From IMG/VR virus record IMGVR_UViG_3300028571_000011: a DNA stretch of 64,000 nucleotides; one strand, 5' to 3'. Every line of letters begins with the position of its first letter. Within the stretch, counting starts at the first letter, position 1. Made by a program: the position numbers and the translations under genes. The notes under the pieces are model-generated. The model was not told the DNA's origin and ran no database searches. It saw nothing but the letters and a program-made list of their open reading frames with translations. Shown here piece by piece: positions 1-64,000 of this stretch. This DNA is from a virus. Taxonomy: Duplodnaviria; Heunggongvirae; Uroviricota; Caudoviricetes.

Positions 1-1320
1 TTGGGCAGTAACTTCGAAGAAGAAGTTCCGATGCTTCGCGACGTATGCACATCGACGATCCGGTTTGTCTCTGGGTGGAAAATTGATGTTAATTCGCTCC
101 TGAATGCAACCGACATGGCACCACTCAACCTTGCTGACTTCTTCAGGCTCTTCGACTTGCCAGTACCAACTGAGTACCAGAATGAGCGGATGTGTTACGT
201 CTTGGGAGTCGATGGGGCCATTGGTAGCCCAGACGTCATGGTTTCTTTCCAGACGGAGAGTGGCCCGATTCCTCGGTACGGAAAAGGTGCGCCTTCCTTC
301 CCCAAGGTGGGAGACCACGTCTCCTGCCATGAGCGACCTTTCATGGGGAAGACATTCACGATCAAGGCTATCGAGCGCGATGGTCACCGCCTTGTGTGCA
401 ACGACGGAGAGGATGACGAGGATGACGTCCTTGATGTCCTTGATTGCAGCCTGATCGGTCGAGCCATGGAGCAAGCCTCCCCAGTGAAGCCAGCTGAGTA
501 CGCCAGCACTTGGTCTGCTGATTGGAGCAAGACCCCTCAGGTAGGGGATAAGGTCACCGAAGATGGCAACGACGAACTCTTCCAAGTGTCCAGCATCATT
601 GGTCACATCCTTGTGTGCAAATCGAATCGGTTCATGGATGATGACACATACAGGCTTGAGCCTGCCAAGTGCCGCCTCATCACCCGGCTGGGCTTTGTTC
701 CTGTGCCCGAGAAGAAAGCAGAACCAGTGAATCCAGCTGAGTATGGGGCTGTACTGTCTGAAGAATGGAGCAGGGTTCCAAAGGTAGGTGATAGGGTCAT
801 CGAAAAGATCGTCAAGGACGGAGACCCAGAATCGTTCAAAGCGGAATCCTTCAAGGTTGACAGCATCGAGAACAATGGCCACAAACTCGTGTGCAAATCG
901 AATCGGTTCATGGATGAGAATCACTACTGGCTTGGTACTTCCAAATGCACGCTCATTGGTTGTGAACGTCCTTATGTCCCAGCCATGAAGAAGGTGTTCC
1001 TCGTTGTCAGCCAGAAGCGGCGTGACGTTGGAAGCCCAACTCCCGTTGACGATGAGACCATTGGTTTCTTCGACAACGAAGAAGAAGCCAAGACCACCTG
1101 CACGAGTTTCGTCAGGACGGATCGAAATCCGCGGTATCCGATTGCGTACCCCAAGTTCCTCGGCCCAGATGACCGGCTGTACGAGCTTTCTACTTGTCAG
1201 CTTCCGAAGGGTATGATCACGTTCGGGCCAATCGAGAACGAAGGCTCAATCCGCGCTGCGGCACTGGCCAAACTCACAGACAAAGAGAAGAAAGTCCTTG
1301 GACTGGTGGAGAAGAAATGA
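1..1320 (+). CDS. repeat-containing protein, 5' end truncated by window (three ~80-aa tandem repeats: PAEY..WS..VGD.V.E...F.V.SI..H.LVCKSNRFMD)
   Basis: 439-aa ORF running from the window edge; internal tandem repeats are visible in the translation. Confidence 0.55.
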   Translation: MGSNFEEEVPMLRDVCTSTIRFVSGWKIDVNSLLNATDMAPLNLADFFRLFDLPVPTEYQNERMCYVLGVDGAIGSPDVMVSFQTESGPIPRYGKGAPSFPKVGDHVSCHERPFMGKTFTIKAIERDGHRLVCNDGEDDEDDVLDVLDCSLIGRAMEQASPVKPAEYASTWSADWSKTPQVGDKVTEDGNDELFQVSSIIGHILVCKSNRFMDDDTYRLEPAKCRLITRLGFVPVPEKKAEPVNPAEYGAVLSEEWSRVPKVGDRVIEKIVKDGDPESFKAESFKVDSIENNGHKLVCKSNRFMDENHYWLGTSKCTLIGCERPYVPAMKKVFLVVSQKRRDVGSPTPVDDETIGFFDNEEEAKTTCTSFVRTDRNPRYPIAYPKFLGPDDRLYELSTCQLPKGMITFGPIENEGSIRAAALAKLTDKEKKVLGLVEKK

Positions 1321-1763
1321 CGACAGAGTTCCGTAGGAAGATTGCTGGTCGTGATGTCGAGTCGATGACTCGATCAGACTTGGCTGAATTCAAGTTGGAG
1401 TTGGAGGCACAGCTTTCCCACCGCAAGTCTCTGCTGCTGCTTGGTGCGACAGCTGACGAGAAGGACGAGTACGAGTCTTGGCGGAACTCTGTCGTCTGCA
1501 TCATCAAGAACATCGACAAGGAGATGGTCAGGCGTCGTGGCATTTCTGTAGCGCAGAAACTGGCCGACCCCACAGCTGTTGAGACAACCAAGTCTCGAAC
1601 AGCCATTGCTCATCTGGCAATGATGATCATGGCTCAAGACAACGAATTCATGGAAGACTTCACACCACGTGAGCTTGAAGCAGCAGCCAGTAGTGCTATC
1701 TTCACAGCTACGATCTGCCACACAGAAGTGTGGCAAGTCCTCGACAAGGAGAAGAAACAGTGA
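1317..1763 (+). CDS. hypothetical protein
   Basis: ATG at 1317 overlaps the upstream stop (ATGA); 148 aa. Confidence 0.5.
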   Translation: MTTEFRRKIAGRDVESMTRSDLAEFKLELEAQLSHRKSLLLLGATADEKDEYESWRNSVVCIIKNIDKEMVRRRGISVAQKLADPTAVETTKSRTAIAHLAMMIMAQDNEFMEDFTPRELEAAASSAIFTATICHTEVWQVLDKEKKQ

Positions 1764-1814
1764 GTATCATCGACACCATCAAAGGAGCGTTCATGTCCAG
1801 CGAACGGACAGCGA

Positions 1815-2174
1815 GTGGTGCGCCAATGCCACTCGCCTTGTGACAAGAAGATCTTCAAGAAGGGGGTCACGGTGGCTGCTGTCTATGGGGCCAGTGAAGA
1901 CATCGAAGCTTGGGTGGCCGAACTTCGGCTGAAGACTGGGCTGCCTACGGACTGGCATTACGCTGGTGGTCGCGGTCAAGTCCTGATGCTCCTCAAGAAG
2001 GAGAAGGACCTCGTCAAGGTGAGGGAGGCAATGCCACAGATGCCTCGTGACGAGCGTACCAACTCGGACAAGATTGACGCCATGATGTCTCGTGGTCAGA
2101 GCGCGAGCTACGATGGCTGCCGAGTCACCGTCATGCGTGACTACTCAGCGTCACTCACAATAGAGGCCCTGTAA
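1815..2174 (+). CDS. hypothetical protein; possible toxin partner of the downstream MqsA-like gene
   Basis: GTG-start ORF of 119 aa; its stop overlaps the next start (TAATG). Confidence 0.35.
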   Translation: MVRQCHSPCDKKIFKKGVTVAAVYGASEDIEAWVAELRLKTGLPTDWHYAGGRGQVLMLLKKEKDLVKVREAMPQMPRDERTNSDKIDAMMSRGQSASYDGCRVTVMRDYSASLTIEAL

Positions 2175-2572
2175 TGAATTGTCCAGTCTGTGCCAGTGCG
2201 AATCTCACTACAGTAGTACAAGAGATCGATGTCAGTTGCCAATGCGGACCATTGGTCTCGTACAAGGGTGAGTTCGTAACGTGCCACAACTGCGGTGAAG
2301 TTGGTGACTTCTTTGGCCGTAATGACGCCGACATTGACGAGGCAATCCACAAATCAGAGACCATGCTGGTGAAGATCATTCTCGATGACCTTAAGAGTCG
2401 AGGAATCCATCCTCCAAGCTTTGAGAGAGCGTTGAGGCTTCGTCAGCGCAGCACGCAGATGTGGCTTGCTGGCAATCACACGCCGTCAGACCTCGCCCTG
2501 CTGCGAATGATCTGGTTCCGGCCAGAGCTATTGATACTGTCCGACAACGACTACTACGAGGCGTCGACATGA
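2174..2572 (+). CDS. MqsA-like antitoxin / XRE-family regulator (N-terminal CxxC..CxxC zinc ribbon + C-terminal HTH)
   Basis: 132 aa; CPVC...CHNCGE followed by an HTH ending RMIWFRPELL, same layout as E. coli MqsA (131 aa). Confidence 0.6.
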   Translation: MNCPVCASANLTTVVQEIDVSCQCGPLVSYKGEFVTCHNCGEVGDFFGRNDADIDEAIHKSETMLVKIILDDLKSRGIHPPSFERALRLRQRSTQMWLAGNHTPSDLALLRMIWFRPELLILSDNDYYEAST

Positions 2573-2778
2573 CATTCATTATGAAAAGCTCGAAAGAGCT
2601 TGAAGCCGAACTTGAGAAGCAGCGGAAGGAGGACAAGGCTGAGACCTTGCGCCTCAAGGCCCTGTGGGACAAGGAGTTGCGATTGGCATTACGTACCTTC
2701 GGTCTTGAGTTGCTTCAACTGATCTTCTTGCCTCCACTGATGTGGACTCATGAAAACCGTAGACCCAGAAGCCATTGA
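2569..2778 (+). CDS. small coiled-coil protein
   Basis: ATGA overlap with the upstream stop; charged heptad-like sequence. Confidence 0.4.
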   Translation: MTFIMKSSKELEAELEKQRKEDKAETLRLKALWDKELRLALRTFGLELLQLIFLPPLMWTHENRRPRSH

Positions 2779-2977
2779 TAGACTGCTGCGCGAAGAACTC
2801 GCCAAGCCTGAATCATTGAGACGACTTGGCGAATTCATGTCTATGGAGATTTCTGAGAGAATGGGGCGAGTCCCGAATGGTACTGCTCAAAGACTTCTGG
2901 GCACCGACTGGGAAGAGATCGAAGAGGCTCGGGGGATCGCCAACTCGGCCCTTGCTGAACAACAGGACAAGTCATGA
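2750..2977 (+). CDS. hypothetical protein
   Basis: ORF of 75 aa, tightly packed. Confidence 0.35.
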   Translation: MKTVDPEAIDRLLREELAKPESLRRLGEFMSMEISERMGRVPNGTAQRLLGTDWEEIEEARGIANSALAEQQDKS

Positions 2978-3402
2978 CGGACGTTCACACGGAGCACTGC
3001 TGTGCTCGGCATGGTTGCAAATACTCGTCTGAGGACTGCACAGTCACAACCGGCAAGGCTGCTCAGTCGTACCCTTGCGAGTACTGCACGTCGTGGAACT
3101 CAGGTTGGCCCACCAAGGCGGGACTGTACTGGTTCCTTGGCAACCTTCGACCGCATGATGATTCGCCACGACTCGAAGTCGTGAAGGCGTTCGAGCTACT
3201 CGGTCAAATGAAATTCGTGCTTGGTACTCTGTTCCTCGACTCGTCGATGCCCTCGACTTGGCTGTGGCTGCCACTCGCGACGCCGGATATGCCCTACAAC
3301 CTCTCCGCTGACGACCTGAAACATATGCGTGGTGCGGGGGCCTTCCTTGACAACGAACACATGAGGGGCCATGACTGGCGCATGAAGGACGAAGACTGGT
3401 GA
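2974..3402 (+). CDS. hypothetical Cys/His-rich protein
   Basis: ORF of 142 aa; ATGA overlap. Confidence 0.5.
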   Translation: MTDVHTEHCCARHGCKYSSEDCTVTTGKAAQSYPCEYCTSWNSGWPTKAGLYWFLGNLRPHDDSPRLEVVKAFELLGQMKFVLGTLFLDSSMPSTWLWLPLATPDMPYNLSADDLKHMRGAGAFLDNEHMRGHDWRMKDEDW

Positions 3403-3469
3403 CTGACGTTTGACAAACGAGTCGCGTGCGTCATAGTTGACGCTTGAGTAACTATCAAGCGAGGCAACT

Positions 3470-3814
3470 TTGATTCGTCTTTGGAAGGCCCAGATCGGAA
3501 AAGAAGTAACATACGTTGCCACGGTACTCGTGGTAGCTGAGGATGAAGAGCAAGCGTTGAAGCTTGCCAAGGCACTGGACGCTGAGGACTACAACGACCC
3601 GGACGAAGACAGTTGGGCTAATGTACCTGTTGTCGTCGAGACAGAAGATGACATACCAGAAGAATACATATACGAAGGTAGCAACGAAGTCGACGCTGTA
3701 CCGGAAGGTTTCCGGGGTGACAAGCTCGTATCCTTCTACCTGAAGGACCCAGAACAGATTGCCATCGACCTACACAACGCAGAGATGATGAAGAGACAGG
3801 GCGTACTACTATGA
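3470..3814 (+). CDS. acidic hypothetical protein
   Basis: TTG start; 114 aa; very acidic. Confidence 0.45.
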   Translation: MIRLWKAQIGKEVTYVATVLVVAEDEEQALKLAKALDAEDYNDPDEDSWANVPVVVETEDDIPEEYIYEGSNEVDAVPEGFRGDKLVSFYLKDPEQIAIDLHNAEMMKRQGVLL

Positions 3815-4182
3815 CAATCAGCTACAACGCAGACCTCCTCCAGTGGAATGGTACAGGCTCCGAAGACAACGCGATCACGATGAAGCGGCGCTTCGGTGGT
3901 CACCACGATGATGCTGGCGAGTCTTCTCCCACCGAGTGGGAGATTTACGTCGAGAGCGACGACGACGCAGCATCGGCCATCAAAGATCTTCCACGCGACT
4001 TCAAACGCGTGTTGCACTCAGGTAACACCGGCAAGCACTGGGCACGTCAGTGGTTGTTCCTCCCAGTCGATACGACACAGAAGGAAGCTCTGCACATCCT
4101 TGCTCTCATTGAGGGCAAAGAGCCCCGGCGTCTCCTCTACGCGCTGAAGGCACTCGAAGTTGCCATCACGAAGGAAGATTGA
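3811..4182 (+). CDS. hypothetical protein
   Basis: ATGA overlap; 123 aa. Confidence 0.5.
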   Translation: MTISYNADLLQWNGTGSEDNAITMKRRFGGHHDDAGESSPTEWEIYVESDDDAASAIKDLPRDFKRVLHSGNTGKHWARQWLFLPVDTTQKEALHILALIEGKEPRRLLYALKALEVAITKED

Positions 4183-4186
4183 GAGC

Positions 4187-4408
4187 ATGAAGCGACGAGA
4201 CTTCCTTCGAGGGCTGGCAGTTGCTGTGGCTGCTGTTTCCATCGGAAGCAGCACAGCTGTGGCTGCGCCAAAGCCGTGGGCAGACTGCTCCAGCTTTGAA
4301 AGACAATGCGAGACGACCTGTGCCAACAAATCATGTTGTCTCAAAACAGGTATATCCTCAAAGGATATGGTTGAGGCGGTGAAAAGTATGAAAGGGTTGA
4401 CTGCATGA
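4187..4408 (+). CDS. small secreted Cys-rich protein with a twin-arginine (Tat) signal peptide
   Basis: MKRRDFLRGLAVAVAAVSIGSSTAVAAP signal, then 6 Cys within 25 aa. Confidence 0.5.
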   Translation: MKRRDFLRGLAVAVAAVSIGSSTAVAAPKPWADCSSFERQCETTCANKSCCLKTGISSKDMVEAVKSMKGLTA

Positions 4409-4878
4409 AAGAAGTAACTGGAGACCTGATTACCCTCGCCAAGTCTGGCGAGTTCGATGTGATCGCACATGGTTGTAACTGCTTCTGCACCATGGGTGCA
4501 GGCATTGCTCGTCAGATTGCAAGGGAGTTCCCAGCAGCCAAGGACGTCGATGGCCGAACAGCCATTGGTGCCAAAGAGAAGCTCGGAACCGTCAGCTACG
4601 CCGAGTGGCGTCAGCCAGCTGGCTTCGGCTCCTTCAGTGTGGTCATCGCAAACTGCTACACGCAGTTCCGGTACGGCGGTGATGGTGACCTCGTTGACTA
4701 CGGTGCCGTGGAACGCTGCATGGCCAATCTGGCGAGCTTCCACCGTGGGAGGCGCATTGGCCTTCCCCGAATCGGAGCGGGGCTGGCTGGGGGCGACTGG
4801 ACGCGAATCAAGGCCATCATCGAAGCCACCCTCGACCCCCACTGCAAAGTCACCATCGTGAACTGGGATAAGGCATGA
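4405..4878 (+). CDS. macro-domain protein, TARG1/OARD1-like ADP-ribose hydrolase
   Basis: DVIAHGCNCFCTMGAGIA and LPRIGAGLAGGDW motifs align with TARG1 SLAHCISEDCRMGAGIA / MPRIGCGLDRLQW. Confidence 0.8.
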   Translation: MKEVTGDLITLAKSGEFDVIAHGCNCFCTMGAGIARQIAREFPAAKDVDGRTAIGAKEKLGTVSYAEWRQPAGFGSFSVVIANCYTQFRYGGDGDLVDYGAVERCMANLASFHRGRRIGLPRIGAGLAGGDWTRIKAIIEATLDPHCKVTIVNWDKA

Positions 4879-5285
4879 CAGCTGCCATCCTAGTCAGTGA
4901 TGTAGAGCCGGGTTGCTTCACGTTCGTAGAGGACGATGAGGAAGTGTTTGCACTCGATGGTTGGGTTGCGAGCAGCAACTCTTCGGTGTTCCCGTTACTG
5001 CTCGGAGAGTGGAAGAAGCCTTTCCACAAGCATATAGGTGAAGAAAAGCATCTGTGGTCGGTGTACATGGACGGGGGCGACACCCAGCGAGTGCCGCTGG
5101 CCTCTGCTCACGACCTCTTGCTTGAGCAAGCCCGTGTCATCGGTGCCACACGAATCGCATACAGGCAGCGGTGGGAGGAATCTGTCATCGATCGTTATAC
5201 GCCGGAAGGCGTACATGAGACAGGCGTCTACATGGATACGATAGTTACGCTTGTGCGTAAGCGACAAGCAATAGTTTCTGGCTGA
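4875..5285 (+). CDS. hypothetical protein
   Basis: ORF of 136 aa; ATGA overlap. Confidence 0.5.
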   Translation: MTAAILVSDVEPGCFTFVEDDEEVFALDGWVASSNSSVFPLLLGEWKKPFHKHIGEEKHLWSVYMDGGDTQRVPLASAHDLLLEQARVIGATRIAYRQRWEESVIDRYTPEGVHETGVYMDTIVTLVRKRQAIVSG

Positions 5286-5307
5286 ACAATAACATATAGG
5301 ATATGAA

Positions 5308-5853
5308 ATGACACTGATCAAAACTGCCCCTCATCGCTACAGCAGGTACCCGGACTACGTCCAATTCGCAATCGTTGATGACCCAGAGAAGAAGGCTGGT
5401 TGGGACATCTTGGAGTTGTTCACTGGCGACATCATCGAGACATTGTCGTCTGAAGCCATTGGTGTGGCGCCAGCCTCGGCTTCGGCTGGCTACATTCAGA
5501 GTGCCCAAGTGATGTACGGTAACAGAAGCGTTGTAGTCAGGCGCACGCAGTTCCTGATGGGAAGGCTGGAGACTGACGTTGTCGCTGAGTATGCAGCGTT
5601 CAAAACCAGTGCTGGTGATACTCAGGCTGCTCTTAGAGGGGAGCTACGGTCCACACAAGCTCGTGCAACCACCATTGAAGAGAACCTCAAGTACAGGGAA
5701 GAAGACCTGAAGACTGTAAACGAACTGCTTAAGGAATCTCAGGCCAAGTCTGCAGACTTGGCAGAGCAGCTTCGTCGCATTCGAACAGTCCTCGGTGAAA
5801 AGGCTGTCAATGAGGCCATGCTCGCTTCATCGAAGATCGTAATCAGTGATTAA
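5308..5853 (+). CDS. hypothetical protein (C-terminal coiled coil)
   Basis: ORF of 181 aa. Confidence 0.5.
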   Translation: MTLIKTAPHRYSRYPDYVQFAIVDDPEKKAGWDILELFTGDIIETLSSEAIGVAPASASAGYIQSAQVMYGNRSVVVRRTQFLMGRLETDVVAEYAAFKTSAGDTQAALRGELRSTQARATTIEENLKYREEDLKTVNELLKESQAKSADLAEQLRRIRTVLGEKAVNEAMLASSKIVISD

Positions 5854-5868
5854 GGTACTGGGTTGACT

Positions 5869-6363
5869 ATGAAGATCATCAAGTTCGAAACTCGGCCCTA
5901 CTGTCTTGAGTGTATCAACAACAACTCAGACAACCCAGATAGCAACGAGAGGGAGGAGGACTGCACTCACGAGAAGCCAACCGTAAAGCACGTCATGCTG
6001 CTACCCGGTTGCTGTGCCCTTTCAACTCAGGCATTGTACCCACGAGCCAGCGTTCGAATTGGTTGGGATTCTGATGGGAATCCCGGCGGTACCAAGTACC
6101 CGTACTGGTCGTTGCCAATAGAAGAGATGCGCAACCCCATCTGGGGTCGTGGAAAGATCAGCTTCGGTGACTTCCTCAAAGAGGAAGAAGGGATCAAGCA
6201 CTGTCCGTTCTGTGGCACCAAGCTCCCAGCGATTGTGCTCGAAGATTCCCCACCCTCGCCAATCGGCGCGTACGACGACTGTGGCCACTGTGAATGCGGT
6301 TGGCCACGTTCCTATGGCAAGTGCCCTTGCTGGCCAACCATCGCCCTATACAAGACGGAGTGA
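5869..6363 (+). CDS. Cys-rich hypothetical protein (putative zinc-binding)
   Basis: ORF 5863..6363; first ATG at 5869; CPFCG...CGHCECGW. Confidence 0.5.
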   Translation: MKIIKFETRPYCLECINNNSDNPDSNEREEDCTHEKPTVKHVMLLPGCCALSTQALYPRASVRIGWDSDGNPGGTKYPYWSLPIEEMRNPIWGRGKISFGDFLKEEEGIKHCPFCGTKLPAIVLEDSPPSPIGAYDDCGHCECGWPRSYGKCPCWPTIALYKTE

Positions 6364-6365
6364 CC

Positions 6366-6602
6366 ATGACGACTGAGCTAACCGATTGCACATGTACTGA
6401 CCACGCGAAGGAATGCCTGAAGAAGGTCCAAAGCGGTGCCGTCACACAGAAAGGACGCTTCGGTTTTGACCTTGAAGGAAACCAACTTTGCACCGTTGAC
6501 TCGTTTGGGTTTCGCGGAAGCTTCGCAGGAGAATGCGAAGCTTGCTACAAGCGCCAAGTAGACGGTTACAACAAAGCAATGGCTGGTACCTTCGATGACT
6601 GA
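6366..6602 (+). CDS. hypothetical protein
   Basis: ATG at 6366 inside the listed ORF 6294..6602. Confidence 0.4.
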   Translation: MTTELTDCTCTDHAKECLKKVQSGAVTQKGRFGFDLEGNQLCTVDSFGFRGSFAGECEACYKRQVDGYNKAMAGTFDD

Positions 6603-6741
6603 AATCAGACCAACCTGTCCGACGTGCGGCAACGCTATCTGGCGAACAACTGGTTGTCGTCCATGCCAGCTTGCAGCTGGTCATGTCGACGTCGAGCCCC
6701 TCAGTCATCATGGCGACATCAGTACAATCGGTGTGAGGTAA
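6595..6741 (+). CDS. small zinc-ribbon protein (CPTCG...CRPC)
   Basis: 48-aa ORF below the track cutoff; ATGA overlap. Confidence 0.3.
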   Translation: MTEIRPTCPTCGNAIWRTTGCRPCQLAAGHVDVEPLSHHGDISTIGVR

Positions 6742-6749
6742 AGCAGTGC

Positions 6750-6778
6750 TTGACTTGTGCTGAGTGATCTGCTACAAG
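6750..6778 (+). promoter_or_regulatory. conserved promoter cassette: -35 TTGACT (6750-6755), -10 TACAAG
   Basis: member of a TTGACT-N16/17-TA..G.-10 family; AAAGCAGTGC upstream. Confidence 0.45.
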
Positions 6779-6784
6779 TTGCGT

Positions 6785-6997
6785 ATGCCGATCAAGCCAA
6801 AGAGTCACGCGCAGGACCAACGCAGCCTTACCCGAAAGGCTGGCAAGTTCACGGCCATGGACATCTGCCCATGCTGCAAGAAGCCTCGTGCTCTGGAGCC
6901 TGCCTACACCGTTTCTGACGGTGGTCGGGTCCGTGATGACTTCGAGTTCGCTGGTGGTTACGTCTGCCTCAAATGCATCGCCGCCAACGCCGCCTGA
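6785..6997 (+). CDS. hypothetical Cys-containing protein
   Basis: ATG 8 nt after the promoter -10; 70 aa. Confidence 0.45.
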   Translation: MPIKPKSHAQDQRSLTRKAGKFTAMDICPCCKKPRALEPAYTVSDGGRVRDDFEFAGGYVCLKCIAANAA

Positions 6998-7018
6998 ACA
7001 GAAACCCAAGGAGTCAAC

Positions 7019-7315
7019 GTGAAAGACCTTCAGCGTTTCAAGGCCCTGTGCAAGGACCCCCGGATCGATCAGGTCAGCGACGAGCGTGAGAGCGCCTCGT
7101 TCCGCAAGGAGGACAACGGAGATGGGATCTGGTTGTACCTGATGCCCGGATGGACTGATCCCACCACCGAGACGCACTGCGTGCACGAGAGCAAGCTCTC
7201 ACAGCTGATCTTCTCCATGAAGAACCTCGAAGTTTGCGAATGCAAGGAGTGCTTGCAGTCCATCGCAGACCGCGCAGCTGCGAAGGCACGAGCAGTCAAC
7301 AAGGCAGCCGCATGA
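7019..7315 (+). CDS. hypothetical protein
   Basis: GTG start with an AAGGAG RBS; 98 aa. Confidence 0.45.
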   Translation: MKDLQRFKALCKDPRIDQVSDERESASFRKEDNGDGIWLYLMPGWTDPTTETHCVHESKLSQLIFSMKNLEVCECKECLQSIADRAAAKARAVNKAAA

Positions 7316-7809
7316 AGAACATGCCGAAGCAAGGGCAGGTGGCCTACTCCTGCCCCGGCTGTGGCAGGAAGTGCACACGGCACGGGATGCAGATCCTTCC
7401 ACACGACTCCGATCCTACGATCGACGAGGAGTGCGCTTGGTCTAACCTGAGGATCCCCCATCCGCTGCAGTTCTCCGAATGGCACGTCGACATCCAGAGC
7501 AAGTTCACCCGCTGGAAAGCCCTGCAGAAAGAGGAAAGCCAGCTGAAGCGCCACTCGCCGAAGGCGAAGCACAGAGTGAACTACTGCTGTGGTAAGATCA
7601 CCTTCCACACCGAGAAGGCGGCACTCGAAGCTGCAGACGAAGCTGGTCGTGACTTCTACTGCCAGATGTTCACCTACCAGTGCAAGAACAAGAACTGGCA
7701 CATGACCAGCCAGTGGCAACACCCGATCACCCGGTCGCTGGTCACCACTTCTATCTCCAGCGGAAGCAAGATAAAGATGAAGCTGATGGGCAGCTTCACC
7801 AATCACTGA
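7312..7809 (+). CDS. hypothetical Cys-rich protein
   Basis: ATG at 7312 overlaps the upstream stop; part of ORF 7234..7809. Confidence 0.5.
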   Translation: MKNMPKQGQVAYSCPGCGRKCTRHGMQILPHDSDPTIDEECAWSNLRIPHPLQFSEWHVDIQSKFTRWKALQKEESQLKRHSPKAKHRVNYCCGKITFHTEKAALEAADEAGRDFYCQMFTYQCKNKNWHMTSQWQHPITRSLVTTSISSGSKIKMKLMGSFTNH

Positions 7810-7845
7810 GAGGAGACACGCAGGTCTACGAACCAAGATGCTGGA

Positions 7846-8157
7846 ATGATGGCGGTGGCGCCATCGATGGCTGTGCTAACTGCCACAGGAAGCACCACTG
7901 GGATGAGAAGCAGCGGACTAAGGAAGGATCACCTCCGTGAGAGATCAGTTGACAACACCTTACCAGCGCGCTATGTACTGGTTACCGAACGGAGGCTTGC
8001 TGTGCTAAACACCAATGACATTACAAACACGCCAACCACGTCGGGGTCCGCCCGGACCAATGAAACCGTGAGAATGAGCGAAGACGCCCGTATGCCAGCC
8101 AATGGCAAAGATACAGCCATCCGCGCAGCGAAGCGCGAGGTCCGTTCAGACAACTGA
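7846..8157 (+). CDS. hypothetical protein
   Basis: ORF of 103 aa, followed by a GC hairpin. Confidence 0.3.
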   Translation: MMAVAPSMAVLTATGSTTGMRSSGLRKDHLRERSVDNTLPARYVLVTERRLAVLNTNDITNTPTTSGSARTNETVRMSEDARMPANGKDTAIRAAKREVRSDN

Positions 8158-8170
8158 ATCATCTCTCGGA

Positions 8171-8222
8171 CCGGCTTCACATGAGCCCCCTCCACCGAGA
8201 ACAAAGGTGAGAGGGGGCTTAA
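8171..8222 (+). terminator. possible terminator hairpin (GCCCCCTC...GAGGGGGC + TTAAAGTTT)
   Basis: 9-bp GC stem after the last CDS and before the tRNA array. Confidence 0.35.
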
Positions 8223-8257
8223 AGTTTCGGTTGACAGATCAGTTCGTTTAGTGGTAT

Positions 8258-8333
8258 GGGTTGTAGGCCGAAGAGTGGAAGCGCTACCCTGTCGAGGTAG
8301 ACCAAGCGGGTTCAACTCCCGTGCAGCCCGCCA
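8258..8333 (+). tRNA. tRNA-Asp(GTC)
   Basis: acceptor GGGTTGT/GCAGCCC; anticodon stem CTACC/GGTAG; loop CTGTCGA; T-loop TTCAACT; CCA encoded. Confidence 0.6.
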
Positions 8334-8358
8334 GTTCTCTCGTTAGAAATCTGATTTT

Positions 8359-8434
8359 GGGGCCTTAGCTCATTTGGAAGAGCGCGACCTTTGCAAGGTT
8401 GAGGTGATGGGATCGTAGCCCATAGGCTCCACCA
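8359..8434 (+). tRNA. tRNA-Ala(TGC)
   Basis: GGGGCCT...AGGCTCC ACCA; anticodon loop TTTGCAA. Confidence 0.85.
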
Positions 8435-8612
8435 TGTCAGATTGTCCGTTTAGTTCTTTGAAAACCGAATAGAAAACACACTTTTCCGGAGTGAAACTCC
8501 TCCGGAGTGTAATTGAATGAATGTAGGCAATCCCCATCGCCTATGTCGTTCATAGCGAACGTGATATATTCATCACGGTATCGGTGGGGCCGTGTTCGCA
8601 ACCCACCACATT

Positions 8613-8689
8613 CGGAATGTGGCGCAGCTTGGTAGCGCACTAGACTGGGGGTCTAGGGGTCGCAGGTTCAAATCCTGTCATTCCGACCA
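8613..8689 (+). tRNA. tRNA-Pro(GGG)
   Basis: acceptor CGGAATG/CATTCCG; anticodon loop CTGGGGG; T-loop TTCAAAT; CCA. Confidence 0.7.
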
Positions 8690-8790
8690 TATGTGGCTGA
8701 GCTGTGGTACCGGTATTCCAACTACCGGGCAATAGTGGACGTTGTTTGTTCAGTCGGCTTCGCAGTGCCGTGTCCATACTGCTTTCTTTT

Positions 8791-8865
8791 CGGAGTGTGG
8801 GTCATAGGTTGACCACTTGTTTTGGGTACAAGATCAAGGGAGTTCGAGTCTCTCCACTCCGACCA
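8791..8865 (+). tRNA. tRNA-Pro(TGG)
   Basis: acceptor CGGAGTG/CACTCCG; anticodon stem CTTGT/ACAAG; loop TTTGGGT. Confidence 0.8.
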
Positions 8866-8959
8866 GTCTAGTCGAAGGTACCTGCCCCTATCACGGCAGG
8901 ATAAAGCAGCCCCACCACTCAACGGAGGGACAGTGTCATCTGCTGGCTCAGATGAATGT

Positions 8960-9036
8960 GCGCCCGTAGTCTAGTTGGATCAGGCACTTGATTACGAATC
9001 AAGATCACGCAAGTTCGAGTCTTGCCGGGCGCACCA
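8960..9036 (+). tRNA. tRNA-Arg(ACG)
   Basis: GCGCCCG/CGGGCGC; anticodon loop TTACGAA; T-loop TTCGAGT; CCA. Confidence 0.8.
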
Positions 9037-9053
9037 GTTAGGAAAGATTGAAT

Positions 9054-9116
9054 GAGCCGAACGCAACTGAGGGTTACCTTTTTTGGAAACAACCCCTCAA
9101 CCGCAATCCCTTGCTC
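9054..9116 (+). ncRNA. Y RNA-like element Y1 (Ro-binding-stem mimic: 5' GAGCCGAA / 3' CTTGCTC, internal hairpin)
   Basis: terminal helix GAGC/GCUC + bulged C + GA/UU as in Y RNAs; internal TGAGGG/CCCTCA stem; follows tRNA-Arg. Confidence 0.55.
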
Positions 9117-9127
9117 ATTTATATTGT

Positions 9128-9203
9128 GGATCGGTAGCTCAGTTGGTAGAGCACTCGCCTCTTAAGCGATAGGTCGAGGGTTCGAATCCCTCCCGGTCCA
9201 CCA
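9128..9203 (+). tRNA. tRNA-Lys(CTT)
   Basis: GGATCGG/CCGGTCC; anticodon loop CTCTTAA; T-loop TTCGAAT; CCA. Confidence 0.8.
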
Positions 9204-9328
9204 CAAGTGATTCTCATTTCAGGCAATGTCTAGAATGAGAATCACATCAGAGATAGAGAAACGACAACACGAAAGGAGAACGATATGATTTGGTACAAAC
9301 GCACCGACGCCAGAGGCTCTTCTCTCGC

Positions 9329-9401
9329 GGGTCGGTAGCTCAGCTGGTAGAGCATCGAGTTTTTACCTCGTAGGTCGAGGGTTCGAATCCCTCCCGGCCC
9401 C
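9329..9401 (+). tRNA. tRNA-Lys(TTT)
   Basis: GGGTCGG/CCGGCCC; anticodon loop TTTTTAC; no encoded CCA. Confidence 0.75.
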
Positions 9402-9418
9402 CTTCAAAGAGAAGACGA

Positions 9419-9697
9419 ATGACAGTGTACATCGTTGGCAGCGACGAATTCGAAGTGACAGAGTCTGAAGTGGAGGCCCTTGTGAAGGGCTTCGGCAACG
9501 GAGACGTCGCAGCCAACCACTGCTTCCTCCAAGAGAGGAACAGGAAGCTCACAGCACCAATGGTGACCAAAGGAGTGACCAAGGTGATTCTTCAGGCCGT
9601 AGCAGACGGCACAGCAGTCATTCTCGATACACAAGAGAAGTACCGAGATTGCTTGCTTGAGAAACAGAATGCGCTGAATGCGCCGTCATCGTCTTAG
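9419..9697 (+). CDS. hypothetical protein inside the tRNA array
   Basis: ORF of 92 aa; 3' end overlaps tRNA-Thr by about 16 nt. Confidence 0.4.
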   Translation: MTVYIVGSDEFEVTESEVEALVKGFGNGDVAANHCFLQERNRKLTAPMVTKGVTKVILQAVADGTAVILDTQEKYRDCLLEKQNALNAPSSS

Positions 9698-9756
9698 TGG
9701 AAGGACATCCCCTTGGTAAGGGGAAAACCCGAGTTCGATTCTCGGTGACGGCTCCA
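9682..9756 (+). tRNA. tRNA-Thr(GGT)
   Basis: GCCGTCA/TGACGGC; anticodon stem TCCCC/GGGGA; loop TTGGTAA; CCA. Confidence 0.75.
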
Positions 9757-9760
9757 CTCC

Positions 9761-9780
9761 GGTTCGTTCGTTCGTTCGTT
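9761..9780 (+). repeat. (GTTC)n microsatellite spacer
   Basis: GGTTCGTTCGTTCGTTCGTT between two tRNAs. Confidence 0.6.
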
Positions 9781-9783
9781 TGT

Positions 9784-9859
<76 letters not shown>

Positions 9860-9872
9860 TACAGTACCCCAA

Positions 9873-9948
9873 GTCGCTGTAGTTCAGTTGGTAGAATGGG
9901 TTCCTCATAAGGACACGGTCGGAAGTTCGAATCTTCCCAGCGGCACCA
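9873..9948 (+). tRNA. tRNA-Met(CAT) copy 1
   Basis: GTCGCTG/CAGCGGC; anticodon loop CTCATAA; T-loop TTCGAAT; CCA. Confidence 0.75.
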
Positions 9949-10010
9949 GAAAGAGATGGCAGCGGAAGTGAACCTACGTAAAATGTGAAACCGAACCCGC
10001 ACTCTGTCAT

Positions 10011-10703
10011 ATGAAGACAGAAGCACACCAAGAAGCTATTCGCCTGCGAAGAGACGAACGTAAGTCGTTCAATGAAATCACAGACCTACTGGGGGTCTCA
10101 AAAGGAACTTTGAGTGGTTGGTTGAAAGATTACCCTCTGTCTCCTGAAGAGTCAGCGGCTAGAAGGTCATCCGCAGGCCGGTTGCTAAATCAGCGACGCA
10201 GACAGAAGTTTGAAGAAGTGGGCTATCCATTCGATATTCCTCAAGTAACAAAAAATCCTCGTCAAACCATAAAGCGGGCACCGAAACAGGTTGGCGAGAT
10301 CAGTGAGGCGATTGTAGCCGCCCGTCTGATGAAACTTGGTTTCAACCTTCTCAAGCCGATAGGCGACAGCCTGCGATACGACTTGATGATTGATTTCGAA
10401 GACTCTTTCTACCGCGTTCAGGTTAAAACAGCTAGGGTCGAGAATGGTGTCATAGACTTCAGTACGGTATCTTCTCAGGCTCATCGTGGTAAGGGTAAGC
10501 AATCCTACAAAGGACAGATTGAATGGTTCGCAGCCTGTGTGCAAGAAACGGAAGAAGTGTACATGGTACACATTGACAACCCTATCGCTAAGGGGCAAGA
10601 AGTAACCCTCCGTATATCACGTTCCATGACGACACCAACGGCGGAAAATAGAATCGCTATTAAATACATCTTGAATGATGTATGGACTCCAATTAATCAT
10701 TGA
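10011..10703 (+). CDS. putative homing endonuclease: N-terminal HTH + C-terminal PD-(D/E)XK-like nuclease domain
   Basis: ITDLLGVSKGTLSGWL HTH; then GE.SE...YDLMID...RVQVKT motifs; sits in the tRNA array. Confidence 0.5.
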   Translation: MKTEAHQEAIRLRRDERKSFNEITDLLGVSKGTLSGWLKDYPLSPEESAARRSSAGRLLNQRRRQKFEEVGYPFDIPQVTKNPRQTIKRAPKQVGEISEAIVAARLMKLGFNLLKPIGDSLRYDLMIDFEDSFYRVQVKTARVENGVIDFSTVSSQAHRGKGKQSYKGQIEWFAACVQETEEVYMVHIDNPIAKGQEVTLRISRSMTTPTAENRIAIKYILNDVWTPINH

Positions 10704-10776
10704 CTGGTAGCTCAGCCGGTAGAGCAAATTCCTGTTAAGAATGAGGTCGTGGGATCGTAGCCCACCCAGTCAGCCA
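10701..10776 (+). tRNA. tRNA-Asn(GTT)
   Basis: TGACTGG/CCAGTCA; anticodon loop CTGTTAA; CCA. Confidence 0.8.
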
Positions 10777-10784
10777 CAACATAC

Positions 10785-10839
10785 GAGCCGAACGCGACTG
10801 AGGATTATTTTTGCACAAACCCTCAATCACAATCACTCG
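10785..10839 (+). ncRNA. Y RNA-like element Y2 (degenerate 3' strand)
   Basis: GAGCCGAACGCGACTGAGG...CCTCAATCACAATCACTCG; follows tRNA-Asn directly. Confidence 0.4.
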
Positions 10840-10851
10840 TTTGTTTACCTA

Positions 10852-10886
10852 AATGTCCTCAGCGCGTCTCCGTAGGGAGAAGGACA
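10852..10886 (+). repeat. hairpin element A: AATGTCCTCAGCGCGTC...GAAGGACAC (nested palindrome TCTCCGTAGGGAGA)
   Basis: second copy with the same flanks at 18358..18410. Confidence 0.5.
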
Positions 10887-10906
10887 CGTCCAGCAATGGA
10901 CCTCGC

Positions 10907-10982
10907 GGGCATGTACTCAACTGGTTAAGAGGTCACCCTGATAAGGTGATAGATGTAAGTTCGAATCTTGCCATGCCCACCA
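10907..10982 (+). tRNA. tRNA-Ile(GAT)
   Basis: GGGCATG/CATGCCC; anticodon stem TCACC/GGTGA; loop CTGATAA; CCA. Confidence 0.75.
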
Positions 10983-11083
10983 CTCCCTGCCCATTGGTTG
11001 CAGCAGAGTTAGTTCCTCTACGTGGTAGGGGGAAGTCTCTGGAAGGTTCTAAAAGACCGACAATGAATGTTACGGTAGCAAAC

Positions 11084-11164
11084 GTAGCTGAAGACCGGCG
11101 CCGGTCCAAACAGCTGAAGGATGTTATACGTCCCGTCAGGACTCTATACGTCCAGCTACCACCA
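11084..11164 (+). pseudogene. tRNA-like sequence with a non-canonical T-loop (possible tRNA pseudogene)
   Basis: acceptor GTAGCTG/CAGCTAC + CACCA; D-stem GACC/GGTC; no TTCGA T-loop. Confidence 0.3.
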
Positions 11165-11165
11165 T

Positions 11166-11248
11166 GCGGGCTTCGTCTAGCGGCCATGACACCTCTTTTA
11201 CACGGAGGCAAAAAAAGATCGGGGGTTCGAGTCCCTCAGCCCGTACCA
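11166..11248 (+). tRNA. tRNA-Val(TAC), unusual 12-nt variable loop
   Basis: GCGGGCT/AGCCCGT; anticodon stem CCTCT/GGAGG; loop TTTACAC; variable CAAAAAAAGATC; CCA. Confidence 0.5.
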
Positions 11249-11272
11249 TTCAGCTCAGAATGTCAGGTCCAC

Positions 11273-11349
11273 GCGCCAGTAGCTCAATTGGATGAGCAGC
11301 ACGCTTCGAACGTGCCGGTATGCAGGTTCGAGCCCTGTCTGGCGCACCA
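11273..11349 (+). tRNA. tRNA-Arg(TCG)
   Basis: GCGCCAG/CTGGCGC; anticodon stem GCACG/CGTGC; loop CTTCGAA; CCA. Confidence 0.8.
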
Positions 11350-11434
11350 CTCAACTCTTATCCTCGAAAGGAGGAAATGCCATGCAAGCAGAAGACGATG
11401 AAGAAATGACAACCGAATCAGCCGCTGATTGTAT

Positions 11435-11509
11435 GACCATATCCTCCAATGGTTAAGAGCAGCCCCTTTCAAGGGAAGAATCAGAGTTCGATCCTCTGTA
11501 TGGTCACCA
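11435..11509 (+). tRNA. tRNA-Glu(TTC)
   Basis: GACCATA/TATGGTC; loop CTTTCAA; T-arm CAGAG/CTCTG; weak anticodon stem. Confidence 0.55.
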
Positions 11510-11510
11510 C

Positions 11511-11585
11511 GTCCCTATCGTCTAGCGGTCAGGACACTTGCTTCTCAAGCAGGGAACGAGATTTCGATTATCTCTGGGGACACCA
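11511..11585 (+). tRNA. tRNA-Glu(CTC)
   Basis: GTCCCTA/TGGGGAC; anticodon stem CTTGC/GCAGG; loop TTCTCAA; CCA. Confidence 0.75.
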
Positions 11586-11600
11586 GCACAACATTTAAGT

Positions 11601-11726
11601 GAGCCGAAAAGATTGCGTTACCATTCCAAGGCGAAGGTCGTGAGGTTCAACTCCACACCAGCCGCTCCATCATGCGGCTGTAGCTCAGCGTAGAGCGTCG
11701 TAAACCCGCAATCTAGTTACTTGCTC
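11601..11726 (+). ncRNA. YrlA-like Y RNA candidate Y3: Ro-binding-stem flanks (GAGCCGAA...CTTGCTC) enclosing a circularly permuted tRNA-like domain
   Basis: T-loop-like GGTTCAACTCC + acceptor 3' CAGCCGC-TCCA come before acceptor 5' GCGGCTG + D-arm TAGCTCAGCGTAGAGC; about 260 nt upstream of rsr. Confidence 0.55.
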
Positions 11727-11747
11727 ACTTGCCTTTTTAGAGTTTCC

Positions 11748-11814
11748 GAGCCGAATCCCAATGGATTACCTTTCTGCCTATGGCTTAAAATCACCCATTG
11801 GGGATCACTTGCTC
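11748..11814 (+). ncRNA. Y RNA-like element Y4
   Basis: GAGCCGAATCCCAATGG...CCATTGGGGATCACTTGCTC; internal stem shows compensatory changes relative to Y1. Confidence 0.55.
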
Positions 11815-11826
11815 GGACCGTTCGTT

Positions 11827-11902
11827 GCCGACATAGCTCAGTTGGTAGAGCAATTGTTTCGTAAGCAGTAGGTCCTCGGTTCGAATCCGAGTGTCGGCTC
11901 CA
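11827..11902 (+). tRNA. tRNA-Thr(CGT)
   Basis: GCCGACA/TGTCGGC; anticodon loop TTCGTAA; CCA. Confidence 0.8.
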
Positions 11903-11950
11903 CAGTTTAAGCTTGCTACTTGTCTTTGTCCGTGGTAATAGGTCGGTTAA

Positions 11951-11975
11951 CTTGCTCACAGGTGTGAGCCGAAAG
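11951..11975 (+). promoter_or_regulatory. hairpin in the rsr 5' leader made of the two Ro-binding half-motifs in inverted order (CTTGCTCACA-GGTG-TGAGCCGAAAG)
   Basis: lies directly upstream of the rsr ATG; could fold into a Y-stem mimic. Confidence 0.4.
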
Positions 11976-11984
11976 AAGGAATAC

Positions 11985-13730
11985 ATGAACATGTCCAACT
12001 ACTCCAAGCACTTCAACTCCAACAAGACGCCGCAGAACGAGCCCATTCCGGGTCGTGACATGGTGCAGAACGCGGCGGGTGGCTTCAACTTCGCCGTTGA
12101 CGACTGGGCACGGCTCCGTCGTTTCCTGATCCTCGGTACCGAGGGTGGTTCCTTCCATCAGAAGGAACAGAAGCTGACGAAGGAGAACGCGCAGGCGGTC
12201 CTTCGCTGCATCAAGACCGATGGTCCACGTGCGGTCAAGGAGATCGTCACCATCTCGGTGGAGGGTCGTGCTCCGAAGAATGACCCTGCGATCTTCGCTC
12301 TGGCCATGGCGCTCAAGCTCGGTGACGAGGCAACTCGCCGCTTGGCTTCCGACGCTGTCCCTGACGTGTGCCGCATCGGCACCCATGTGTTCCAGCTTGC
12401 AGAGGCTGTGAAGGCGTTCGGTGGCTGGGGTCGTACGACCGCTCGTGCATTCGCCAACTGGTACAACAAGCAGACGCCGGACAAGCTGGCGCTCAACCTG
12501 CTGAAGTACCAGCAGCGTGACGGCTGGTCGCACAAGAACTTGCTGTCGAAGTCCCACGCAGGTGGTTCGGCTCCGACGAAGTCTCACGCTGCGATGTTCA
12601 GCTACGTCATGCGCAACGGTGACCTGTCTGCTCGCAAGGTGGAGCGCAAGGTCAAGGGTAAGGTTCTGTCGGTCGGTGACTACAGCGGTCACAGCCGTGC
12701 TGACCTCCCTCGCTTGATTGAGGGCTTCGAGAAGGTCCGTGAGGGCGGTCTCACGGAGAAGATGGTTGCGAAGCTCATTCGTGACTACGACCTTCCTCGT
12801 GAGGTGATCCCGACCCAGTTCTTGAACAGCAAGGACGTCTGGGATGCTCTGCTTCACGCTGGCAAGCTCGGCATGCCCATCGGTGCCCTTGTCCGCAACC
12901 TCAGCAAGATGACGACGATTGGTCTCATCGCTCCCTTGAGCGACGCCACGTCCTTCGTTGCCTCGAAGCTGGATAGCGAGGAAGCCATCAAGCATGGTCG
13001 CATGCATCCCCTGTCCATCCTGCTTGCGTCTCGTACGTATGCACAAGGACACGGCGAGAAGGGCTCGCTCCAGTGGAAGCCTGTTCCTCAGGTTCTCGAA
13101 GCTCTCGACAAGGCTTTCTACCATGGATTCAAGTCTGTGGAGCCCACTGGCCTGAAGCATCTGACCGCTGTGGACGTCTCGGGCTCGATGCACTCCAGCC
13201 GGGTAGCCGGTGGACTGGTAACGAGCGCTGAAGCAGCAGCAGCAGTGGCTCTGGTGACGGCGAACGTGGAAAAGAACCATCACATGGTTTGCTTCACGAA
13301 CGGCTCACAGGGTGCTGGCGAGTACAAGTTCGGCAATGGTGCTTCTCGCTGGAGCCAAGTGAACAGCGGCATCAGCCCCTTCGACATCAACCCGCGCATG
13401 CGGTTGTCGGAAGTGGCAGCGAAGACCCGGAACATGCCGTTCGGCGGCACGGACTGCGCTCTGCCGATGTTGTACGCCCTCAAGAACAAGATTGAGGTCG
13501 ACGTCTTCATGGTGCTGACCGACAACGAGACTTGGGCAAACCCAGAAGTCCACCCGTCACAGGCCCTCAAGCTGTACCGGCAGGAGATGCAGCGTCCCGC
13601 GAAGCTGGTTGTTTTGGCCTTCGAAGCTTCCAACAATACGATCGCTGACCCGAACGACAGCGGCATGATTGACATCGTCGGTCTGGATACGTCCACCCCC
13701 GATTTGATCTCTGCCTTCGTTCGTGCTTGA
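11985..13730 (+). CDS. rsr: Ro60/Rsr ortholog (TROVE domain + C-terminal vWA with DVSGSM MIDAS), Y RNA-binding protein
   Basis: PGRDMVQNAAGGFNF..RFLILGTEGGS.H at the N-terminus; vWA MIDAS at the C-terminus; ATG at 11985 within the listed ORF 11913..13730. Confidence 0.85.
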   Translation: MNMSNYSKHFNSNKTPQNEPIPGRDMVQNAAGGFNFAVDDWARLRRFLILGTEGGSFHQKEQKLTKENAQAVLRCIKTDGPRAVKEIVTISVEGRAPKNDPAIFALAMALKLGDEATRRLASDAVPDVCRIGTHVFQLAEAVKAFGGWGRTTARAFANWYNKQTPDKLALNLLKYQQRDGWSHKNLLSKSHAGGSAPTKSHAAMFSYVMRNGDLSARKVERKVKGKVLSVGDYSGHSRADLPRLIEGFEKVREGGLTEKMVAKLIRDYDLPREVIPTQFLNSKDVWDALLHAGKLGMPIGALVRNLSKMTTIGLIAPLSDATSFVASKLDSEEAIKHGRMHPLSILLASRTYAQGHGEKGSLQWKPVPQVLEALDKAFYHGFKSVEPTGLKHLTAVDVSGSMHSSRVAGGLVTSAEAAAAVALVTANVEKNHHMVCFTNGSQGAGEYKFGNGASRWSQVNSGISPFDINPRMRLSEVAAKTRNMPFGGTDCALPMLYALKNKIEVDVFMVLTDNETWANPEVHPSQALKLYRQEMQRPAKLVVLAFEASNNTIADPNDSGMIDIVGLDTSTPDLISAFVRA

Positions 13731-13735
13731 CTTCG

Positions 13736-13775
13736 CTGACAGGATCAGCTAAAACTGGTCCTGTCAGGTTTGCGT
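13736..13775 (+). terminator. hairpin after rsr (CTGACAGGA...TCCTGTCAG + GTTTGCG)
   Basis: 9-bp stem 6 nt after the stop; weak U tract. Confidence 0.4.
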
Positions 13776-13798
13776 GAAAACCGAATATGAAACACTTC

Positions 13799-13867
13799 GT
13801 GAGACGGTGCCGCCGTGCTTGTCACCAAGATTCGTCTTGGCAGACTGCTTGAATAACGGCACCGTCT
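13799..13867 (+). ncRNA. structured element: 12-bp perfect stem (GAGACGGTGCCG/CGGCACCGTCTC) with a nested hairpin
   Basis: perfect inverted repeat with an internal CCAAGA-TTCG-TCTTGG hairpin. Confidence 0.35.
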
Positions 13868-13879
13868 CCAGATTTTGGA

Positions 13880-14010
13880 GAGCCGAAGAAGAAACGTTAA
13901 CAAAACAGCATGTCCTTGGTTCGAACCCAAGCATTGTGAACGCAAGTTCCTTTGTAGCTCAGCTGGAAGAGCAGCCGTCCACAAAACACGTTTCCTCACA
14001 ACTTGTTCTC
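13880..14010 (+). ncRNA. Y RNA-like element Y5 with internal T-arm-like (CTTGG TTCGAAC CCAAG) and D-arm-like (TAGCTCAGCTGGAAGAGC) modules in permuted order
   Basis: flanks GAGCCGAAG ... CTTGTTCTC; T-arm comes before D-arm as in Y3. Confidence 0.45.
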
Positions 14011-14039
14011 CTTAGCTTTTGACGAACCGAAGATTTGTA

Positions 14040-14092
14040 GGTTATCTTTTTGGAAGGAGTGGTCGCTGGTTCGAGTCCAGCCCTCCCCACCA
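14040..14092 (+). ncRNA. orphan tRNA 3' half (T-arm GCTGG TTCGAGT CCAGC + acceptor CCTCCCC-A-CCA)
   Basis: no complementary 5' acceptor upstream; the GGGGAGG partner lies downstream of Y6. Confidence 0.45.
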
Positions 14093-14095
14093 TAC

Positions 14096-14159
14096 GAGCC
14101 GAACGCAACCGCTGGGTTACCCTTGAAATGTACCCCCCAGCATCCGCAATCCCTTGCTC
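14096..14159 (+). ncRNA. Y RNA-like element Y6 (between the permuted tRNA halves)
   Basis: GAGCCGAACGCAACCGCTGGG...CCCAGCATCCGCAATCCCTTGCTC; compensatory GCTGGG/CCCAGC stem. Confidence 0.55.
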
Positions 14160-14167
14160 GTTCCCTT

Positions 14168-14200
14168 GGGGAGGTAGCTCAGTTGGTAGAGCACTAAACG
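14168..14200 (+). ncRNA. orphan tRNA 5' half (acceptor GGGGAGG + D-arm TAGCTCAGTTGGTAGAGC)
   Basis: perfect 7/7 complement to the 3' half at 14082..14088; no downstream T-arm. Confidence 0.45.
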
Positions 14201-14235
14201 TCTACGGTCATACCTTGTTCGTCATTCTTTTCTGA

Positions 14236-14336
14236 ACGCCCTTAGCTCAGTGGTAGAGCGGCACCTCGACAAGGTGAAGGTCACTGGTTCAATCCCAGTA
14301 GGGCGGTCACTGGTTCAATCCCAGTAGGGCGTACCA
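14236..14336 (+). tRNA. tRNA-Val(GAC) carrying a 26-nt tandem duplication of the T-arm/acceptor 3' segment
   Basis: ACGCCCT...anticodon loop TCGACAA...; GTCACTGGTTCAATCCCAGTAGGGCG occurs twice; second copy ends ...AGGGCGT-A-CCA. Confidence 0.6.
14280..14331 (+). repeat. tandem duplication (2 x 26 nt) within tRNA-Val(GAC)
   Basis: exact direct repeat at 14280..14305 and 14306..14331. Confidence 0.8.
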
Positions 14337-14343
14337 GTTCGTT

Positions 14344-14415
14344 GCGCTCGTAGCTCAGCGGTAGAGCATTCGGCTCATAACCGACCGTGCGTGGGTTCAA
14401 ATCCCTCCGGGCGCC
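14344..14415 (+). tRNA. tRNA-Met(CAT) copy 2
   Basis: GCGCTCG/CGGGCGC; anticodon loop CTCATAA; T-loop TTCAAAT. Confidence 0.7.
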
Positions 14416-14437
14416 CATTTCAAGTTCTTCAGTTTGC

Positions 14438-14499
14438 GAGCCGAATACGACCGAGGGTTACTTACCATTCAAGACACCCCTCAACAGTGAAACTTGCTC
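14438..14499 (+). ncRNA. Y RNA-like element Y7, followed by a weak hairpin + T-run
   Basis: GAGCCGAATACGACCGAGGG...CCCCTCAACAGTGAAACTTGCTC; follows the tRNA directly. Confidence 0.55.
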
Positions 14500-14537
14500 G
14501 CATCTTTTCGTGCGGTTTTAACCTAGTGTAAATTCGT

Positions 14538-14611
14538 GCGGGTGTGGTATAGTGGCCGTGCCTTAGCCTTCCAAGCTAATGACACCAGTTCGAGTCTGGT
14601 CATCCGCTCCA
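14538..14611 (+). tRNA. tRNA-Gly(TCC)
   Basis: GCGGGTG/CATCCGC; anticodon stem TTAGC/GCTAA; loop CTTCCAA; CCA. Confidence 0.75.
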
Positions 14612-14846
14612 AAGATAGAGTTACAATGACAAAGTCAAACACAGACCGATACAAATGGTATCGGTCAAAGAAGAGGGTTCTGATAACCAGCTGGTTATTG
14701 GCAAATCCTTGTGTACCCACACGGGTATAGAACAAAGTACCAGCAAGGTTGCCGGTGCGGCCTCTGTAGAGAAGCCCAAAAACTTTACATGAGGAAAAGA
14801 AGAGAAGCAAAGGCTTCTGGGAATATCTAGTCAGTGTTCGTTGTAT

Positions 14847-15262
14847 GGGCTCAACCCGGTTTCGATTCGGGATGAAAAGCTAAGAAGTGCGTGTCGTGGT
14901 TGGCCGAAGGGCCACGTAAAAAATCGGTCAAAAACAATCAGCCAACGATAACATCGAAGGCGCTTCTTTCCGCATGGCTGCCTGAAAAGGTAGTCCTCGG
15001 TAAGAGGTGAGGGAACGGTTCTAGCGAACTTAGCTCCCCGTCGGGTCCAACAGAGAGCCTTCTGTAAAGGAACCCCGGCGTAAATCACTGAAGGCTAGGC
15101 GTTGATGGTGGTCGCGGCCATCAACGAGTAGAATCAAACAGCTGACCACCGAGTCTCGGACTCAACCTCATTGCCACGGTGGAGGTAAAAACTGCGGCTA
15201 CACACGTAGAGTTCTTCGTAATAGTCTTGAAGACGGGGGTTCGATTCCCCCTGAGTCCACCA
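14847..15262 (+). ncRNA. ssrA: tmRNA (SsrA); tag reading frame encodes (A)ANDNIEGASFRMAA
   Basis: 5' GGGCTCAACCCGGTTTCGATTCGGGAT tRNA-like end; 3' GACGGGGGTTCGATTCCCCCTGAGTCCACCA; tag ORF 14941..14985. Confidence 0.75.
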
Positions 15263-15466
15263 GAGCAGTTAGGCACCGCTGCAATCCACACGAAAGTGTG
15301 ATAGAGAGACCTACGATGCCCTGACAGGTGCAATGCTTGTCTGGTGGAGGTAACGATTCAGGTCGTTGCCCTGACCGTGATGGTAGTAGCGGGTTGCTTC
15401 AGGGTTATTGTCCAACCTTGGATTGACGCGGCGGGTAAAACTGCCCTACCAACCTTTCATTGCTCA

Positions 15467-15494
15467 TTGACTTCAGCGTAAGTTCTGGTATAAC
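15467..15494 (+). promoter_or_regulatory. sigma70-like promoter TTGACT-N16-TATAAC driving a near-leaderless ORF
   Basis: -10 ends 6 nt before the ATG at 15501. Confidence 0.5.
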
Positions 15495-15500
15495 TAGCAA

Positions 15501-15866
15501 ATGATCACTGCCACCATTCCTGCAGAAGCCATCCCGACCGACCGTCGGGTGTACCGTGCTCGCGGCCATGGTGCAGCAGGCATCGGCGATTACAACCGGC
15601 ACTACGCCAAGTACGTCTCAGAGCCGCTCTGGCTCAACAACTTCGACGAAGCCTTCGAGAAGCTTCGTGAGTCTCTGGCCAACTTCAGCATTGACCTGAC
15701 CAAAGAGTCCTTCAATGCAGAGATCAAGCGTGTCTTGAACTCGAAGAACCTCGATGCCTTCTGCAAGGTCGGTCGCGCTGGTTCTGGTTACAAGCTGGAG
15801 CGTCTTGGCAAGACTCGACTCTACACTTTTCTTTGTCCTCTTTTTGAGTACGATGAAGAACTGTGA
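15501..15866 (+). CDS. hypothetical protein
   Basis: ORF of 121 aa downstream of the promoter. Confidence 0.5.
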   Translation: MITATIPAEAIPTDRRVYRARGHGAAGIGDYNRHYAKYVSEPLWLNNFDEAFEKLRESLANFSIDLTKESFNAEIKRVLNSKNLDAFCKVGRAGSGYKLERLGKTRLYTFLCPLFEYDEEL

Positions 15867-15931
15867 ACATCTCATCGTCAGGCTCTGGTAGTCTGGCGCG
15901 ACCGGGCAGGCCCAGCGGTTCTGGGTTGTTT

Positions 15932-16006
15932 GCGGGTGTAGCTCAGTGGTAGAGCATCTCGTTGCCAACGAGAATGTCATGGGTTCGAATCCCATCATCC
16001 GCTCCA
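15932..16006 (+). tRNA. tRNA-Gly(GCC)
   Basis: GCGGGTG/CATCCGC; anticodon stem TCTCG/CGAGA; loop TTGCCAA; CCA. Confidence 0.85.
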
Positions 16007-16022
16007 TTTCAGATAGAAGACA

Positions 16023-16409
16023 ATGCCTCTTAAAGACCCAGTTGCGAGACGAGAGTACCAGCGAAACTACAGCAGAAATCGGCTGCATACCGACCCCATT
16101 GCAAAAGCAATGCACGCGCAACGAGTTAAGAAAAACAATAAGAAAGCAAGAGAAGCCATCCGGGCTTTGGTTGACGTCTTCAGAAAAGACGGTTGCCTGC
16201 TTTGCGGAGAAAGCGACGCGTGTTGTTTAGATGCCCACCACTTAGACCCGTCATCGAAAGATTTCAGTATAGGTGAGGCTGCGAGAAGGCTCCTTACCCT
16301 CAAAAAGGTAAGGGAGGAAATTACAAAGTGCGTCTGTGTCTGTAGAAATTGCCATGCTAAGATACATGCCGGTTCTCTAGTTATAGAAAGAAACCTTTGC
16401 GGGGTATAG
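16023..16409 (+). CDS. HNH homing endonuclease
   Basis: CLLCGE...CCLDAHHLDP...CRNCHAKIH HNH motifs. Confidence 0.75.
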   Translation: MPLKDPVARREYQRNYSRNRLHTDPIAKAMHAQRVKKNNKKAREAIRALVDVFRKDGCLLCGESDACCLDAHHLDPSSKDFSIGEAARRLLTLKKVREEITKCVCVCRNCHAKIHAGSLVIERNLCGV

Positions 16410-16471
16410 AAATGGTATCTTATGGGCCTCATAAGCCCAAGTTCTCCGTTCAAGTCGGAGTCCCGCATCCA
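16398..16471 (+). tRNA. tRNA-Met(CAT) copy 3 (initiator, elongator or tRNA-Ile2 cannot be told apart)
   Basis: TGCGGGG/TCCCGCA; anticodon stem TGGGC/GCCCA; loop CTCATAA; T-arm CTCCG TTCAAGT CGGAG; CCA. Confidence 0.65.
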
Positions 16472-16477
16472 TTCAAC

Positions 16478-16536
16478 GAGCCGAATACGACCGAGGGTTA
16501 CCTGCATAAACTACCCCTCAACTGTGAACCTTGCTC
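16478..16536 (+). ncRNA. Y RNA-like element Y8
   Basis: GAGCCGAATACGACCGAGGGTTACC...CCCCTCAACTGTGAACCTTGCTC; follows the tRNA. Confidence 0.55.
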
Positions 16537-16578
16537 GTTGTCCCTTTCTCAAATGACCAGTTTAAAGGTGAAGAAGTA

Positions 16579-16818
16579 ATGGCCACAAAGAAGGTCGCAC
16601 CAGACTTTGGCAAGTCAGTCACAGACGCCACAGCCCTCCTTCGCGCGAAGGGTTACAAAGCTGAAGCCATCGACCTCTCTGCTGCTGCAGACCTCCCACA
16701 GGAGGAACTGGTGCTTGGACTCATCGGCATCATGAACTCAATGGCAAGGCGAATCTCTGCCATCGAAGAGAATCAACTCGCAGTAGAGAGACTCGCCAGA
16801 CACGGCGGAAAGAAGTGA
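16579..16818 (+). CDS. hypothetical protein
   Basis: ATG with a GGTGAAGAAG RBS; part of ORF 16531..16818. Confidence 0.45.
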   Translation: MATKKVAPDFGKSVTDATALLRAKGYKAEAIDLSAAADLPQEELVLGLIGIMNSMARRISAIEENQLAVERLARHGGKK

Positions 16819-17237
16819 CGGTAGATTACTTCTCGAAGGCCGACTGGTCTGCGGTTAGCTCATGTGCTGGTTACCCAGCAGTCAAATGCCCTGAACACCC
16901 TAAGGCATGGTCTACAGGATGGATTCACGTGCATCGACTTGTGGCAGAGCACAAGCTGGGTCGCTTACTTACTGTAAGCGAAGTAGTTCACCATGTGAAT
17001 GGTATAAAGGATGACTACAGCTTCGACAACATTGAGGTAATGGAGGACAACAAAGCACACAGAAAGGAGCATGCTAAAAGCATGACAAGAGCCGCCGTAA
17101 TGGTTAAGTGTGCTTTTTGTTCTACTCTCTTTGAAAGAGAGAAAAGACAAACAGCCAAAGCTAAAGGTCAGAAAGCCGACTACTGCAACAGAACTTGTAG
17201 TGGAAGGGCAAACGGACCGAAAAGTAATCGGAAGTAG
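16815..17237 (+). CDS. HNH endonuclease
   Basis: HVHRLVAEHKLGR...VVHHVNGIKDD..N...H. Confidence 0.7.
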   Translation: MTVDYFSKADWSAVSSCAGYPAVKCPEHPKAWSTGWIHVHRLVAEHKLGRLLTVSEVVHHVNGIKDDYSFDNIEVMEDNKAHRKEHAKSMTRAAVMVKCAFCSTLFEREKRQTAKAKGQKADYCNRTCSGRANGPKSNRK

Positions 17238-17244
17238 ATAATGC

Positions 17245-17636
17245 GCCTCCGTATCGGCTCTGACTTCTAATCTGAGTACCGTAACTGGACTTATGCAGGT
17301 TCGAGTCCTGCCGGGGGCACCATCTACGACCACGACACTCATTGGGTGTAGAACGGCCAAATGGAACGAGTTCGACCCTCGTATAGTCCACCAGTGGGCT
17401 ATGGTAGCGGACCGAGCCGGGTTCGACTCCCGGTACATCCACCAATGTCAGTGCGCTCGTAGTTCAGCTGGACGATTAAACGCGATTGGGTCACTACGTC
17501 AACTCTTTCTGCACTCGCAGCTGCTCAGGTACACACCAGAAGACTACAGTTATCACGCGCCCGTATTCCCTCGGTTTCCTAAACCGTTGAAAGGATAGTT
17601 GGATACACACAAGTTCGAGTCTTGTCGGGCGCGCCA
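17245..17636 (+). pseudogene. cluster of about 4 degenerate tRNA-like units, each ending in a T-arm + acceptor + CCA (ends at 17322, 17393, 17444, 17636)
   Basis: canonical T-arms (GCAGG TTCGAGT CCTGC; ACGAG TTCGACC CTCGT; CCGGG TTCGACT CCCGG; ACAAG TTCGAGT CTTGT), but no canonical D/anticodon arms could be folded. Confidence 0.4.
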
Positions 17637-17771
17637 AGTTAGAGAAGCAATGTGGTGTGTTTTCTGTTCGGTTCGTAAACTATCTCTTGACTCTCAAGGA
17701 AGAATTCGTTAGAAGGGGTGTATGCAAGTTGACCTCGTCAAGGTGCATGCATTCTAAGGTAGAGGTACGTC

Positions 17772-18356
17772 ATGACCGCTCAAATTCTCGTCCTCAACAA
17801 GCAATGGGCTCCCGTCGGGATCGCTGACTTGGAGCGTGCAATGGGTCTGCTCTGCACTGGAGCAGCCAAGGCGTTGGACAAGGAACATCAGATGTACGAC
17901 TTCGCGTCGTGGTCTGAACTCCGTGCTGAGTATGGGGACGCCACCGTCTCGACGCCCAACAGGGTGATCAAGATTCCTACCATCTTGGTGCTTCAGGTCT
18001 ACGACCGTCTGCCGCACATGCGAGTTCGTTTCTCGCGCAATGCTGTCTACCTGCGTGACAACTTCACGTGTCAGTACTGCGCCAAGAAGTTCCCTCGTCA
18101 GTCACTGAACCTTGACCATGTCGAGCCTCGTTCTCGTGGCGGTCGCACCAGCTGGACCAACATCGTTTGTGCCTGCTACCCGTGCAACACCAAGAAGGGA
18201 GACAAGACGCCTGCTGAAGCCGGTATGCCTCTGCTCAAGAAGCCCGCCAAGCCTCGTGTCAGTGGTCTGAATCTCGGTCGTGCAACGCCAGCTGAGTGGC
18301 TGCCGTTCATCGACCCAGTGTCAGCTGCATACTGGAATTCGGAACTCGAAGAGTGA
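17772..18356 (+). CDS. HNH endonuclease (McrA-like)
   Basis: CQYC...LNLDHVEPRSRGG..N..CACYPCNTKK. Confidence 0.7.
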   Translation: MTAQILVLNKQWAPVGIADLERAMGLLCTGAAKALDKEHQMYDFASWSELRAEYGDATVSTPNRVIKIPTILVLQVYDRLPHMRVRFSRNAVYLRDNFTCQYCAKKFPRQSLNLDHVEPRSRGGRTSWTNIVCACYPCNTKKGDKTPAEAGMPLLKKPAKPRVSGLNLGRATPAEWLPFIDPVSAAYWNSELEE

Positions 18357-18357
18357 A

Positions 18358-18410
18358 TGTCCTCAGCGCGTCGATGTAGAAGCCGATAACGGCCAAGCAC
18401 GAAGGACACA
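18358..18410 (+). repeat. hairpin element B: AATGTCCTCAGCGCGTC...GAAGGACAC (second copy)
   Basis: same 17-nt 5' flank and 9-nt 3' flank as 10852..10886; different interior. Confidence 0.5.
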
Positions 18411-18435
18411 TCCGGTAACGGGTGACGTCGCCTTG

Positions 18436-18469
18436 GAACCCAGCCCACAAAGCTGGGTTCTGTCTTTTC
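18436..18469 (+). terminator. rho-independent terminator (GAACCCAGC-CCACAA-GCTGGGTTC + TGTCTTTTC)
   Basis: 9-bp stem + U-rich tail. Confidence 0.6.
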
Positions 18470-18483
18470 AGGAGTGAAAAGAA

Positions 18484-18514
18484 AGAGAGCCCCAACCGGG
18501 GCTCTCTTTCTTTA
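18484..18514. terminator. bidirectional rho-independent terminator (AGAGAGCCCC-AACC-GGGGCTCTCT, T-runs on both sides)
   Basis: perfect 10-bp stem; AAAAGAAA upstream and TTTCTTT downstream; separates + and - gene blocks. Confidence 0.75.
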
Positions 18515-18528
18515 GCTATCAGCTAAGT

Positions 18529-19089
18529 TCAGGCGTACACGAGCGTTAGCAACGAGGTTGCTCCGTTGTCGCCAACGACCTTCAGGAGTGCGGTCTCAGC
18601 GATGTCGTCAGCAATCGAAACCACGAAACCACCAGTTGCGTTGGTGGTCAACCAGCAGCGGGTGAAGTTGGTTGCGCCAGACGCAATGTTGAGCTTCTGC
18701 GTACCGGTGGACACGGTGACGGCACCCTTGCCAACGGTGGGGGTGATGACTTCGAGGTAGATCTCGGCAGCAGCCTCAACCGCAGCACCCGAGCCATTGA
18801 CAACCTGACCGGTGACAACGCGGGCGTTGGCGCCTTCAGCGGCAGCAGCCAGCGTGATGTCGCGAATCGAGGCCATGGGCATCGACTCGATGGTGTCAGG
18901 CACGCTGGGGTCGGCAGCGACGGTCAACGCAATGGCACGAGCCGTCACAGCCGCCAGAAGAGCAGGGTCCTGAGCCTGAGCATCGGTGAGGCTCAGGGTC
19001 ACAGAACGACCAGCGCGAAGCACACGAGAGACTGGAGCAGGAACAGCGAAGCTGCCCGAGGTGATGTTCTGAACGGTAACTAGGGGCAT
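18529..19089 (-). CDS. paralog C of a 3-member family with a shared N-terminal domain (MPLVTVQN.TS.SFAVP.PV.RVLRAG.S), beta-rich C-terminus
   Basis: 186 aa; N-terminal ~70 aa conserved with 19551..20627 and 21245..22135. Confidence 0.6.
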   Translation of the reverse strand: MPLVTVQNITSGSFAVPAPVSRVLRAGRSVTLSLTDAQAQDPALLAAVTARAIALTVAADPSVPDTIESMPMASIRDITLAAAAEGANARVVTGQVVNGSGAAVEAAAEIYLEVITPTVGKGAVTVSTGTQKLNIASGATNFTRCWLTTNATGGFVVSIADDIAETALLKVVGDNGATSLLTLVYA

Positions 19090-19119
19090 GACTACCTCCG
19101 AAGATGGGACGCTGACGGC

Positions 19120-19554
19120 TTACTCTCCAGTATGGTCGGTCTCGCTTGTTTTTTTGCTATCAATGCAGTCAAGAACCTTCTCAACGAGGTAGGGATCCCA
19201 ACCACATTCTTCTTCGTGCACTGGGCAAGTGTAGGAGTAGTCCTCAGCAATCATCTGCTTCCAGTGAGCCTGTTCATGGGCAATGGAGTTCCCAACTGGG
19301 ACTCGGTTGTGTGATGCCATTCGTCCGGGTGCGAGTGCTGAGCCGACGCCAAGTGTGCAGGAGTCAACATCTCGAAGACACATTCTGGTTGTGTCCTCAA
19401 CGCAGTACACAGTCATCCTGTTCACGACGTCTACCAGTTCAGGAGTCACCTGAACTGCACACGCCATGGCCAGCTTGATGTCATCCTTGTTGCAGTTGGG
19501 ATGCTTAGAGCAAGCAGATACCAACACTATAGCAATGACAGTAGCAAGCCTCAT
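19120..19554 (-). CDS. putative lipoprotein (signal MRLATVIAIVLVSAC)
   Basis: lipobox LVSAC; start overlaps the upstream stop (ATGA) on the minus strand. Confidence 0.55.
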   Translation of the reverse strand: MRLATVIAIVLVSACSKHPNCNKDDIKLAMACAVQVTPELVDVVNRMTVYCVEDTTRMCLRDVDSCTLGVGSALAPGRMASHNRVPVGNSIAHEQAHWKQMIAEDYSYTCPVHEEECGWDPYLVEKVLDCIDSKKTSETDHTGE

Positions 19555-20627
19555 GGCAGGAAGAACTTCCGAGCAGCCTGCTTCATATCAGTGACGGTGA
19601 TGATTGTTCCGTGCACAACGAACTTGACGGCTGCAATGAGACCAGTGGTAGTTGCGTCCCCGCCTGCCATGCCATCAACAGAGAACCCAGTGTTCGCCAC
19701 TGTTGACGTGATGGGAATGTTACCAGCAGCTGCGGCAGCAGTGACACTGTTCTGCAGTGCCACTGTATTGTTTGCTCCATCAAATACCTGATTAGCATAC
19801 ACAGAAAGCGTTGCAGATGCTGCCGCAACGGACGCTGCCAGTGCGGTGGCTACCTCTGCACTGGTGTCCAAGCTTGTGATGATGACACGTCGCGTTGTTC
19901 CAGTTTCAACAACTGACGCATTCTTGTCGAAGACAAAATCAACAGCGGGGTGAACGCTATCCTGAATGGTAATCTTTTCACCCTGACTGATAAGGCTACC
20001 AGCAACACAAGTGACGAGACCTACGGCGGGGATAACTACTTCTGTCCCTAGGTACTGACCTGACCCATTGACCGTGATCCCACCTCCTCCGTAAACAACA
20101 GTGGCAGAGATGTCTGCACCATTAATAGATGATTCTACAGTCGTAGTGCTCTCTGTCGCATTGCCGTCATTGTCCACTGAGATGACACCTCTGTACCTCA
20201 TGTAGGACGTGTCCGAGTCCGGATACTCGTTAATGAGCCCGGCCCTAGGTACTATGTTAAGATGCCCGGTCACTGTCAGGTCAACGATTGCCTGCGTATT
20301 GGGTTTCACAACCCTTTCGAAGATTACCTTCGTGTAGTCGAAGTCATTGATACCAGTACCGGGCACAAGAGACTCGATCTCTTCTGCTGGGATTGATGAC
20401 ACCACAAAGATGTCTTCTTTGGTCACACCGTCTTCAGTTGTAGAAAAATCGACAACATGTACCAGCGATATCAAACCAGAAGCCTCAGCACGCCTCAGGC
20501 TGGCATCTCCAAGCTGAGCCTCCGTCAACTCGACTTCACAAGAACCACCGGCACGAAGAACTCGTGCAACTGGAGGAGGTACAGCGAAGCTGGATGCTGT
20601 GAGGTTTTGGACTCGGATGAGTGACAT
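19551..20627 (-). CDS. paralog B of the shared-N-terminus family; Gly/Thr/Ala/Val-rich fibrous-looking C-terminus
   Basis: ORF 19551..20804; conserved MSLIRVQNLTASSFAVPPPVARVLRAG begins at the ATG at 20627. Confidence 0.55.
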   Translation of the reverse strand: MSLIRVQNLTASSFAVPPPVARVLRAGGSCEVELTEAQLGDASLRRAEASGLISLVHVVDFSTTEDGVTKEDIFVVSSIPAEEIESLVPGTGINDFDYTKVIFERVVKPNTQAIVDLTVTGHLNIVPRAGLINEYPDSDTSYMRYRGVISVDNDGNATESTTTVESSINGADISATVVYGGGGITVNGSGQYLGTEVVIPAVGLVTCVAGSLISQGEKITIQDSVHPAVDFVFDKNASVVETGTTRRVIITSLDTSAEVATALAASVAAASATLSVYANQVFDGANNTVALQNSVTAAAAAGNIPITSTVANTGFSVDGMAGGDATTTGLIAAVKFVVHGTIITVTDMKQAARKFFLP

Positions 20628-20641
20628 GGTGAACTCCGTGA

Positions 20642-21223
20642 CTACACAGTCAGTATGCCAACCGTGTTGTACGACCCGTAGGCGGACTCCACTTCCTGAG
20701 GCAAAGTACCGAGTGCTTTGAGAGGTATCAGCCTCGACGGGCAAAGTGTGTGCACAGCACTGTGCGGCCACCTCCCATACCTTCTGGCTCCTTCCCATGC
20801 CCACAGGTAGGCGTTCGCTTTCCTGATATAGTCAGGAAAGTCTAGGTCGACTTTGAACAGCTTGCACAGCTTGATGGCATGCTTCTCAGCATCGTGCTCA
20901 CAGCGCTGGATGTAGTTGATTGCGTTGTTGAGGATCTTCGTGTTGACGGCCTTGTTGTTCTCCAACCAACCATCAGCAATGGCCCAAGCATTACCGTCTG
21001 AGAATCGTCCATCGATCAGCTGCTCAACATGGCCAAGCTCATGAGCCAAGACACCACACCAGTCTGACCGGCCAATGGCAACTATCATTCGACGACTTTG
21101 CTCATCAAACTGACCAATGTTTCCATCGCCAGTCTCTGTAGTCGGAGTGAGTACAAGCTCACCACTGACAACAGCCAGCCGATCCATGGCATAGGTTACG
21201 AGTCGACTCTCAGCTGGTGTCAT
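20642..21223 (-). CDS. putative Zn metallopeptidase (HELGH motif, ImmA/IrrE-like)
   Basis: VLAHELGHVEQL HExxH motif; 193 aa. Confidence 0.5.
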   Translation of the reverse strand: MTPAESRLVTYAMDRLAVVSGELVLTPTTETGDGNIGQFDEQSRRMIVAIGRSDWCGVLAHELGHVEQLIDGRFSDGNAWAIADGWLENNKAVNTKILNNAINYIQRCEHDAEKHAIKLCKLFKVDLDFPDYIRKANAYLWAWEGARRYGRWPHSAVHTLCPSRLIPLKALGTLPQEVESAYGSYNTVGILTV

Positions 21224-21244
21224 GGTCGCCTTCGTTTCCGGACG

Positions 21245-22135
21245 TTATACTCGGTTGATCACCTTGGTCATTGAGATGTAGTCGATAAACAGATTCCTCT
21301 GAAGAGTGCCTGCGGTCTTGATGATTTGCCAGTACGGACCGAACCTGACCGTGGCTTCATCCTTAACGACGTCAGATAGGTCAACATCCCATACTGGTAC
21401 ATCGTCGAATAGGATTGTGCATCTATTGCCATCCTTATCGATGGCAAACCTGATTCGAATCCAAGCACCAGCAACAACTGGGATGGTTGTTATCTGTTGA
21501 ATGGTCGAGCCGCCGAAGGCGCGCTCAGCAACCCAGAACGAAGGTGAGATGCTTGTATCTAGCAGAAGGCCAACCCCGATGGTCGGTGCTCCGTTTGCAG
21601 CGGTCTGATTCCCCATACCAAGCTTGACTGTGAAGTTTTCATCAACAGTCGGTAGTGTGGTGGAGAGCCTCGTACGCATCTCCGTTGAGAGGGCACCGAA
21701 ACCCAATGAGACCGACGCCATCCCCTGCCTGTAGAGGGCAGCAGAGGCATTGGTGGTGACTGCCATACCGATGACACCAGCTGCACCAGCGAGCACCGTG
21801 CTTGCGGTGACTGCTGCTACCACTGCACCACCAAGGCCAGCTGCTGTCCAGTTAGATTGACCCGGAAAGGAATCACAGAGGAAGTCGTCCTCAAGCCTGA
21901 CCACATTCGTCAGTGAATCGAAGGTGGGGACCTCTAGTACGTCAGGCACGCCGGGGTCTGCAGCTACAGTCACCGAGATGATACCCTTCATCACTGCATC
22001 CGCGAATGCGTTGCTCTCCAGCTGAGAATACGTCAAACTCATCTGAATGGACCTCTTAGGTCCAAGGATCCGGTCAACTGGGCTTGGAACAGTTACCTTC
22101 GACGAGAGCAAGTTTTGGATTGTAACTAGTGGCAT
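21245..22135 (-). CDS. paralog A of the shared-N-terminus family
   Basis: MPLVTIQNLLSSKVTVPSPVDRILGPKRS conserved with paralogs B and C; 296 aa. Confidence 0.6.
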   Translation of the reverse strand: MPLVTIQNLLSSKVTVPSPVDRILGPKRSIQMSLTYSQLESNAFADAVMKGIISVTVAADPGVPDVLEVPTFDSLTNVVRLEDDFLCDSFPGQSNWTAAGLGGAVVAAVTASTVLAGAAGVIGMAVTTNASAALYRQGMASVSLGFGALSTEMRTRLSTTLPTVDENFTVKLGMGNQTAANGAPTIGVGLLLDTSISPSFWVAERAFGGSTIQQITTIPVVAGAWIRIRFAIDKDGNRCTILFDDVPVWDVDLSDVVKDEATVRFGPYWQIIKTAGTLQRNLFIDYISMTKVINRV

Positions 22136-23044
22136 TCAAGACTCCTCAGATTGACGCTTCGACTCATCCATCTCAACCAGCATCGGGTCTTTGCGCTTTC
22201 TCAGCTCAGCAATAATGTCCTTAGCAGTCGAGACAACTTTAGCGTATACTGGATACAGGCGAGCAGAGAGCTTCTTCTGGTTCTCTGGAGAAAGAACGTG
22301 CCAGAATTTGTAGTGACCTCTCCAATTACTGAGGAAGTTTTTGAATGACTGATCCTTAAGGTCCAGTAATTTCCAAACAGCCCAGTCATGCTTGTCAGAG
22401 CCAGCTTTATCTGGGCCTGTATCATGCTCGATGTCCGCGACGGTCTTGTCGAACTCGATCTTGTCTAGGTACTCGACAACGGCCTGATGGAAGTAAGCAT
22501 TAGTTTCGATGGGGTGATTGACGTAGGTCTTGATACCCTTCTCTTTCTTCTCATCATTTGTCGGGTAAGACTTGATGGCATCTTCCATACTGAATCGTTC
22601 GCTATCTAGGTAGTGAACAAGCTCATGGATGAATGAAGAGCGGACAGCTTTGTCCTTAAGAACGTCGAGAGCCTTCAGCTTAACATTGTATGTTTGCTCA
22701 AATATAGAGCTTACATCCGCCACCACGATGGATGTATCCTTGGGACGGAAGAAGGTTTCCTCACCCTCGTGAGCAACCAGAGTCAGCTTCTTCAGGACAG
22801 GGTCGTCGGTCAGTTTCATCAACGGTAGGCGAGCACCTTGGTCCACGGTCACCTGAACGTACTGTGCAACACCTGACTTCAATATGCGCTGAATCTCGTT
22901 GTAGAGCCTGACGGCCTCGCGGCGGAACTCTTCATCCTTCGCCCGAGCTTCAAGCTCAGCGGCGGCTGTGAGCAACGTGTGAGCCACGTGGATGTAGTCC
23001 AGACTGTCCATGGTACAGGATGCACCAAAAAGAGAAGCGGCCAC
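22136..23044 (-). CDS. hypothetical protein with a HExxH motif (IHELVHYLD), possible metallopeptidase
   Basis: 302 aa; GTG start with an AGGAGA RBS; alternative ATG at 23011. Confidence 0.45.
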   Translation of the reverse strand: MAASLFGASCTMDSLDYIHVAHTLLTAAAELEARAKDEEFRREAVRLYNEIQRILKSGVAQYVQVTVDQGARLPLMKLTDDPVLKKLTLVAHEGEETFFRPKDTSIVVADVSSIFEQTYNVKLKALDVLKDKAVRSSFIHELVHYLDSERFSMEDAIKSYPTNDEKKEKGIKTYVNHPIETNAYFHQAVVEYLDKIEFDKTVADIEHDTGPDKAGSDKHDWAVWKLLDLKDQSFKNFLSNWRGHYKFWHVLSPENQKKLSARLYPVYAKVVSTAKDIIAELRKRKDPMLVEMDESKRQSEES

Positions 23045-23085
23045 TAGGACCGCTTCTCCTCAACCACTTTTCAGTGAAAGCCAGA

Positions 23086-25473
23086 TCAAATCGTGACCTT
23101 CGCTTCCTTCATGTCGACCTTGCAGGAGAAAGACTGACCACCAAAGGTCAGGTCGAGGCTGTTGTCGTCGAGGCTGGGGAACTCTTTGAACCATGAGTTG
23201 CCAACTACGACAGCGAACAAGCTCTGCGCCTTCTGGAAGATCAAGTCACGGACCTTGTTCTTCTGTGCGGTAGCTTCCTTCTCAAGGATGACCAGAGCTT
23301 CCTCATCGGTCTTGCCGCTGATGAGGTTGTCCGTCTTCGTGACGAAGGGAGCCATGATACCAACACTGGCCGTCAGTGCCTTGCCTGCAGCCATCTTGGT
23401 CTTGACGTCCTTCAGCGTTGGGAGCGCCGACAAGCCCGACAGAGACACAGCCATCTCCTTGGACATGTAGAAGTCCGTGGCCTCGGCCTGAACAGACTTG
23501 GGAGCGAAGCCGCTGTACTCCGTGAAGCCAGCCGCCTTCAACCAAGCAGCACCGTCGTCACCATAGAGACTGGCGAAGCCCTCGCTCTTCTTGCCCTCAG
23601 GCTTCTTCTCCTTGATGTAGGAGTTGAAGACCTTCTGTGCCGCCTTCGCCTTCGTCAGGTCGTACTCAGCAGTGAACAACTCCTTTGCCGAGTTGCTCTT
23701 GACCATCAGAGCGTTGATGACAGGAAGCTTGCTCATGTTGATGAGCACTTCGTCAGGCTGGAATTTGCCAGCGACGAGCTTGCCCTTCGCAGTGAACACG
23801 CCAGCTTCAAGCTTGCCTTCCTTGACGAGGCTGGTCAGCTTGTCGATCGTTGCAGCCGACAGGATGGTTGGCAGCACTTCGACGTTGACGAGACCATCCT
23901 TCACAACTGCATAGTTGCGGAAGATGAAGGTATCCATCTCGGAAGGCACTGCTGCAGGCTTGTCCTTCCTGTCCGACAAGTCGACCTTGCCTTCTTTGCG
24001 GACAAGAATGGACACGTTGGGGCGCTCTTCATTGTACGTCAGGTTTGCTACAGGGTAACCAGCTGCAGCCTTGGCGGTGTCTTCGACGAAGGCCAAAGCT
24101 CCGGGCTTGTTGGCGATGGCGTCAATCTGAGCAGTGATCTTCTTGACCTCAGCAAGGTCACGAAGGCCAGCGAGCTTCTCGGTCAGAAGCTCAATCTGGT
24201 CCTGTTCATCGGACGTCAGGATCGTGTTGCTGTCGACACGGCTGCGGCCAATCTTGTTGTACTGGAACGCCTCGTGGTTCAGCAGCACACGGTTGTCGTC
24301 ATCCGAAGCCAGAAGCTTCAACATGTCAAGCACAGTGAACGCGTCGTCAGCAGGCACACGGCTGGAGTCCCAACCCTTGGCCCAACGACCCTGACCGAAG
24401 GCAGCCTTCTTCGTCGAGTCCATGAACTCGGAGTACGCCTGCTTGCCGAAGCAGTTTGTGAACTGCTCAATCATCGCAACGTCACCAGATGCCTTGAGCA
24501 GCGGCCTGACAATCTCAGGCTTCATACGCGTCACGAACAACGACGTAGCTGCGTAGACGGCAGCTACAAGCTCGTTGTTGAGCACGTGGCCACCGTTGGC
24601 AGCGGTACGAGTGCAGAACTCAGCGTAGCTCGCTTCACCATCCGCCAGCACCTCAAGACCAACCTTCGCTGGCGTGAGGAACCAAATGGTACCCGTGTCC
24701 TCTGGGACAGAGATCTTGCCCGCATCGATGGCGAATGTATTGATGCTTCCGTTGTCAACGGTGAACGCGATGCCACCGATGAAGTCAGCATTGGGGAGCT
24801 TCACTTCGAGCTTCTTCGACCCCATCGGACGACGAGCAAGAGCAGCCTCGATGTTCGCAGCATAGGACTGGAAGTCTTTGGAGTGAACAACGGAACCACC
24901 AGCCTTCTCAGCCATCTTCGTCAGAAGAGGACGGTTGGCGTAGTAGCCGTACTCGACGAAGACGACGCTGGAGACCACAGCACCGGCCTTGGCCGAAGCA
25001 GCGAGGATGTCAGCCTCGGACCAGCAGTTGTCACCACCGTCTGTCATGAACGCCAGATTCATTGCCATGTTGGCGTTGGCCTTCGACAAACGACCAACGA
25101 TGTTGGCAACTTCGTCAAGGGGCTCTTTGAAAGCCGTCATGCCGACAGGCCGCAACCAACGGTCGATCTTCTCGTTGACGGTCTTGAGGTCGGCGAGGGT
25201 TCCGATCTTCTCACCTTCCATCAAGGTACCGAACTGAGTGCGGCCAGAGAACCACACGATGGTGACTGTGTCGTTCTCCTTCACAGAGGACTTGAGCTTG
25301 CTCTTCAGGTGCTCACGTACCTTGACTAGCTCACCGGACATTGAACCAGAGACGTCAACCACCAAGATGTGGTTGCAGTCCTTCTCGGTCTGCACAATGG
25401 TGGCAGACACTCCTTTGTCGATTGTGTGGTTCGCGATGTATAGGTTGTTGTTGATTTTGTACGAGGTATTCAC
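23086..25473 (-). CDS. large vWA-domain protein (N-terminal von Willebrand A domain, ~550-aa C-terminal region of unknown function)
   Basis: MIDAS DVSGSMSG and FMTDGGDN; GTG start at 25473 with an AGGAGA RBS (ORF 23086..25683). Confidence 0.65.
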   Translation of the reverse strand: MNTSYKINNNLYIANHTIDKGVSATIVQTEKDCNHILVVDVSGSMSGELVKVREHLKSKLKSSVKENDTVTIVWFSGRTQFGTLMEGEKIGTLADLKTVNEKIDRWLRPVGMTAFKEPLDEVANIVGRLSKANANMAMNLAFMTDGGDNCWSEADILAASAKAGAVVSSVVFVEYGYYANRPLLTKMAEKAGGSVVHSKDFQSYAANIEAALARRPMGSKKLEVKLPNADFIGGIAFTVDNGSINTFAIDAGKISVPEDTGTIWFLTPAKVGLEVLADGEASYAEFCTRTAANGGHVLNNELVAAVYAATSLFVTRMKPEIVRPLLKASGDVAMIEQFTNCFGKQAYSEFMDSTKKAAFGQGRWAKGWDSSRVPADDAFTVLDMLKLLASDDDNRVLLNHEAFQYNKIGRSRVDSNTILTSDEQDQIELLTEKLAGLRDLAEVKKITAQIDAIANKPGALAFVEDTAKAAAGYPVANLTYNEERPNVSILVRKEGKVDLSDRKDKPAAVPSEMDTFIFRNYAVVKDGLVNVEVLPTILSAATIDKLTSLVKEGKLEAGVFTAKGKLVAGKFQPDEVLINMSKLPVINALMVKSNSAKELFTAEYDLTKAKAAQKVFNSYIKEKKPEGKKSEGFASLYGDDGAAWLKAAGFTEYSGFAPKSVQAEATDFYMSKEMAVSLSGLSALPTLKDVKTKMAAGKALTASVGIMAPFVTKTDNLISGKTDEEALVILEKEATAQKNKVRDLIFQKAQSLFAVVVGNSWFKEFPSLDDNSLDLTFGGQSFSCKVDMKEAKVTI

Positions 25474-25555
25474 GTTATCTCCTAGGTGCCGTTTTTGGCA
25501 TTCAGAGAATAACACAGCACGTTGCCGTCTGCCACCGTTGATTGCACCCTGAGCT

Positions 25556-27004
25556 ATGACCACCATCCGAGCCAATGCTAAGAAGCGTATTGATTTCTCT
25601 CTGCCGAAGATGGTGCAGAATGAAGACGCCTTCCTATGGATTGTGATTAACGCCTTGGGTCTTGAGCGCATTTGTAATTTCAATCTTGGTAGCTCTACAT
25701 GGACGCTAAAGGCGGGGGGTCAGGACAAAGCCGTCACGGTCGATAATCTCCTTGAAGGTCTTAAGAACGAGCTATCGGCCAACTCGATTATTGACCCATA
25801 CATCCCTTGGCTTGCAACCAGACTCAACAAAGGTAGTTACCTACCGAGGCTGCTGTTCGGTGACCTCGCAAGAAAGTTCAGGTCCATCTGCATTTGGGCT
25901 AAGGAAACCAAGACTGACTTGAACAAGCTGAGCTTGGAAGAGACTCTAGAGCAGTCGAAGGATTACACCACCAATGCAGCCCGTAAGGGCAAGGAAGACT
26001 CTGACGCCAATCCAGTGGTGTACACCTTTGCCAATGGTCATAAGGTAGTTGAACTCAAGACGGAAGAAGCCCTCAAACGTGAGGGCGATGTCATGAAGCA
26101 CTGCGTGGGCAACTACTGTGATGCAGTAAAAGTAGGTGAGTCAGTCATCTACTCACTAAGAACTCCTGATAACAAACCACTGGTCACGATAGAATACAAC
26201 ACTGAGGACGAAGCAATCAAGCAGGTATTTGGTCCTGCAAATGCAGACCCGGTACCTGAAGCAAAAGTTCTGACGTTGGAGTTTCTGAAGAAGAAGTTTC
26301 CAAAGGATATCGAGTTCATCTTTAAGATGGGTGGCACCGTTGGTGACACCGACATCGATGTGTCTAATGTGGAATCCTTGCCGAGAAAGACGAGGCAGGC
26401 ACTCGCGAGGTCGCGCCAGACACCGGCTCCGTTGCTGGAGAAACTGGCTAGCGACCAAGACATTGTAGTGAGGCTACGCGTAGCCTCCAACAGTGGGGCA
26501 CCACCTGCATTGCTTGAGAAGCTGTCTCTCAGCGACGACTACGACGCGGACACGAGAGAAGCAGTAGCAGACAACACAAGCTGCCCTGTGCCTGTGCTTG
26601 AAAGACTAGCGAAAGACCCGGACTACGAAGTCAGAAGAGCAGTCGCCAGAAACCACACCACGCCTGACTCCATTTTGGAAGACTTGACCGACGACGAGCA
26701 TAAGCTCGTGCGAGTCACGATTGCAAGGAACAACGCCAAGGCTCTTCCAGATTCTATACTGGAGAAGTTAGCGCGAGACGACAACTCATTTGTCCGTATC
26801 GGTGTAGCCGAGAGGCGTGGAACACCGAAGCATATCTTGACTATGCTGGAACAAGATACCGACACGATGGTCAGCTTCGCCGCCGACCGTGGCCTGCAGC
26901 GAATCTCCGACAACGAGAGTGAGAAGCTGACCGCCTCTCACCGGATGGAGATTGCATTGTCACTGCGGGCTGCAGCGAATGCCCTCAGTGCAGCCAAGCG
27001 GTGA
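25556..27004 (+). CDS. protein with an N-terminal HCVGNYC domain and C-terminal leucine-rich-repeat-variant (LRV/HEAT-like) repeats
   Basis: MKHCVGNYCDAVKVGESVIYSLRTPDNKPLV shared with 38354..40645; repeats ..LLEKLA.D.D..VR..VA.N. Confidence 0.6.
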   Translation: MTTIRANAKKRIDFSLPKMVQNEDAFLWIVINALGLERICNFNLGSSTWTLKAGGQDKAVTVDNLLEGLKNELSANSIIDPYIPWLATRLNKGSYLPRLLFGDLARKFRSICIWAKETKTDLNKLSLEETLEQSKDYTTNAARKGKEDSDANPVVYTFANGHKVVELKTEEALKREGDVMKHCVGNYCDAVKVGESVIYSLRTPDNKPLVTIEYNTEDEAIKQVFGPANADPVPEAKVLTLEFLKKKFPKDIEFIFKMGGTVGDTDIDVSNVESLPRKTRQALARSRQTPAPLLEKLASDQDIVVRLRVASNSGAPPALLEKLSLSDDYDADTREAVADNTSCPVPVLERLAKDPDYEVRRAVARNHTTPDSILEDLTDDEHKLVRVTIARNNAKALPDSILEKLARDDNSFVRIGVAERRGTPKHILTMLEQDTDTMVSFAADRGLQRISDNESEKLTASHRMEIALSLRAAANALSAAKR

Positions 27005-27238
27005 CTTACATAACAAGCAGCCTGATCTGGATCTGAAGATCAGACTTGCGTCTGAATGGGGGTCGGGCTACATACGTTCTGTAGCCAGCCACTCAGGCAG
27101 CACACAGGACTTCCCAATGACCACCACGACTCGTAACCAGTGCCAGCAGCAACGCCAATCTCAGGGCGTGACGCAGCACTTTACGTGCTCGTGGCGACTC
27201 TCCTTCGAGCATCAACAGCATTGTTGCTGAGATCTTGA

Positions 27239-27309
27239 AGGAGGGGTACAGGGTACGGATTGGTCTCCAAAACCGATCTTGAAGGGTTCGAGTCCCCTTC
27301 CTCCTGCCA
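27239..27309 (+). tRNA. tRNA-Trp(CCA), short D-arm
   Basis: AGGAGGG/TCCTCCT; anticodon stem TTGGT/ACCGA; loop CTCCAAA; T-loop TTCGAGT; CCA. Confidence 0.45.
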
Positions 27310-27378
27310 CAAAGCGTCACGCCCCAAACCAAAATGGGCGTTTAGCTTACCTCAAAACAAAGCTGACCGCCCCTTCGC

Positions 27379-27453
27379 TGGGGTGTCGTTTAACTGGTAG
27401 GACAATGGACTTTGATTCCATTTATCTGGGTTCAACCCCCAGCGCCCCGTCCA
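27379..27453 (+). tRNA. tRNA-Gln(TTG)
   Basis: TGGGGTG/CGCCCCG; anticodon stem ATGGA/TCCAT; loop CTTTGAT; CCA. Confidence 0.7.
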
Positions 27454-27493
27454 CTTGTTTTCAAAACCGAATAGATAGTTGTTTAGTGCACGG

Positions 27494-27569
27494 TGTGGTG
27501 TAGCTCAATTGGTAGAGCGTCAGATTCTGATTCTGAATGTCGTAGGTTCGATCCCTGCCACCACAACCA
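27494..27569 (+). tRNA. tRNA-Gln(CTG)
   Basis: TGTGGTG/CACCACA; anticodon stem TCAGA/TCTGA; loop TTCTGAT; CCA. Confidence 0.8.
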
Positions 27570-27594
27570 AAGCAAGCTAGGCGATATGGAATGT

Positions 27595-27670
27595 GGTAGC
27601 CGTGGCAGAGAGGTTATGCACTGGATTGTGGATCCGGGCTACGCCCGTTCGAATCGGGTCGGCTACACCA
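27595..27670 (+). tRNA. tRNA-His(GTG) with an encoded G-1
   Basis: G+GTAGCCG/CGGCTAC; anticodon stem CTGGA/TCCGG; loop TTGTGGA; CCA. Confidence 0.7.
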
Positions 27671-27727
27671 AACTCGTCGAGGCACTAAACATTGGTCAAT
27701 GTGCCTCTTCCTATGTCACCCTGATAC

Positions 27728-28486
27728 ATGAAGCCGAACATGCGCTCCGACAACCGATATACAAAAGAGATTCTTGAAGAATCAGTGAAGAGAAATGAGA
27801 CATGGGCAGGTGTCATTCGTGACCTGAAAGGAACCGGCAGCCACGGCGGTGGTCTACATGCGCATCTGAGGGGCAGAGCGGAGGCTATGGGTATTGACTA
27901 TAGTCACTTCAAGGGGCGTAGCTGGAGTAGGGGGACACCAAGTCCAAAGCGGGTCGGAGCAGAGGATATTCTTAAAAGGCAGCATGGCGAGCGCTTGAAG
28001 CCTCCCGCTACACACTACCTGAGAAAATCCTTACTGGAGATTGGTGTACCACATCGATGTTCACTTGAAGGCTGTCCAGTGGGAACAACGTGGAACAGTA
28101 AAGAGTTGGTGTTGCAGGTCGATCACATCAACGGTGATAAGTTTGATTGTCGGGCAGAAAATCTGCGGTTCATTTGCCCAAACTGCCACTCTCAAACCTC
28201 GAACTGGGGTATAAAGAATAGCAAAGGCTACAACATCGAACCGACTATCTGCCAAGGGTGCAGCCGAGAAACGAAAGAAAGAGGGTCGACACGATGTGCG
28301 TCGTGTGCTCAGAAGGAGGCCAGCAAGACAAGAGCAGCAAATCAAGAACGAATTAGCTGGCCTTCAATCGAACAGTTACAGAGTATGATGACTACCATGT
28401 CGATGGTGGCGATTTCAAAGCAACTCGGCTGTTCAGACAACGCTGTCAGGAAGTTTATGAAGAAGAAAGGCGCATGGGTAAAGTAA
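27728..28486 (+). CDS. HNH endonuclease
   Basis: LQVDHINGDKFDCRAENLRFICPNCHSQ. Confidence 0.65.
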   Translation: MKPNMRSDNRYTKEILEESVKRNETWAGVIRDLKGTGSHGGGLHAHLRGRAEAMGIDYSHFKGRSWSRGTPSPKRVGAEDILKRQHGERLKPPATHYLRKSLLEIGVPHRCSLEGCPVGTTWNSKELVLQVDHINGDKFDCRAENLRFICPNCHSQTSNWGIKNSKGYNIEPTICQGCSRETKERGSTRCASCAQKEASKTRAANQERISWPSIEQLQSMMTTMSMVAISKQLGCSDNAVRKFMKKKGAWVK

Positions 28487-28501
28487 GGTCATGGACTCGT
28501 A

Positions 28502-28576
28502 GACTCGGTAGCTGAGATGGATTAGCGCCATGCTGAAAACATGGTTAGGCAGGTTCGATACCTGTCCGAGTCACCA
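28502..28576 (+). tRNA. tRNA-Phe(GAA)
   Basis: GACTCGG/CCGAGTC; anticodon stem CCATG/CATGG; loop CTGAAAA; CCA. Confidence 0.85.
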
Positions 28577-28669
28577 CACCACGCTGAGATATCTCAGCAT
28601 AGTGCTTCCGTAGAAACTTTCTAATAGCATTGTCAGACACACCTTCGAAAGTTACGTAAGTTACCACTT

Positions 28670-28743
28670 GTCGTCGTACCAAAGAGGCTATGGAACGGTC
28701 TGCAAAACCGAATACGCTGGTTCAAATCCAGTCGACGACTCCA
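28670..28743 (+). tRNA. tRNA-Cys(GCA)
   Basis: GTCGTCG/CGACGAC; anticodon loop CTGCAAA; T-arm GCTGG TTCAAAT CCAGT; CCA. Confidence 0.7.
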
Positions 28744-28762
28744 CTCAAAGAGAAGCTCCCAT

Positions 28763-30130
28763 ATGGGAGCTTCTCGCTTTTGTGATGGCACTCTTACGGG
28801 CGAGGTCACAATGTCATCAAGACCAACAGTATCAGCCATCGATGGGAACGCACTTAAAGAATGGTGCGAATCCGAAGCAAGCTACTCTGTCCTGAATGAA
28901 ACAGAGTCAGCTGACGGAACGTGGATGGCAGGTGGCTGCTCCGTACTTGCTTTGGCCCTCAAGAAGCTGGTGCCAGCGGGCGACGTAGTAGGTATCAACA
29001 ACCAGAACGGTGACACGCAGCACGTCGGCCTCCAGATCGGTGGCGATGTCTTCGATGCTGAGGGTGCACATAGCATCCAATCATGGCTGACAGATTGGCT
29101 TGACTACGAGATGCTTGATCCGTCAGGTCATGAGGTTGTCCTCTGGAAAGACATTACCCTACCGGGTCCCGCCTCAAAAGCTGATGTGAGCTTGGTTGCT
29201 GACGCATTGAGAACAACCTTATCGTCATCAACAGTATCAGCTATGTCACAGAAGCACTTTGAAACTCCAGCGTTCAAGGCATGGTTCCGCAATTCCAAAG
29301 TAGTTGACGAGAAAGGGAAACCGCTCGTTGTGTTTCATGGAACCAACGATGGTGGCTTCACCATCTTCGACAAGCGGCAGATCAAGAAGGGGGAGTACGG
29401 CTTCTTCTTCACCGACGACGACCGCATGGCCTCCACATACAGCAAGTCCAGTGAAGACGCTCTCCCAGAGGACTACACCTCAGTTGAGGAGTTCATTGAG
29501 GAGGATGGTAAGAATGGTAGCTCTTACGATGTTGGTGTGAAGTACTACGCCGTCGCCGACAAGGAGGAGCAGGAAGGTAGTCATGACCACATCAGCTACT
29601 ACAAGTCGATCTATGACCTGAAGGATGACTGGGACATTGACCCCAACAACGAGGAGTTGGACACTGGCAAGGTCTACCTGCTTCAGACCCACGGCAAGAC
29701 TGTCGGCACATTCGACAGCGCCAACAAAGAGGACATGGGCAAGCTACTGGAGTTGCTGAACAAGGACCTGCGCAAGCGGCCTCTGAAGACGGAGGGCGGC
29801 ATGTACAGCGTGTACCTCCGAATGGAGAACCCCTACGAGGTGGACGCCGAGAACTCATCTTGGGATGAGATTCAGCTGATGGAAGAAGATGAAGACGGTA
29901 ACAAGGTTCGAGGGCCTTACGTGTCAACACGAGACATCGTCCGTGAAGCTCTGGACATGGATTGCGATGGTGCCATCATCCGCAACGTCTACGACAATGG
30001 CCCCCATGGGTCTGGGGGCCATCTAGCTGACGTGTATGTCGTGTTCGATGCGAAGCAGATCAAGTCCGTCAGGAACAAGGGATCCTACGACGACAAGCAC
30101 GAAGACATCCGGGCGTCACAACGTCAGTGA
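28763..30130 (+). CDS. hypothetical protein (455 aa; start uncertain, possible ATG at 28811)
   Basis: long ORF directly after tRNA-Cys. Confidence 0.5.
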   Translation: MGASRFCDGTLTGEVTMSSRPTVSAIDGNALKEWCESEASYSVLNETESADGTWMAGGCSVLALALKKLVPAGDVVGINNQNGDTQHVGLQIGGDVFDAEGAHSIQSWLTDWLDYEMLDPSGHEVVLWKDITLPGPASKADVSLVADALRTTLSSSTVSAMSQKHFETPAFKAWFRNSKVVDEKGKPLVVFHGTNDGGFTIFDKRQIKKGEYGFFFTDDDRMASTYSKSSEDALPEDYTSVEEFIEEDGKNGSSYDVGVKYYAVADKEEQEGSHDHISYYKSIYDLKDDWDIDPNNEELDTGKVYLLQTHGKTVGTFDSANKEDMGKLLELLNKDLRKRPLKTEGGMYSVYLRMENPYEVDAENSSWDEIQLMEEDEDGNKVRGPYVSTRDIVREALDMDCDGAIIRNVYDNGPHGSGGHLADVYVVFDAKQIKSVRNKGSYDDKHEDIRASQRQ

Positions 30131-30432
30131 AACCCGACGCGAAGCTCCCAACCACTGGGGAGGTCGATGATGTCGACTTCGTTGCATCCGAAGGCAGTAC
30201 AGCTCTCGGCCCAGAACGGGCAGCGGTAGTCTGGTGGGAAGATGGCAATCCACTCCATGTCATCCTGTGATGACAAGCTCCACGACTTCATGCAGGCAGG
30301 CACCTTCGAGGAGTGCCATACAGTAGCAGACTCAATCGAGTAGCCACCATTGCGGATGAACTCGTCCACTGCCTTCAACGCGTATTGCCGAAGCTCGGCT
30401 TCATGTGTCTCATCAGTTCCATCAGTCACAGC
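30124..30432 (-). CDS. hypothetical Cys-containing small protein (start uncertain)
   Basis: C-terminal part MKSWSL...CPFWAESCTAFGC with an AAGGTG RBS before the ATG at 30290. Confidence 0.3.
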   Translation of the reverse strand, partial: AVTDGTDETHEAELRQYALKAVDEFIRNGGYSIESATVWHSSKVPACMKSWSLSSQDDMEWIAIFPPDYRCPFWAESCTAFGCNEVDIIDLPSGWELRVGFH

Positions 30433-30859
30433 CACCACCTCCACCGCTGTCACAACTACCACCGCTGTCGCACGACGATGACGAACTTGAATCGCTGCTG
30501 GAGTCGCACGACGAGTTTGAGTTATACGACGGCGACGCGTCAGCAAACATCATCGCTGCCCAAGTAGTCGTATCAACTGACGTGTCCACAGTCGGCGATG
30601 ACGATGGGTACGACGTTGGACGCTCGTGATGAATGTCAGTGCTACGATGACCAGTGCTACGAGTTCCAGAGGAGCTAGCCATCAGGAGGCGCTTCCCGAT
30701 GTTCGCCTCGAACATCAACTTCGTTCGGTCTTTGGCACGCTCAAGCTCTCGCTTGGCTTGGTCTCGCTTGTCAAACCACTCGTAGACTGTCGGTCCAAAC
30801 AGGACCACAGCGAGGAAGGCAGCCACAAGCACGTAGAAGAGAATCTCACCAGCTGTCAT
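30422..30859 (-). CDS. membrane-anchored protein with a Ser/Cys/Gly/Asp-rich low-complexity C-terminal tail
   Basis: N-terminal TM helix ILFYVLVAAFLAVVLF; tail SSCDSSSDSSSSSSCDSGGSCDSGGGGGCD. Confidence 0.45.
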   Translation of the reverse strand: MTAGEILFYVLVAAFLAVVLFGPTVYEWFDKRDQAKRELERAKDRTKLMFEANIGKRLLMASSSGTRSTGHRSTDIHHERPTSYPSSSPTVDTSVDTTTWAAMMFADASPSYNSNSSCDSSSDSSSSSSCDSGGSCDSGGGGGCD

Positions 30860-31491
30860 TCTTTCACCTCAATAACCTTGAACTTCTTCGACTTGGCCTT
30901 TTTGACCATGTCGGCTGTACCAGCACCACCGGGAAAAGCAATCACAAAATCGCGCTCTGGATTCATCATGGCCAGCATCTGGCTGTTGCGGATGGGACCA
31001 GCGGCCTTGCCATCCTTGTTCCAGTCTGCGGGACAAGCGATCACCGTCAAGCCAACGTCGGTTGCCCACTCGTCAGCAAGCGAGTCAGCACCACGAGCAT
31101 TGCCGTGAATGATGACAGCGCCTTGAGGAACATGAGTGTCCAAGATGCGATCAGCTAGTGCACGGTCGTCGAAGTCTCTGCCGCCACATACTAGAACTCG
31201 GATGCTGCCAGCCTGAATTGGCGCTGGAAAGTACTTGTCGAGCACGTTGCTGATACGCTTCGCCACAAGGTCCAAGTCAGTCTGCTTGGAGTTGAGGGAT
31301 GACAGCGTCTTCATCATACAAGCGTATAGGTCAGGTGCAGCTGCAATCATCCGGGCGTTCGCGTTCCTCTCCACTGAATGGACGTCAGTGGACAAGGTGC
31401 AGATATCACCCGGCCTGCCAGCTGGCATCACCGATACAGCAATACCATTGTCTGAGAATACGGTCCAAGGACCAACTGTATGTTGACTCAT
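30856..31491 (-). CDS. SLOG/LOG-like Rossmann-fold protein (DUF2493/DprA-like C-terminal domain)
   Basis: VLVCGGRDF and FPGGAGTADMV motifs resemble the LOG/SLOG family GGGxG...PGGxGT. Confidence 0.5.
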   Translation of the reverse strand: MSQHTVGPWTVFSDNGIAVSVMPAGRPGDICTLSTDVHSVERNANARMIAAAPDLYACMMKTLSSLNSKQTDLDLVAKRISNVLDKYFPAPIQAGSIRVLVCGGRDFDDRALADRILDTHVPQGAVIIHGNARGADSLADEWATDVGLTVIACPADWNKDGKAAGPIRNSQMLAMMNPERDFVIAFPGGAGTADMVKKAKSKKFKVIEVKE

Positions 31492-32036
31492 TTCTTGACT
31501 CCCGCTTTTAGCAGTTCAGCGATGCCCAACATGCTTGCGGCATGGGCTCGCAAAGCGTGCTCATCTTGGTCGGCCTCCGACAGGTGCTGGCTGACTTGCT
31601 CCAAGCAGCGCAAAGCAGCCTTGGCAACTGCGTAGTATGAAGTATCATTTGCTTGGAATGGGGATGATGCCATCTCAACTGTTGAAGGCGCAATCAATGA
31701 GTTCACAGCCCTCACGAACATGACGTTAAAGATGTGGCTGCGGTCAGCTTCATTCATGCGCATGACGATGCGGTTGGCCTCAGTGAGGAGTGCACATGCC
31801 TCATTCAGACGTTGGAATGCCGTGTTCTCCATCTCTGCAGGAGTTGCACCACCAATCACTTTCACTGACGCAACTCCTGCGACTGGGTCTTTCTTGGGAG
31901 GCGGTGGCGGTGGTAGTCTCATTTGGATATCCTTCTGGAAGTCTTTCCTGAATCGTTCTCGAACGGCTTCACGGTGGAAGTCAGGCGTTTCTCGGGTTTC
32001 ACGAGCACTACGCTGGTGTTGGAATTCAAACGTCAT
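31488..32036 (-). CDS. hypothetical protein (poly-Pro linker)
   Basis: 182 aa; overlaps the next minus-strand gene by 4 nt. Confidence 0.45.
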   Translation of the reverse strand: MTFEFQHQRSARETRETPDFHREAVRERFRKDFQKDIQMRLPPPPPPKKDPVAGVASVKVIGGATPAEMENTAFQRLNEACALLTEANRIVMRMNEADRSHIFNVMFVRAVNSLIAPSTVEMASSPFQANDTSYYAVAKAALRCLEQVSQHLSEADQDEHALRAHAASMLGIAELLKAGVKK

Positions 32037-32094
32037 GGCTTCTCAATGCCACGGCGTGACCACACAGTCAATCAGGCTTGCAGTCAATCAGTGC

Positions 32095-32123
32095 TTGACT
32101 TGTTTTGATCTGTGTGCTAAGAG
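32095..32123 (+). promoter_or_regulatory. conserved promoter cassette: -35 TTGACT, -10 TAAGAG (TGC-extended)
   Basis: GTGCTTGACTTGTTTTGATCTGTGTGCTAAGAGT; ATG at 32131. Confidence 0.5.
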
Positions 32124-32130
32124 TAACTGC

Positions 32131-32391
32131 ATGAAGTGCGTGCACTGCGGTTCGCCAGAAGAGATCATCGTCGAGACTGTTCGACACAACGGTACGCCGT
32201 TCGACAACAGCAGCTTCTGTTGCCAGCAGGCTCAGGCTGATGCCGAGAAGGAAGATGAGGCTGACCCGTACGATGACCCGGCGTACCAGAACCGAATGAT
32301 CGCCTTCGCCAAGGCGCTTGGGATGATCGATAGTGATGACACCGGCCCCGGCGACCTGCCCAACAGCCTGAACCCTTTCGACGAAGGTTGA
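32131..32391 (+). CDS. small Cys-containing protein
   Basis: ATG 8 nt after the -10; 86 aa. Confidence 0.45.
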   Translation: MKCVHCGSPEEIIVETVRHNGTPFDNSSFCCQQAQADAEKEDEADPYDDPAYQNRMIAFAKALGMIDSDDTGPGDLPNSLNPFDEG

Positions 32392-32654
32392 CCATGACCA
32401 ACAAACTCTGCTATCTCTGTGGTAAAAGGCTGTCCACCACAAGTGACGGTGTATTACGAGCACACAAATTCAGGGCGGTACTTCCCAAAGCGCTCGGTGG
32501 GGTCTCCGTTCGACGCCCCGGTTCTGGCCAACCTTCAGGTTGGCAGGGCAAGGACGATGAGCCGCCGTTCTGCCCAGATTGCAACGGGACAGGCGAAGAC
32601 GATTTCGGACCCTGTTTGAGTTGCAGTCAACGAGCACAGAAAGCATCAACATGA
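32388..32654 (+). CDS. small zinc-ribbon-like protein
   Basis: CYLCGK...CPDCNGTGE...CLSC. Confidence 0.4.
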   Translation: MTMTNKLCYLCGKRLSTTSDGVLRAHKFRAVLPKALGGVSVRRPGSGQPSGWQGKDDEPPFCPDCNGTGEDDFGPCLSCSQRAQKAST

Positions 32655-32959
32655 CAACGACAACGACGATGGCGGACGAGACGTTGCGACAGCTTGGTGG
32701 TGCGAACCGCCTGCGTGCGATGATTGGCCTGTCTGCGTGCTACCACGACAACGGTGGCCGGACGCTGATCCTCAAGTTCCCAAACAAGCGTGGCGCCAAC
32801 AACGCACGCATCACAGTGGCGGCTGACGACACCTACACGGTCGAGTTGACCCGTGTGCGTGGCACGACCGTCAAGACGACACTGACCGAAGCTGGTGTCT
32901 ACAACGATCGCCTTCGCGGTGTCCTTGAACAAGGCACCGGCCTTGCTTGGGCTCTGTAG
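32651..32959 (+). CDS. hypothetical protein
   Basis: ATG at 32651 inside ORF 32579..32959. Confidence 0.45.
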   Translation: MTTTTTMADETLRQLGGANRLRAMIGLSACYHDNGGRTLILKFPNKRGANNARITVAADDTYTVELTRVRGTTVKTTLTEAGVYNDRLRGVLEQGTGLAWAL

Positions 32960-33149
32960 TTGGGAGGTGCTGAATGATGGACGACAAACTGGACAGACAT
33001 CCCCGACGGGATGTCTGAAGACCTGATGTGTGAGGTCTGCCACAAGCACGTGGGACTCGGTCGCACTGCGACTACCACATCTGCAGCAGCGAACACTGCT
33101 TCGATGTGGCAGTAGACAACGTCGCTTCGCGTCGTGAGTAAAGAGAAGC

Positions 33150-33177
33150 TTGACTTCTTCGTGTGATCTGATAATGT
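33150..33177 (+). promoter_or_regulatory. conserved promoter cassette: -35 TTGACT, -10 TAATGT
   Basis: AGCTTGACTTCTTCGTGTGATCTGATAATGT. Confidence 0.5.
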
Positions 33178-33196
33178 CTTTTCAAGGAGAAACCTC

Positions 33197-33430
33197 ATGA
33201 ATTCAACTCAATTCTTCCGAAGCCAAGTCGAACTCGCCACGGCTTCCGACAATGACCGTCTTGCACTGACGCTGGGCAAACCGACGACGGCAGAAGCCAT
33301 CAGGTCGATGCCGCAGCTTGCCCAGCGTCAGGATTCCCTGACTGATCAGTTGCGGACTCTCATCGATGCTGCCAACAAGCTCGGCTGCTACGACGCCGCT
33401 GACTTCATCTCGTCCCGCCTTCGCTCCTGA
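33197..33430 (+). CDS. hypothetical protein
   Basis: 77 aa; GGAGAAACC RBS. Confidence 0.45.
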   Translation: MNSTQFFRSQVELATASDNDRLALTLGKPTTAEAIRSMPQLAQRQDSLTDQLRTLIDAANKLGCYDAADFISSRLRS

Positions 33431-33437
33431 GGTCAAC

Positions 33438-33656
33438 ATGCCTGTCGAGTACCTCGATGGTGAGGCGAATGCCAAGCTGATCGCAGCTGCACCTGCCCTG
33501 TTCGAGTCCATCGACGTCCAAGCTCTCCAGTGGTTCTATGATCGTCTGGTCCACGTCCATAAGGAGAACGCGGGCTACGACTACATGCTCAAGTTCAAAG
33601 GGATCATCGACCGGCAGACTGCAGCGCTTGCAGCCGCCAGCGTAGACGATCCTTAA
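33438..33656 (+). CDS. hypothetical protein
   Basis: ATG at 33438 inside ORF 33366..33656. Confidence 0.4.
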   Translation: MPVEYLDGEANAKLIAAAPALFESIDVQALQWFYDRLVHVHKENAGYDYMLKFKGIIDRQTAALAAASVDDP

Positions 33657-33664
33657 AGCTACGC

Positions 33665-33692
33665 TTGACTTCTTCCAGTGTTCTGGTATAAG
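33665..33692 (+). promoter_or_regulatory. conserved promoter cassette: -35 TTGACT, extended -10 TGGTATAAG
   Basis: CGCTTGACTTCTTCCAGTGTTCTGGTATAAG. Confidence 0.5.
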
Positions 33693-33724
33693 AAGTTCAA
33701 CAACCCCCTGCTCTGGAGTAACGA

Positions 33725-33997
33725 ATGAAGACGACGAACAAGGCTCAGATCGAACAGAACAAGAAGCGCATCGTTGAGCTTGTGCAGACCATGGCCACGT
33801 CGATCGTGGAGAGCGAAGAGAAGCGCGTTGGTCACTTCGGGTCTGGTGGTCGTGGCATGTCTTTCTTCCTCAGCGTCTACACGGCTGACGCTGGCAAGTT
33901 CCGCATGTACGCCAACGGCGCCAACGAGACGGAGCTTGACGCTGCCTTCAAGGCCCGCCTGCCGGGGTACCTCTACATGGAATCCGCCCTCGACTGA
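33725..33997 (+). CDS. hypothetical protein
   Basis: 90 aa; GGAG RBS. Confidence 0.45.
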   Translation: MKTTNKAQIEQNKKRIVELVQTMATSIVESEEKRVGHFGSGGRGMSFFLSVYTADAGKFRMYANGANETELDAAFKARLPGYLYMESALD

Positions 33998-34009
33998 AAG
34001 GACTTCAAA

Positions 34010-34282
34010 GTGAAGATGACATTCAAAATGCACGGTCGGCGTAGTGGCGCTCTTGGCATCTGCTACACCATTGGCAACTTCGATGGTGAAGGAACCGACC
34101 TCAACACCTGCAGAGAATCTGCCATGCTCGAAGCCTACAAGGCTGGCTGGGAACACCTGACCACACAGTACGTCAGCACGGAAGGCGAGGACCGCCTTCC
34201 CCCGCCTCCAGTGAAGGTTCCAGTCGCACAACTTGGCATCCCCATTGTTGTGTTCGAAGCAGAGATGACGGTGAAGAAATGA
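34010..34282 (+). CDS. hypothetical protein
   Basis: 90 aa. Confidence 0.4.
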   Translation: MKMTFKMHGRRSGALGICYTIGNFDGEGTDLNTCRESAMLEAYKAGWEHLTTQYVSTEGEDRLPPPPVKVPVAQLGIPIVVFEAEMTVKK

Positions 34283-34839
34283 CCGCAGTTGATGTGTTCC
34301 TTTCTCTCGCCATGGCCTACTCTGCAGTCGTCACGATTGGGACAAGGGAAGTCCTCAAGCGGAACAAAGATCTGGTCGACAAGCTGGATGAACAAAGGCT
34401 GCACAGTAGTAGCCTTGAACTCAGGCTTGAGGGTTCGAAACAACTCGGCAACCGATTGCTTGCCGCCAACGACGAGCTTGCTACCTCTCTGGTGACAGAC
34501 GATGTCATCACCAAATACCTGCAGAAGAACCCGGACGCGATCAGCCAGCAGAAGATTGAGGAGGTACTCCGCACCAATGGGGTAGCTCACAACTGGCGGG
34601 AAGCTGGCAACCGGGTCATTCCAGTCATCTCCAAGGAGGCTGGTCGGAATGTGACTCGGAAGTACAAGCTCCGCACTGATGTGTGCCGCACGTGCCGAAC
34701 GGAGCGCCAGTACTTCATCGATGGTGGTCATGACAGCATCACGCACATGGAGGGTTTCTACCTCGCTGGTGCCAAACTGACGACTGGTCATTTGCCTCGC
34801 TGCTCTGTTCTTCCGAGCACTCTTCAATACGGACGGTGA
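34279..34839 (+). CDS. hypothetical protein
   Basis: 186 aa; ATGA overlap. Confidence 0.5.
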   Translation: MTAVDVFLSLAMAYSAVVTIGTREVLKRNKDLVDKLDEQRLHSSSLELRLEGSKQLGNRLLAANDELATSLVTDDVITKYLQKNPDAISQQKIEEVLRTNGVAHNWREAGNRVIPVISKEAGRNVTRKYKLRTDVCRTCRTERQYFIDGGHDSITHMEGFYLAGAKLTTGHLPRCSVLPSTLQYGR

Positions 34840-34840
34840 T

Positions 34841-35230
34841 ATGAGAGTGCTTGCTGTTGATGACGACCCTGACCTGCTGAAGCTCATCAGCATCCTGTTG
34901 AGTGCTCGTGGTCATGCCGTTGAGACCAGAACCAGCGGCTTTGGAGTCGTCAACATCTTGGCCGGTCGTGATGGTCCCCAGCCACAGGTCTGCATTCTCG
35001 ACAACTTCATGCCTGAAATCAGTGGACTGGCAATCCTGAGCTTGATAGTAGCTACGCCGTCAGCCTGCAACATTCCGATCATCTTCCACTCAGCACAAGC
35101 GTCCCTCCGAGAAGAAGTCCTGAACTCAGGACACAAGAACATCCTGTTCCTTCTCAAGAGCCGCATGTCCACGCTGGCCAGTATCGTGAGCTACTACAAC
35201 GAGACCGGCCACTTCCCCACCGAACAGTAA
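34841..35230 (+). CDS. stand-alone response-regulator receiver (REC/CheY-like) domain protein
   Basis: MRVLAVDDDPDLLKLI...VCILDNFMPEISGLAIL; no output domain. Confidence 0.6.
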   Translation: MRVLAVDDDPDLLKLISILLSARGHAVETRTSGFGVVNILAGRDGPQPQVCILDNFMPEISGLAILSLIVATPSACNIPIIFHSAQASLREEVLNSGHKNILFLLKSRMSTLASIVSYYNETGHFPTEQ

Positions 35231-35238
35231 AGCTATGC

Positions 35239-35266
35239 TTGACTTATCTGTGTGATCTGATAAGGT
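35239..35266 (+). promoter_or_regulatory. conserved promoter cassette: -35 TTGACT, -10 TAAGGT (TGA-extended)
   Basis: AAAGCTATGCTTGACTTATCTGTGTGATCTGATAAGGTA. Confidence 0.55.
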
Positions 35267-35272
35267 AGCCAT

Positions 35273-35428
35273 ATGAAAATGACGACCGAAGAGAAGGCAG
35301 CTGCGATGACTCTCTCGACGGCGCGGGACATCCTGTCGACCATCGACAAGGGTTGGAGTCCGTCGCAGATTGCTCGCGCAAAGACCGTCGCCAACATGTG
35401 GGCAAAGCGTCGATCGGCCAAGAAGTAA
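35273..35428 (+). CDS. small basic protein (51 aa)
   Basis: ATG 7 nt after the -10, near-leaderless; below the ORF-track cutoff. Confidence 0.4.
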   Translation: MKMTTEEKAAAMTLSTARDILSTIDKGWSPSQIARAKTVANMWAKRRSAKK

Positions 35429-35440
35429 CTGGAGGTCTCA

Positions 35441-35767
35441 ATGGTTACGGTGCAAGTTCTTCCTGAAAGTCTCGAAGGTCTCACGAGGTCCATTCTCGCG
35501 GCTGGGGTTGAGAACGTCTTGTTCATGGTCCCCATGCGTCCTCGGCGGTCAGCAGTGTTCGGTTTGTTCCGCTACACGTCGAGCGAAGACCCTGAGGTCA
35601 CGGTGCCTGCCCGCATCACCGAAGAGCGATACAAGATCGCCGACAACTACAAGATCCAAGTTGAGGCCACGTGGGAACTCTTCGGTCGAGAGAGCTTCTA
35701 CATCTCCGACCTCCAGTCGATGATTCGTGACGGTCGCATTCAGATGTTCATCAAAACCTCGGTCTGA
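35441..35767 (+). CDS. hypothetical protein
   Basis: 108 aa; GGAGG RBS. Confidence 0.5.
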   Translation: MVTVQVLPESLEGLTRSILAAGVENVLFMVPMRPRRSAVFGLFRYTSSEDPEVTVPARITEERYKIADNYKIQVEATWELFGRESFYISDLQSMIRDGRIQMFIKTSV

Positions 35768-35794
35768 AAACGTCAGCTACAGTACGGAGCTACC

Positions 35795-36103
35795 ATGCGT
35801 GAACGCAAGACCACCTCTCTTCAAAGCCTCGTCGACGAAGTCAACGAACGCAATCGGAACTCCACCTGTGCCCCCGCCACCCGCAATGGCTGGAGCGACG
35901 TTCTGGAGTGGACGCTGATGCGGGCCAACGCCTATAAAGGCTTTCGCTACCTGCGGAAGCACGAGGTCCCCGAAGGGGAGAAGCCCGGTATCAATGACCT
36001 TGAATATGGCATTGATTACCCCGGTCTCTTGGGCATCAGCGATGAGGACCACGAGAAGATGTTCGCCAACACCGACGAGTCCCGTCGCCACTACTTCATC
36101 TGA
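35795..36103 (+). CDS. hypothetical protein
   Basis: 102 aa. Confidence 0.5.
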   Translation: MRERKTTSLQSLVDEVNERNRNSTCAPATRNGWSDVLEWTLMRANAYKGFRYLRKHEVPEGEKPGINDLEYGIDYPGLLGISDEDHEKMFANTDESRRHYFI

Positions 36104-36114
36104 GAGATGACCAA

Positions 36115-36450
36115 ATGCAGTACCCAATCAAGATCGATACTCACAATGGAAACGTGACAGGGGACGCCAGCCTTCTGAACTGGGTTCACGTTGTCATTGG
36201 TTCAATCAACCAAGGTGGTGCACCCGGTATCATGGCAGCCAGAGCCATCAACGCCATGGTCATCGGTGGCTGGATTCCTCCTGCATTGCAGGATGATCAA
36301 ACGAGCAACGCCATCGACGACGCCGCTGTCGAAGTTGCAGACCTGATGCTGCGGTCCATGAGTTGCTCTGACGAGGAAATTGCTGGCATCCGTGCCATGA
36401 CGGTTGAAGCAATCCAACGCTACAAAGCGTTGAAAGAAGGTGAGCGATGA
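36115..36450 (+). CDS. hypothetical protein
   Basis: 111 aa. Confidence 0.5.
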   Translation: MQYPIKIDTHNGNVTGDASLLNWVHVVIGSINQGGAPGIMAARAINAMVIGGWIPPALQDDQTSNAIDDAAVEVADLMLRSMSCSDEEIAGIRAMTVEAIQRYKALKEGER

Positions 36451-36821
36451 GCACTCCCAACGACGTTGACAGCCTGTTCGTCATCTCAGTCACGCGAGAT
36501 GACGGACGTCAGTTCTTCATGTGCCAAGACGACAACGGTCCGTGGTTCTCCACCGGCCTGAGCAAAGCTGCCTTCTTCAAGTCGGAAGACGAAGCGAAGG
36601 AGGACTTCGCTACTGAGTTGAGGCGTGGAGTCATGCACAGTGCGGCTGGCTGCTGGAATGACCAACCAGTCCGGAAGACCAACGTCTCTCTTCACCGTGT
36701 GCAACTGACCACCGTGGAAAGCGTTGACACGACGGTCAGCATTGATGTAGGAACAGCGAGGAAAACTGTCACTGTGACCGACGACGGCGAGCCGTTCCGA
36801 GGCTTCAACTTCGATCACTGA
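36447..36821 (+). CDS. hypothetical protein
   Basis: 124 aa; ATGA overlap. Confidence 0.5.
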   Translation: MSTPNDVDSLFVISVTRDDGRQFFMCQDDNGPWFSTGLSKAAFFKSEDEAKEDFATELRRGVMHSAAGCWNDQPVRKTNVSLHRVQLTTVESVDTTVSIDVGTARKTVTVTDDGEPFRGFNFDH

Positions 36822-36833
36822 ACTGGGGATGGG

Positions 36834-37064
36834 ATGACCGACAACGACAGTCCGAAGTTGCACGATGCCGGTTACGGTGTGGGCTGGGTCATCTCGGGTG
36901 GCCTCGATACATACGAGGAAGAGGATCCGCACTACGGTCACAAAGTGATGAGGACATCCTGCTGGCAACGAGTACGATGTCACAGCTGCGGTGTTGACTT
37001 CTACAGACTTGAACCACACGACGCCGCGAACTGCACCAAGAAGCCAGTGGACGACACGGAGTAA
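36834..37064 (+). CDS. hypothetical protein
   Basis: 76 aa. Confidence 0.45.
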   Translation: MTDNDSPKLHDAGYGVGWVISGGLDTYEEEDPHYGHKVMRTSCWQRVRCHSCGVDFYRLEPHDAANCTKKPVDDTE

Positions 37065-37067
37065 GCA

Positions 37068-37334
37068 ATGATGAAGATCGTCAAGAAGAGCCACACAGAC
37101 CACGGACTCACCGTACGACAGATGGCTCACCTGATCTTCCGTTTCCAGAAGCGGGATGGCTTCTTCATCGAGACGTTCGAGTTGCCAGAGCACCTTGGAA
37201 CAGTCCCAGCTGAGTTGTACGGGCCGTCAGCTGGTGATCCTCCTGTGAGACAGACGTTGTCTACGTCCGCCGTGGTGGTCGCGACGTCCGTAGCCGCACC
37301 GTTGACCGTCCAGTCCGCCAAACGCGCACGGTGA
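37068..37334 (+). CDS. hypothetical protein
   Basis: 88 aa. Confidence 0.45.
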   Translation: MMKIVKKSHTDHGLTVRQMAHLIFRFQKRDGFFIETFELPEHLGTVPAELYGPSAGDPPVRQTLSTSAVVVATSVAAPLTVQSAKRAR

Positions 37335-37516
37335 CTGTCATCGCTGGCCCAATCGACGATGAACCCTGTGCCCTCTATACGGTCTACGGTGGTCTGCAGG
37401 CCCCACGTGAACCAGAGGACATCAGCATTGACGATGTCGGAGAACTCATGGCATCACGACTCTTCTGGAAGCAGCACGCCTTGTGCTCGAAACCAGACGA
37501 TAGGAAATCACGATGA
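37331..37516 (+). CDS. hypothetical protein
   Basis: 61 aa; overlapping stop/start. Confidence 0.35.
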   Translation: MTVIAGPIDDEPCALYTVYGGLQAPREPEDISIDDVGELMASRLFWKQHALCSKPDDRKSR

Positions 37517-37746
37517 CACAAGAACTCATTGCCAAAGCCGTCAATGACATTGACGAAGCATTCAAGTCCCTGAACGAACAGCGCGTCATCAGCCACAAGC
37601 TCCTCATTGCCTGCCTCACCGGCAACAGCGAGGCGTCGACCATCGCTTGGCAGGACTCGATGAACATCGAGATGAAGATAGAAACCATCTACGACATGTG
37701 TCTCGTCAACCTCCACAACTGCTGCTCGAAGCCTGAGGACGAATGA
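37513..37746 (+). CDS. hypothetical protein
   Basis: 77 aa. Confidence 0.45.
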   Translation: MTQELIAKAVNDIDEAFKSLNEQRVISHKLLIACLTGNSEASTIAWQDSMNIEMKIETIYDMCLVNLHNCCSKPEDE

Positions 37747-38030
37747 ACCAGCAGTGGCCCACTGCCCCGGTCAGCAAGGACACACGTGATTGTTTTGGTC
37801 ACGTGTGTCACGAGGTTAACTCAGCGCTTGCAATGCTAAAAAACGGTGTACCGGTGTCTTGGCACACCCTTGAAAAGAAGCTCGCTGTTGCGACCTCCGA
37901 TGAGGAGCGTCTGGCTGCATACAAGCAGTTCGCCCATAGTGTCACGAAACTGAACTTTGCTTCCATTGAACAGCTGAAAAGCCTATCAAATTGGTCAGCT
38001 GATATCTACTTGAACAGGGAACCAAAATGA
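37743..38030 (+). CDS. hypothetical protein
   Basis: 95 aa. Confidence 0.45.
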   Translation: MNQQWPTAPVSKDTRDCFGHVCHEVNSALAMLKNGVPVSWHTLEKKLAVATSDEERLAAYKQFAHSVTKLNFASIEQLKSLSNWSADIYLNREPK

Positions 38031-38329
38031 ACAAAGTATCTGCGAAGGAAGTGGCTGACTTCATCCGTGAGAATGGGCATGAGTTCATGCCCATCAAAAC
38101 CAACAACGACAAGATGCGGAAGTGCTGCGCTTCCAACTTGGCGAGAGCCATCGAGATGCACTTCGCATGGCCGCATGGTCGTCTGGTGTCACCACATCCG
38201 TCTATGGACTCGGCTGTGCTTCAGAACGCCCGAGACCAAGGCCATCCTGACTTCATGGACGCAGCCGGGAACGTAGTGACCACCAGCAGTGGAGGCTACT
38301 GCGTCGAAGTTGGGGTGAGAGCACTCTAG
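38027..38329 (+). CDS. hypothetical protein
   Basis: 100 aa. Confidence 0.45.
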   Translation: MNKVSAKEVADFIRENGHEFMPIKTNNDKMRKCCASNLARAIEMHFAWPHGRLVSPHPSMDSAVLQNARDQGHPDFMDAAGNVVTTSSGGYCVEVGVRAL

Positions 38330-38353
38330 TGGAGACTCCACAGAGGCCAGAAC

Positions 38354-40645
38354 ATGAAGCTCGAAGAAGCCACGTCGAAAGAACAAGTCGCTCAAGCCCT
38401 AGCTGACGGCGACGAAGAGCTTCGCGATAGCGTTGATACCTACTTGGAGGAGGTACGGAACTCCTTCATGAGATCCGATGCTCGGTATGGTGAAGAAGAA
38501 GAGCCATCAGAGGTTACGTACCTCTTTGACGACGACAAGTTCGTAGACAAGGTGATTGTCGAAAGCAAGAGCACGAGCTTCGACCTGTCTCGTGTTCCGC
38601 GCGACAACGTAGTCAGAGAACTGCAGACAGAGCTTTCCTCAAGTACCTCGGTCCATGAGCGGAGGACCTCCTTCAAAGGGTATGGTCCATTCGCCATTAG
38701 CTCAGGCGATCGAGATAGCCCGTCACTGGAATGGAACTACCCACTACCACGGAATAGGTCCTACTTCTTCAGCGACGACCACTTTGACGTTGATGGTTTG
38801 AGACTGAATCATCTGGTTCCAGATGACCTAGTCAAGAGTTTCTGGAAAGATATCGCGACAGACATTGACTCTAGCAATCAAATCGAATGGGGGGATGATA
38901 CTGCTCTGGACCAGAACACAGGCTACGGGCCTGATGAGCCTCACTACTTTGGTCCTTTCTCGGAAGAGAAATGGATTGAATTCTGCCGGGACATCATCAG
39001 GCAGCACATTAATACGCTGGTTGAGTCTGATCCCACGGGCGCTTACACCCTGTTCCTGAACTCGGCACGGTCGGAGACTGGCACTGATACTCCAAGCGGC
39101 GAGCTACTGGCGAAGGCAAAGAAGGTTGCAGAGGACGAAGGTGACGACTTTCCCACTGAGGATATCCTAGACTACGTAGTCAAGTACTTCGAAGCTGATG
39201 ACAGAGACGAGCGAGTTGCCGTCGTTGCTGAGCTTGACCGGAAGCTCATCACTACCTATGAACCAGAGAAGATCGTCACTCTGTACCTTGAAGCAGTTGA
39301 GGACCTTCTGAACCGACGTGACGCGACCGTTGAAGGTATCCTGCGTAAAGGTGAGCGAGGCCAAACTGAACTCCAAATATGGGAAGAGTTGATGGCTGCG
39401 AAGTTCCGTGACAGAGATGAACTCAGAGAGACAGCCGAAGGTTGGTTCGAAGACTGGGAGGGGAGAAGTATCCCAGACGTGAGTGGTCTCGGTCGTGACA
39501 TCGTCAACGTCATCGAACGGTACATCTTCTCGAAAGATCCAGAGAAGGCTATCAACACGTTCATTGATCAGGTGGCAGCAGTCATTCAGACCAACGTCCA
39601 GCTGGGCCAAGAAGGAGCAGACGTCGTCAGGAAGGCTCTTAGAGACGGCAAGTCTTTCAGCAAAGACGACGTGAACAGAATGGCATTCGACTGGGGCGGT
39701 GGCTTCAATAAGGGTTCCACTAAGGAAACCCTCGAAGACTTCGTCTACACGAATACAGCAGCTGGCGAACCTATCGTTGCGAAGTTCATTGAAGACATCA
39801 TCGCTGTCTTGAGCAGCAAGGATTCAGCTGGACCGGAGGGTGCTGCCATTGTCCGCAAGGCAATTGAGGAGAAGCACTTCAGCAAGAAGAACATCTTCAA
39901 GATGGCCCTACGCTGGAGGAGAGGGAAGGGCCAGCATGAGATCAAAGACGAGCTTGAGGACTACGCTCTCGCCATTCTCGACGGCGGTGATGGCATTAAA
40001 GAATCCAATGTGCTTGAGACAATCACAGTGGACGAGTTGAAGAAGCTCGGTATCACCAGTGGTCCTCTCTTCGAGGAAGCTCCTCTGACGCTCGTGAACC
40101 TACCAGCGAAGGACCTCGCTGAGGAAGGCCGACGCATGCGCCATTGCGTTGGCGATGCCCCCAGCTATGCTCGTGAGGTCAGGAACAAGACCAAAGAAAT
40201 CTGGTCACTCCGCACACGGAACAACAAACCAATCTTCACACTGGACATCGACACAAACCTCCACAAGAACAAGAAGCTACCAGCTGACGATACTCCAGAG
40301 CTTTCTGCCAAGAAGGAGCACAAGCGTGCCGAGTTCGTCAAGCAGCTGAAGGGCAAAGCCAATCGCACTCCGGGTCTGGACCGGGCCTACGACACGAAGG
40401 TTACCAAACCAGATGAAGTGGTGCTGTGGAAGTACTTGCTGAAGAAGCTCCACATTGCGCCTGACCAAGTGCATGACTTCACGGCCTGCAACCTGCCGAT
40501 GCCATCAGGTGCACCACAGGTTCAAGCTTCCTTGTCGCAGCAGGTGTCGTTGAGCTTGAGCTTCATTGCTGACCGGCTGAGTTCGTTCGCACCGCGTCAA
40601 CTTGTTGCCGCCCTCGATGAAGCTGCCGAGTTGCTAGCCGAGTAA
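38354..40645 (+). CDS. large protein (763 aa) with a C-terminal HCVGD...SLRT.NNKP domain shared with 25556..27004
   Basis: RRMRHCVGDAPSYAREVRNKTKEIWSLRTRNNKPIFTLDI near the C-terminus; acidic N-terminal region. Confidence 0.6.
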   Translation: MKLEEATSKEQVAQALADGDEELRDSVDTYLEEVRNSFMRSDARYGEEEEPSEVTYLFDDDKFVDKVIVESKSTSFDLSRVPRDNVVRELQTELSSSTSVHERRTSFKGYGPFAISSGDRDSPSLEWNYPLPRNRSYFFSDDHFDVDGLRLNHLVPDDLVKSFWKDIATDIDSSNQIEWGDDTALDQNTGYGPDEPHYFGPFSEEKWIEFCRDIIRQHINTLVESDPTGAYTLFLNSARSETGTDTPSGELLAKAKKVAEDEGDDFPTEDILDYVVKYFEADDRDERVAVVAELDRKLITTYEPEKIVTLYLEAVEDLLNRRDATVEGILRKGERGQTELQIWEELMAAKFRDRDELRETAEGWFEDWEGRSIPDVSGLGRDIVNVIERYIFSKDPEKAINTFIDQVAAVIQTNVQLGQEGADVVRKALRDGKSFSKDDVNRMAFDWGGGFNKGSTKETLEDFVYTNTAAGEPIVAKFIEDIIAVLSSKDSAGPEGAAIVRKAIEEKHFSKKNIFKMALRWRRGKGQHEIKDELEDYALAILDGGDGIKESNVLETITVDELKKLGITSGPLFEEAPLTLVNLPAKDLAEEGRRMRHCVGDAPSYAREVRNKTKEIWSLRTRNNKPIFTLDIDTNLHKNKKLPADDTPELSAKKEHKRAEFVKQLKGKANRTPGLDRAYDTKVTKPDEVVLWKYLLKKLHIAPDQVHDFTACNLPMPSGAPQVQASLSQQVSLSLSFIADRLSSFAPRQLVAALDEAAELLAE

Positions 40646-40653
40646 ACCAGCGC

Positions 40654-40682
40654 TTGACTTAAGCGACGGGACATGCTAGTGA
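40654..40682 (+). promoter_or_regulatory. conserved promoter cassette: -35 TTGACT, -10 TAGTGA
   Basis: CGCTTGACTTAAGCGACGGGACATGCTAGTGA. Confidence 0.4.
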
Positions 40683-40749
40683 TCTCTCATGAGCATGTTC
40701 AAATGTCGATTGCAACGAGGACATCAGCAAAACTCTGTGTGATCAGATC

Positions 40750-41037
40750 ATGAACGGCCAGCCGTGCAATGCGGAGTTCGTGTTCATGAACTCGGTCAAC
40801 GAGACCAACTGCGACGAGGTTGGAGAGATTCCACCGCACATCCTCAAGACGCTGGTGGTGGCTCCGCGCGAGTGGAGCAAGTGCGCTCACTGTGATTGCT
40901 CGAAGGTCATCAACGACACCCGCTACCGGATTCCAGAAGACCACGAGTTGGACAAGCTTCGGCACGTCTTCATCGACCCAGACTTGGTCTCGTATGCGGA
41001 CGTGAAGGAATACGTCGCGAAACGCTTCAAGAGGTAA
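40750..41037 (+). CDS. hypothetical Cys-containing protein
   Basis: 95 aa. Confidence 0.45.
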   Translation: MNGQPCNAEFVFMNSVNETNCDEVGEIPPHILKTLVVAPREWSKCAHCDCSKVINDTRYRIPEDHELDKLRHVFIDPDLVSYADVKEYVAKRFKR

Positions 41038-41177
41038 CGCAATGGCACGAGCAACGTCAGGCACCCCCATCCTCAGCTTCAGTGGTCCCGGATTTTGGAT
41101 TTCAATGTTGTTGTTGATTTTCCTGCCAGAATCTGCTATCAGGATGATCGCTGCTCTCATGAAGAAGGACGAACCAG

Positions 41178-41531
41178 ATGACGATCACCCGTAAGTTCTT
41201 CTGGGTACCTGTGCGTGACGGCTACAAGACCATCACGATTGACTTCCCCTTCTCGGAGCCAACGTCCGTTGCGACTGTCCTGAGCCACAACCAGTTCAAC
41301 ACCGATACTGGTGAACACATCCGTCATGTGAACACCTACGACAAGGACGTCGAGCCGATTCTGCATGACATGTTGATGCACCACGTGAACGTCTTTCTGG
41401 AAGACAGGGTCCACGACTGGTCCATCCATGGTCGTCGCCTGAGCTACGGCAGCCGGGTGTCCAACGGCGGTCACTGGATTGTGGCCATCTGGGACGACAA
41501 CGACAAGTTTCACCCTCGAACCTTCAAGTAG
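41178..41531 (+). CDS. hypothetical protein
   Basis: 117 aa. Confidence 0.5.
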   Translation: MTITRKFFWVPVRDGYKTITIDFPFSEPTSVATVLSHNQFNTDTGEHIRHVNTYDKDVEPILHDMLMHHVNVFLEDRVHDWSIHGRRLSYGSRVSNGGHWIVAIWDDNDKFHPRTFK

Positions 41532-41545
41532 AAAGTAGCACAACC

Positions 41546-42049
41546 ATGAACCAGACGCCTGTTCTTTACGCCTGCCCCCGCTGTACCTCAACCACGATTA
41601 CGGCAAGTCAGTGCCGTGGCTGTGGTCGAGAAGATGGCATCAATCGTGTGCCGCTGTTCGCCGCAGCATCTGATGTGAAGCCCACGCCGCCACCAGTTGC
41701 ACTGCCGAGTTGGTTCCGGCCAGTGACTGGGTTCTCATTCGCCGACAGTGCTGGTGACCACTACATCGTCGTTGGTGTTGGTCGGTTCATGACCACTGAA
41801 ACGATTGGGAACGTGCACTTCAATGGGGAGCTGGCTTCAATCACGAATCCCGCCACCGGTCCTCGTGGACTCGTTGCGGTCATGTGCTACCGTGGTGACT
41901 TCACGCTCATCGAACTTGGTGACAAGGATGCAGAGTTCTGGGCTGACTGCAGCCCAGTTGAAGACAAGGGCGGTTTGATCCTTGTCCTTGAGGACAACCC
42001 CAGCCGAGCGTCGAAGCAGACTTGGTCCATTGGTGTCAGCAACGGCTGA
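41546..42049 (+). CDS. hypothetical protein (N-terminal zinc ribbon CPRC..CRGC)
   Basis: 167 aa. Confidence 0.5.
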   Translation: MNQTPVLYACPRCTSTTITASQCRGCGREDGINRVPLFAAASDVKPTPPPVALPSWFRPVTGFSFADSAGDHYIVVGVGRFMTTETIGNVHFNGELASITNPATGPRGLVAVMCYRGDFTLIELGDKDAEFWADCSPVEDKGGLILVLEDNPSRASKQTWSIGVSNG

Positions 42050-42072
42050 CCGTAACTGAAAGTAGGAAACAA

Positions 42073-42279
42073 ATGGCAACTCCAAAGCAGCCCAAGCAGA
42101 AGCTCAAGAGCTTCCGAATCATCTTCTCGCACCCTCGTCCATACGACTGTGTGGAAGCTGCGATGTTCTCATGCTTGAATGACAATGTTACCTTCTTCGA
42201 TGAAGACTACCGGCCCATCAAAGCATACACTTCAAAGGCTGGCGTGTCTTCCGTTGAAGAAGAAGAAGTGAATACCTGA
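42073..42279 (+). CDS. hypothetical protein
   Basis: ATG at 42073 inside ORF 42022..42279. Confidence 0.45.
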   Translation: MATPKQPKQKLKSFRIIFSHPRPYDCVEAAMFSCLNDNVTFFDEDYRPIKAYTSKAGVSSVEEEEVNT

Positions 42280-42533
42280 TGTCTTGCACGAGATGCGGCA
42301 AGACCACCAGTCGAAGCATCAGTCTTGCTTTGGACACTGGTGAAGCCACGATTGCAGTGTGTGCTTCATGCAAGGCCGCATCCATTTGGGGCTTCAAGCA
42401 GGCTAAGCTGCAGTTCAAGGCAATGCTTGCTGACGGCATGTCTAGGGAAGAAGCCGACAAGAAAATGAGGGATATACTGTGGCAGTTTATCCCAAAGGAA
42501 TTGAAGAATGAAAGTACGACGCAACTGCCGTAA
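42279..42533 (+). CDS. hypothetical protein (CxxC..CxxC)
   Basis: 84 aa. Confidence 0.45.
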   Translation: MSCTRCGKTTSRSISLALDTGEATIAVCASCKAASIWGFKQAKLQFKAMLADGMSREEADKKMRDILWQFIPKELKNESTTQLP

Positions 42534-42747
42534 GATCGAAGTCAATGGCAAGACTTTCCAGTACCTCATTGGCCGGTCCGCTGTCGTCATCTACGATGAC
42601 ACCGACAAGCGACACTACGCTCGGGTGGACGAGGTCAAGGGTCTGAGTCCCGACATCATTGAACGGGGCCGGTACAAAAAGACCAGTGACGGAATGGTCA
42701 CACCCAAGAACGTGGCGCACTGGATTGGTAACTGTCTCACAAAGTAG
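42508..42747 (+). CDS. hypothetical protein
   Basis: 79 aa. Confidence 0.4.
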   Translation: MKVRRNCRKIEVNGKTFQYLIGRSAVVIYDDTDKRHYARVDEVKGLSPDIIERGRYKKTSDGMVTPKNVAHWIGNCLTK

Positions 42748-42758
42748 GGAGAATCAGT

Positions 42759-43025
42759 ATGGCTGAAACGATACGCGCTGGGACTCGCATCCGAGACTTC
42801 CAGCCTGACAACACCGACAAGGAACTCTACATCGACGTTGGCTTCATGGGAGGAAGAGGGGCTATCACGGTTTCTTCTCTCCTGAACAAGATTCGGGAGA
42901 AGTGGCCTGATGCCAACCTCGATGAAGTCACCATCACAGCTGAGCATATCCACACGAGATGCTTGACTTACGATCTCTACAGCCACAGCGACTACGACGA
43001 CTTTCTTCTCATCGAGCGGCCATGA
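42759..43025 (+). CDS. hypothetical protein
   Basis: 88 aa. Confidence 0.45.
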   Translation: MAETIRAGTRIRDFQPDNTDKELYIDVGFMGGRGAITVSSLLNKIREKWPDANLDEVTITAEHIHTRCLTYDLYSHSDYDDFLLIERP

Positions 43026-43498
43026 CACACAAGACCAGAACTGTGTTCTGTACCTGCTCGTACGAGGACAGCGAAGAAATGACGGTACACGCCGCCCTAT
43101 GCGCAATCAAAGTCACCAACAAAGAAGATGGCGACTTGTCATTCATCGAGCAGATGTGTCACGCCTTGGACCTGCCAATCAGTGCCACACCTGAAGACTG
43201 CATCAACCGTGCGTTGAAGCGTTCCGCTGCACTAGTCATGGCGAATGCCACGGCAAAACGTCGAGGCGATCACCTCGACCAGTGGATCAGTGCAGCGACG
43301 TCAAACGCCCAGTTCGGTCGGGTGTGCAACGAGGTAACACCAGACCGTCTTCGTGAGGACATTGACAAAGCCGTTGACGCCATTCAGAAACGTCAAGCTG
43401 AAACCTTTGAACTTGAGCATCAAGTTCGGATGCTGACGCTGGACCTGCAGAACCTCAAGTCACGCATTCGTGCGCTGAACGACCACGCGAAAGATTGA
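43023..43498 (+). CDS. hypothetical protein
   Basis: ATG at 43023 inside ORF 42959..43498. Confidence 0.5.
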
Positions 43499-43508
43499 AG
43501 GAGTCATT

Positions 43509-43730
43509 TTGACAAAGATCCTCGACCCGGAAACTCGAAAAGACCAGATGAAGAGTAGGAGCAACAAGCAGGAGAAGCTCCGTCGCATCAAGGAATGCCT
43601 CGATGCTGGCAAGTCCGACATGGCAACTGCCTTGGTCGTTGGCTGCTCGTGGATCGAAGTCAAGGCCATCCGGTCTGGTACTGACATCCACCGCCTCAAA
43701 GGCACGGACCAGTTCCGTGGGATTGGGTGA
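43509..43730 (+). CDS. hypothetical protein
   Basis: TTG start with an AAGGAG RBS. Confidence 0.4.
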   Translation: MTKILDPETRKDQMKSRSNKQEKLRRIKECLDAGKSDMATALVVGCSWIEVKAIRSGTDIHRLKGTDQFRGIG

Positions 43731-43990
43731 GTATGGCACTCATTGCTGTTGGTAGCACGGTCACTGTTTGGTTCGGCGATGATCCGTTGTCCAAGCTCCA
43801 CGGTGTGGTCATGCGTGTCATTGTTCCCGATGACGCACTACGCGTGAGGGTCACCTCACTCGGTACTCTCGATCCAGCCTACAGTTGGATCGTGGGTGAA
43901 GAGTTCGACATGTGGCGGCTCAAGCGATTGAGCGACGCCAAGTATGATGATTACTTCTGGTCACCGGTCGGTGAGGAATTGGAACCATGA
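43727..43990 (+). CDS. hypothetical protein
   Basis: 87 aa. Confidence 0.45.
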   Translation: MSMALIAVGSTVTVWFGDDPLSKLHGVVMRVIVPDDALRVRVTSLGTLDPAYSWIVGEEFDMWRLKRLSDAKYDDYFWSPVGEELEP

Positions 43991-44457
43991 TGTTCACAGC
44001 TGATCAATTCGTAGCTCATCTCGTCGGGGACTACGTACTTCAAAGCGATTGGCAAGCCAACGAGAAAACGAAGAAGAGTGTGGCAGCGCTAGCCCATGCG
44101 CTGACGTACACGCTCCCCTTCCTCTTCATCACGCAGAGCCCAGTTGCTCTAGCGGTCATCTGCTCCACGCACTTCGTCATCGACCGCTGGCGGCTGGCCC
44201 GGTTTGTCGTCTACGCAAAGAACTTCCTCAGCCCTCGTGTCACCAGCAACACGACATTGGTTGAGAAGCAGGGCGTCTACGAGAAGTACATGGACACTCA
44301 GGTGACGTCAGACAAGTGGTGGCACCCGTGGGCCGAATGTGTGGGCACCGGCTACCACAAAGATCGACCACCTTGGTTGGCTGTGTGGCTGCTCATTATC
44401 GCTGACAACACGCTTCATATCGTGATCAATGGCCTTGCGATCAAGTTCCTCAACTGA
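43987..44457 (+). CDS. hypothetical membrane protein
   Basis: 156 aa with hydrophobic segments. Confidence 0.5.
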   Translation: MMFTADQFVAHLVGDYVLQSDWQANEKTKKSVAALAHALTYTLPFLFITQSPVALAVICSTHFVIDRWRLARFVVYAKNFLSPRVTSNTTLVEKQGVYEKYMDTQVTSDKWWHPWAECVGTGYHKDRPPWLAVWLLIIADNTLHIVINGLAIKFLN

Positions 44458-44488
44458 CCTCAACTGATCGCTTGCAGTAAAGCAGTGC

Positions 44489-44516
44489 TTGACTTGTTTG
44501 TGTGATCTGATAAGGT
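44489..44516 (+). promoter_or_regulatory. conserved promoter cassette: -35 TTGACT, -10 TAAGGT (TGA-extended)
   Basis: TAAAGCAGTGCTTGACTTGTTTGTGTGATCTGATAAGGTA; ATG at 44523. Confidence 0.55.
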
Positions 44517-44522
44517 ACTCGT

Positions 44523-44846
44523 ATGACGAACTCACAAACCATGCTGCTGACGACGGTCGTTGACCAGCGCCTCATCGAACTGCGCCTGAGCCTCAGTGAC
44601 GCGAAGCGCTACCTCGAAGCCGCCAGTGAGGCTGCCCAGACGACCATCAAGGACAACGAGCGTCAGGCAGCCTTCGATCATCTCGAAGCGATGCGCTGGA
44701 AGTTCCATGACGCCAGAGTCAAGCTCGAACGGTACGAAGCCGAGAAGTGCCAGCGTCAAGTCCCACTCGTGAGGGTCACCGCCGATCAGGGCTGGGATGA
44801 CTCAATCCATGACTGGTGCTGCGGTGAGGTCAGCTGTGACTGGTAA
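44523..44846 (+). CDS. hypothetical protein
   Basis: 107 aa, 7 nt after the -10. Confidence 0.5.
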   Translation: MTNSQTMLLTTVVDQRLIELRLSLSDAKRYLEAASEAAQTTIKDNERQAAFDHLEAMRWKFHDARVKLERYEAEKCQRQVPLVRVTADQGWDDSIHDWCCGEVSCDW

Positions 44847-45186
44847 GATCGATCTTCAACCTTGTGCTGACTGTGGGCAGTTGTGTCGCGAGATCGACAG
44901 CCCACAATCCGAACACTCAGCTTCATGCCCCCACTGGAAGGAACACGACAAGATGACGAAGCGCCTGAACAAGCACACTGTGAGCTACAACATCCTCGAC
45001 AACGGTGACGTCGACATCTCCTTCGTGAATATCACGACTGGTGCGACGAAGAAGTACCGGCTGGAACCAGCCGACGACTCCTCCACCGTCTCACTCCTGA
45101 TCCGTGACGCCGAGGGCACTGGGCTCGCCAGCGCCCAAGACCTTGCCCCGATGGTTGACGACTCAGCATGGCAAGCAAAGCCATGA
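44809..45186 (+). CDS. hypothetical protein
   Basis: ORF 44797..45186; first ATG at 44809. Confidence 0.4.
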   Translation: MTGAAVRSAVTGKIDLQPCADCGQLCREIDSPQSEHSASCPHWKEHDKMTKRLNKHTVSYNILDNGDVDISFVNITTGATKKYRLEPADDSSTVSLLIRDAEGTGLASAQDLAPMVDDSAWQAKP

Positions 45187-45464
45187 GCGAAGCAGTCATC
45201 TGCGCAGGATGCAAGCGCTCATTTCGCACCCGTCAAGGACTTGGAGTTCACTGGGACCACGAGAGGCGCAAGCCAGACGGTGGCTGTGTGGGACCAATCG
45301 AGCCGACGTGTGTTCCTGCTGACGTTGACGCCATCACAGCAGCAGTTCGTGCTGCTGACCTCGCCTTCGAAAGCTCTGGTGGTTCCAGCCGCCACTACGT
45401 TCGTGAATGCCTGATCCCCCACCTTGAAGCGGCTGGACTTGTCATTGTCAAGTCGGGTAACTGA
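45168..45464 (+). CDS. hypothetical protein
   Basis: 98 aa. Confidence 0.45.
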   Translation: MASKAMSEAVICAGCKRSFRTRQGLGVHWDHERRKPDGGCVGPIEPTCVPADVDAITAAVRAADLAFESSGGSSRHYVRECLIPHLEAAGLVIVKSGN

Positions 45465-45475
45465 CGGAGAGATAC

Positions 45476-45943
45476 GTGATCGAAACGCTGATTCAGCATC
45501 TGGAGCGACAGACCATCGACAACATGCGCAAGTGTGGGCTTGAGGTGACAGCCATTACGAGGCTGATCGTGATGCCTCGCTCTCAGCAGGTGATGGGCCT
45601 CGACGAGGACCTGATGCGACTGGTGGCTGATGCTGTGGTCGTCGACCCGTCCAAGTCTGGGAAGATGACAAAGGAGGAGCGCAAGCTTCACGGGCGAACC
45701 TACTCCCTGAGAGAGGGTGAGGTTGTGTGGGCTGTGTGCTCTGGGAAGGGGCACACCACTGGTCGCGTGCATAAGAAAGGCTTCCAGCCATTCATCTCCA
45801 GAGAAGACGCTTGCGCTTACGCCGGGTTCAAAGCCGGGTCTGGAGTCCATCTGGCCACGAATTGGTATCAGCTGCCGACACGTGACCCATTGGTGTCGCT
45901 GCCCCTTCACTGGTCAGTCGTGCAGTATGATCTCGTGCAGTAA
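45476..45943 (+). CDS. hypothetical protein
   Basis: GTG start with a GGAGAG RBS. Confidence 0.45.
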   Translation: MIETLIQHLERQTIDNMRKCGLEVTAITRLIVMPRSQQVMGLDEDLMRLVADAVVVDPSKSGKMTKEERKLHGRTYSLREGEVVWAVCSGKGHTTGRVHKKGFQPFISREDACAYAGFKAGSGVHLATNWYQLPTRDPLVSLPLHWSVVQYDLVQ

Positions 45944-45951
45944 AGCATAGC

Positions 45952-45979
45952 TTGACTTATCTGTGTGATCTGATAAGCT
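45952..45979 (+). promoter_or_regulatory. conserved promoter cassette: -35 TTGACT, -10 TAAGCT
   Basis: TAAAGCATAGCTTGACTTATCTGTGTGATCTGATAAGCT. Confidence 0.5.
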
Positions 45980-46001
45980 GTCTTCAACACGGAGCCACCA
46001 A

Positions 46002-46100
46002 ATGCCCAAGATGAACGCCGAACAAGTCAACGCCGCCTTCGCCACTCTCCAGCGTGCTTGTGCCGCCCTCAGCACGGTGAAGTTCAACAAGGTACGCTGA
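46002..46100 (+). CDS. small protein (32 aa)
   Basis: ATG after the promoter; below the ORF-track cutoff. Confidence 0.3.
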   Translation: MPKMNAEQVNAAFATLQRACAALSTVKFNKVR

Positions 46101-46205
46101 GCCCGGTATGCGTGCGACGATCACGCATGTTGACTGGGACACCAAGGGCACGAAGACCTCAAGGAGGACTCAAAGCTCCGTGAGTTATGTGTCAGCCTTG
46201 GTCTC

Positions 46206-46448
46206 ATGACCACTGGTGTGTGCGTCGCACCTCTGCTTTGGATCGAAGGTCTCAGCGTCGAGAGCCTGCTCACACTGGCAGCAGCTGTTTCAGTCCTGTG
46301 TGGTTCGGGCTTCATCGGCCTCAGACGTGCTGTCGTTGCTATCGGGCCACCAGTCAAGGTCGACATGGTCAGCGTCCACTCGGAGTCTGGCGCTCCAGTC
46401 CGAGTTCCTCTTCTTGAGAAAGAAAACACCAATGCCACTGCTGGTTGA
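46206..46448 (+). CDS. small hydrophobic membrane protein
   Basis: 80 aa, mostly hydrophobic. Confidence 0.3.
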   Translation: MTTGVCVAPLLWIEGLSVESLLTLAAAVSVLCGSGFIGLRRAVVAIGPPVKVDMVSVHSESGAPVRVPLLEKENTNATAG

Positions 46449-46743
46449 GATCGATTCTGAGGCTGAACTGCGGCTGCTTGAGGCTGAGGGAGTGATCCAA
46501 TCACTTCAGGAACGTGTCAGCTTCGCAGAGAAGAAGCTGGATGAAGCGACAGCGAAGCTGGCTTTGGAGACGGCTGCCACTGCGGCAACCATCGCCAAGG
46601 TCAAGGAGAAGACGAAGCGGGCTGGTCAGATGCAGGGCGAGCTTCGTTTGCTCCTGAAGGATTCCCTCAAGGTCTTGACCGAAGACCGGCACCCAACAGT
46701 GATTGCGCTTCGCGAACGAATCCAGACCGCGCTTGACAAGTAA
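46430..46743 (+). CDS. coiled-coil protein
   Basis: ATG at 46430 inside ORF 46216..46743. Confidence 0.45.
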
Positions 46744-46765
46744 CCACATTCCAATAGGAGTTCAC

Positions 46766-47197
46766 ATGCCGAAGCGTAAGAACGAAGACGAAAACCAACT
46801 GTCGACGCCGAAGAAGGAGGACACGCTCAAAGCCAAAGTGGCCTACTTCATCCAGAGGTATGGTGACGACGTCATCAGCATCGAAGACGCTGTCCGTACG
46901 CCGATCCTTCTTGCCAACCAGATCGGTGGTGCAATCAGGACCAATGCTATCTCGTTGGGCATCGCGACTGCTGCCATGCATTCGCACTACCCTCCGAAGG
47001 AAGCAATGGAGGACTCCCATGAATTCAGGAATGAACTCAGCTTCCTTCAGGACCTCCTGAACCGCTGCGTCGGCTCGCACTTCGACAACATGGTCAGGGA
47101 TGCTGACCGAGCCAGCGCCAACGTCCTCAGTGCATTTCTGGCAGGCACGGACCACAATGTCGGAACGCACAATGCCGGAACCGGTCTCGACGAATAA
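46766..47197 (+). CDS. hypothetical protein
   Basis: CCAATAGGAG RBS, the same RBS block as at 47226 and 49327. Confidence 0.5.
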   Translation: MPKRKNEDENQLSTPKKEDTLKAKVAYFIQRYGDDVISIEDAVRTPILLANQIGGAIRTNAISLGIATAAMHSHYPPKEAMEDSHEFRNELSFLQDLLNRCVGSHFDNMVRDADRASANVLSAFLAGTDHNVGTHNAGTGLDE

Positions 47198-47238
47198 CAG
47201 CCAGCAGTAAGTAACAACCACAACAATAGGAGTACAAA

Positions 47239-48210
47239 ATGGCCAAAGCCAAGACGACCCAGACCGAACTCGACATCGAAGTCAGCAATGAGAAAATCAA
47301 GGCGAAGACAGTCAAGCAGCTGCAGAACGTCATCGCTGCGCTGAAGAAGGTCGGTATCCCAGCCTCCTTCCGGACGGTGCCAGTGTCTGGTGATAGCCAG
47401 ATCGAGCTTCAACTCGACAGTGCTCGGCACAAGGCCGAGTTGATTGCCCGCTTCCACGAAGTGGGCGAGTCGCTCAGTGGAAAGACTCCGAAGGTGGAGC
47501 CTCTGACGACAGAGGACATCCGTGTCGTGAGTTCGGACAATAAGTTCCGGCAGGTGATCATCCGTTTGGAAGGTGCAGCCCGTACCGTCGTTCGTGACGT
47601 GACGGAGGGTGTTGACTCTGTTGACCACAAGCCAAAACGAAACTCCCTGACCCGCAAGTTCCCTGTCACGCTCCCAGTCGGTACGAGCTACAACGTCAAG
47701 CTCCTGAAGACCGTTCCCAACGTTCCCGGCACCTACTACAAGCACACGCAGCACTACCGGGTCACCGCGTCTGTGCCTGCGGCGACGACGTACTTCCTCG
47801 TTGGCTACGACGAGAGGCATCTCTTCATCTCGATGCTGCCGAAGCCGGTGAAAACCGTGCAGCAGGCGCACCGCGCGCTCCTTCCGAAGGAACTCCAGAA
47901 CAAGAAGAAGGGCAGCTACTTCCGACAGGGTGAATTCTTCTTCATCCCCGTCACGAAGGCAGAGATCGAGATCATCATCAAGGAAAACAAGGAAGGTGGT
48001 AACGCTAACGCTGATGGTGCTCGTGGTCTGACTGGCTCTGACCCAGATGTCGCAGAAGGTGACCACTTCGCATCGGTGACGGTGGTTCACAAGAACATCG
48101 AGTACGTCTCAGGCTGCGTCAGCAATGATCGACACACGTTGTTCCTGAACGGCTGGTACCGCTGCATCCACAACATGGAGATCATCAGCGGAAACGACAG
48201 CTGGGACTGA
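47239..48210 (+). CDS. hypothetical protein (323 aa)
   Basis: ACAATAGGAG RBS. Confidence 0.55.
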   Translation: MAKAKTTQTELDIEVSNEKIKAKTVKQLQNVIAALKKVGIPASFRTVPVSGDSQIELQLDSARHKAELIARFHEVGESLSGKTPKVEPLTTEDIRVVSSDNKFRQVIIRLEGAARTVVRDVTEGVDSVDHKPKRNSLTRKFPVTLPVGTSYNVKLLKTVPNVPGTYYKHTQHYRVTASVPAATTYFLVGYDERHLFISMLPKPVKTVQQAHRALLPKELQNKKKGSYFRQGEFFFIPVTKAEIEIIIKENKEGGNANADGARGLTGSDPDVAEGDHFASVTVVHKNIEYVSGCVSNDRHTLFLNGWYRCIHNMEIISGNDSWD

Positions 48211-48224
48211 TCGTCAACAACAGC

Positions 48225-48252
48225 TTGACTTCTCGGCCAATAGTGCTAAGAG
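48225..48252 (+). promoter_or_regulatory. conserved promoter cassette: -35 TTGACT, -10 TAAGAG
   Basis: CAGCTTGACTTCTCGGCCAATAGTGCTAAGAGT; ATG at 48259. Confidence 0.5.
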
Positions 48253-48258
48253 TCTTGC

Positions 48259-48687
48259 ATGACGATTCATCTGCCCACCACGATCAAAGGCACGCTGAAG
48301 ACGTACTGCGGCTCTGCCGCTGATCAGGACCAGATCACGACAAGCCTCGAAGCTTACAACTGCGAGGCTTGTCGCAAGGAGAGTGACCTGATTGACTCCA
48401 TCCTTGACGACACCATGGCTCTTGTTGATGGCGTGTTCACCATGCACACCGACAAGGAAGTGGTCTTCATGCTGATGGATGTCATCTACATGAACCGACA
48501 ACCCGACCGCTTCAGTGGTGATGGCTTCAATCCGGGTCCGGGTCCGATGACAGGGACCTTTGCCATCTGGGACAACGCCATCGGCGACTGTTCGATCCAA
48601 GTGAGCTTCTCACCGCCTGACGAGGGAAGCATCCGTGTCACGAATGCTTTTCGCTACAAGCTCCCACCGAAGGCGTCGAGTGTCTAA
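48259..48687 (+). CDS. hypothetical protein
   Basis: 142 aa. Confidence 0.5.
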   Translation: MTIHLPTTIKGTLKTYCGSAADQDQITTSLEAYNCEACRKESDLIDSILDDTMALVDGVFTMHTDKEVVFMLMDVIYMNRQPDRFSGDGFNPGPGPMTGTFAIWDNAIGDCSIQVSFSPPDEGSIRVTNAFRYKLPPKASSV

Positions 48688-48819
48688 GTTCAACTTCTCC
48701 TTCTTCGTGCTGCTGGTCATCTGGTCTGTGGTCAATCTCTTTGTCCCTTTTCCGCCAGTAACCAACTTTGGGGTAGTGGTCTTGTTTGCACTCACCCTTG
48801 CTCTCGACGGGGATAAATA

Positions 48820-49314
48820 ATGCCGTACTTTGGACAGACCACCTTCGCTGAGATCGTTTCCTCCTACAAGGGAGGTACGCTTCTACGCGTCGAGATGTTC
48901 GATGGCCTGCGGTCAATCTCGCACGAAGTCGACGACTTGGCTGTTGAGATTGAATCGATCAGGGAAGAGATGACCATTCCCCGAACTGCTGAACACTCGG
49001 AAGAGCCACTGGTGCTGGCTCTTCTTCGAGATACCCTGCAAGTTGCATGGGCAGCGGTTGAAGGAGGTCATCCACTTGATACTCGCCACCACCGGATGAA
49101 TTTCATCAAGCTGCTGGCGAAGACTGCGCTACCAGTAATGAGTGTCTGGAAACACATCGGCACAGGTGGCATCTACGCCATTCAGGTACCATTCTCGTAC
49201 AACGAGGCTGACATGAAGCCAGTTGTCGTCTACCGTTCTCTTGCGGATTCCTTCGTCAGGCCGCTCATCGACTTCATCAGTGCCACACCTCGCTACACAC
49301 GTATCATCATCTGA
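48820..49314 (+). CDS. hypothetical protein
   Basis: 164 aa. Confidence 0.5.
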   Translation: MPYFGQTTFAEIVSSYKGGTLLRVEMFDGLRSISHEVDDLAVEIESIREEMTIPRTAEHSEEPLVLALLRDTLQVAWAAVEGGHPLDTRHHRMNFIKLLAKTALPVMSVWKHIGTGGIYAIQVPFSYNEADMKPVVVYRSLADSFVRPLIDFISATPRYTRIII

Positions 49315-49341
49315 ACCTGAATCCATCCAATAGGAGTTCCC

Positions 49342-49551
49342 ATGCCATTCACGTTGACCAAGACCGTCCGCCGACCAACACGCATCACCGACCTCTGCGA
49401 TATCAAGCAGACACGCTACTCGACTGAGTACGAAGCGCTATGCTTCGCTGAGTGTGAACGCGACGACGACTATGTCGTCACGCTCACCAATGACGAGAGC
49501 CGAGACTGCAGCCAGTCGTTGGGCAACGTACCTCTGAGATCGCGGGGCTGA
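49342..49551 (+). CDS. hypothetical protein
   Basis: CCAATAGGAG RBS; 69 aa. Confidence 0.45.
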   Translation: MPFTLTKTVRRPTRITDLCDIKQTRYSTEYEALCFAECERDDDYVVTLTNDESRDCSQSLGNVPLRSRG

Positions 49552-49580
49552 TCAACAGCGACAGCGATGGCTTCCGGAGT

Positions 49581-50279
49581 TTGTTCACTCGGTCAGCAGA
49601 GAAGATCGAAATTGAAGTCCCGGTCGCTGACCCGACCAGCCTCCCACCGGAGATGACTGTTGACCTGCTGCGGCGGCACGTCCCGATTGACATCGACGCA
49701 TTCATCCCGAGTTTCACGACCGACACCCAAAGGTCGAAGGAAGCAATGGCAGCTTCCTTCTTGGACGCCGTCAAGAGCTACTACAACTACGGCACGTACT
49801 GCTGTGGCATCCGGTCCATCGAGATCCTCGGAACGAATGAGGACTGGACATTCCTCGCCGAGGTGTCTGACTCCGTCAGGAAGGTTCTGACGTCGGTGCA
49901 CAACAAGCACGAGACTCGATTGGATGAGTGGTTGTCGAAGCTGTCAGAACGCGCCGTGCTTCTCCGTGAAGCCCGCAATGGTGGAGACTCCTCCTTCCTG
50001 AAGGACATCTTCTCGTCCAAGCGTTGCGGGAGCGGGAGTGACGAGACCATCACTGGCTGGTTCGTGAGTGAGTTCTTCTTCAAGACTCACGATGGAGAGA
50101 TGGGAAAGAACGTCCCAGCTTCCCTCGCGATTGTTCCATACAAGAATCTGGAGACCGGCAGGAATTTCACGGCTGTGCATGGTCTCTTCGACACGAGGGT
50201 CATTGGTGATGGCCTTGACAAGGTCATCGTTCCGCAGTTCAACAGCATGGTGTTCGAGCACAACAAGGTGAAAGCATGA
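49581..50279 (+). CDS. hypothetical protein
   Basis: TTG start with a GGAG RBS; 232 aa. Confidence 0.45.
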   Translation: MFTRSAEKIEIEVPVADPTSLPPEMTVDLLRRHVPIDIDAFIPSFTTDTQRSKEAMAASFLDAVKSYYNYGTYCCGIRSIEILGTNEDWTFLAEVSDSVRKVLTSVHNKHETRLDEWLSKLSERAVLLREARNGGDSSFLKDIFSSKRCGSGSDETITGWFVSEFFFKTHDGEMGKNVPASLAIVPYKNLETGRNFTAVHGLFDTRVIGDGLDKVIVPQFNSMVFEHNKVKA

Positions 50280-50611
50280 AAGTCAAAGGTACCGAGACCA
50301 CCTCCCGCCGTGTGGAAATCGACGTCGACATCATCGACGCTGCCAAGCTTGTAGCGAACGCTCTGCTGAGTAGCTACGGTGCAGACAAGGGAGAAGAGCT
50401 TTCTTTGAGTTGCTTCGTGTCATGCAACACTGATCACGTTGGAGCCATCGCATACGACGTGGAGCACAGTGCTGGTTCACACAGCTACACCACGGAAGTC
50501 GTGGCTGTTGCCCAGCCGACGAAGGAGCAGCTTGACGCTCTTGACCTTGCGAAGCTGTTTGTGTCGAGGGTTCGTGATGGGGTGTCCCGTTCGAATGGTG
50601 CACTGAAGTGA
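50276..50611 (+). CDS. hypothetical protein
   Basis: 111 aa. Confidence 0.45.
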   Translation: MKVKGTETTSRRVEIDVDIIDAAKLVANALLSSYGADKGEELSLSCFVSCNTDHVGAIAYDVEHSAGSHSYTTEVVAVAQPTKEQLDALDLAKLFVSRVRDGVSRSNGALK

Positions 50612-50853
50612 AGACACTGAAGAACAAACGCAAGGCAACTCGCGCCTTCAGGAAGGCAGACCGGGCGTCCTACATCTGGGGGTTGCCGCCGCCGTTTAGT
50701 ACTGACACCTCGTACATGCGAGAAGGTATCGACAGGGAGAAACCACGCTGCATCCAGCAGGAGCGTGCCCGACGGCATTGGACCCGACGTGCTATCAAAG
50801 GCGCAGTCAATGGCAGCAGCCATGGCTTCACTGTCACTCGGACTTCGAAATGA
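50608..50853 (+). CDS. hypothetical basic protein
   Basis: GTG start overlapping the upstream stop. Confidence 0.35.
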   Translation: MKTLKNKRKATRAFRKADRASYIWGLPPPFSTDTSYMREGIDREKPRCIQQERARRHWTRRAIKGAVNGSSHGFTVTRTSK

Positions 50854-51338
50854 ACACACTAAGTAAAGCACTTAGCGGAGCCATCATTGAAGGAGATTAC
50901 AGATATCTCCTGTGGCGCTACATTAATGAAGAGGCATCTGGGACGGCTCTTTTTGTCATGTTGAATCCGTCAACCGCTGATCAGAACGTCGACGACGCCA
51001 CCATCCGCCGCTGCATCTCCTTCACTCGAAGCTGGGGGCTGGCGCAGTTGGAGGTTGTCAATCTGTTTGGTCTCAGGTCGACAGACCCGAAGGCCCTACT
51101 GATCTCAGACGACCCAGTTGGACCACGCAATTTCGAGTACATCGAACACGCAGTGCAGAACGCAAGCAAGATTGTTCTTGCTTGGGGTACTCATGGTACA
51201 CTGCACAATCGTGACAAGGATTTCCTTCGGGAGTTCAACGAGTACAGCGACAAGTTCGAGTGCCTTGGCAAGACCATGAATGGCCACCCCAAACACCCGC
51301 TGTACATCGCAGCCGCTCAACCACTCATGAAGTTCTAG
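50853..51338 (+). CDS. DUF1643-family protein
   Basis: LFVMLNPSTAD..DDATIRRC..F...WG......VNLFGLRSTDP matches the DUF1643 signature. Confidence 0.5.
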   Translation, partial: NTLSKALSGAIIEGDYRYLLWRYINEEASGTALFVMLNPSTADQNVDDATIRRCISFTRSWGLAQLEVVNLFGLRSTDPKALLISDDPVGPRNFEYIEHAVQNASKIVLAWGTHGTLHNRDKDFLREFNEYSDKFECLGKTMNGHPKHPLYIAAAQPLMKF

Positions 51339-51356
51339 CTATGAGCCGGAGGCCGA

Positions 51357-51689
51357 ATGAACAGCGAGCAGCGCCAGAAGCAAGTCACGTTTTTCTACGA
51401 GAGGCTGATGAGCCTACACGGCGTTGTCGCGGTCGACAGCCCCGAATACCGTAAGGCTAGGCGGGACTTGGAGATTGCGTGTGCTGTTGTCGTGAACCCC
51501 CATGACGAGGAACGCATGCACACTGAGCGCCGAGAGGCCCATGCCGCTGAGCTACGTCGCCTACGCAGCATGGACGACGATGATAACTACTACTGGCCAC
51601 GTCGGGCGCATCCTCCACAGGCATCTGATTCCGGTAAGCATGAGCACGAGTCAGTGCGGCTAATCGCTAAGTGTCGGTACTTTCACTGA
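51357..51689 (+). CDS. hypothetical protein
   Basis: 110 aa. Confidence 0.45.
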   Translation: MNSEQRQKQVTFFYERLMSLHGVVAVDSPEYRKARRDLEIACAVVVNPHDEERMHTERREAHAAELRRLRSMDDDDNYYWPRRAHPPQASDSGKHEHESVRLIAKCRYFH

Positions 51690-51709
51690 AGGGGCACGTA
51701 AAGCAGAGC

Positions 51710-51738
51710 TTGACATGCGATGAGTGATCTGGTAAGAG
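51710..51738 (+). promoter_or_regulatory. conserved promoter cassette: -35 TTGACA (consensus), -10 TAAGAG
   Basis: TAAAGCAGAGCTTGACATGCGATGAGTGATCTGGTAAGAGT. Confidence 0.55.
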
Positions 51739-51744
51739 TAAGTG

Positions 51745-51978
51745 ATGAACACGAACACCAAGCTCGTCGCTGCCAAGTACCGCGCCCACATCAACAACGA
51801 TGGTTGGGGTGTCTACATGTTCTGCTTTGACTACGACACGAACAGCTTCGAGAAGTCGGGCAGCTGTGTCAGCCGCTTCAAGATGACGGCTGAGAAGGCA
51901 GCGGCTTCCGCTGCGGCTTTTCAGGCGAAGGAAGACAAGTCCGTGGCGAAGGAAAACAAGCGTCTCGGGTTCAACTGA
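51745..51978 (+). CDS. hypothetical protein
   Basis: 77 aa, 7 nt after the -10. Confidence 0.45.
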   Translation: MNTNTKLVAAKYRAHINNDGWGVYMFCFDYDTNSFEKSGSCVSRFKMTAEKAAASAAAFQAKEDKSVAKENKRLGFN

Positions 51979-51979
51979 A

Positions 51980-52228
51980 ATGAAGCACCTTCTTGCTTTC
52001 CGATCCAACTTCACGCAGAACTTCCCCAACCCGGCTCCTCCGGGTCATGGCCAGACGTACTGCCGGATCAACCTCCCGATTGGTGAACTCGTCAATGAGG
52101 ACGAATGCATCATGCGTGACTTGCCTGTCGAGTACGACTGCCCAGACTGCAAAAAGGCAGTCGACGAAGGTACGGCGCACGTCGAAGCCTGCTTCGCCCT
52201 CGATCGAGCCCGCTACCCAAGATCCTGA
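51980..52228 (+). CDS. hypothetical Cys-containing protein
   Basis: 82 aa. Confidence 0.4.
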   Translation: MKHLLAFRSNFTQNFPNPAPPGHGQTYCRINLPIGELVNEDECIMRDLPVEYDCPDCKKAVDEGTAHVEACFALDRARYPRS

Positions 52229-52477
52229 ATGGAGCTTCTCATGACCGCTAGCTACATCAATGTCAGAGTTGAACCCGGTGAGCTTGTGTGCGAGAGCGGC
52301 AAGACTTACCCCAGCCACACGTGCATCGGAACCATCCAGCTTGCACCACCCCACAAGATCAACCGCTGGACGCCCTGTGGCTACGTGCCGCGTGGTTACC
52401 CGAAGGCAGCAGACAAGATGTTGGTTGTTGCGCGTGAGAAGCTGATTGCCGACTTGTCCAAAGGAGTTTCACCATGA
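52229..52477 (+). CDS. hypothetical protein
   Basis: 82 aa. Confidence 0.45.
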   Translation: MELLMTASYINVRVEPGELVCESGKTYPSHTCIGTIQLAPPHKINRWTPCGYVPRGYPKAADKMLVVAREKLIADLSKGVSP

Positions 52478-52737
52478 GCATGGTTGACGGTATCAAAGTG
52501 AAGTCGCTGAACATGTTCGAGGCTGCAGAGGGCAACCGAGTTCGGTTGACCATGTACGTCGACTTCAAGCACACGGACAAGCTGAACTTCGAAAGCTCCG
52601 CGACCTTCACGAAGGTCATGCCAGCGAACATCTTCACCGACATGGTGAAGGAAGACCCGGACTGGAAACAGAGTCAGACCAAGTCTGGCGGCTGGACCAT
52701 GCTGACGAATGCATTCAACCGAGAAATCGGCAGCTGA
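52474..52737 (+). CDS. hypothetical protein
   Basis: 87 aa. Confidence 0.45.
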   Translation: MSMVDGIKVKSLNMFEAAEGNRVRLTMYVDFKHTDKLNFESSATFTKVMPANIFTDMVKEDPDWKQSQTKSGGWTMLTNAFNREIGS

Positions 52738-52985
52738 TGGAGATTCCCATGTCGGCTGTCCAGAAAAACCGTGACCCAATCTTGGATGTCATGATGATCC
52801 TCATGATCTTCTCCACCATGGTCTTCTTCATTGTTGCCGTGTCACTCGTGACAGCCACAGCAATCGTTGACCTCCAGCGGCAACACCAGCAGCAATCCTG
52901 CAAACCATGCTCTTGCACACCAGCTGAAGCTGTTGAAGCCACCGAAGTGGACCTCGTTCCTGTCGAAGTTGTTCCTTTTCCATAA
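52737..52985 (+). CDS. small membrane protein
   Basis: hydrophobic core ILDVMMILMIFSTMVFFIVAVSLV. Confidence 0.4.
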   Translation: MEIPMSAVQKNRDPILDVMMILMIFSTMVFFIVAVSLVTATAIVDLQRQHQQQSCKPCSCTPAEAVEATEVDLVPVEVVPFP

Positions 52986-52993
52986 AGCAGTGC

Positions 52994-53022
52994 TTGACTA
53001 CCGACGAACGATCTGATAGGAG
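52994..53022 (+). promoter_or_regulatory. conserved promoter cassette: -35 TTGACT, -10 TAGGAG-like
   Basis: TAAAGCAGTGCTTGACTACCGACGAACGATCTGATAGGAG; ATG at 53029. Confidence 0.45.
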
Positions 53023-53028
53023 TATCTG

Positions 53029-54489
53029 ATGACTTTTCCAATCTCTCCCACTCTTCGTGTCATGCTGGAAGCTATCGTCGCTTCTGGTGGTCGTCCTGCC
53101 ATCATCGGCGGCTCCGTTCGTGACTGGGTCTTGGGTCTGGAGCCCAAGGACATCGACGTCGAGGTCTACGGCTTGGACGTGGCTGACTTGGAACTCGCCC
53201 TGTCGAAGTTCAAGGTTGACGCTGTCGGTCGTGCCTTCGGTGTCTTCAAGGTGACCATCGAAGGTGAGACGTTTGACGTTTCGCTTCCTCGTCGCGAGTC
53301 CAAGGAAGGCCATGGCCACCGTGGCTTCATGGTGTCCTCTGACCCGACGATGACTCCCGAAGAGGCTGCTCTTCGACGTGACTTCACGGTCAACACTCTT
53401 GGCTGGGACTTCATCGACGGCAAGCTGATGGACTTCCACGGCGGCATGGCTGACATCAAGGCCAAGGTTCTGCGTCACACCAGCCCAGCTTTCGCTGAGG
53501 ATCCTCTTCGTGTGCTGCGTGGCTGTCAGTTCGCTGGTCGCTTCGGCTTCACCATGGACGGAGACACCATCGACATGTGCCTCAGCCTCACTGAGGAGCT
53601 TCGTACGCTCCCTGTAGAGCGGCTGTGGACTGAGTGGGTCAAGCTCCTGACGAAGAGCCCCAAGCCCTCTGTGGGCCTGACAGCGCTGGTTGAGACCGGT
53701 GCCATCGAGGTCTTCCCCGAAGTGAAGGCGCTGCTGTACGTTCCTCAGGAGCCTGAGTGGCATCCAGAAGGTCAGGACCACCCGTTGGGCAGTCTCTGGG
53801 TGCACAACTGCATGGTCACGGACATGGCTGTTCGTGTGCTGGACGATGATGGTGTCACTGACGCTGAGGAGCGTTTGATCATCATCCTCGGTGCCTTCTG
53901 TCACGACTTCGGCAAGCCTGCCACGACTGTGTTCGAGCGGGATCGCTGGCGGTCTTTGGCCCATGAGGAAGCCGGTGAAGCTCCGACTCGAAGCTTCCTG
54001 ACCCGGATTGGTGCGCCGCACCACATCATCGAGGCAGTTGTGCCTCTGGTGATGCAGCACCTCAAGCCTTTCCACTTGGCTCGTGACAAGGCTAGCAGTG
54101 GTTCTGTCCGTCGCTTGGCGCTGAAGGTTCCTCTGGAGCGTCTGTGTCGTGTGGGTCGTGCTGACTTCTTGGGTCGGACCACTCCTGACGCTCTGGCCAT
54201 CACGGACAGCCGTGAGGTTGAGGAGACGAAGTGGCTTCTGGAACGGGCAATCGAACTTGCGGTTCGTGACTCTGCTCCTCAGCCTCTCGTCATGGGTCGT
54301 CATCTGATCGATGCTGGCATGAAGCCGAGCCGAGAGTTCGGCGAGGTCCTCAAACGAGCGTTCGAGTACCAGCTGGACGGCTTCATCTTCGACGAGGAGT
54401 CGGCCCTTCGCTTCGTGAAGGAGAAGGTTGTGGTGACGGATGATGGCCATGGGCAGGTTGTGGATGGCTGGACCGGTACTTGCGGCTGA
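53029..54489 (+). CDS. cca: CCA-adding tRNA nucleotidyltransferase with a C-terminal HD domain
   Basis: IIGGSVRDWVLGLEPKDIDVEV polymerase-beta head; RRDFTVNTL; HD motif FCHDFGKP. Confidence 0.85.
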   Translation: MTFPISPTLRVMLEAIVASGGRPAIIGGSVRDWVLGLEPKDIDVEVYGLDVADLELALSKFKVDAVGRAFGVFKVTIEGETFDVSLPRRESKEGHGHRGFMVSSDPTMTPEEAALRRDFTVNTLGWDFIDGKLMDFHGGMADIKAKVLRHTSPAFAEDPLRVLRGCQFAGRFGFTMDGDTIDMCLSLTEELRTLPVERLWTEWVKLLTKSPKPSVGLTALVETGAIEVFPEVKALLYVPQEPEWHPEGQDHPLGSLWVHNCMVTDMAVRVLDDDGVTDAEERLIIILGAFCHDFGKPATTVFERDRWRSLAHEEAGEAPTRSFLTRIGAPHHIIEAVVPLVMQHLKPFHLARDKASSGSVRRLALKVPLERLCRVGRADFLGRTTPDALAITDSREVEETKWLLERAIELAVRDSAPQPLVMGRHLIDAGMKPSREFGEVLKRAFEYQLDGFIFDEESALRFVKEKVVVTDDGHGQVVDGWTGTCG

Positions 54490-54513
54490 GAGCAATGAGA
54501 GCGACGGTGACGA

Positions 54514-54882
54514 ATGACATGCGGAACACATTCAACTTGTTACAAGTGCCGTAAGCCGGATGACTCCTGCTCGTGCAATGACGTCAAGCCAGTGGTCAAA
54601 CCCACTGTGAAGTGGGTTGCCAGTGACGAAGGCATCGACACCGAGGATGGTGAGACTGTCCTCTGTCACCAGTACGACTGGACGACAGGTGAAACGACGA
54701 TGTTCTACAGCAAGCGGTTTAAGCCTGTCTTGCTCGCTGTTCCTGAGTTGCTGGAAGCTCTGCAGGGATGTGTCGCCGAGCTTGAGCAGCTGGACAAGTG
54801 CTACGCAACCCGCCTCGACGAAGAAGGCAGCGCCCGTCTTGCCAAAGCACAAGCCGCCATCGCAAAGGCCACCAAGCTGTGA
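54514..54882 (+). CDS. hypothetical protein
   Basis: 122 aa. Confidence 0.5.
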   Translation: MTCGTHSTCYKCRKPDDSCSCNDVKPVVKPTVKWVASDEGIDTEDGETVLCHQYDWTTGETTMFYSKRFKPVLLAVPELLEALQGCVAELEQLDKCYATRLDEEGSARLAKAQAAIAKATKL

Positions 54883-54936
54883 CGAGACCTCAGTACGAGA
54901 GTCAGGACGATAGGAAAGAGGAAAGCAAGATTGCGC

Positions 54937-55331
54937 GGGTGATTGCTGCTTCAGCAAACTGCTACGCCGTCAAACTGCCGATTTCCTATCGTCTTGACTA
55001 CGCTTTTCACGACAGCACAAACGACGCCCAGATACGGTTCTGGGCTGAAGTGAAGCGGCGGCACAACAACCACGATGCCTACCCGACCTACATGGTCTCG
55101 TTGGCGAAGTGGATGGCAGCTGCCGAGATGAATCGAATCACCAGCAAGCGAGTGCTGTTCGGCATCAAGTACGACGACGGCGTCTACCTGCTGAAGGTGA
55201 CAGAGAAGTCATTGCTCGACATGAGACCATTCCTGACCTATGCCATGGGTGGCAGAACCGACCGTGGTGACGCTGCCGACATCGAGCCTGTGGTCCACAT
55301 CCCGATGACCTATTTCGAGTATCTGGAGTAG
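54937..55331 (+). CDS. hypothetical protein (start uncertain, GTG)
   Basis: part of ORF 54798..55331; GGAAAGAGGAAAG upstream. Confidence 0.35.
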
Positions 55332-55332
55332 A

Positions 55333-55863
55333 ATGAACAACATCGACGACGAGGCCACCATTGCCATTGCGAAAGAAGTTCGCGGCCTGAGAGCACTGCT
55401 TGAGATCTGGAGTGACCGTGCTGCAGAGGTGGAGCAGATTTCCATTCCACACGTCAGGCGTGAAGAGACTCGCAAGTCCCTTGCTGAAGCAGTGGCGAAG
55501 AAGGTTGCGAATTGCAAGCACTTCGTGGTCAACGAAGAGTCTTGGGGTGGCGAGGACACACTCGGCAATTCGGCGCATGACCGAGAGACCACAGAGGTCA
55601 CCTGCCTTCTCTGCAAGCAGAAGCTTCTCACATCGAAGAGTGAGCGTGATGCCAAGTACCGCAAGAGGACGTGGCATATTCTGCCAGCGTATGCTGGCAC
55701 CGGTGAGGACTTCAATCCTTTCTACGGTCGACGAATGTATTTCCCCGGTTCTATCCGAAAAGATGAACGCGCCGCAATCGTCAGACGTATCAGGAACACC
55801 GACTGGGAAACGACAGAACAACTCGTATGGGCAATCAAAGAAGCTAAAGGCTCAGTCCTTTAG
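55333..55863 (+). CDS. hypothetical protein
   Basis: 176 aa. Confidence 0.5.
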   Translation: MNNIDDEATIAIAKEVRGLRALLEIWSDRAAEVEQISIPHVRREETRKSLAEAVAKKVANCKHFVVNEESWGGEDTLGNSAHDRETTEVTCLLCKQKLLTSKSERDAKYRKRTWHILPAYAGTGEDFNPFYGRRMYFPGSIRKDERAAIVRRIRNTDWETTEQLVWAIKEAKGSVL

Positions 55864-55915
55864 CTTAGGAGTAAGGTGTTCGGCGAAGGTTGGTCGAAGA
55901 AGGCAATCTGATCTG

Positions 55916-56194
55916 ATGGCGAAGAAGCGTGGCGATCTACTTTCTGACATCAAGCAATCCAAAGATGCACTCATCGCATCAGAACGGCGCGGCAGAAAAG
56001 CTGTTCAACGCCTGAGGGGCATCGAGAAGATCTTCGAGACGCTCATACCCAAGATGAGAAACTGGTCAGACCTCCCTGTGGCTGACGAGAGCATTGCTCG
56101 ATGTCTGACAACTGGTGAATGTCGAAGGATCATCAAGGCCCTTGAAGCACCAGAGTCAGACGCCGAGCCCACAGAAGATAAAGCTTCTGCTTGA
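55916..56194 (+). CDS. hypothetical protein
   Basis: ATG inside ORF 55400..56194, downstream of the previous CDS. Confidence 0.35.
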   Translation: MAKKRGDLLSDIKQSKDALIASERRGRKAVQRLRGIEKIFETLIPKMRNWSDLPVADESIARCLTTGECRRIIKALEAPESDAEPTEDKASA

Positions 56195-56224
56195 CCTGAA
56201 GGCAGTAGCCAGTAAAGGACAGCT

Positions 56225-56425
56225 ATGTCGCGTATTTATGTGATCGATGTTCCATGCTCGGAGTGCAGGGTCGGTACGGGTGAGCAATGTGTGAGGTCGA
56301 ATGGTCGACCGTTCTCCCGTGTGACGGGCATGACCGACCGACCGTACCAGTACCACCAGCCGCGCCGACTTCTCTACAACACCGTCAAAGCTCAAGTGCT
56401 CCTCGGCCTGACCGCTTCTGCATAG
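56225..56425 (+). CDS. small zinc-ribbon-like protein
   Basis: CSEC...GEQC. Confidence 0.4.
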   Translation: MSRIYVIDVPCSECRVGTGEQCVRSNGRPFSRVTGMTDRPYQYHQPRRLLYNTVKAQVLLGLTASA

Positions 56426-56431
56426 TATCAC

Positions 56432-56459
56432 TTGACTTGTAGGCCACAACTGATAAGGT
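56432..56459 (+). promoter_or_regulatory. conserved promoter cassette: -35 TTGACT, -10 TAAGGT (TGA-extended)
   Basis: CACTTGACTTGTAGGCCACAACTGATAAGGT; ATG at 56467. Confidence 0.55.
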
Positions 56460-56466
56460 TCAACGC

Positions 56467-56661
56467 ATGAGCACGGACCAAAAGATGAAGATTGCGGGAC
56501 TTCGGAAGCGCTGGCAGGAAGCTGAGAGGAAGGCTGATGAAGCTCAGCTTCGCGCTGACCAAGCTGTCGGTCTCGCAGAGAGCTTGTCTATCGAGGCAAC
56601 CACCCTGCTTGAAGAGTATGAAGAAGCCTGTGCCGAAGCCACGGAAGAGGAGGACGAATGA
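56467..56661 (+). CDS. small coiled-coil protein
   Basis: 64 aa. Confidence 0.45.
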   Translation: MSTDQKMKIAGLRKRWQEAERKADEAQLRADQAVGLAESLSIEATTLLEEYEEACAEATEEEDE

Positions 56662-56909
56662 ACAGCGCTGAGCAGACCTACGTCATCCCCATCGTTGATG
56701 CTTACGACCTCGGTGGCCCCATCGGCTACCTGAATGGCAACGTCGTTGCTGACGAGACCATCGTCGCGAAGGACGAAGCTGGCCAGTCCTACCGCATCAA
56801 GGTTCGGTTCTCTGGCGTTACGGAGAAGGCTGTCATCGAGCAGATCGACACCTACGTTCGTCAGATTCGACGAGTTGGTTCCATCGACCCCACTCGGTGG
56901 TCAGTCTGA
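56658..56909 (+). CDS. hypothetical protein
   Basis: 83 aa. Confidence 0.45.
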   Translation: MNSAEQTYVIPIVDAYDLGGPIGYLNGNVVADETIVAKDEAGQSYRIKVRFSGVTEKAVIEQIDTYVRQIRRVGSIDPTRWSV

Positions 56910-56912
56910 TGA

Positions 56913-57206
56913 ATGGCTGGTGAATTCAAAGTTGTGCCGTATGTGTTCACGTCAGTGCCTGTCATTGTACTGAACACGGCTACTGTCGAACAGATTGCTT
57001 TCCTCAAGAGGGCAATCCTCAGCTTTGATTCATCAGACATTTTCTACACGCAGAGGCAGATTTGTGACCCCGCCATCGCCGCCATCTCTGAAGATTATGT
57101 CCTGATCAACTTCTACTCAGACTTCCCTGAAGCTGAGTTGTATGTCGAGTGGCTGAACTCGGTCTACGACCAGACTCTCCTCGATCTTGGCTTCCACCCC
57201 GGTTGA
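56913..57206 (+). CDS. hypothetical protein
   Basis: 97 aa. Confidence 0.45.
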   Translation: MAGEFKVVPYVFTSVPVIVLNTATVEQIAFLKRAILSFDSSDIFYTQRQICDPAIAAISEDYVLINFYSDFPEAELYVEWLNSVYDQTLLDLGFHPG

Positions 57207-57261
57207 CCGATTCCAATCATACCCTGTTGCTTGGAATACCAAACGCAACTACAAGTAGGCC

Positions 57262-57669
57262 ATGAAACCGTTTCCATTCCATCTCACTCGCCGCCAGTCT
57301 CTCTGGTCTTTTGCTGCCATCGTCGCCATCGATCTGTTCTGGTTTCGTGCTGCGTTGCCGCTCCTGATGTCCAGTGCATCGAACGTCGGCGTCGTGTTTG
57401 GCGTACTGACCAGCGTGGCTCTCATTGTCCTGCACATCGACGTCATCTGGTCGTTCATCGACCCGGCTGCTGACAACGAGTACATCTACACGTGTCACTT
57501 CTGTGACTCGAACAAGTTCGCTCGGAGCGACAAGTACGACAACGGCGTCCCCGATGACTGGACCGTGTTCCAGCATGGTCGCAGCCGTCGCATCGTGGCC
57601 TGTGGCGAATCAGGCTGCCGTGTAGCCATCGCCAAATCCATGGCAGAAACCCTCACCTTTCACCCGTGA
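57262..57669 (+). CDS. membrane protein
   Basis: two predicted TM segments at the N-terminus. Confidence 0.5.
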   Translation: MKPFPFHLTRRQSLWSFAAIVAIDLFWFRAALPLLMSSASNVGVVFGVLTSVALIVLHIDVIWSFIDPAADNEYIYTCHFCDSNKFARSDKYDNGVPDDWTVFQHGRSRRIVACGESGCRVAIAKSMAETLTFHP

Positions 57670-57704
57670 CAGTAACGAAGCTTCGGCTTCAAAAGGAAAA
57701 GCAG

Positions 57705-58560
57705 ATGAACACAAAGTTTATTCTACCGTTCGTGTTGGCAGCGTTCGCGTTGTCTGGTTGTGATTGTCACAGACGTTCGTGCTGGCAACGTCGGTGTACT
57801 GGTCAACACCATGGGTGCTGGCAAGGGCGAGATCAAGAAGGTCGGCGTTGGTCGGTACTTCCTCGGCGTTGGCGAAGACATCTTCATCTTCCCCACGTTC
57901 AAGCAGACCGCAACGTGGACCAAGAGCCTCACTGAAGGCAATCCAGTCGATGAGTCTCTCTCGTTCCAGACCAAGGAGGGGATGCCAATCAATGTCGACG
58001 TCGGTATCACCTACCACTTGGAAGAGGACAAGGTGGTTGACCTGTTCCGCAGCTATCGTCGTGGTGCTGATGAGATCACCCACATCTTCCTGCGAAATCA
58101 CATCCGCGATGCCATGGTCCGCACTGCTGCTCCGCTGAGCATCGAGCAGGTCAGCACTGGTCGGTCAGCCTTCATGGATACCGTCAAGGAGCTTGTCACA
58201 GAGAAGGTGGCCCCGCTTGGTATCGTGATTGAGGATATCTATCTGGTGAATGACTTCCGCTACCCTGAACTGGTGCGCAAAGCCATCGACGATAAGAACG
58301 CTGCCATCCAGCGTGCACAGCAACGTGAGAACGAGCTTCGTGAGACGGAAGCTGAGAGCAAGAAGGTCGCTGCTCAGGCTCGTGGCAAGGCCGAAGCCAT
58401 CCTCGCTGAAGCTGAAGCACAGTCCAAGGCCAACGAACTCCTGAGCAAGAGCATCACCCAGCAGCTGATTGAGATCAAGAAGATCGAAAAATGGGACGGA
58501 AAACTCTCTCAAGTATCTGGTTCCTCAACTCCAATGATTGACATGCGCATCGAGAAGTGA
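57705..58560 (+). pseudogene. SPFH/band-7 (prohibitin/HflC-like) gene whose lipoprotein signal peptide (57705..57761, frame 0) is out of frame with the SPFH body (57760..58560, frame +1): a frameshift or sequencing indel
   Basis: MNTKFILPFVLAAFALSGC lipobox in one frame; VIVTDVRAGNVGVLVNTMGAGKGEIKK SPFH body starts 1 nt out of frame. Confidence 0.5.
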
Positions 58561-58757
58561 AAACGTCTTGGGATGCTGTGGCTCCTGAGTAAGAATCTTT
58601 ATAGAGAGAAGGGCTACGATGCCCTTCTCTCTTCAATTCAGCGGCTGGGAATCAAGTACCAAGTCGTCACGCCTGTGCCTTTCGCTGATGATATCTACGC
58701 CGCTGATGTTGGGAGGCTCGTAGCCTCGATTGCTGATTACCTTGAAGGAGAGCAGAG

Positions 58758-59084
58758 ATGACATTGAAGTACATGCCAGTTGAAGAGTTCTTGCGTCTTG
58801 GTTACCTGCAGGAGTTGAATCGTCAGTTCCTCCACCCACTTGGTCTGGCCATCATCGTCAACATCGACGACGACGGCACTCACACGTTGGGCGCAATCTG
58901 GGATTGCCGCGAAGACCCTGAGGGCATCTATTTCAATGAAGGAGTTCTCAACAAGGAGAAAGCTTCCTTCATCGAAAAGGAGTTTCTGGTCAGGTGGGGG
59001 ACTCGTGCTGCTGCACTTGGCTTTGCCATTCAGCCCGTACCAACCCCAGCCATCGAGCCTGAACCAGAGGTTGACAAGATCTGA
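58758..59084 (+). CDS. hypothetical protein
   Basis: 108 aa. Confidence 0.45.
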   Translation: MTLKYMPVEEFLRLGYLQELNRQFLHPLGLAIIVNIDDDGTHTLGAIWDCREDPEGIYFNEGVLNKEKASFIEKEFLVRWGTRAAALGFAIQPVPTPAIEPEPEVDKI

Positions 59085-59106
59085 CTATAAAGCGAGCTTA
59101 CGCGTT

Positions 59107-60135
59107 ATGACACCAGTAACACGTAAGCTCGCTTCAATCGTTTCCATCTTGTCTGTGGAGCCGGTCCCCAACGCTGACCGCTTGGAGAAGATCGGTAGTC
59201 TCGGCTACCAAGTCGTTTCAGAGAAGGGGCGATGGTCTGTCGGAGACATGGCTGTCTACTTCGAGGCCGACTCTGTGCTGCCGGACATCGACGCCCTTCG
59301 CTGGGTCTGGACCCCGAAGGACACGCCACCAGACGTCAAGGTGCCTCGTCCAGCGGACCAGCGTCTCCGTGCCGTCCGTCTTCGCGGTTGCCTCTCCATG
59401 GGCATCTTGCTGAAGTTGCCAGAGCTTGGACTTGATCCGAAGGACTTCAAGACTGGTGACGATGTCACGAGCTTGCTTGGAGTCACCCAATTTGAGGAAG
59501 ACTCCTCGGATGAAGCCTTCCGTGCGCCATTCCCGTCCTTCGTGTCGAGGACCAGCGAGATGCGCGCTCAGAGCCTCCCAGACGTCCTGAAGGAGTTGGC
59601 TGGCAAGGCTTGGGTGGCCACGCTCAAGATCGACGGGCAGAGCCTCACAGCTTATCTAGATGCTGGTGATCTTCACGTCACTGGTCGGAAGCATTCGATC
59701 CTTGAGTCCGATGTGCCGCACTGGCGAGTGGCCCGGAAGTACAAGCTGCAGGATGTCCTGAGAGAAAACCCTCACCTCGTGATCCAAGGTGAAGTCGCAG
59801 GCCCCGGCATCTTGGGCAACAAGCTCGAACTCAAGGAGCACGACTTCTTCGTGTACAACATCCACCACAAGCAGGAGGACCGACTGTTCCTTGATGCTGA
59901 GATGCGCGAGTTCTGTGCTGACCATGGGCTGAAGGCTGTACCGAAGGTTGCTGAAGGTGTCGAGTTCTCCAAGACGATGGATGAGCTTCAGGAGCTTTCA
60001 GCTGGCAAGTACGAAGGTACCAACCGGAATCGGGAAGGCATCGTTGTGCGGCCTCGTGATGAATTGATCCGATCAGACACCGTCGGCAAGTGGCTGTCCT
60101 TCAAGATGATCAACAACTCTTCCCTCGTGAAGTGA
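59107..60135 (+). CDS. ATP-dependent RNA ligase (covalent nucleotidyltransferase superfamily)
   Basis: motif I TLKIDGQS (KxDG); motif IV-like EGIVVRP; motif V-like KWLSFK; ATG at 59107 inside ORF 58840..60135. Confidence 0.65.
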   Translation: MTPVTRKLASIVSILSVEPVPNADRLEKIGSLGYQVVSEKGRWSVGDMAVYFEADSVLPDIDALRWVWTPKDTPPDVKVPRPADQRLRAVRLRGCLSMGILLKLPELGLDPKDFKTGDDVTSLLGVTQFEEDSSDEAFRAPFPSFVSRTSEMRAQSLPDVLKELAGKAWVATLKIDGQSLTAYLDAGDLHVTGRKHSILESDVPHWRVARKYKLQDVLRENPHLVIQGEVAGPGILGNKLELKEHDFFVYNIHHKQEDRLFLDAEMREFCADHGLKAVPKVAEGVEFSKTMDELQELSAGKYEGTNRNREGIVVRPRDELIRSDTVGKWLSFKMINNSSLVK

Positions 60136-60141
60136 GTAACT

Positions 60142-61170
60142 ATGACCAAAGAAATTGATGCTGAACAGATGGTTGCCGAGCTTCGACTTGCTGCTGAGCA
60201 GGTTATGACTCATTGTCTCCAAAACACGACATGGGCGTTTGAGGCTCGACAAGCAGTAAGTGGGCTGCAAGCAGCCCTAGACAAGTCTGCTCCCATCGCC
60301 GGTCGGTGGTGTCTGGCGAGCGAGCGGGATGAGGCGGTGCGCGAACGTGACGACGCCCAAGCGTGCTTCCAAAAGGCTTGGACGGTGGCGACCGAGGCCA
60401 ACACCCGCGCTGATGTGTCTGACGCCGCTGCACGCGCACTTGGTGTCGACTTCGATCGTGTGCTGCGCGAGTGCAGCGCCGCCACCGCCCGCGCTGAGAG
60501 GGCTGACGTGATCTGTGTCGATCAGTACAAAGAGTACAGCAACGCAAAGGAGCGCTGGCGAGTCGAGTTTGCGGCAATGTTTGAGCGGATGAGTAAGGCA
60601 TCAGACCGTGTTGCCATCTGGCGACAACACTGTACCTGCGGCACGAGCCACGGCCAGCCAAAAGCATACACGGTAGACCAGCTTCGTAGTGCTTTCGCTG
60701 AAGCCTGCTTGTCCCCTGAAACGCCGTTCTTCAAAGAGTGGCCTGCCATTGCCGCTGCCGTTGAACGTGCACTGGCGAGCGAAAACAAGCGAAAGGAGAT
60801 GGTCGCTGAGGTGTGGGGCGTTGAGATGCGCAACGGCGGATGGTTGGGCCTCGGTGCGGCACTGACCGGGTCAGGCTCGTCAGTCGACATCGTCAAGGCA
60901 CACCGCTTCTCGACAAAGGAGGAGGCTGAGAAGGTGGCGAGTGAATTCTCCTTTGCTGGCGGGATGGCAAAGCGTATCGACGGCGAAGCTGTTGTCAGAA
61001 TCGATGAACTCGCCAAAGAGCGCGATATCGCAAACGCAAACGCTGTTGCATGGGAGGCACGTGCTGAGAAAGCGGAGGCGGTTGTTGAGAGGTGGCGCGA
61101 CGAAGCCGTGATGCGCGAACGCAAGGTGGACGAGTTGACCATCCGCGCCGTCGCCGCCGAGCGCACATAA
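60142..61170 (+). CDS. Ala/Arg-rich hypothetical protein (compositional outlier, higher GC)
   Basis: 342 aa; GC visibly higher than its neighbours. Confidence 0.45.
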   Translation: MTKEIDAEQMVAELRLAAEQVMTHCLQNTTWAFEARQAVSGLQAALDKSAPIAGRWCLASERDEAVRERDDAQACFQKAWTVATEANTRADVSDAAARALGVDFDRVLRECSAATARAERADVICVDQYKEYSNAKERWRVEFAAMFERMSKASDRVAIWRQHCTCGTSHGQPKAYTVDQLRSAFAEACLSPETPFFKEWPAIAAAVERALASENKRKEMVAEVWGVEMRNGGWLGLGAALTGSGSSVDIVKAHRFSTKEEAEKVASEFSFAGGMAKRIDGEAVVRIDELAKERDIANANAVAWEARAEKAEAVVERWRDEAVMRERKVDELTIRAVAAERT

Positions 61171-61237
61171 AAGGCGATCCGTCGCCTCGCTGTGACCTTC
61201 ACTGTGACACATGTGCGGAGAAGGCTGAGGAGAAATC

Positions 61238-62104
61238 ATGAACACTGCCGTCGTCATCTACCACAAAGACTGCCCAGATGGGCTCACAGCCGCCGTTGCG
61301 GCATGGCTGAAGCTGAAGGACACCGCTGTCTATATCCCGAGGCACTACAACGAGCCACGCGACGACGACGCCTACAGGGGCAAGGACGTCTACGTCTTGG
61401 ACTTCTCATTCTCGTTGGAAGCGACACGACGGGTCGATGAAGTGGCCAAGAGCCTGACCATCCTCGACCACCACAAGACGGCTTTCGACAACCTGAATGG
61501 CACGAAGTACGCGGAGCGCCTTCGCATGGATCAGTCCGGCGCGCGTCTGGCGTGGGAGTTCTTCCATCCCGGCATCCCGTGCCCCAACATCGTCGACTAC
61601 GTCGAGGACAACGATTTGTGGCGGCACAAGCTCCCGCACTGGGAAGAGGTGAAGGTTGCTGGAGAGATGGTGTCCCTCAAAGACCCGGACGCAATCAACC
61701 GGTGGGCGGCTTTCGCTGACCGGTTGGCCAACGACTTCAACGGCGTTGTCGTGCAGGGCACAGCCATCGTCGAGTACCGCAACATCCTCATCCAGCGCAT
61801 GTGCAATGAACCCGGCTTCGCGCTCTTGGCAGGCCACAAGGTTCCCTGCGTCAACACCGGAAGCTGGCAGTCCGAGGTCGGCAACCTCCTGAGCAAGGAG
61901 CATCCGTTCGCGATCATCTGGCGCGCGGACAAGGAGGGGCGCTTCCTCTACTCCCTGCGCTCCGACAACACCCGGCACGAAGCCGTTGACGTCTCTGAGG
62001 TGGCCAAACTCTTCGGCGGCGGCGGGCACAAGAATGCAGCTGGCTTCACCAGCAATGCACCGCCCATGATGGTGAAACCAGACTCGGTCATGGTGCGTTC
62101 GTAA
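61238..62104 (+). CDS. DHH/DHHA1 phosphoesterase (NrnA-like nanoRNase / pAp phosphatase)
   Basis: DHH motif LDHHKT; Asp-rich N-terminal motifs; DHHA1 GGGGHKNAAGF. Confidence 0.8.
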   Translation: MNTAVVIYHKDCPDGLTAAVAAWLKLKDTAVYIPRHYNEPRDDDAYRGKDVYVLDFSFSLEATRRVDEVAKSLTILDHHKTAFDNLNGTKYAERLRMDQSGARLAWEFFHPGIPCPNIVDYVEDNDLWRHKLPHWEEVKVAGEMVSLKDPDAINRWAAFADRLANDFNGVVVQGTAIVEYRNILIQRMCNEPGFALLAGHKVPCVNTGSWQSEVGNLLSKEHPFAIIWRADKEGRFLYSLRSDNTRHEAVDVSEVAKLFGGGGHKNAAGFTSNAPPMMVKPDSVMVRS

Positions 62105-62112
62105 AGAATAGC

Positions 62113-62141
62113 TTGACTCTGGGCCGCATGCGTGCTAGCTA
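62113..62141 (+). promoter_or_regulatory. conserved promoter cassette: -35 TTGACT, -10 TAGCTA
   Basis: TAAAGAATAGCTTGACTCTGGGCCGCATGCGTGCTAGCTATGT. Confidence 0.45.
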
Positions 62142-62148
62142 TGTACTC

Positions 62149-62352
62149 ATGCGGCCCACTCAAGCTGATCTGGACAAACTGTTTGCAGAAAAGGAAGAGG
62201 CCGAACGTGCTGCCTTCTCTGCTGACCAAGCAGCGGGCACGGCCGAAGAAACAACAGCACGGTATGAAGTGAAGGCTAAGGCAGCACGGGAGGCTTACAA
62301 GAAAGCCTTCTCCTTCTTCCATAGGAAGGACTTCAAGCAGGACTCCAAATGA
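62149..62352 (+). CDS. hypothetical protein
   Basis: ATG 7 nt after the -10, inside ORF 62113..62352. Confidence 0.4.
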   Translation: MRPTQADLDKLFAEKEEAERAAFSADQAAGTAEETTARYEVKAKAAREAYKKAFSFFHRKDFKQDSK

Positions 62353-62813
62353 CGCCTTCCGCCTACATCCAACAGGTCAAAGACCACCGACGACGAATGT
62401 CGGCGCTTGGCCAAGCCTACGCCAACAAGTATTGGCTGTATGCAGCAGCTGCAACCAGAACCGCCTGCACTGTGCATGACATCGAGAAGTGGTTGTTCCT
62501 TCCACTGCTGTACGCTTTCCATGGTGGAAGAGGCAATCGGAAGACCGCTCGCTTCATTTACGACGTCATGAATGTAGCTGGTGCAGTCGTCTCTGCTGTC
62601 GTTCTCATCCGTTACCCAGCAGAGGACCGTGCTCAAGCTCGTAAGATGGAGCGGGTCTTCGACTGTCTTGATCGAAGTCTTGACCCAGTCGCCCGGACCG
62701 AACTAGGCGACAAAGAAGATCCGCCTCCTTTGTCGAAGTTCCTTTCAGAAATCGACCTTGTGATTGCACAGTCGTGGGTGGAACAATGGAAGCAGATGTT
62801 CGCAGCGAAATGA
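62349..62813 (+). CDS. hypothetical protein
   Basis: 154 aa. Confidence 0.45.
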   Translation: MTPSAYIQQVKDHRRRMSALGQAYANKYWLYAAAATRTACTVHDIEKWLFLPLLYAFHGGRGNRKTARFIYDVMNVAGAVVSAVVLIRYPAEDRAQARKMERVFDCLDRSLDPVARTELGDKEDPPPLSKFLSEIDLVIAQSWVEQWKQMFAAK

Positions 62814-63205
62814 GCTATGTAGCATATCAACGACACGCCTCTTTCGTCTGGTGGCGAAAGTGGACGCTGGCGGAATGGGCGGATCGCCCGAAGTCACCCG
62901 GTCAACGTAACCGCAGGGAATGCCGTCGGCGGCGGAAAGCCGATCACCACCGAACCCAAGAAAGGCAAGAAGAAATGACGTCGCCAACCTTCAGTACCGT
63001 GATCCTTCGGCAGCTTGTTGCTCAGGAGTTGAAGACTCATCCGAGTCTTCGTCGCGGGCAAGCCCACTGGAATGTCGCACACGGTTTGTGGCCACATCTG
63101 ACCGAGTCGTTCCGTGGAACGAACGTTGACCCGTTCTACAATGACAGCCGCGTTGGTGACTTCGTCGTTGCCTTGTACGAGAAAGCTTCAAGCGTCGAAA
63201 CCTGA
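62786..63205 (+). CDS. hypothetical basic protein
   Basis: ATG at 62786 inside ORF 62774..63205. Confidence 0.4.
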   Translation: MEADVRSEMSYVAYQRHASFVWWRKWTLAEWADRPKSPGQRNRRECRRRRKADHHRTQERQEEMTSPTFSTVILRQLVAQELKTHPSLRRGQAHWNVAHGLWPHLTESFRGTNVDPFYNDSRVGDFVVALYEKASSVET

Positions 63206-63215
63206 AACCTGATCT

Positions 63216-63530
63216 ATGACGGACACGTTCCGTGGTCGCTTTGCTGAGGCTGGTTTCTCACCCATTCGGATGGTGCAGATCCCAAACGAGTACTGGCCAG
63301 AACCCTACGTGCTTGAACGGCTCAGCACGCCGTGGTTCGAGGTCACCGCCGACATCGGTTGCAGCGGTGACCGCGTTCGCTCGGTGCAGGCGCTTCGCAC
63401 GTTGTTCCCCGGTACGACCGTGGCTCATGCTCTCAAGGTTGTCGATGGTCTGACTGCGTTCGTCTTACACGAGCTTGTTTGTCAAGCTCGGTTCCACCAC
63501 CCCTTTCTGGGCAGGGCGGCAACCGGGTGA
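63216..63530 (+). CDS. hypothetical protein
   Basis: 104 aa. Confidence 0.45.
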   Translation: MTDTFRGRFAEAGFSPIRMVQIPNEYWPEPYVLERLSTPWFEVTADIGCSGDRVRSVQALRTLFPGTTVAHALKVVDGLTAFVLHELVCQARFHHPFLGRAATG

Positions 63531-63600
63531 TGACTGGCTGATCAAACGCAACTGGTTGACCATGACTGCCGTCTGACCTCTTTTCTTCTTGGAGATATCA

Positions 63601-63875
63601 ATGACCCAGACCACTGCCGACATGACCATCACCATGGTCATCCGTGGAAACAGCCGTCTCTTCATGGTGGCGCGCAACATACGTTCAAGGTCGGTTGGCG
63701 CAAAAACGTCATCGAACTCGACTGGAGTAAGACAGACCTCACCCGCACTGCTGAGTCCTTGTTCCCTGACGAGAACGTCACCAAAAAGGACAGGATGATC
63801 CACTGCTGGTCTGTCGACGATCTGACCCGCTACCTCAAGGTCATCCGCAACGCCGCTGGTCTGTCGACAAAGTAA
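63601..63875 (+). pseudogene. gene with an apparent -1 frameshift: strong RBS + ATG at 63601 (frame A) continues as a protein-like reading frame (frame C) to the TAA at 63873..63875
   Basis: GGAGA RBS 6 nt before the ATG; frame C reads ...KVGWRKNVIELDWSKTDLTRTAESLFPDENVTKKDRMIHCWSVDDLTRYLKVIRNAAGLSTK without its own start. Confidence 0.3.
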
Positions 63876-64000
63876 AGGATTTGAACGCCGAGAAAGCAAC
63901 AAGCGTGCTGCAAGGCACGAAGAGTTGATGCGGACTCTGGCCGAAGACAGCGACTTGTACGCTGAAGAGTGCGAGATCCAACGTCGAGTCACTGGTCTGG

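Follow-up and report, generated by a model that had tools for sequence, protein, structure and literature searches.

Ro60 is tethered by Y RNAs to effectors such as PNPase. Cleavage by RNase P at tRNA-like structures generates the ends of other noncoding RNAs, for example MALAT1/mascRNA, and two-piece tmRNAs (alphaproteobacteria, cyanobacteria) carry the T arm and the acceptor 3' strand with CCA ahead of an intervening segment and the acceptor 5' strand, giving two paired pieces. The YrlA-type Y RNAs have been known as circularly permuted tRNA mimics since the work of Chen et al. (2014; PMC4201824), and a YUAY motif and a V stem-loop are among their features (PMC4201824). In M. smegmatis, RNase P cleaves YrlA, whose acceptor stem is 7 bp long, both in vivo and in vitro; the RNA gains CCA, and its two halves remain bound to Rsr after cleavage (PMC4201824; 10.1101/312249). 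Akin to this, RNase P or RNase Z opens the acceptor arm, closed at first, of permuted tRNAs in Cyanidioschyzon merolae (Soma et al., 2007, as discussed in 10.1101/312249).

Here we analyse a 64,000-nucleotide stretch of DNA from a caudoviricete phage (IMG/VR record IMGVR_UViG_3300028571_000011; 'the window'), in which two RNAs of this kind lie on the plus strand downstream of a Ro60 gene: element 1 (13880..14010), an ordinary YrlA-type Y RNA, and element 2 (14019..14225), which is very likely a YrlA with a small Y RNA, Y6, nested in its acceptor arm. As tRNA-mimicking Y RNAs the two are of the known YrlA type; a CCA-ended acceptor arm that encloses a complete extra Y RNA has probably not been described before. 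No nested form was found in the YrlA literature searched, of which the supplements of Chen et al. (2014) and the reviews PMC10870794 and PMC6047535 formed no part.

Like YrlA (RF02553), the two elements adjoin a Ro60 gene, end in a terminal GNCGAA stem and follow the order V arm, T arm, acceptor stem, D arm; they differ from it in scoring below the Rfam cut-off and in being set in a tRNA island of about nine Y-type elements. The 7-bp acceptor stem of element 2 is shared with M. smegmatis YrlA, but its CCA is fully encoded, whereas CA is added after cleavage in M. smegmatis (PMC4201824), and its acceptor loop is a whole second Y RNA with its own Ro60 motif. The small Y elements resemble YrlB-type Y RNAs and phage Yrl1/Yrl2 in their simple CGAA stem with an internal hairpin and in their proximity to Ro60 (PMC4201824; PMC12135203). 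Y6 and the free elements are 60-70 nt long; unlike YrlB, Y6 does not stand alone but lies within another Y RNA, and the small Y elements have a GGGTTAYC motif in common with the V region of YrlA. The gene order of element 2 is that of two-piece tmRNA, and two base-paired pieces are proposed for it as well, but it lacks a tag reading frame and pseudoknots, and its intervening segment is a conserved, functional-looking RNA. With permuted tRNAs of C. merolae it shares a 3' half upstream of the 5' half and a closed acceptor arm, but has neither an anticodon arm nor a bulge-helix-bulge motif, and its ends form a Ro60-type stem. As in MALAT1/mascRNA and in tRNA punctuation, the tRNA-shaped fold may be a cleavage signal between noncoding RNAs; in element 2, however, the fold is split by the RNA that would be released, and both products would be Y RNAs.

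Results

Two YrlA-class RNAs follow a phage Ro60 gene

The open reading frame at 11985..13730 (plus strand), whose identity as a Ro60 gene had escaped the original prediction, encodes a TROVE and vWA protein, the presumed protein partner of the Y RNAs. It is ~40% identical over 98% of its length to a 'Ro-like RNA binding protein' in 355 phage records, and its homologues contain the PF05731 (TROVE) and PF25045 (vWA_Ro60) domains. Element 1 begins 150 nt and element 2 291 nt downstream of its end at 13730, on the same strand. Both are YrlA-class Y RNAs and, as predicted from their sequences, partner RNAs of the phage Ro60: the GNCGAA motif, the succession of T arm, acceptor stem and D arm, the V hairpin and the YUAY motif were all found, and covariation supports all helices of both elements. 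Their scores with the Rfam YrlA model (35.0 bits for element 2 and 20.8 bits for element 1) fall below the gathering score of RF02553 (69 bits), a point against the assignment, but the YrlAs beside the Ro-like genes of Bixzunavirus, Cashline and Sixama reach only 37-47 bits, so that this threshold is not discriminating for phages.

Element 1 matches the YrlA model over its full length, the alignment covering 13891-13997. Its Y stem (5' strand GAGCCGAAG, 13880-13888, including a GNCGAA-type motif, GCCGAAG, at 13882-13888; 3' strand CTTGTTCTC, 14002-14010) encloses a T arm (CTTGG-TTCGAAC-CCAAG, 13915-13931), a closed acceptor-like hairpin (13932-13954) with a GCAA-capped tip (13938-13949) and a D arm (TAGCTCAGCTGGAAGAGC, 13955-13972). 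Orthologues are present in 8 related loci, with compensatory change in 17/26 pairs (RNAalifold). A loop-closed acceptor without a free CCA end is a trait of YrlA, the M. smegmatis RNA, which becomes opened, being the known exception; element 1, which has no CCA, conforms to it, and this is the point at which element 2 varies.

The island around these elements (9.0-16.5 kb) holds 9/9 of the exact plus-strand GAGCCGAA sites of the window, a one-piece, normal tmRNA (14847-15262) and free small Y RNAs arranged as tRNA(CCA)-linker-Y-linker-tRNA sandwiches. CCA is encoded in ~25/27 tRNA genes of the window, and the phage also encodes a homologue of the CCA-adding enzyme (53029-54489). A paralogous YrlA upstream of Ro60 (11601..11726, plus strand; Rfam YrlA 20.3 bits) has a 7-bp acceptor with a loop of merely T-CCA-TCAT (CAGCCGC-TCCATCAT-GCGGCTG), and is thus an 'empty' CCA-bearing form. 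A scan for promoters and terminators gave no enrichment over shuffled sequences; a TTGACG...TATCTT match (14019-14048) overlaps a conserved, compensated RNA stem and was read as RNA, not as a promoter.

An outer Y stem encloses the apparent tRNA halves and a nested Y RNA

All motifs named in the original prediction for the two elements and Y6 are present where it had placed them. It had offered element 2 either as a split or permuted tRNA or as a composite Y RNA with a Y-stem hairpin capping the acceptor stem, had given the '3' half' an arbitrary start at 14040, and had overlooked that both halves and Y6 are enclosed by an outer stem of the Ro60 type. The 5' strand of this stem (TGACGAACCGAAG, 14020..14032) pairs with 14214-14225 (3' strand CTTGTTCGTCA, 14214-14224). 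Its ACCGAAG motif is GNCGAA-like, the first G being replaced by A with compensation on the 3' strand; most copies have ACCGAAG instead of GNCGAAG, which counts against the YrlA assignment, while one orthologue (L005a) retains GCCGAAG, and among type-A orthologues the 5' strand is invariant save in L005, where an A-U pair is changed to G-C with compensation (pair 9:217). Within the outer stem lie a second stem (GTAGGT, 14037-14042, with GTCTAC, 14200-14205), a YUAY motif (TTAT, 14042-14045) and a variable-arm-like hairpin (14046-14057), the second stem and the hairpin corresponding to RNAalifold helices 2 and 3, each with compensatory changes.

The tRNA-like domain that follows consists of a T arm (GCTGG-TTCGAGT-CCAGC, 14065..14081; 3/5 pairs covary and the stem is 100% paired in nine copies), the acceptor 3' strand CCTCCCC (14082-14088), a discriminator A (14089) and an encoded CCA (14090-14092). 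After Y6 (14094..14161) comes a pyrimidine-rich linker (TCCCTT, 14162..14167), the predicted 5' leader of an RNase P substrate with its putative cut at 14167/14168, and then the acceptor 5' strand GGGGAGG (14168-14174), which forms 7/7 Watson-Crick pairs with the 3' strand. U8 and A9 separate it from the D stem, which starts at 14177, and the D arm (GCTC-AGTTGGTA-GAGC, 14177-14192, in a D arm region of 14175-14192) shows a double compensatory change in its stem in one homologue (L008; GTCT/GGAC). The remainder (14193..14225) supplies the 3' strands of an anticodon-stem-like helix, the second stem and the outer Y stem (MFE, RNAalifold). What formally is the loop of the acceptor is thus 79 nt long and contains A-CCA, the whole of Y6 and the linker. 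Among possible sources of the tRNA-like domain tRNA-Lys is the nearest, on generic D-arm and T-arm identity only.

MFE prediction, RNAalifold and the Rfam YrlA model all recovered this fold, the last aligning 14058-14195 (35.0 bits, E 4e-6) with an 80-nt insertion in the acceptor loop and with T arm, acceptor and D arm in register; the composite Y RNA of the original prediction was essentially right. Y6 itself, a helix ACGAGC...GCTCGT around a core GAGCCGAA...CTTGCTC (14096-14159), has its own GNCGAA motif (GCCGAACG) and a GGGTTAC, the same motif pair that the outer stem and the free Y RNAs display. In an alignment with the free-standing copies at 9054, 10785, 11748, 14438 and 16478 and the nested copies of relatives, it behaves as a normal member of a small-Y family of ~65 nt, 7/13 pairs being compensatory.

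Because the outer Ro60-type stem encloses the 'split tRNA', the region is not a broken tRNA. ARAGORN called no tRNA at 13880-14235, an anticodon stem-loop is absent from element 2, the flanks forming a Y stem in its place, and the Rfam tRNA model gave only a chimeric match of 17.6 bits. A permuted tmRNA was likewise rejected: the match to RF04321 (19.0 bits against a gathering score of 47) covers only the T arm, CCACCA and GGGG, and no tag reading frame was found in element 2.

Nine homologues preserve the nested architecture by compensatory change

We identified nine independent homologous copies in related metagenomic phage contigs, all of which keep the architecture (9/9); the Ro60 proteins of these contigs are, where measured, 57-71% identical to that of the window. 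The acceptor is 7/7 Watson-Crick paired in 9/9 copies although its sequences differ, and all seven pairs show compensatory change (helix 100% paired), whereas non-cognate combinations of acceptor strands form a mean of 3.4/7 pairs and none reaches 7. The 7-bp complementarity, whose conservation in relatives the original prediction had named as decisive, therefore holds. In a MAFFT alignment of the nine copies, which comprise two paralogue types, 94.6% of the cells are paired and 19/29 pairs change in a compensatory manner; none of 500 shuffles paired as well, and slid controls were 39-51% paired. Together with the clustering of the GAGCCGAA sites in the island, these comparisons show that the features did not arise by chance. 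For the seven orthologues of element 2 RNAalifold gave 43 pairs, 19 of them compensatory, with 96.3% paired (0/500 shuffles; slid controls 38-51%). In three homologues the T stem contains a bulged U.

With a covariance model built from the composite, composites score >120 bits and the next-best matches, at 56-95 bits, are tRNA-Y-tRNA sandwiches. Two candidates were set aside: in L056, which had looked nested, a small Y lies between two neighbouring tRNA-shaped RNAs, and at L011 8594-8730 (95 bits) a small Y comes after a real tRNA-Val, the D-arm match being spurious. Scans for the outer-stem pattern in viral, metagenome and genome collections returned almost exclusively chance matches in coding DNA, together with one new true copy (L030) and a duplicate (L040, the contig of L011). 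Megablast against 50,697 phage records found matches of tRNA size only and no close relatives, a search of IMG/VR for related loci with the Ro60 protein alone found none, and an alignment-based Ro60 scan gave 80 loci at 42-50% identity, none of them with a nested composite. More distant Ro60 phages have 'tRNA-topology' relatives in which the acceptor is open and the Y stem is loop-closed.

These data bear on the view that the region is a true permuted or split tRNA gene, its product joined for instance via a circular intermediate, or else debris, be it of a tRNA gene broken by insertion of Y6 or of the T and D arms of neighbouring tRNAs. A 3' half placed ahead of a 5' half, with CCA encoded, does match permuted tRNA genes, tRNA dimers can mimic YrlA, as Chen et al. 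warned (PMC4201824), and the window does contain tRNA-Y-tRNA sandwiches. However, the sequences outside the T and D arms form a long Ro60-type stem, the T arm has no D arm upstream of it and the D arm is followed by no T arm, the acceptors of the sandwiches are non-complementary, and debris would not have maintained a 7/7 pairing with compensation in nine lineages. We consider such an origin extremely improbable; of the split or permuted tRNA originally proposed, only the topology stands.

The outer RNA also occurs without a nested Y: L012 3438-3574 is of the same outer type but has a closed TTAC loop and no CCA (Rfam YrlA 48.5 bits), and the tetraloop-capped YrlAs likewise have no CCA. This copy speaks for a function of the outer RNA in its own right, and thus against the idea that the tRNA-like module and the outer stem are mere punctuation for the excision of Y6, with the flanks being discarded. 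Elsewhere in the island small Y RNAs are indeed flanked by real tRNAs at similar spacing, and RNase P cuts at tRNA-like structures make the ends of other noncoding RNAs, MALAT1/mascRNA among them; but RNase P recognition requires neither the outer and second stems nor the V hairpin and YUAY motif, all of which are conserved with compensation, and we judge this explanation improbable.

Encoded CCA and a proposed opening of the acceptor

The features of an RNase P substrate (a 7-bp acceptor on a 5-bp T stem, T loop, NCCA, single-stranded leader) are present in the window and in 9/9 homologues. NCCA is invariant in 9/9 nested copies while the adjoining linkers (4-9 nt) are unconserved, with U at position -1 in 6/9, and orthologues with a closed acceptor have no CCA; for both reasons we favour an opening of the acceptor. 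Processing is further favoured by the third paralogue type, that of 11601-11726, in which NCCA lies inside a loop of 5-9 nt and whose orthologues (L008 3414-3545, L004 4538-4673) keep NCCA and complementary acceptors that differ in sequence, as well as by the prevalence of encoded CCA among the tRNA genes, the sandwiches and the CCA-adding enzyme homologue. Against it counts the nested Y helix, which begins just 1-2 nt past CCA and might hinder RNase P, and CCA could also reflect mere tRNA ancestry or serve for binding as a motif inside an internal loop.

The latter possibility belongs to a reading in which the ~205-nt RNA stays intact and its L-shaped domain bridges two Ro60-binding stems, the outer stem occupying the 'anticodon' end while Y6 stacks on the acceptor end, so that one RNA would carry two Ro60 rings, or Ro60 and another factor, and CCA would lie in a conserved internal loop and not form a 3' end. 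The covariation places the whole nested fold under selection, the outer and Y6 stems both bear the motif pair of free Y RNAs, and the short distance from CCA to Y6 is awkward for release; moreover, a phage Ro60 reportedly binds two Y-like RNAs with distinct stoichiometries and forms higher-order RNPs, a dimeric assembly being seen by cryo-EM (PMC12135203). Yet an RNase P substrate needs an intact fold too, and the covariation hence does not separate the two models. A strict NCCA at tRNA positions 73-76, an exact 7-bp acceptor and an unconserved U-rich linker fit a pre-tRNA-like substrate, whereas in a structural internal loop both strands should be conserved, and the CCA-bearing paralogue with its loop of only 5-9 nt cannot be a second binding site. 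On this evidence an uncleaved bridge appears rather unlikely.

Discussion

Taken together, our results are best explained by a composite YrlA that is opened at its acceptor to give a two-piece tRNA mimic, an explanation we hold to be likely; that RNase P is the enzyme opening the acceptor arm is a view to which we lean, and the grounds for inferring cleavage are sequence features together with a single precedent from another organism. In outline, element 2 would be transcribed as part of the polycistronic tRNA/Y RNA island and adopt the full structure, a fold supported by covariation. RNase P would then recognize the acceptor/T-arm minihelix with NCCA and cut at 14167/14168, and a two-piece tRNA mimic would result, comprising a 5' piece of ~72-74 nt, with its end at CCA or close by, and a 3' piece of ~57 nt, joined via the acceptor helix and the outer Y stem. 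Y6 would either be freed by an extra cut 1-2 nt past CCA or be left tethered to the 5' piece. The net yield of one gene would be two modules that bind Ro60 and a tRNA-like domain whose acceptor end is opened and bears CCA. The fuller version, a 'self-punctuation' in which RNase P opens the YrlA around the nested Y to leave a two-piece mimic with free CCA and a separate small Y, we put forward only tentatively. The CCA-adding enzyme of the phage could repair a free CCA end; such an end might also be aminoacylated, or could serve as a decoy or sensor for host nucleases that target tRNA.

A conserved encoded CCA together with a second Y RNA bears on what the tRNA-like domain of bacterial and phage Y RNAs is for: it suggests that, in these large phages, tRNA-processing enzymes are meant to open the tRNA mimic, and offers a concrete handle that can be tested through RNase P cleavage, the role of the CCA end and a 2:1 stoichiometry of Ro60. 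Judging from the arrangement of this locus, phage tRNA islands may host entire arrays of Y RNAs reliant on tRNA processing, which matters for the annotation of such islands, where Y elements are now invisible or taken for tRNA fragments. If the proposed opening is true, then it and the 'tRNA-topology' relatives would together mark the open acceptor end as a functional state for which Ro60-associated tRNA mimics are selected, and which they reach via three gene architectures.

Two tRNA-like halves and a nested Y RNA form one composite YrlA

All motifs named in the original prediction, which read 13880-14200 as a permuted tRNA-like module followed by a tRNA whose halves flank Y6, are present at or within one base of their assigned positions. 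In element 2 these are the T arm (14065-14081), CCTCCCC-A-CCA (14082-14092), the Y6 hairpin (14096-14159), GGGGAGG (14168-14174) and the D arm (14175-14192). While the motifs and order of this arrangement stand, an outer stem had been overlooked: TGACGAACCGAAG (14020-14032) pairs with CTTGTTCGTCA (14214-14224), so that both halves and Y6 lie inside a single fold of ~205 nt. The outer stem, T arm, acceptor helix, nested hairpin and D arm all form in the minimum free energy structure of 14018-14230.

The order T before D is the hallmark of the YrlA family. The Rfam YrlA model matched 14058-14195 (35 bits, E 4e-6); T arm, acceptor stem and D arm lined up with their counterparts in the model, and an 80-nt insertion fell at the position of its 2-nt loop. 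As read from the sequence, the tRNA-like core has U8, A14, G15, G18-G19, C48 and the T-loop TTCGA; Y6, the other nested hairpins and the free small Y RNAs align as one family. YrlA as defined by Chen et al. has a 5' GNCGAAN0-1G, T and D stem-loops around an acceptor-like stem and an upstream V stem-loop starting YUAY (PMC4201824), and all of these features were found in the window's elements. Elements 1 and 2 both score under the Rfam YrlA gathering score (69 bits), as do the YrlAs adjoining Ro-like genes in Bixzunavirus and the Gordonia phages Cashline and Sixama (37-47 bits).

Element 1 (13880-14010), running from GAGCCGAAG (13880-13888) to CTTGTTCTC (14002-14010), is an ordinary YrlA member. 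Its T arm (13915-13931) does precede its D arm (13955-13972), as predicted and as is typical of the family, and the Rfam YrlA model aligned full length at 13891-13997 (20.8 bits). The acceptor-like arm is a closed hairpin with a GCAA tetraloop tip and without CCA, and 17 of the 26 pairs of the fold show compensatory changes among eight orthologues.

Covariation shows selection on the composite as a single RNA

Composite copies were collected from contigs encoding Ro60 homologues and, by pattern search, from one further contig. The nested architecture was present in nine independent copies: that of the window, with which the near-identical contigs L001-L003 were grouped, and those of the metagenomic loci L006, L007, L008, L011, L005 (two copies), L012 and L030. 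Their outer stems are of two types, TTTGACGA[A/G]CCGA...CTTG[T/C]TCGTCA and TGTGAGCCGAACGA...CTTGCTCACA. The acceptor strands are different in each copy, yet pair 7/7 by Watson-Crick rules every time (3' strand/5' strand: window, CCTCCCC/GGGGAGG; L006, ACTCACC/GGTGAGT; L007, CCACTCC/GGAGTGG; L008, CCTCACC/GGTGAGG; L011, CCAGAAC/GTTCTGG; L005a, CTGCCCA/TGGGCAG; L030, CCACGCC/GGCGTGG; L005b, CACCGGG/CCCGGTG; L012b, CCCCGGG/CCCGGGG). Non-cognate strands form on average 3.4 of 7 pairs, and none of 72 such pairings reaches 7. The complementarity noted between the halves has thus clearly not been lost in relatives: across all nine, pairing in the acceptor helix is 100% and each of the 7 pairs shows compensatory change.

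For the seven type-A copies, RNAalifold independently predicted the outer stem, a second stem, the V hairpin, T arm, acceptor stem, nested hairpin and D arm. In this alignment 96.3% of cells are paired and 19 of 43 pairs show compensatory change, a level reached by none of 500 shuffles; slid controls gave 38-51%. These results show that selection acts on the composite fold as a single RNA, in which two Ro60-type stems are combined with a tRNA-like core. A genuine split or permuted tRNA, one of the two readings first proposed, is excluded, as are a two-piece tmRNA and degenerate debris, because element 2 has no anticodon arm, scores 19 bits (versus 47) with the Rfam tmRNA_permuted model, receives no ARAGORN tRNA call and shows strong covariation. 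In three of the nine composites (L005 ~10006-10023, L008 ~3229-3246 and the minus strand of L030) the T stem carries an extra bulged U (GCAG-U-G TTCGARU C-CUGC) and is not the canonical 5-bp stem.

Among the loci found, only members of a clade with a Ro60 at least 57% identical to the window's have the nested form. It was absent from 80 IMG/VR Ro60 loci at 42-50% identity; the three deposited phages that were checked also lack it, the acceptors of their YrlAs being closed and differently built. The papers searched that mention YrlA describe neither a nested Y RNA nor an encoded CCA.

An encoded CCA accompanies the nested Y RNA

The acceptor 3' strand is followed by NCCA in all nine nested copies (ACCA in six, TCCA in one, GCCA in two), showing that NCCA is under purifying selection. 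The linkers flanking the nested Y are short (1-2 nt long after the CCA, 4-9 nt long before the 5' strand), pyrimidine-rich and unconserved. An orthologue of the same outer type without a nested Y (L012 3438-3574) is closed by a TTAC loop and lacks CCA, as do tetraloop-capped YrlAs. A third paralogue type carries NCCA in a 5-9 nt loop closed by compensated acceptors (window 11601-11726, L008 3414-3545, L004 4538-4673), the acceptors of the L008 and L004 orthologues being complementary but different in sequence. The window's member, upstream of Ro60, has a 7-bp acceptor closed by T-CCA-TCAT (CAGCCGC-TCCATCAT-GCGGCTG) and looks like an 'empty' cleavable counterpart of the nested composite. With a covariance model of the composite core, the nine composites scored 122-146 bits; the next-best matches (56-95 bits) were tRNA-Y-tRNA sandwiches with non-complementary acceptors.

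An experimental precedent is the YrlA of M. smegmatis, an RNA with a 7-bp acceptor stem: RNase P cleaves it in vivo, as does M1 RNA in vitro, and it gains CCA and survives as two halves, both bound to Rsr (PMC4201824). The mechanism judged most likely for element 2 is that an RNase P cut between 14167 and 14168 would open the acceptor arm, and the 5' piece (about 14019-14092) and 3' piece (14168-14225) would be kept paired via the acceptor and outer stems. Y6 might then be freed by a second cut just past the CCA, or stay attached to the 3' end of the 5' piece; this second step is the weakest of the mechanism because CCA and the Y6 helix are only 1-2 nt apart. The main rival, in which the RNA stays uncut and uses its two Ro60-type stems as a two-Ro60 scaffold, would leave the conserved NCCA inside the molecule, and we regard it as rather unlikely.

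The Ro60 gene lies in a tRNA and Y RNA island

The ORF at 11985-13730 encodes a Ro60/TROVE-vWA protein that shares ~40% identity across 98% of its length with the 'Ro-like RNA binding protein' of 355 phage records and 57-99% identity with metagenomic homologues. The surrounding island holds 21 of the 27 tRNA genes of the window and a tmRNA. All nine exact plus-strand GAGCCGAA sites of the 64-kb window fall at 9,054-16,478, marking three YrlA-like RNAs (11601, 13880 and, for the outer element, 14021), six small Y RNAs of ~65 nt (9054, 10785, 11748, 14096, which is Y6, 14438 and 16478) and a hairpin in the Ro60 leader. The single Ro60 gene is thus accompanied by ~9 Y-type elements: Y6, three of YrlA type and five free small Y RNAs among the tRNA genes (9054-9116, 10785-10846, 11748-11814, 14438-14499 and 16478-16536). 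The free ones typically start 6-21 nt past a tRNA's CCA, one lying 11 nt ahead of the next tRNA, and their usual setting is a tRNA(CCA)-linker-Y-linker-tRNA sandwich.

CCA is encoded by almost all tRNA genes of the window, which also encodes a CCA-adding enzyme homologue (53029-54489, plus strand) 57% identical to a PolyA_pol + HD enzyme near Ro60 in L005. Relatives have an RNA ligase gene near the Y RNA array; no homologue was detected in the window. No promoter or terminator enrichment was seen in the island, which is compatible with maturation from long precursors by tRNA-processing enzymes. Among the tRNA and Y RNA genes lie probable homing-endonuclease genes (PD-(D/E)XK, HNH, HNH_3) at 10011-10703, 17772-18356 and 27728-28486, and relatives have HNH genes at similar places. 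No close relative of the phage was present among 50,697 deposited phage genomes and its relatives lie on contigs of 180-380 kb, so it is probably large and uncultivated.

In tRNA-Val(GAC) (14236-14336), a 26-nt unit of the T arm and 3' acceptor strand (GTCACTGGTTCAATCCCAGTAGGGCG) occurs twice in perfect tandem at 14280-14331, and only the second copy yields a perfect 7-bp acceptor followed by ACCA. Contigs L001-L003, which are 99% identical, lack this duplication; it is either specific to the strain or an artefact of assembly. Odd tRNA-like pieces are clustered at 17245-17480: an Rfam tRNA match without an ARAGORN call (17245-17319, 31.9 bits), weak tmRNA and mascRNA-like matches (17344-17444), two orphan segments consisting of a T arm plus CCACCA, and GCGCTCG-TAGTTCAGCTGGAC at ~17455, which resembles a 5' half.

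The Ro60 mRNA leader carries an 'inside-out' Y stem, CTTGCTCAC-aggt-GTGAGCCGAAAG (11951-11976), followed by a ribosome-binding site and the Ro60 start at 11985. Its motif pair is like that of the Y RNA stems, with the 3'-strand motif first. Conservation of this stem with compensatory changes in seven relatives, including L004, L006, L007, L008, L011 and L030, suggests a candidate autoregulatory Ro60 site on its own mRNA.

Distant Ro60 phages carry tRNA-shaped RNAs with an open acceptor

Many of the Ro60 phage loci that are more distant encode RNAs of 118-135 nt that are tRNA-shaped and have normal tRNA topology: L105 (3075-3203), L088 (3153-3278), L054 (3671-3808), L056 (3084-3208 and 3276-3398), L075 (5499-5635), L077 (5483-5611 and 5615-5744) and, further, L081, L084, L103, L108, L114 (two), L122/L123 and L055. 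Their parts run from the acceptor 5' strand through the D arm, a closed hairpin, GGGTTATC, the V region and the T arm to the acceptor 3' strand, sometimes with CCA; the hairpin, in place of the anticodon arm, bears the motif pair of the Y stems (CTTGCCC, a loop of 3-6 nt and GGGCCGAAG, with GGGTTATC next). These RNAs amount to circularly permuted YrlAs whose acceptor is open. RNAalifold on 16 examples gave compensatory changes in 15 of 19 pairs, and four scored 43-49 bits with the Rfam tRNA model; ARAGORN did not call the one tested, from L105. No description of this Ro60-associated class was found in the literature searched. That such RNAs exist favours the view that, for tRNA mimics associated with Ro60, having an open acceptor end is a functional state.

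Follow-up and report, generated by a model that had tools for sequence, protein, structure and literature searches.

The DNA analyzed here, a 64,000-nucleotide stretch of a large uncultivated phage referred to as the window, contains a block of seven minus-strand ORFs at positions 18529-25473. All seven were confirmed, and independent gene calls on the identical public contigs L006 and L007 concur. The transcript begins with p7 (23086..25473, 795 aa), which encodes a vWA protein whose MIDAS site is complete, and continues with an HExxH gene, p6 (22136..23044, 302 aa, HELVH at residue 140); the first of three paralogs, p5 (21245..22135, 296 aa); a second HExxH gene, p4 (20642..21223, 193 aa, HELGH at residue 61); the second paralog, p3 (19551..20627, 358 aa, ATG at 20627); a third HExxH gene, p2 (19120..19554, 144 aa), whose product is Cys-rich and carries the lipobox LVSAC and HEQAH at residue 93; and the last paralog, p1 (18529..19089, 186 aa). 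The domain shared by the paralogs (N-domain) is encoded at nt 21938-22135 in p5, 20430-20627 in p3, and 18892-19089 in p1, where it covers residues 1 to ~66. The sizes given in a preliminary description of this DNA hold for p1, p5, p6, and p4, whereas p3 and p7 are each one residue shorter than reported there (359 and 796 aa).

The genes are tightly packed, with spacings of -4 to 41 nt that are consistent with one operon. The start codon of p2 overlaps the stop codon of p3 by 4 nt, which suggests translational coupling. A strong hairpin terminator at 18479..18512 with a perfect 15-bp stem (-31.2 kcal/mol, z = -6.06 vs shuffles) closes the minus-strand operon, and the A and T runs on its flanks mean that it may work bidirectionally, in agreement with the preliminary description. 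At the opposite end, the divergent intergenic region (25474..25555) is the presumed promoter; no sigma-70-type consensus was found within it, which is uninformative if the phage uses its own promoters. This region separates p7 from p8 (25556..27004, plus strand, 482 aa), which encodes a PcfJ-like protein with LRV/HEAT repeats (Pfam PcfJ 4e-12, LRV 5e-19) and lies outside the coordinates originally given for the block. The block is the largest on the minus strand but, contrary to the preliminary description, not the only sizeable one, since a four-gene minus-strand block is present at ~30124-31865.

Because p2 also carries HEQAH, the zincin-motif genes alternate with the three paralogs. Across all six frames of the window, HExxH occurs in only four ORFs of at least 100 aa, three of which are p2, p4, and p6, and the joint chance expectation for three such genes in the block is ~1e-6. 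The surroundings of the block consist of tRNA, tmRNA, Ro60, RNA-repair, HNH, and PcfJ genes and include no recognisable structural module.

The N-terminus common to p1, p3, and p5 is real and well beyond chance. Pairwise BLAST gave E-values of 1e-17 for p1-p5, 2e-13 for p1-p3, and 1e-8 for p3-p5, with 43-44% identity across ~65-79 residues. The shared domain is ~65 aa long (HMM score of 99 bits for the p1 copy), and the AF2 model of the p5 N-domain reached a pLDDT of 94-98 over residues 1-60, while the p5 C-terminus was unfolded in the model. When 1.84 billion representatives were searched exhaustively with the domain HMM, 45 matches were returned, of which four were repeat-protein artefacts; in all 41 of the remaining clusters, whose members are 120-624 aa long, the domain occupies the extreme N-terminus (residues 1 to ~75). 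No match to the N-domain was found in Pfam, PHROGs, PDB, or BFVD, and judged by sequence it constitutes a previously undescribed family. Members are known from phage-like contigs only. More than one paralog per phage is also seen elsewhere, with two copies in L014 and with P0144 and P0127 on one 3.4-kb contig.

The remainder of these proteins is modular. BLAST clustering places the C-termini in seven recurrent classes, with p1, p3, and p5 in three different ones, each of which recurs in other phages; some of the seven clearly resemble tail fibres. The p1 class has a beta-rich C-terminus of ~115 aa common to P0126, P0130, P0142, and P0154; the p3 class has a C-terminus of ~290 aa with the conserved core G.ITC..G..I.QGE..TI.D.....V.F.FD...SVVET; and the C-terminus of p5 is homologous to that of P0150. 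The three proteins are paralogs of a family in which the shared domain is invariably N-terminal and the C-termini are exchanged.

Comparison with relatives for cassette shuffling revealed an exact indel of p5 and an allele replacement of p3 and p2 in one close relative, L010. This phage lacks p5 exactly, such that the stop codon of p6 joins the p5-p4 spacer, and it retains both p6 and p4 despite the absence of p5. The p3 protein is 47% identical to its L010 counterpart and p2 is 60% identical to its orthologue, and dS is saturated for both, the segment being a divergent allele, whereas the genes on either side are 94-99% identical. Among the latter, p4 (97% identical, dN/dS 0.09) and p1 (94% identical, dN/dS 0.13) have dS values of 0.16-0.24 and are under purifying selection at a dN/dS of ~0.1. 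Cassettes therefore turn over between near-identical phages, with p3 and p2 replaced together, recombination breakpoints just past the N-module, and gain or loss of whole genes.

The likeness to tail-fibre cassettes suggested earlier is borne out in part. A conserved N-terminal module is combined with exchangeable C-terminal modules (41 members, seven classes, and the differences from L010), and fibre or decoration homology is found in other family members. P0132 contains GFMSASDKxKL-type tail-fibre repeats with PHROG tail-protein and tail-fibre matches, and its gene is followed by a DUF4376 gene. PHROG profiles for head decoration, tail fibres, and virion structure match P0144 at 1e-13 to 1e-21, and residues ~70-199 of this protein align (7e-16) with cyanophage PSS2 gp074, an annotated virion structural protein located between the fibre genes and the tape-measure gene. 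In addition, Pfam SO2946-like_C was found at 2e-20 in P0150, a member of the p5 class. However, this homology is confined to P0132, P0144, and P0150. The C-termini of p1, p3, and p5 gave no significant family match in Pfam, PHROGs, NCBIfam, PDB, or isolated phages, and no homology of the three proteins to any named tail-fibre or decoration family was detected. Moreover, their genes do not lie in a structural module but among tRNA, tmRNA, Ro60, HNH, and PcfJ genes. Elsewhere, N-domain genes likewise have an accessory or counter-defence setting in L014, which carries Tad6, a DarB-like helicase, and an ART-PolyVal-like region, and the N-domain gene of L017 sits among small unknown genes; the one weak exception to such non-structural surroundings is L019, in which a head-tail connector-like gene lies 2 kb from P0164, a member of the p3 class.

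The alignments of p2, p4, and p6 with their homologues show the HExxH motif to be conserved, and the three are putative peptidases on this basis. None of them matched a curated peptidase family at the Pfam threshold, with DUF6782 among the sub-threshold matches at E 0.07, and PDB profile searches gave nothing relevant. In p4, the motif HELGHxxQ is followed by the invariant residues E109, D111, and E113. Its homologues occur in huge phage LR756502 and as gp272 of Xanthomonas jumbo phage Xoo-sp13, and the four sequences of the family carry the variants HELGH, HESSH, and HEFSH. No Pfam family was found for p4 at cut-off. While HELGH stands, the ImmA/IrrE-like assignment given to p4 does not, as no Peptidase_M78 match was obtained at E <= 0.1. 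In p6, the motif HELVHxxDxxR precedes a downstream Y..P.E.NA...AV.E. Two paralogous homologues in huge phage LR756508 keep these motifs, with HELVH, HEIIH, and HELIH as the variants, and all three proteins gave sub-threshold Peptidase_M76 matches around HExxH (E 0.004-0.05). An invariant downstream Glu, a candidate for the third zinc ligand that zincins carry as Glu or His on a downstream helix, is present in both small alignments (E109 and E113 in p4, E180 in p6), with no such residue assigned in p2, and no relationship between the p4 and p6 families was detectable.

The product of p2 had been described as a lipoprotein, which agrees with the lipobox of the window copy, MRLATVIAIVLVSAC, that fits the canonical [LVI][ASTVI][GAS]C; the HEQAH motif had been overlooked. 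In the L010 orthologue, the N-terminus is hydrophobic, but the sequence IASVSC falls outside the lipobox consensus. The orthologue retains HEQAH and all cysteines of the aligned mature region. No match of p2 to any exclusion-protein family was found.

The MIDAS motif reported for p7 was confirmed, with DVSGS at residues 40-44. Among 117 homologues, D40, S42, T113, and D145 are invariant and S44 is nearly so. The protein has a Rossmann-like vWA fold, after which come a beta-sandwich and ~500 C-terminal residues. Its scores fall below the Pfam gathering thresholds (VWA_3, 25.8 bits vs 27; VWA_2, 22.5 vs 27); the sequence is divergent, and p7 is assigned to the vWA proteins by its motif and fold. 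Residues 26-795 match positions 11-736 of the 736-position profile phrog_2426 (E = 9.8e-166), and p7 is a core protein of many large phages. It resembles the 'putative vWA-containing protein' of Ackermannviridae in phrog_2426 (e.g. Kuttervirus bering gp58) in its full-length match, invariant MIDAS, and length, but is only ~33% identical to the members from cultured phages, and its neighborhood is PcfJ-like, whereas the Kuttervirus counterpart lies next to unrelated genes. In a Vi01-like virion proteome, the VWA domain-containing protein was counted once, compared with counts of 196-311 for abundant virion proteins (PMC10892097).

The preliminary description treated the seven genes as one functional island, and this does not hold. 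Phages with a vWA protein 62% identical to p7 carry a PcfJ-like gene (~700 aa) directly after the vWA gene and lack p1-p6. No HExxH gene was found within 3-5 kb of the N-domain genes in six loci (L008, L014, and L017-L020), and p4 and p6 homologues are found elsewhere with no N-domain gene. Since no conserved link ties the vWA and zincin-like proteins to the paralogs, the block consists of three evolutionary layers rather than one system.

Modular receptor-binding proteins, tailspikes, and fibres, such as P22/Sf6-type tailspikes, TSP1-4 of Ackermannviridae, and T7 gp17, have a conserved N-terminal virion anchor and exchangeable C-terminal binding domains. Likewise, p1, p3, and p5 join a conserved N-module to unrelated C-modules, several paralogs are found per genome, breakpoints fall just past the N-module, and gain or loss affects entire genes. 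They differ from these proteins in that the N-domain matches none of the known anchor domains (Pfam, PHROGs, PDB, BFVD) and in that their genes lie outside a recognisable structural module; their virion attachment is putative. Many family members are very short (170-200 aa), a length more in keeping with knobs or decoration proteins than with long fibres.

The best explanation, to which we give an even chance of being correct, is that p1, p3, and p5 serve on the virion as interchangeable fibres or decorations with a common anchor and that p2 is an exported accessory cognate to p3. The N-domain would dock all three proteins to one common site on the virion, while the variable C-terminal parts would face outward as fibre, knob, or decoration and bind host surface structures; the phage would thus bear three N-domain proteins with three different distal domains. 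The p2 protein, a putative exported, disulfide-rich lipoprotein with HExxH that would form one recombination unit with p3, is most likely the cognate accessory of p3. It may act like T5 Llp, masking or modifying the receptor for superinfection exclusion, or it may be a periplasmic maturation factor. The other genes would have separate roles: p4 and p6 appear to encode zincin-motif proteins of the cytoplasm that belong to two small, mutually unrelated families of huge phages, and p7 a core vWA/MIDAS scaffold protein of the phage clade, for which a PcfJ-like gene is the usual partner. That these three genes adjoin the paralogs is lineage-specific, and their products probably have their role elsewhere, in protein processing or the takeover of the host.

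The proposed role of p2 has precedents. T5 Llp and the T1/phi80-type Cor are small receptor-blocking lipoproteins whose genes adjoin the gene for the receptor-binding protein, and Llp is encoded adjacent to and downstream of the T5 receptor-binding protein pb5 (PMC9586334). Similarly to the pb5-Llp pair, the putative lipoprotein gene p2 lies directly downstream of the putative binding protein gene p3, and the two are exchanged as a unit. Unlike Llp and Cor, p2 has many conserved cysteines and a conserved HExxH, a motif that is not known from either of them. No sequence relationship of p2 to Llp or Cor was detected, and a canonical lipobox is present only in the window copy of p2.

A possible but rather unlikely alternative is that the genes are adjacent largely by accident, in an accessory-gene hotspot with homing-type HNH genes and tRNA arrays that gathers unrelated, independent morons. 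In that case p1, p3, and p5 would be non-structural, for example, intracellular or host-envelope binding proteins. HNH genes do flank the block (17772-18356 and 27728-28486), relatives carry the vWA gene without p1-p6, members of the p4 and p6 families live apart from N-domain genes, the p5 indel is gene-sized, and N-domain genes elsewhere have non-structural surroundings. However, p3 and p2 are replaced together and their frames overlap, seven genes are packed on one strand before a single terminator, three HExxH genes would hardly meet here by chance, and several family members contain fibre-type modules.

Less probable still is that the N-domain serves as a tag for packaging or delivery and that p1, p3, and p5 are particle-borne early effectors, set free in or on the host and processed or activated by the interleaved zincins. 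This would be the 'polyvalent protein' theme in disaggregated form; in such proteins, zincin metallopeptidase domains lie between the effector domains. One widespread phage-type clade of polyvalent metallopeptidases is described as having an Asp three residues past HExxH, with its domains interspersed between others (PMC5512222). The conserved downstream Glu and HExxH helix of p4 and p6, the Asp at that position in p6, and the interspersed arrangement of the zincins resemble those proteins (Iyer et al. 2017, PMC5512222), and the strict alternation of HExxH and N-domain genes, with three of the four HExxH ORFs of the window in the block, agrees with this idea. So do the conflict-type neighbors, namely ART-PolyVal (28763-30130) and two PcfJ-like genes near the block and, beside the N-domain genes of L014, the Tad6 and DarB-like helicase genes mentioned above. 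On the other side, polyvalent proteins combine 2-15 domains, including MPTase-PolyVal, in one polypeptide, whereas these are separate ORFs of 144-358 aa; no MPTase-PolyVal match was found in Pfam at E <= 0.1, and p4 and p6 come from families with no detectable relationship. The HExxH genes are absent near the N-domain genes of the six loci named above, L010 keeps p6 and p4 although it lacks p5, and the recognisable C-terminal modules of the family are of fibre or adhesin type, neither enzymes nor toxins.

A polymorphic toxin/immunity-like or superinfection-exclusion set, with a trafficking N-domain, C-termini acting as toxins or blockers, and the downstream gene as immunity or partner protein, would match the constant N-terminus, the variable C-terminus, the small downstream genes (p5 then p4; p3 then p2), and the joint replacement of p3 and p2, but is very improbable and found no positive support: a Pfam scan of 42 family members recognised no toxin domain, no toxin, nuclease, deaminase, or peptidase domain was found in any of the C-termini, PADLOC gave no match, p1 lacks a partner downstream, the catalytic-looking HExxH of the downstream genes is unlike typical immunity proteins, and the family, found only on phage-like contigs, was not found in the 185,579 bacterial and archaeal genomes scanned with one short peptide pattern.

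We also regard it as highly unlikely that the alternation is functional, with each HExxH protein specifically maturing or loading the adjoining N-domain protein. Cleavage would then occur, for example, at or near the conserved DPxxPDxxE boundary, with p2 acting in the periplasm, and the MIDAS of p7 might capture the same acidic motif. If true, this would represent a new protease-assisted installation or release of interchangeable phage surface or effector modules. Under our preferred explanation of interchangeable virion proteins on a common anchor, the gain and loss of p5 and the replacement of the p3 allele among close relatives imply that the locus would tune adsorption or host range.

The island at 18529-25473 is filled by seven minus-strand ORFs, p1 to p7 from the low-coordinate end, of 186, 144, 358, 193, 296, 302, and 795 aa, spaced at -4 to 41 nt; a perfect hairpin with a 15-bp stem lies beyond the end of the island. 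Independent gene calls on identical public contigs match all seven. A preliminary description had recognized the same ORFs, with sizes of 359 and 796 aa that are each off by one residue. Its proposal that p1, p3, and p5 share an N terminus is borne out by pairwise BLAST (E values of 1e-8 to 1e-17). It had also named p2 a lipoprotein, and the lipobox is indeed present, but an HExxH motif (HEQAH) in p2 had been overlooked. Since p2 carries this motif, as do p4 (HELGH) and p6 (HELVH), the transcript order becomes vWA, HExxH, paralog, HExxH, paralog, HExxH, paralog. Among ORFs of 100 aa or longer in all six frames of the window, just four contain HExxH, three of which are p2, p4, and p6. The threefold alternation of paralog and zincin-motif genes is new. 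Nothing significant was found for p1 to p6 in Pfam, PHROGs, NCBIfam, or PADLOC.

The three paralogs are members of an undescribed domain family. The shared N-domain follows the motif M[PA]L.T..N...S.f.VPpPV.r.L, closes with DP..PD..E, and is invariably N-terminal. When 1.84 billion representative proteins were searched exhaustively by HMM, starting from the N-domain alignment, 45 matched, four of which were discarded as repeat-protein artefacts; in all 41 remaining members, which are 120 to 624 aa long, the domain lies at residues 1 to ~75. In an AF2 model built from a 42-sequence alignment, residues 1-60 reached pLDDT 94-98, and the domain is predicted to consist of four short strands, two helices, and one strand. 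Run over the window, the family HMM detects the domain three times and no more. Two word-indexed searches seeded with short N-domain alignments had no matches, although the source contig was in the collection, which we attribute to their weakness for short profiles. Metagenome scans recovered only one short contig, already known; IMG/VR and genome scans were empty, the genome scan being weak negative evidence from one short peptide pattern only. Likewise, tblastn searches of isolated phages with the N-domain consensus, p5, and the C terminus of p3 found nothing. What is new here is the domain family itself and its restriction to uncultivated large phages.

After residue 70, the family members cluster by BLAST into seven recurrent classes. 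p1, p3, and p5 represent three different classes, each recurring in other phages, and other phages also encode several neighbouring paralogs. Among members of the other classes, several have a recognisable fibre-like character. In P0132, tail-fibre repeats occur along with PHROG matches to tail protein and tail fibre, and its gene is followed by a DUF4376 gene. P0144 has PHROG matches to head-decoration, tail-fibre, and virion-structural families and aligns, outside the N-domain, with gp074 of cyanophage PSS2, a virion structural protein encoded within the tail module; the HMM gave no N-domain match inside gp074, the homology being confined to the segment after the N-domain. In the p5 class, P0150 matches Pfam SO2946-like_C. 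For p1, p3, and p5 themselves, similarity to any named family was not detectable, and PDB sequence and profile searches with p3, p5, the p1 class, and the p3 class gave nothing. A weak Pfam bpX6 match of p1 (MoxR-vWA-beta-propeller system, E = 0.003, under the cut-off) was set aside, as it appeared in only one of 42 family members. The p5 C terminus has no fold assignment because the AF2 model of full-length p5 is confident for the N-domain only.

Two unrelated contigs carry the same two small genes beside N-domain genes (L012, 351-1765; L019, 10948-12036): one of ~245 aa that matches phrog_17686 and one of 83-100 aa with a common GxYGFxWW motif, a likeness judged by eye from N-terminal sequences only. 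On contig L014 (537-2579 and 2711-6264), two N-domain paralogs of 521 and 189 aa adjoin a 680-aa protein in which a domain of the type I Thoeris inhibitor Tad6 was recognised (3e-34) along with a weak ART-PolyVal-like region, and a giant DarB-like helicase/methylase protein is encoded nearby.

Comparison with the contig of a close relative (L010) revealed the cassette shuffling that the preliminary description had suggested looking for. While the HNH gene, p4, and p1 are 99%, 97%, and 94% identical between the two phages, p5 is missing from the relative, where the p6 stop codon directly abuts the p5-p4 spacer, and p3 and p2 are only 47% and 60% identical to the window copies. dS is 0.16-0.24 in p4 and p1, with dN/dS ~0.1, but saturated in p3 and p2, and the conserved tract stops ~55 codons into p3, placing the breakpoint after the N-domain. 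The p3-p2 pair, whose reading frames overlap by 4 nt, has therefore been replaced as one unit by a divergent allele. This is the pattern expected of host-interaction cassettes, and it ties p2 to p3.

The HEQAH motif and the cysteines of the aligned mature region of p2 are retained in the relative, and the window copy has a canonical lipobox; p2 is thus predicted to be an exported, disulfide-rich protein. A known parallel for p3 with downstream p2 is found in phage T5, in which the gene for the small lipoprotein Llp lies next to that of the receptor-binding protein pb5, on its downstream side, and Llp blocks the receptor (PMC9586334). No homology between p2 and Llp was found. The exchange of a putative HExxH lipoprotein together with p3 is new.

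Of the other two zincin-motif proteins, p6 is matched by a pair of paralogs in huge phage LR756508, and homologues of p4 are found in huge phage LR756502 and Xanthomonas jumbo phage Xoo-sp13. An N-domain HMM scan found no N-domain genes near the LR756502 and LR756508 loci; the Xoo-sp13 locus was examined via its annotation only. Both families conserve HExxH and acidic residues downstream of it; no relationship between the two could be detected (hhalign probability 0.3%). Neither family reached a Pfam cut-off, PDB profile searches gave nothing, and the earlier ImmA/IrrE-like label for p4 was not confirmed. A further alternating arrangement of zincin-motif genes is present in LR756508.1 (7674-13428), where a p6-like HExxH protein and a ~280-aa protein occur twice in tandem, after which comes a 783-aa protein whose DPPY motif resembles that of DNA methyltransferases.

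The vWA protein p7 is one of a large, conserved set of large-phage proteins, and its conserved partner is a PcfJ-like gene and not the paralogs. It matches phrog_2426 over its full length (1e-165). The 504 deposited phages with a homologue (~33% identity) are mostly Ackermannviridae, and further homologues lie on hundreds of metagenomic contigs of up to 484 kb; across 117 homologues, the MIDAS residues are invariant (S44 nearly so). In the informative contigs with the nearest homologues (L002-L005, 62% identical), the gene immediately after that for the vWA protein encodes a PcfJ-like protein of ~700 aa, and the two therefore form a conserved pair. Of the two PcfJ-like genes in the window (25556-27004 and 38354-40645, both plus strand), the first lies divergently upstream of p7. 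In a Vi01-like virion proteome, the VWA domain-containing protein had a count of 1 versus 196-311 for abundant virion proteins, which argues against a structural role (PMC10892097). The seven genes had been proposed to form one island, but p1 to p6 are absent from these four contigs, and N-domain genes at six other loci have no HExxH neighbours; the block is hence not a single system.

The phage from which the window derives is large and uncultivated, and the island showed no nucleotide-level relative when compared by megablast with 50,697 deposited phage records; the longest public metagenome contig with identical sequence spans 162,949 bp. Within the window, 28 tRNA genes together with a tmRNA (14847-15262) make up an array at 8258-17319. 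Two further weak plus-strand tRNA-like elements (8258-8330 and 17245-17319; Rfam 33.4 and 31.9 bits) are absent from the ARAGORN calls. Inside the array lies a plus-strand Ro60 orthologue (11913-13730) with TROVE and Ro60-type vWA domains (Pfam 4e-38 and 6e-55), which is also kept in the close relative; Rfam found no Y RNA at its gathering score. Although the island had been described as the only sizeable minus-strand block, a second, smaller one of four genes lies at 30124-31865 and includes a gene with Pfam Phage_P22_Y8K6 and YAcAr.

It is a well-known principle that a conserved anchor carries a variable distal domain and that cassettes are exchanged. The reading we favour, at about an even chance, is that p1, p3, and p5 are putative interchangeable virion-surface fibre, knob, or decoration proteins. 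They would dock to the virion through the N-domain as a common new anchor, with interchangeable distal parts; p2 would serve p3 as its cognate exported accessory; and p4, p6, and p7 would be unrelated accessory or core genes merely adjoining in this lineage. Weighing against it are the lack of direct homology of p1, p3, and p5 to fibre families and the non-structural surroundings here and at several other loci, including Tad6 and the DarB-like helicase on L014.

A fortuitous moron hotspot, which we regard as unlikely, would be in keeping with the plus-strand HNH endonuclease genes on both sides of the island region (17772-18356 and 27728-28486), which together with the plus-strand ART-PolyVal ADP-ribosyltransferase (28763-30130) and RNA ligase (58840-60135) genes fit an accessory or conflict-gene hotspot; the joint replacement of p3 and p2 speaks against it. 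Less likely still is the idea, reminiscent of polyvalent proteins (PMC5512222), that the N-domain is a delivery tag with zincin processing: at six other loci (L008, L014, L017, L018, L019, and L020), the 3-5 kb around the N-domain genes contain no HExxH gene. A toxin/immunity-like set seems very improbable.

The locus is a natural case of cassette exchange between near-identical phages, comprising a single indel the size of a gene and a single allele replacement, which brings along a probable cognate exported protein, and it could guide host-range engineering. In uncultivated large phages, most genes are unannotated and fibre genes are scattered. Should the N-domain prove to be a virion anchor, it would offer a new, easily spotted handle on the host-range determinants of these phages.
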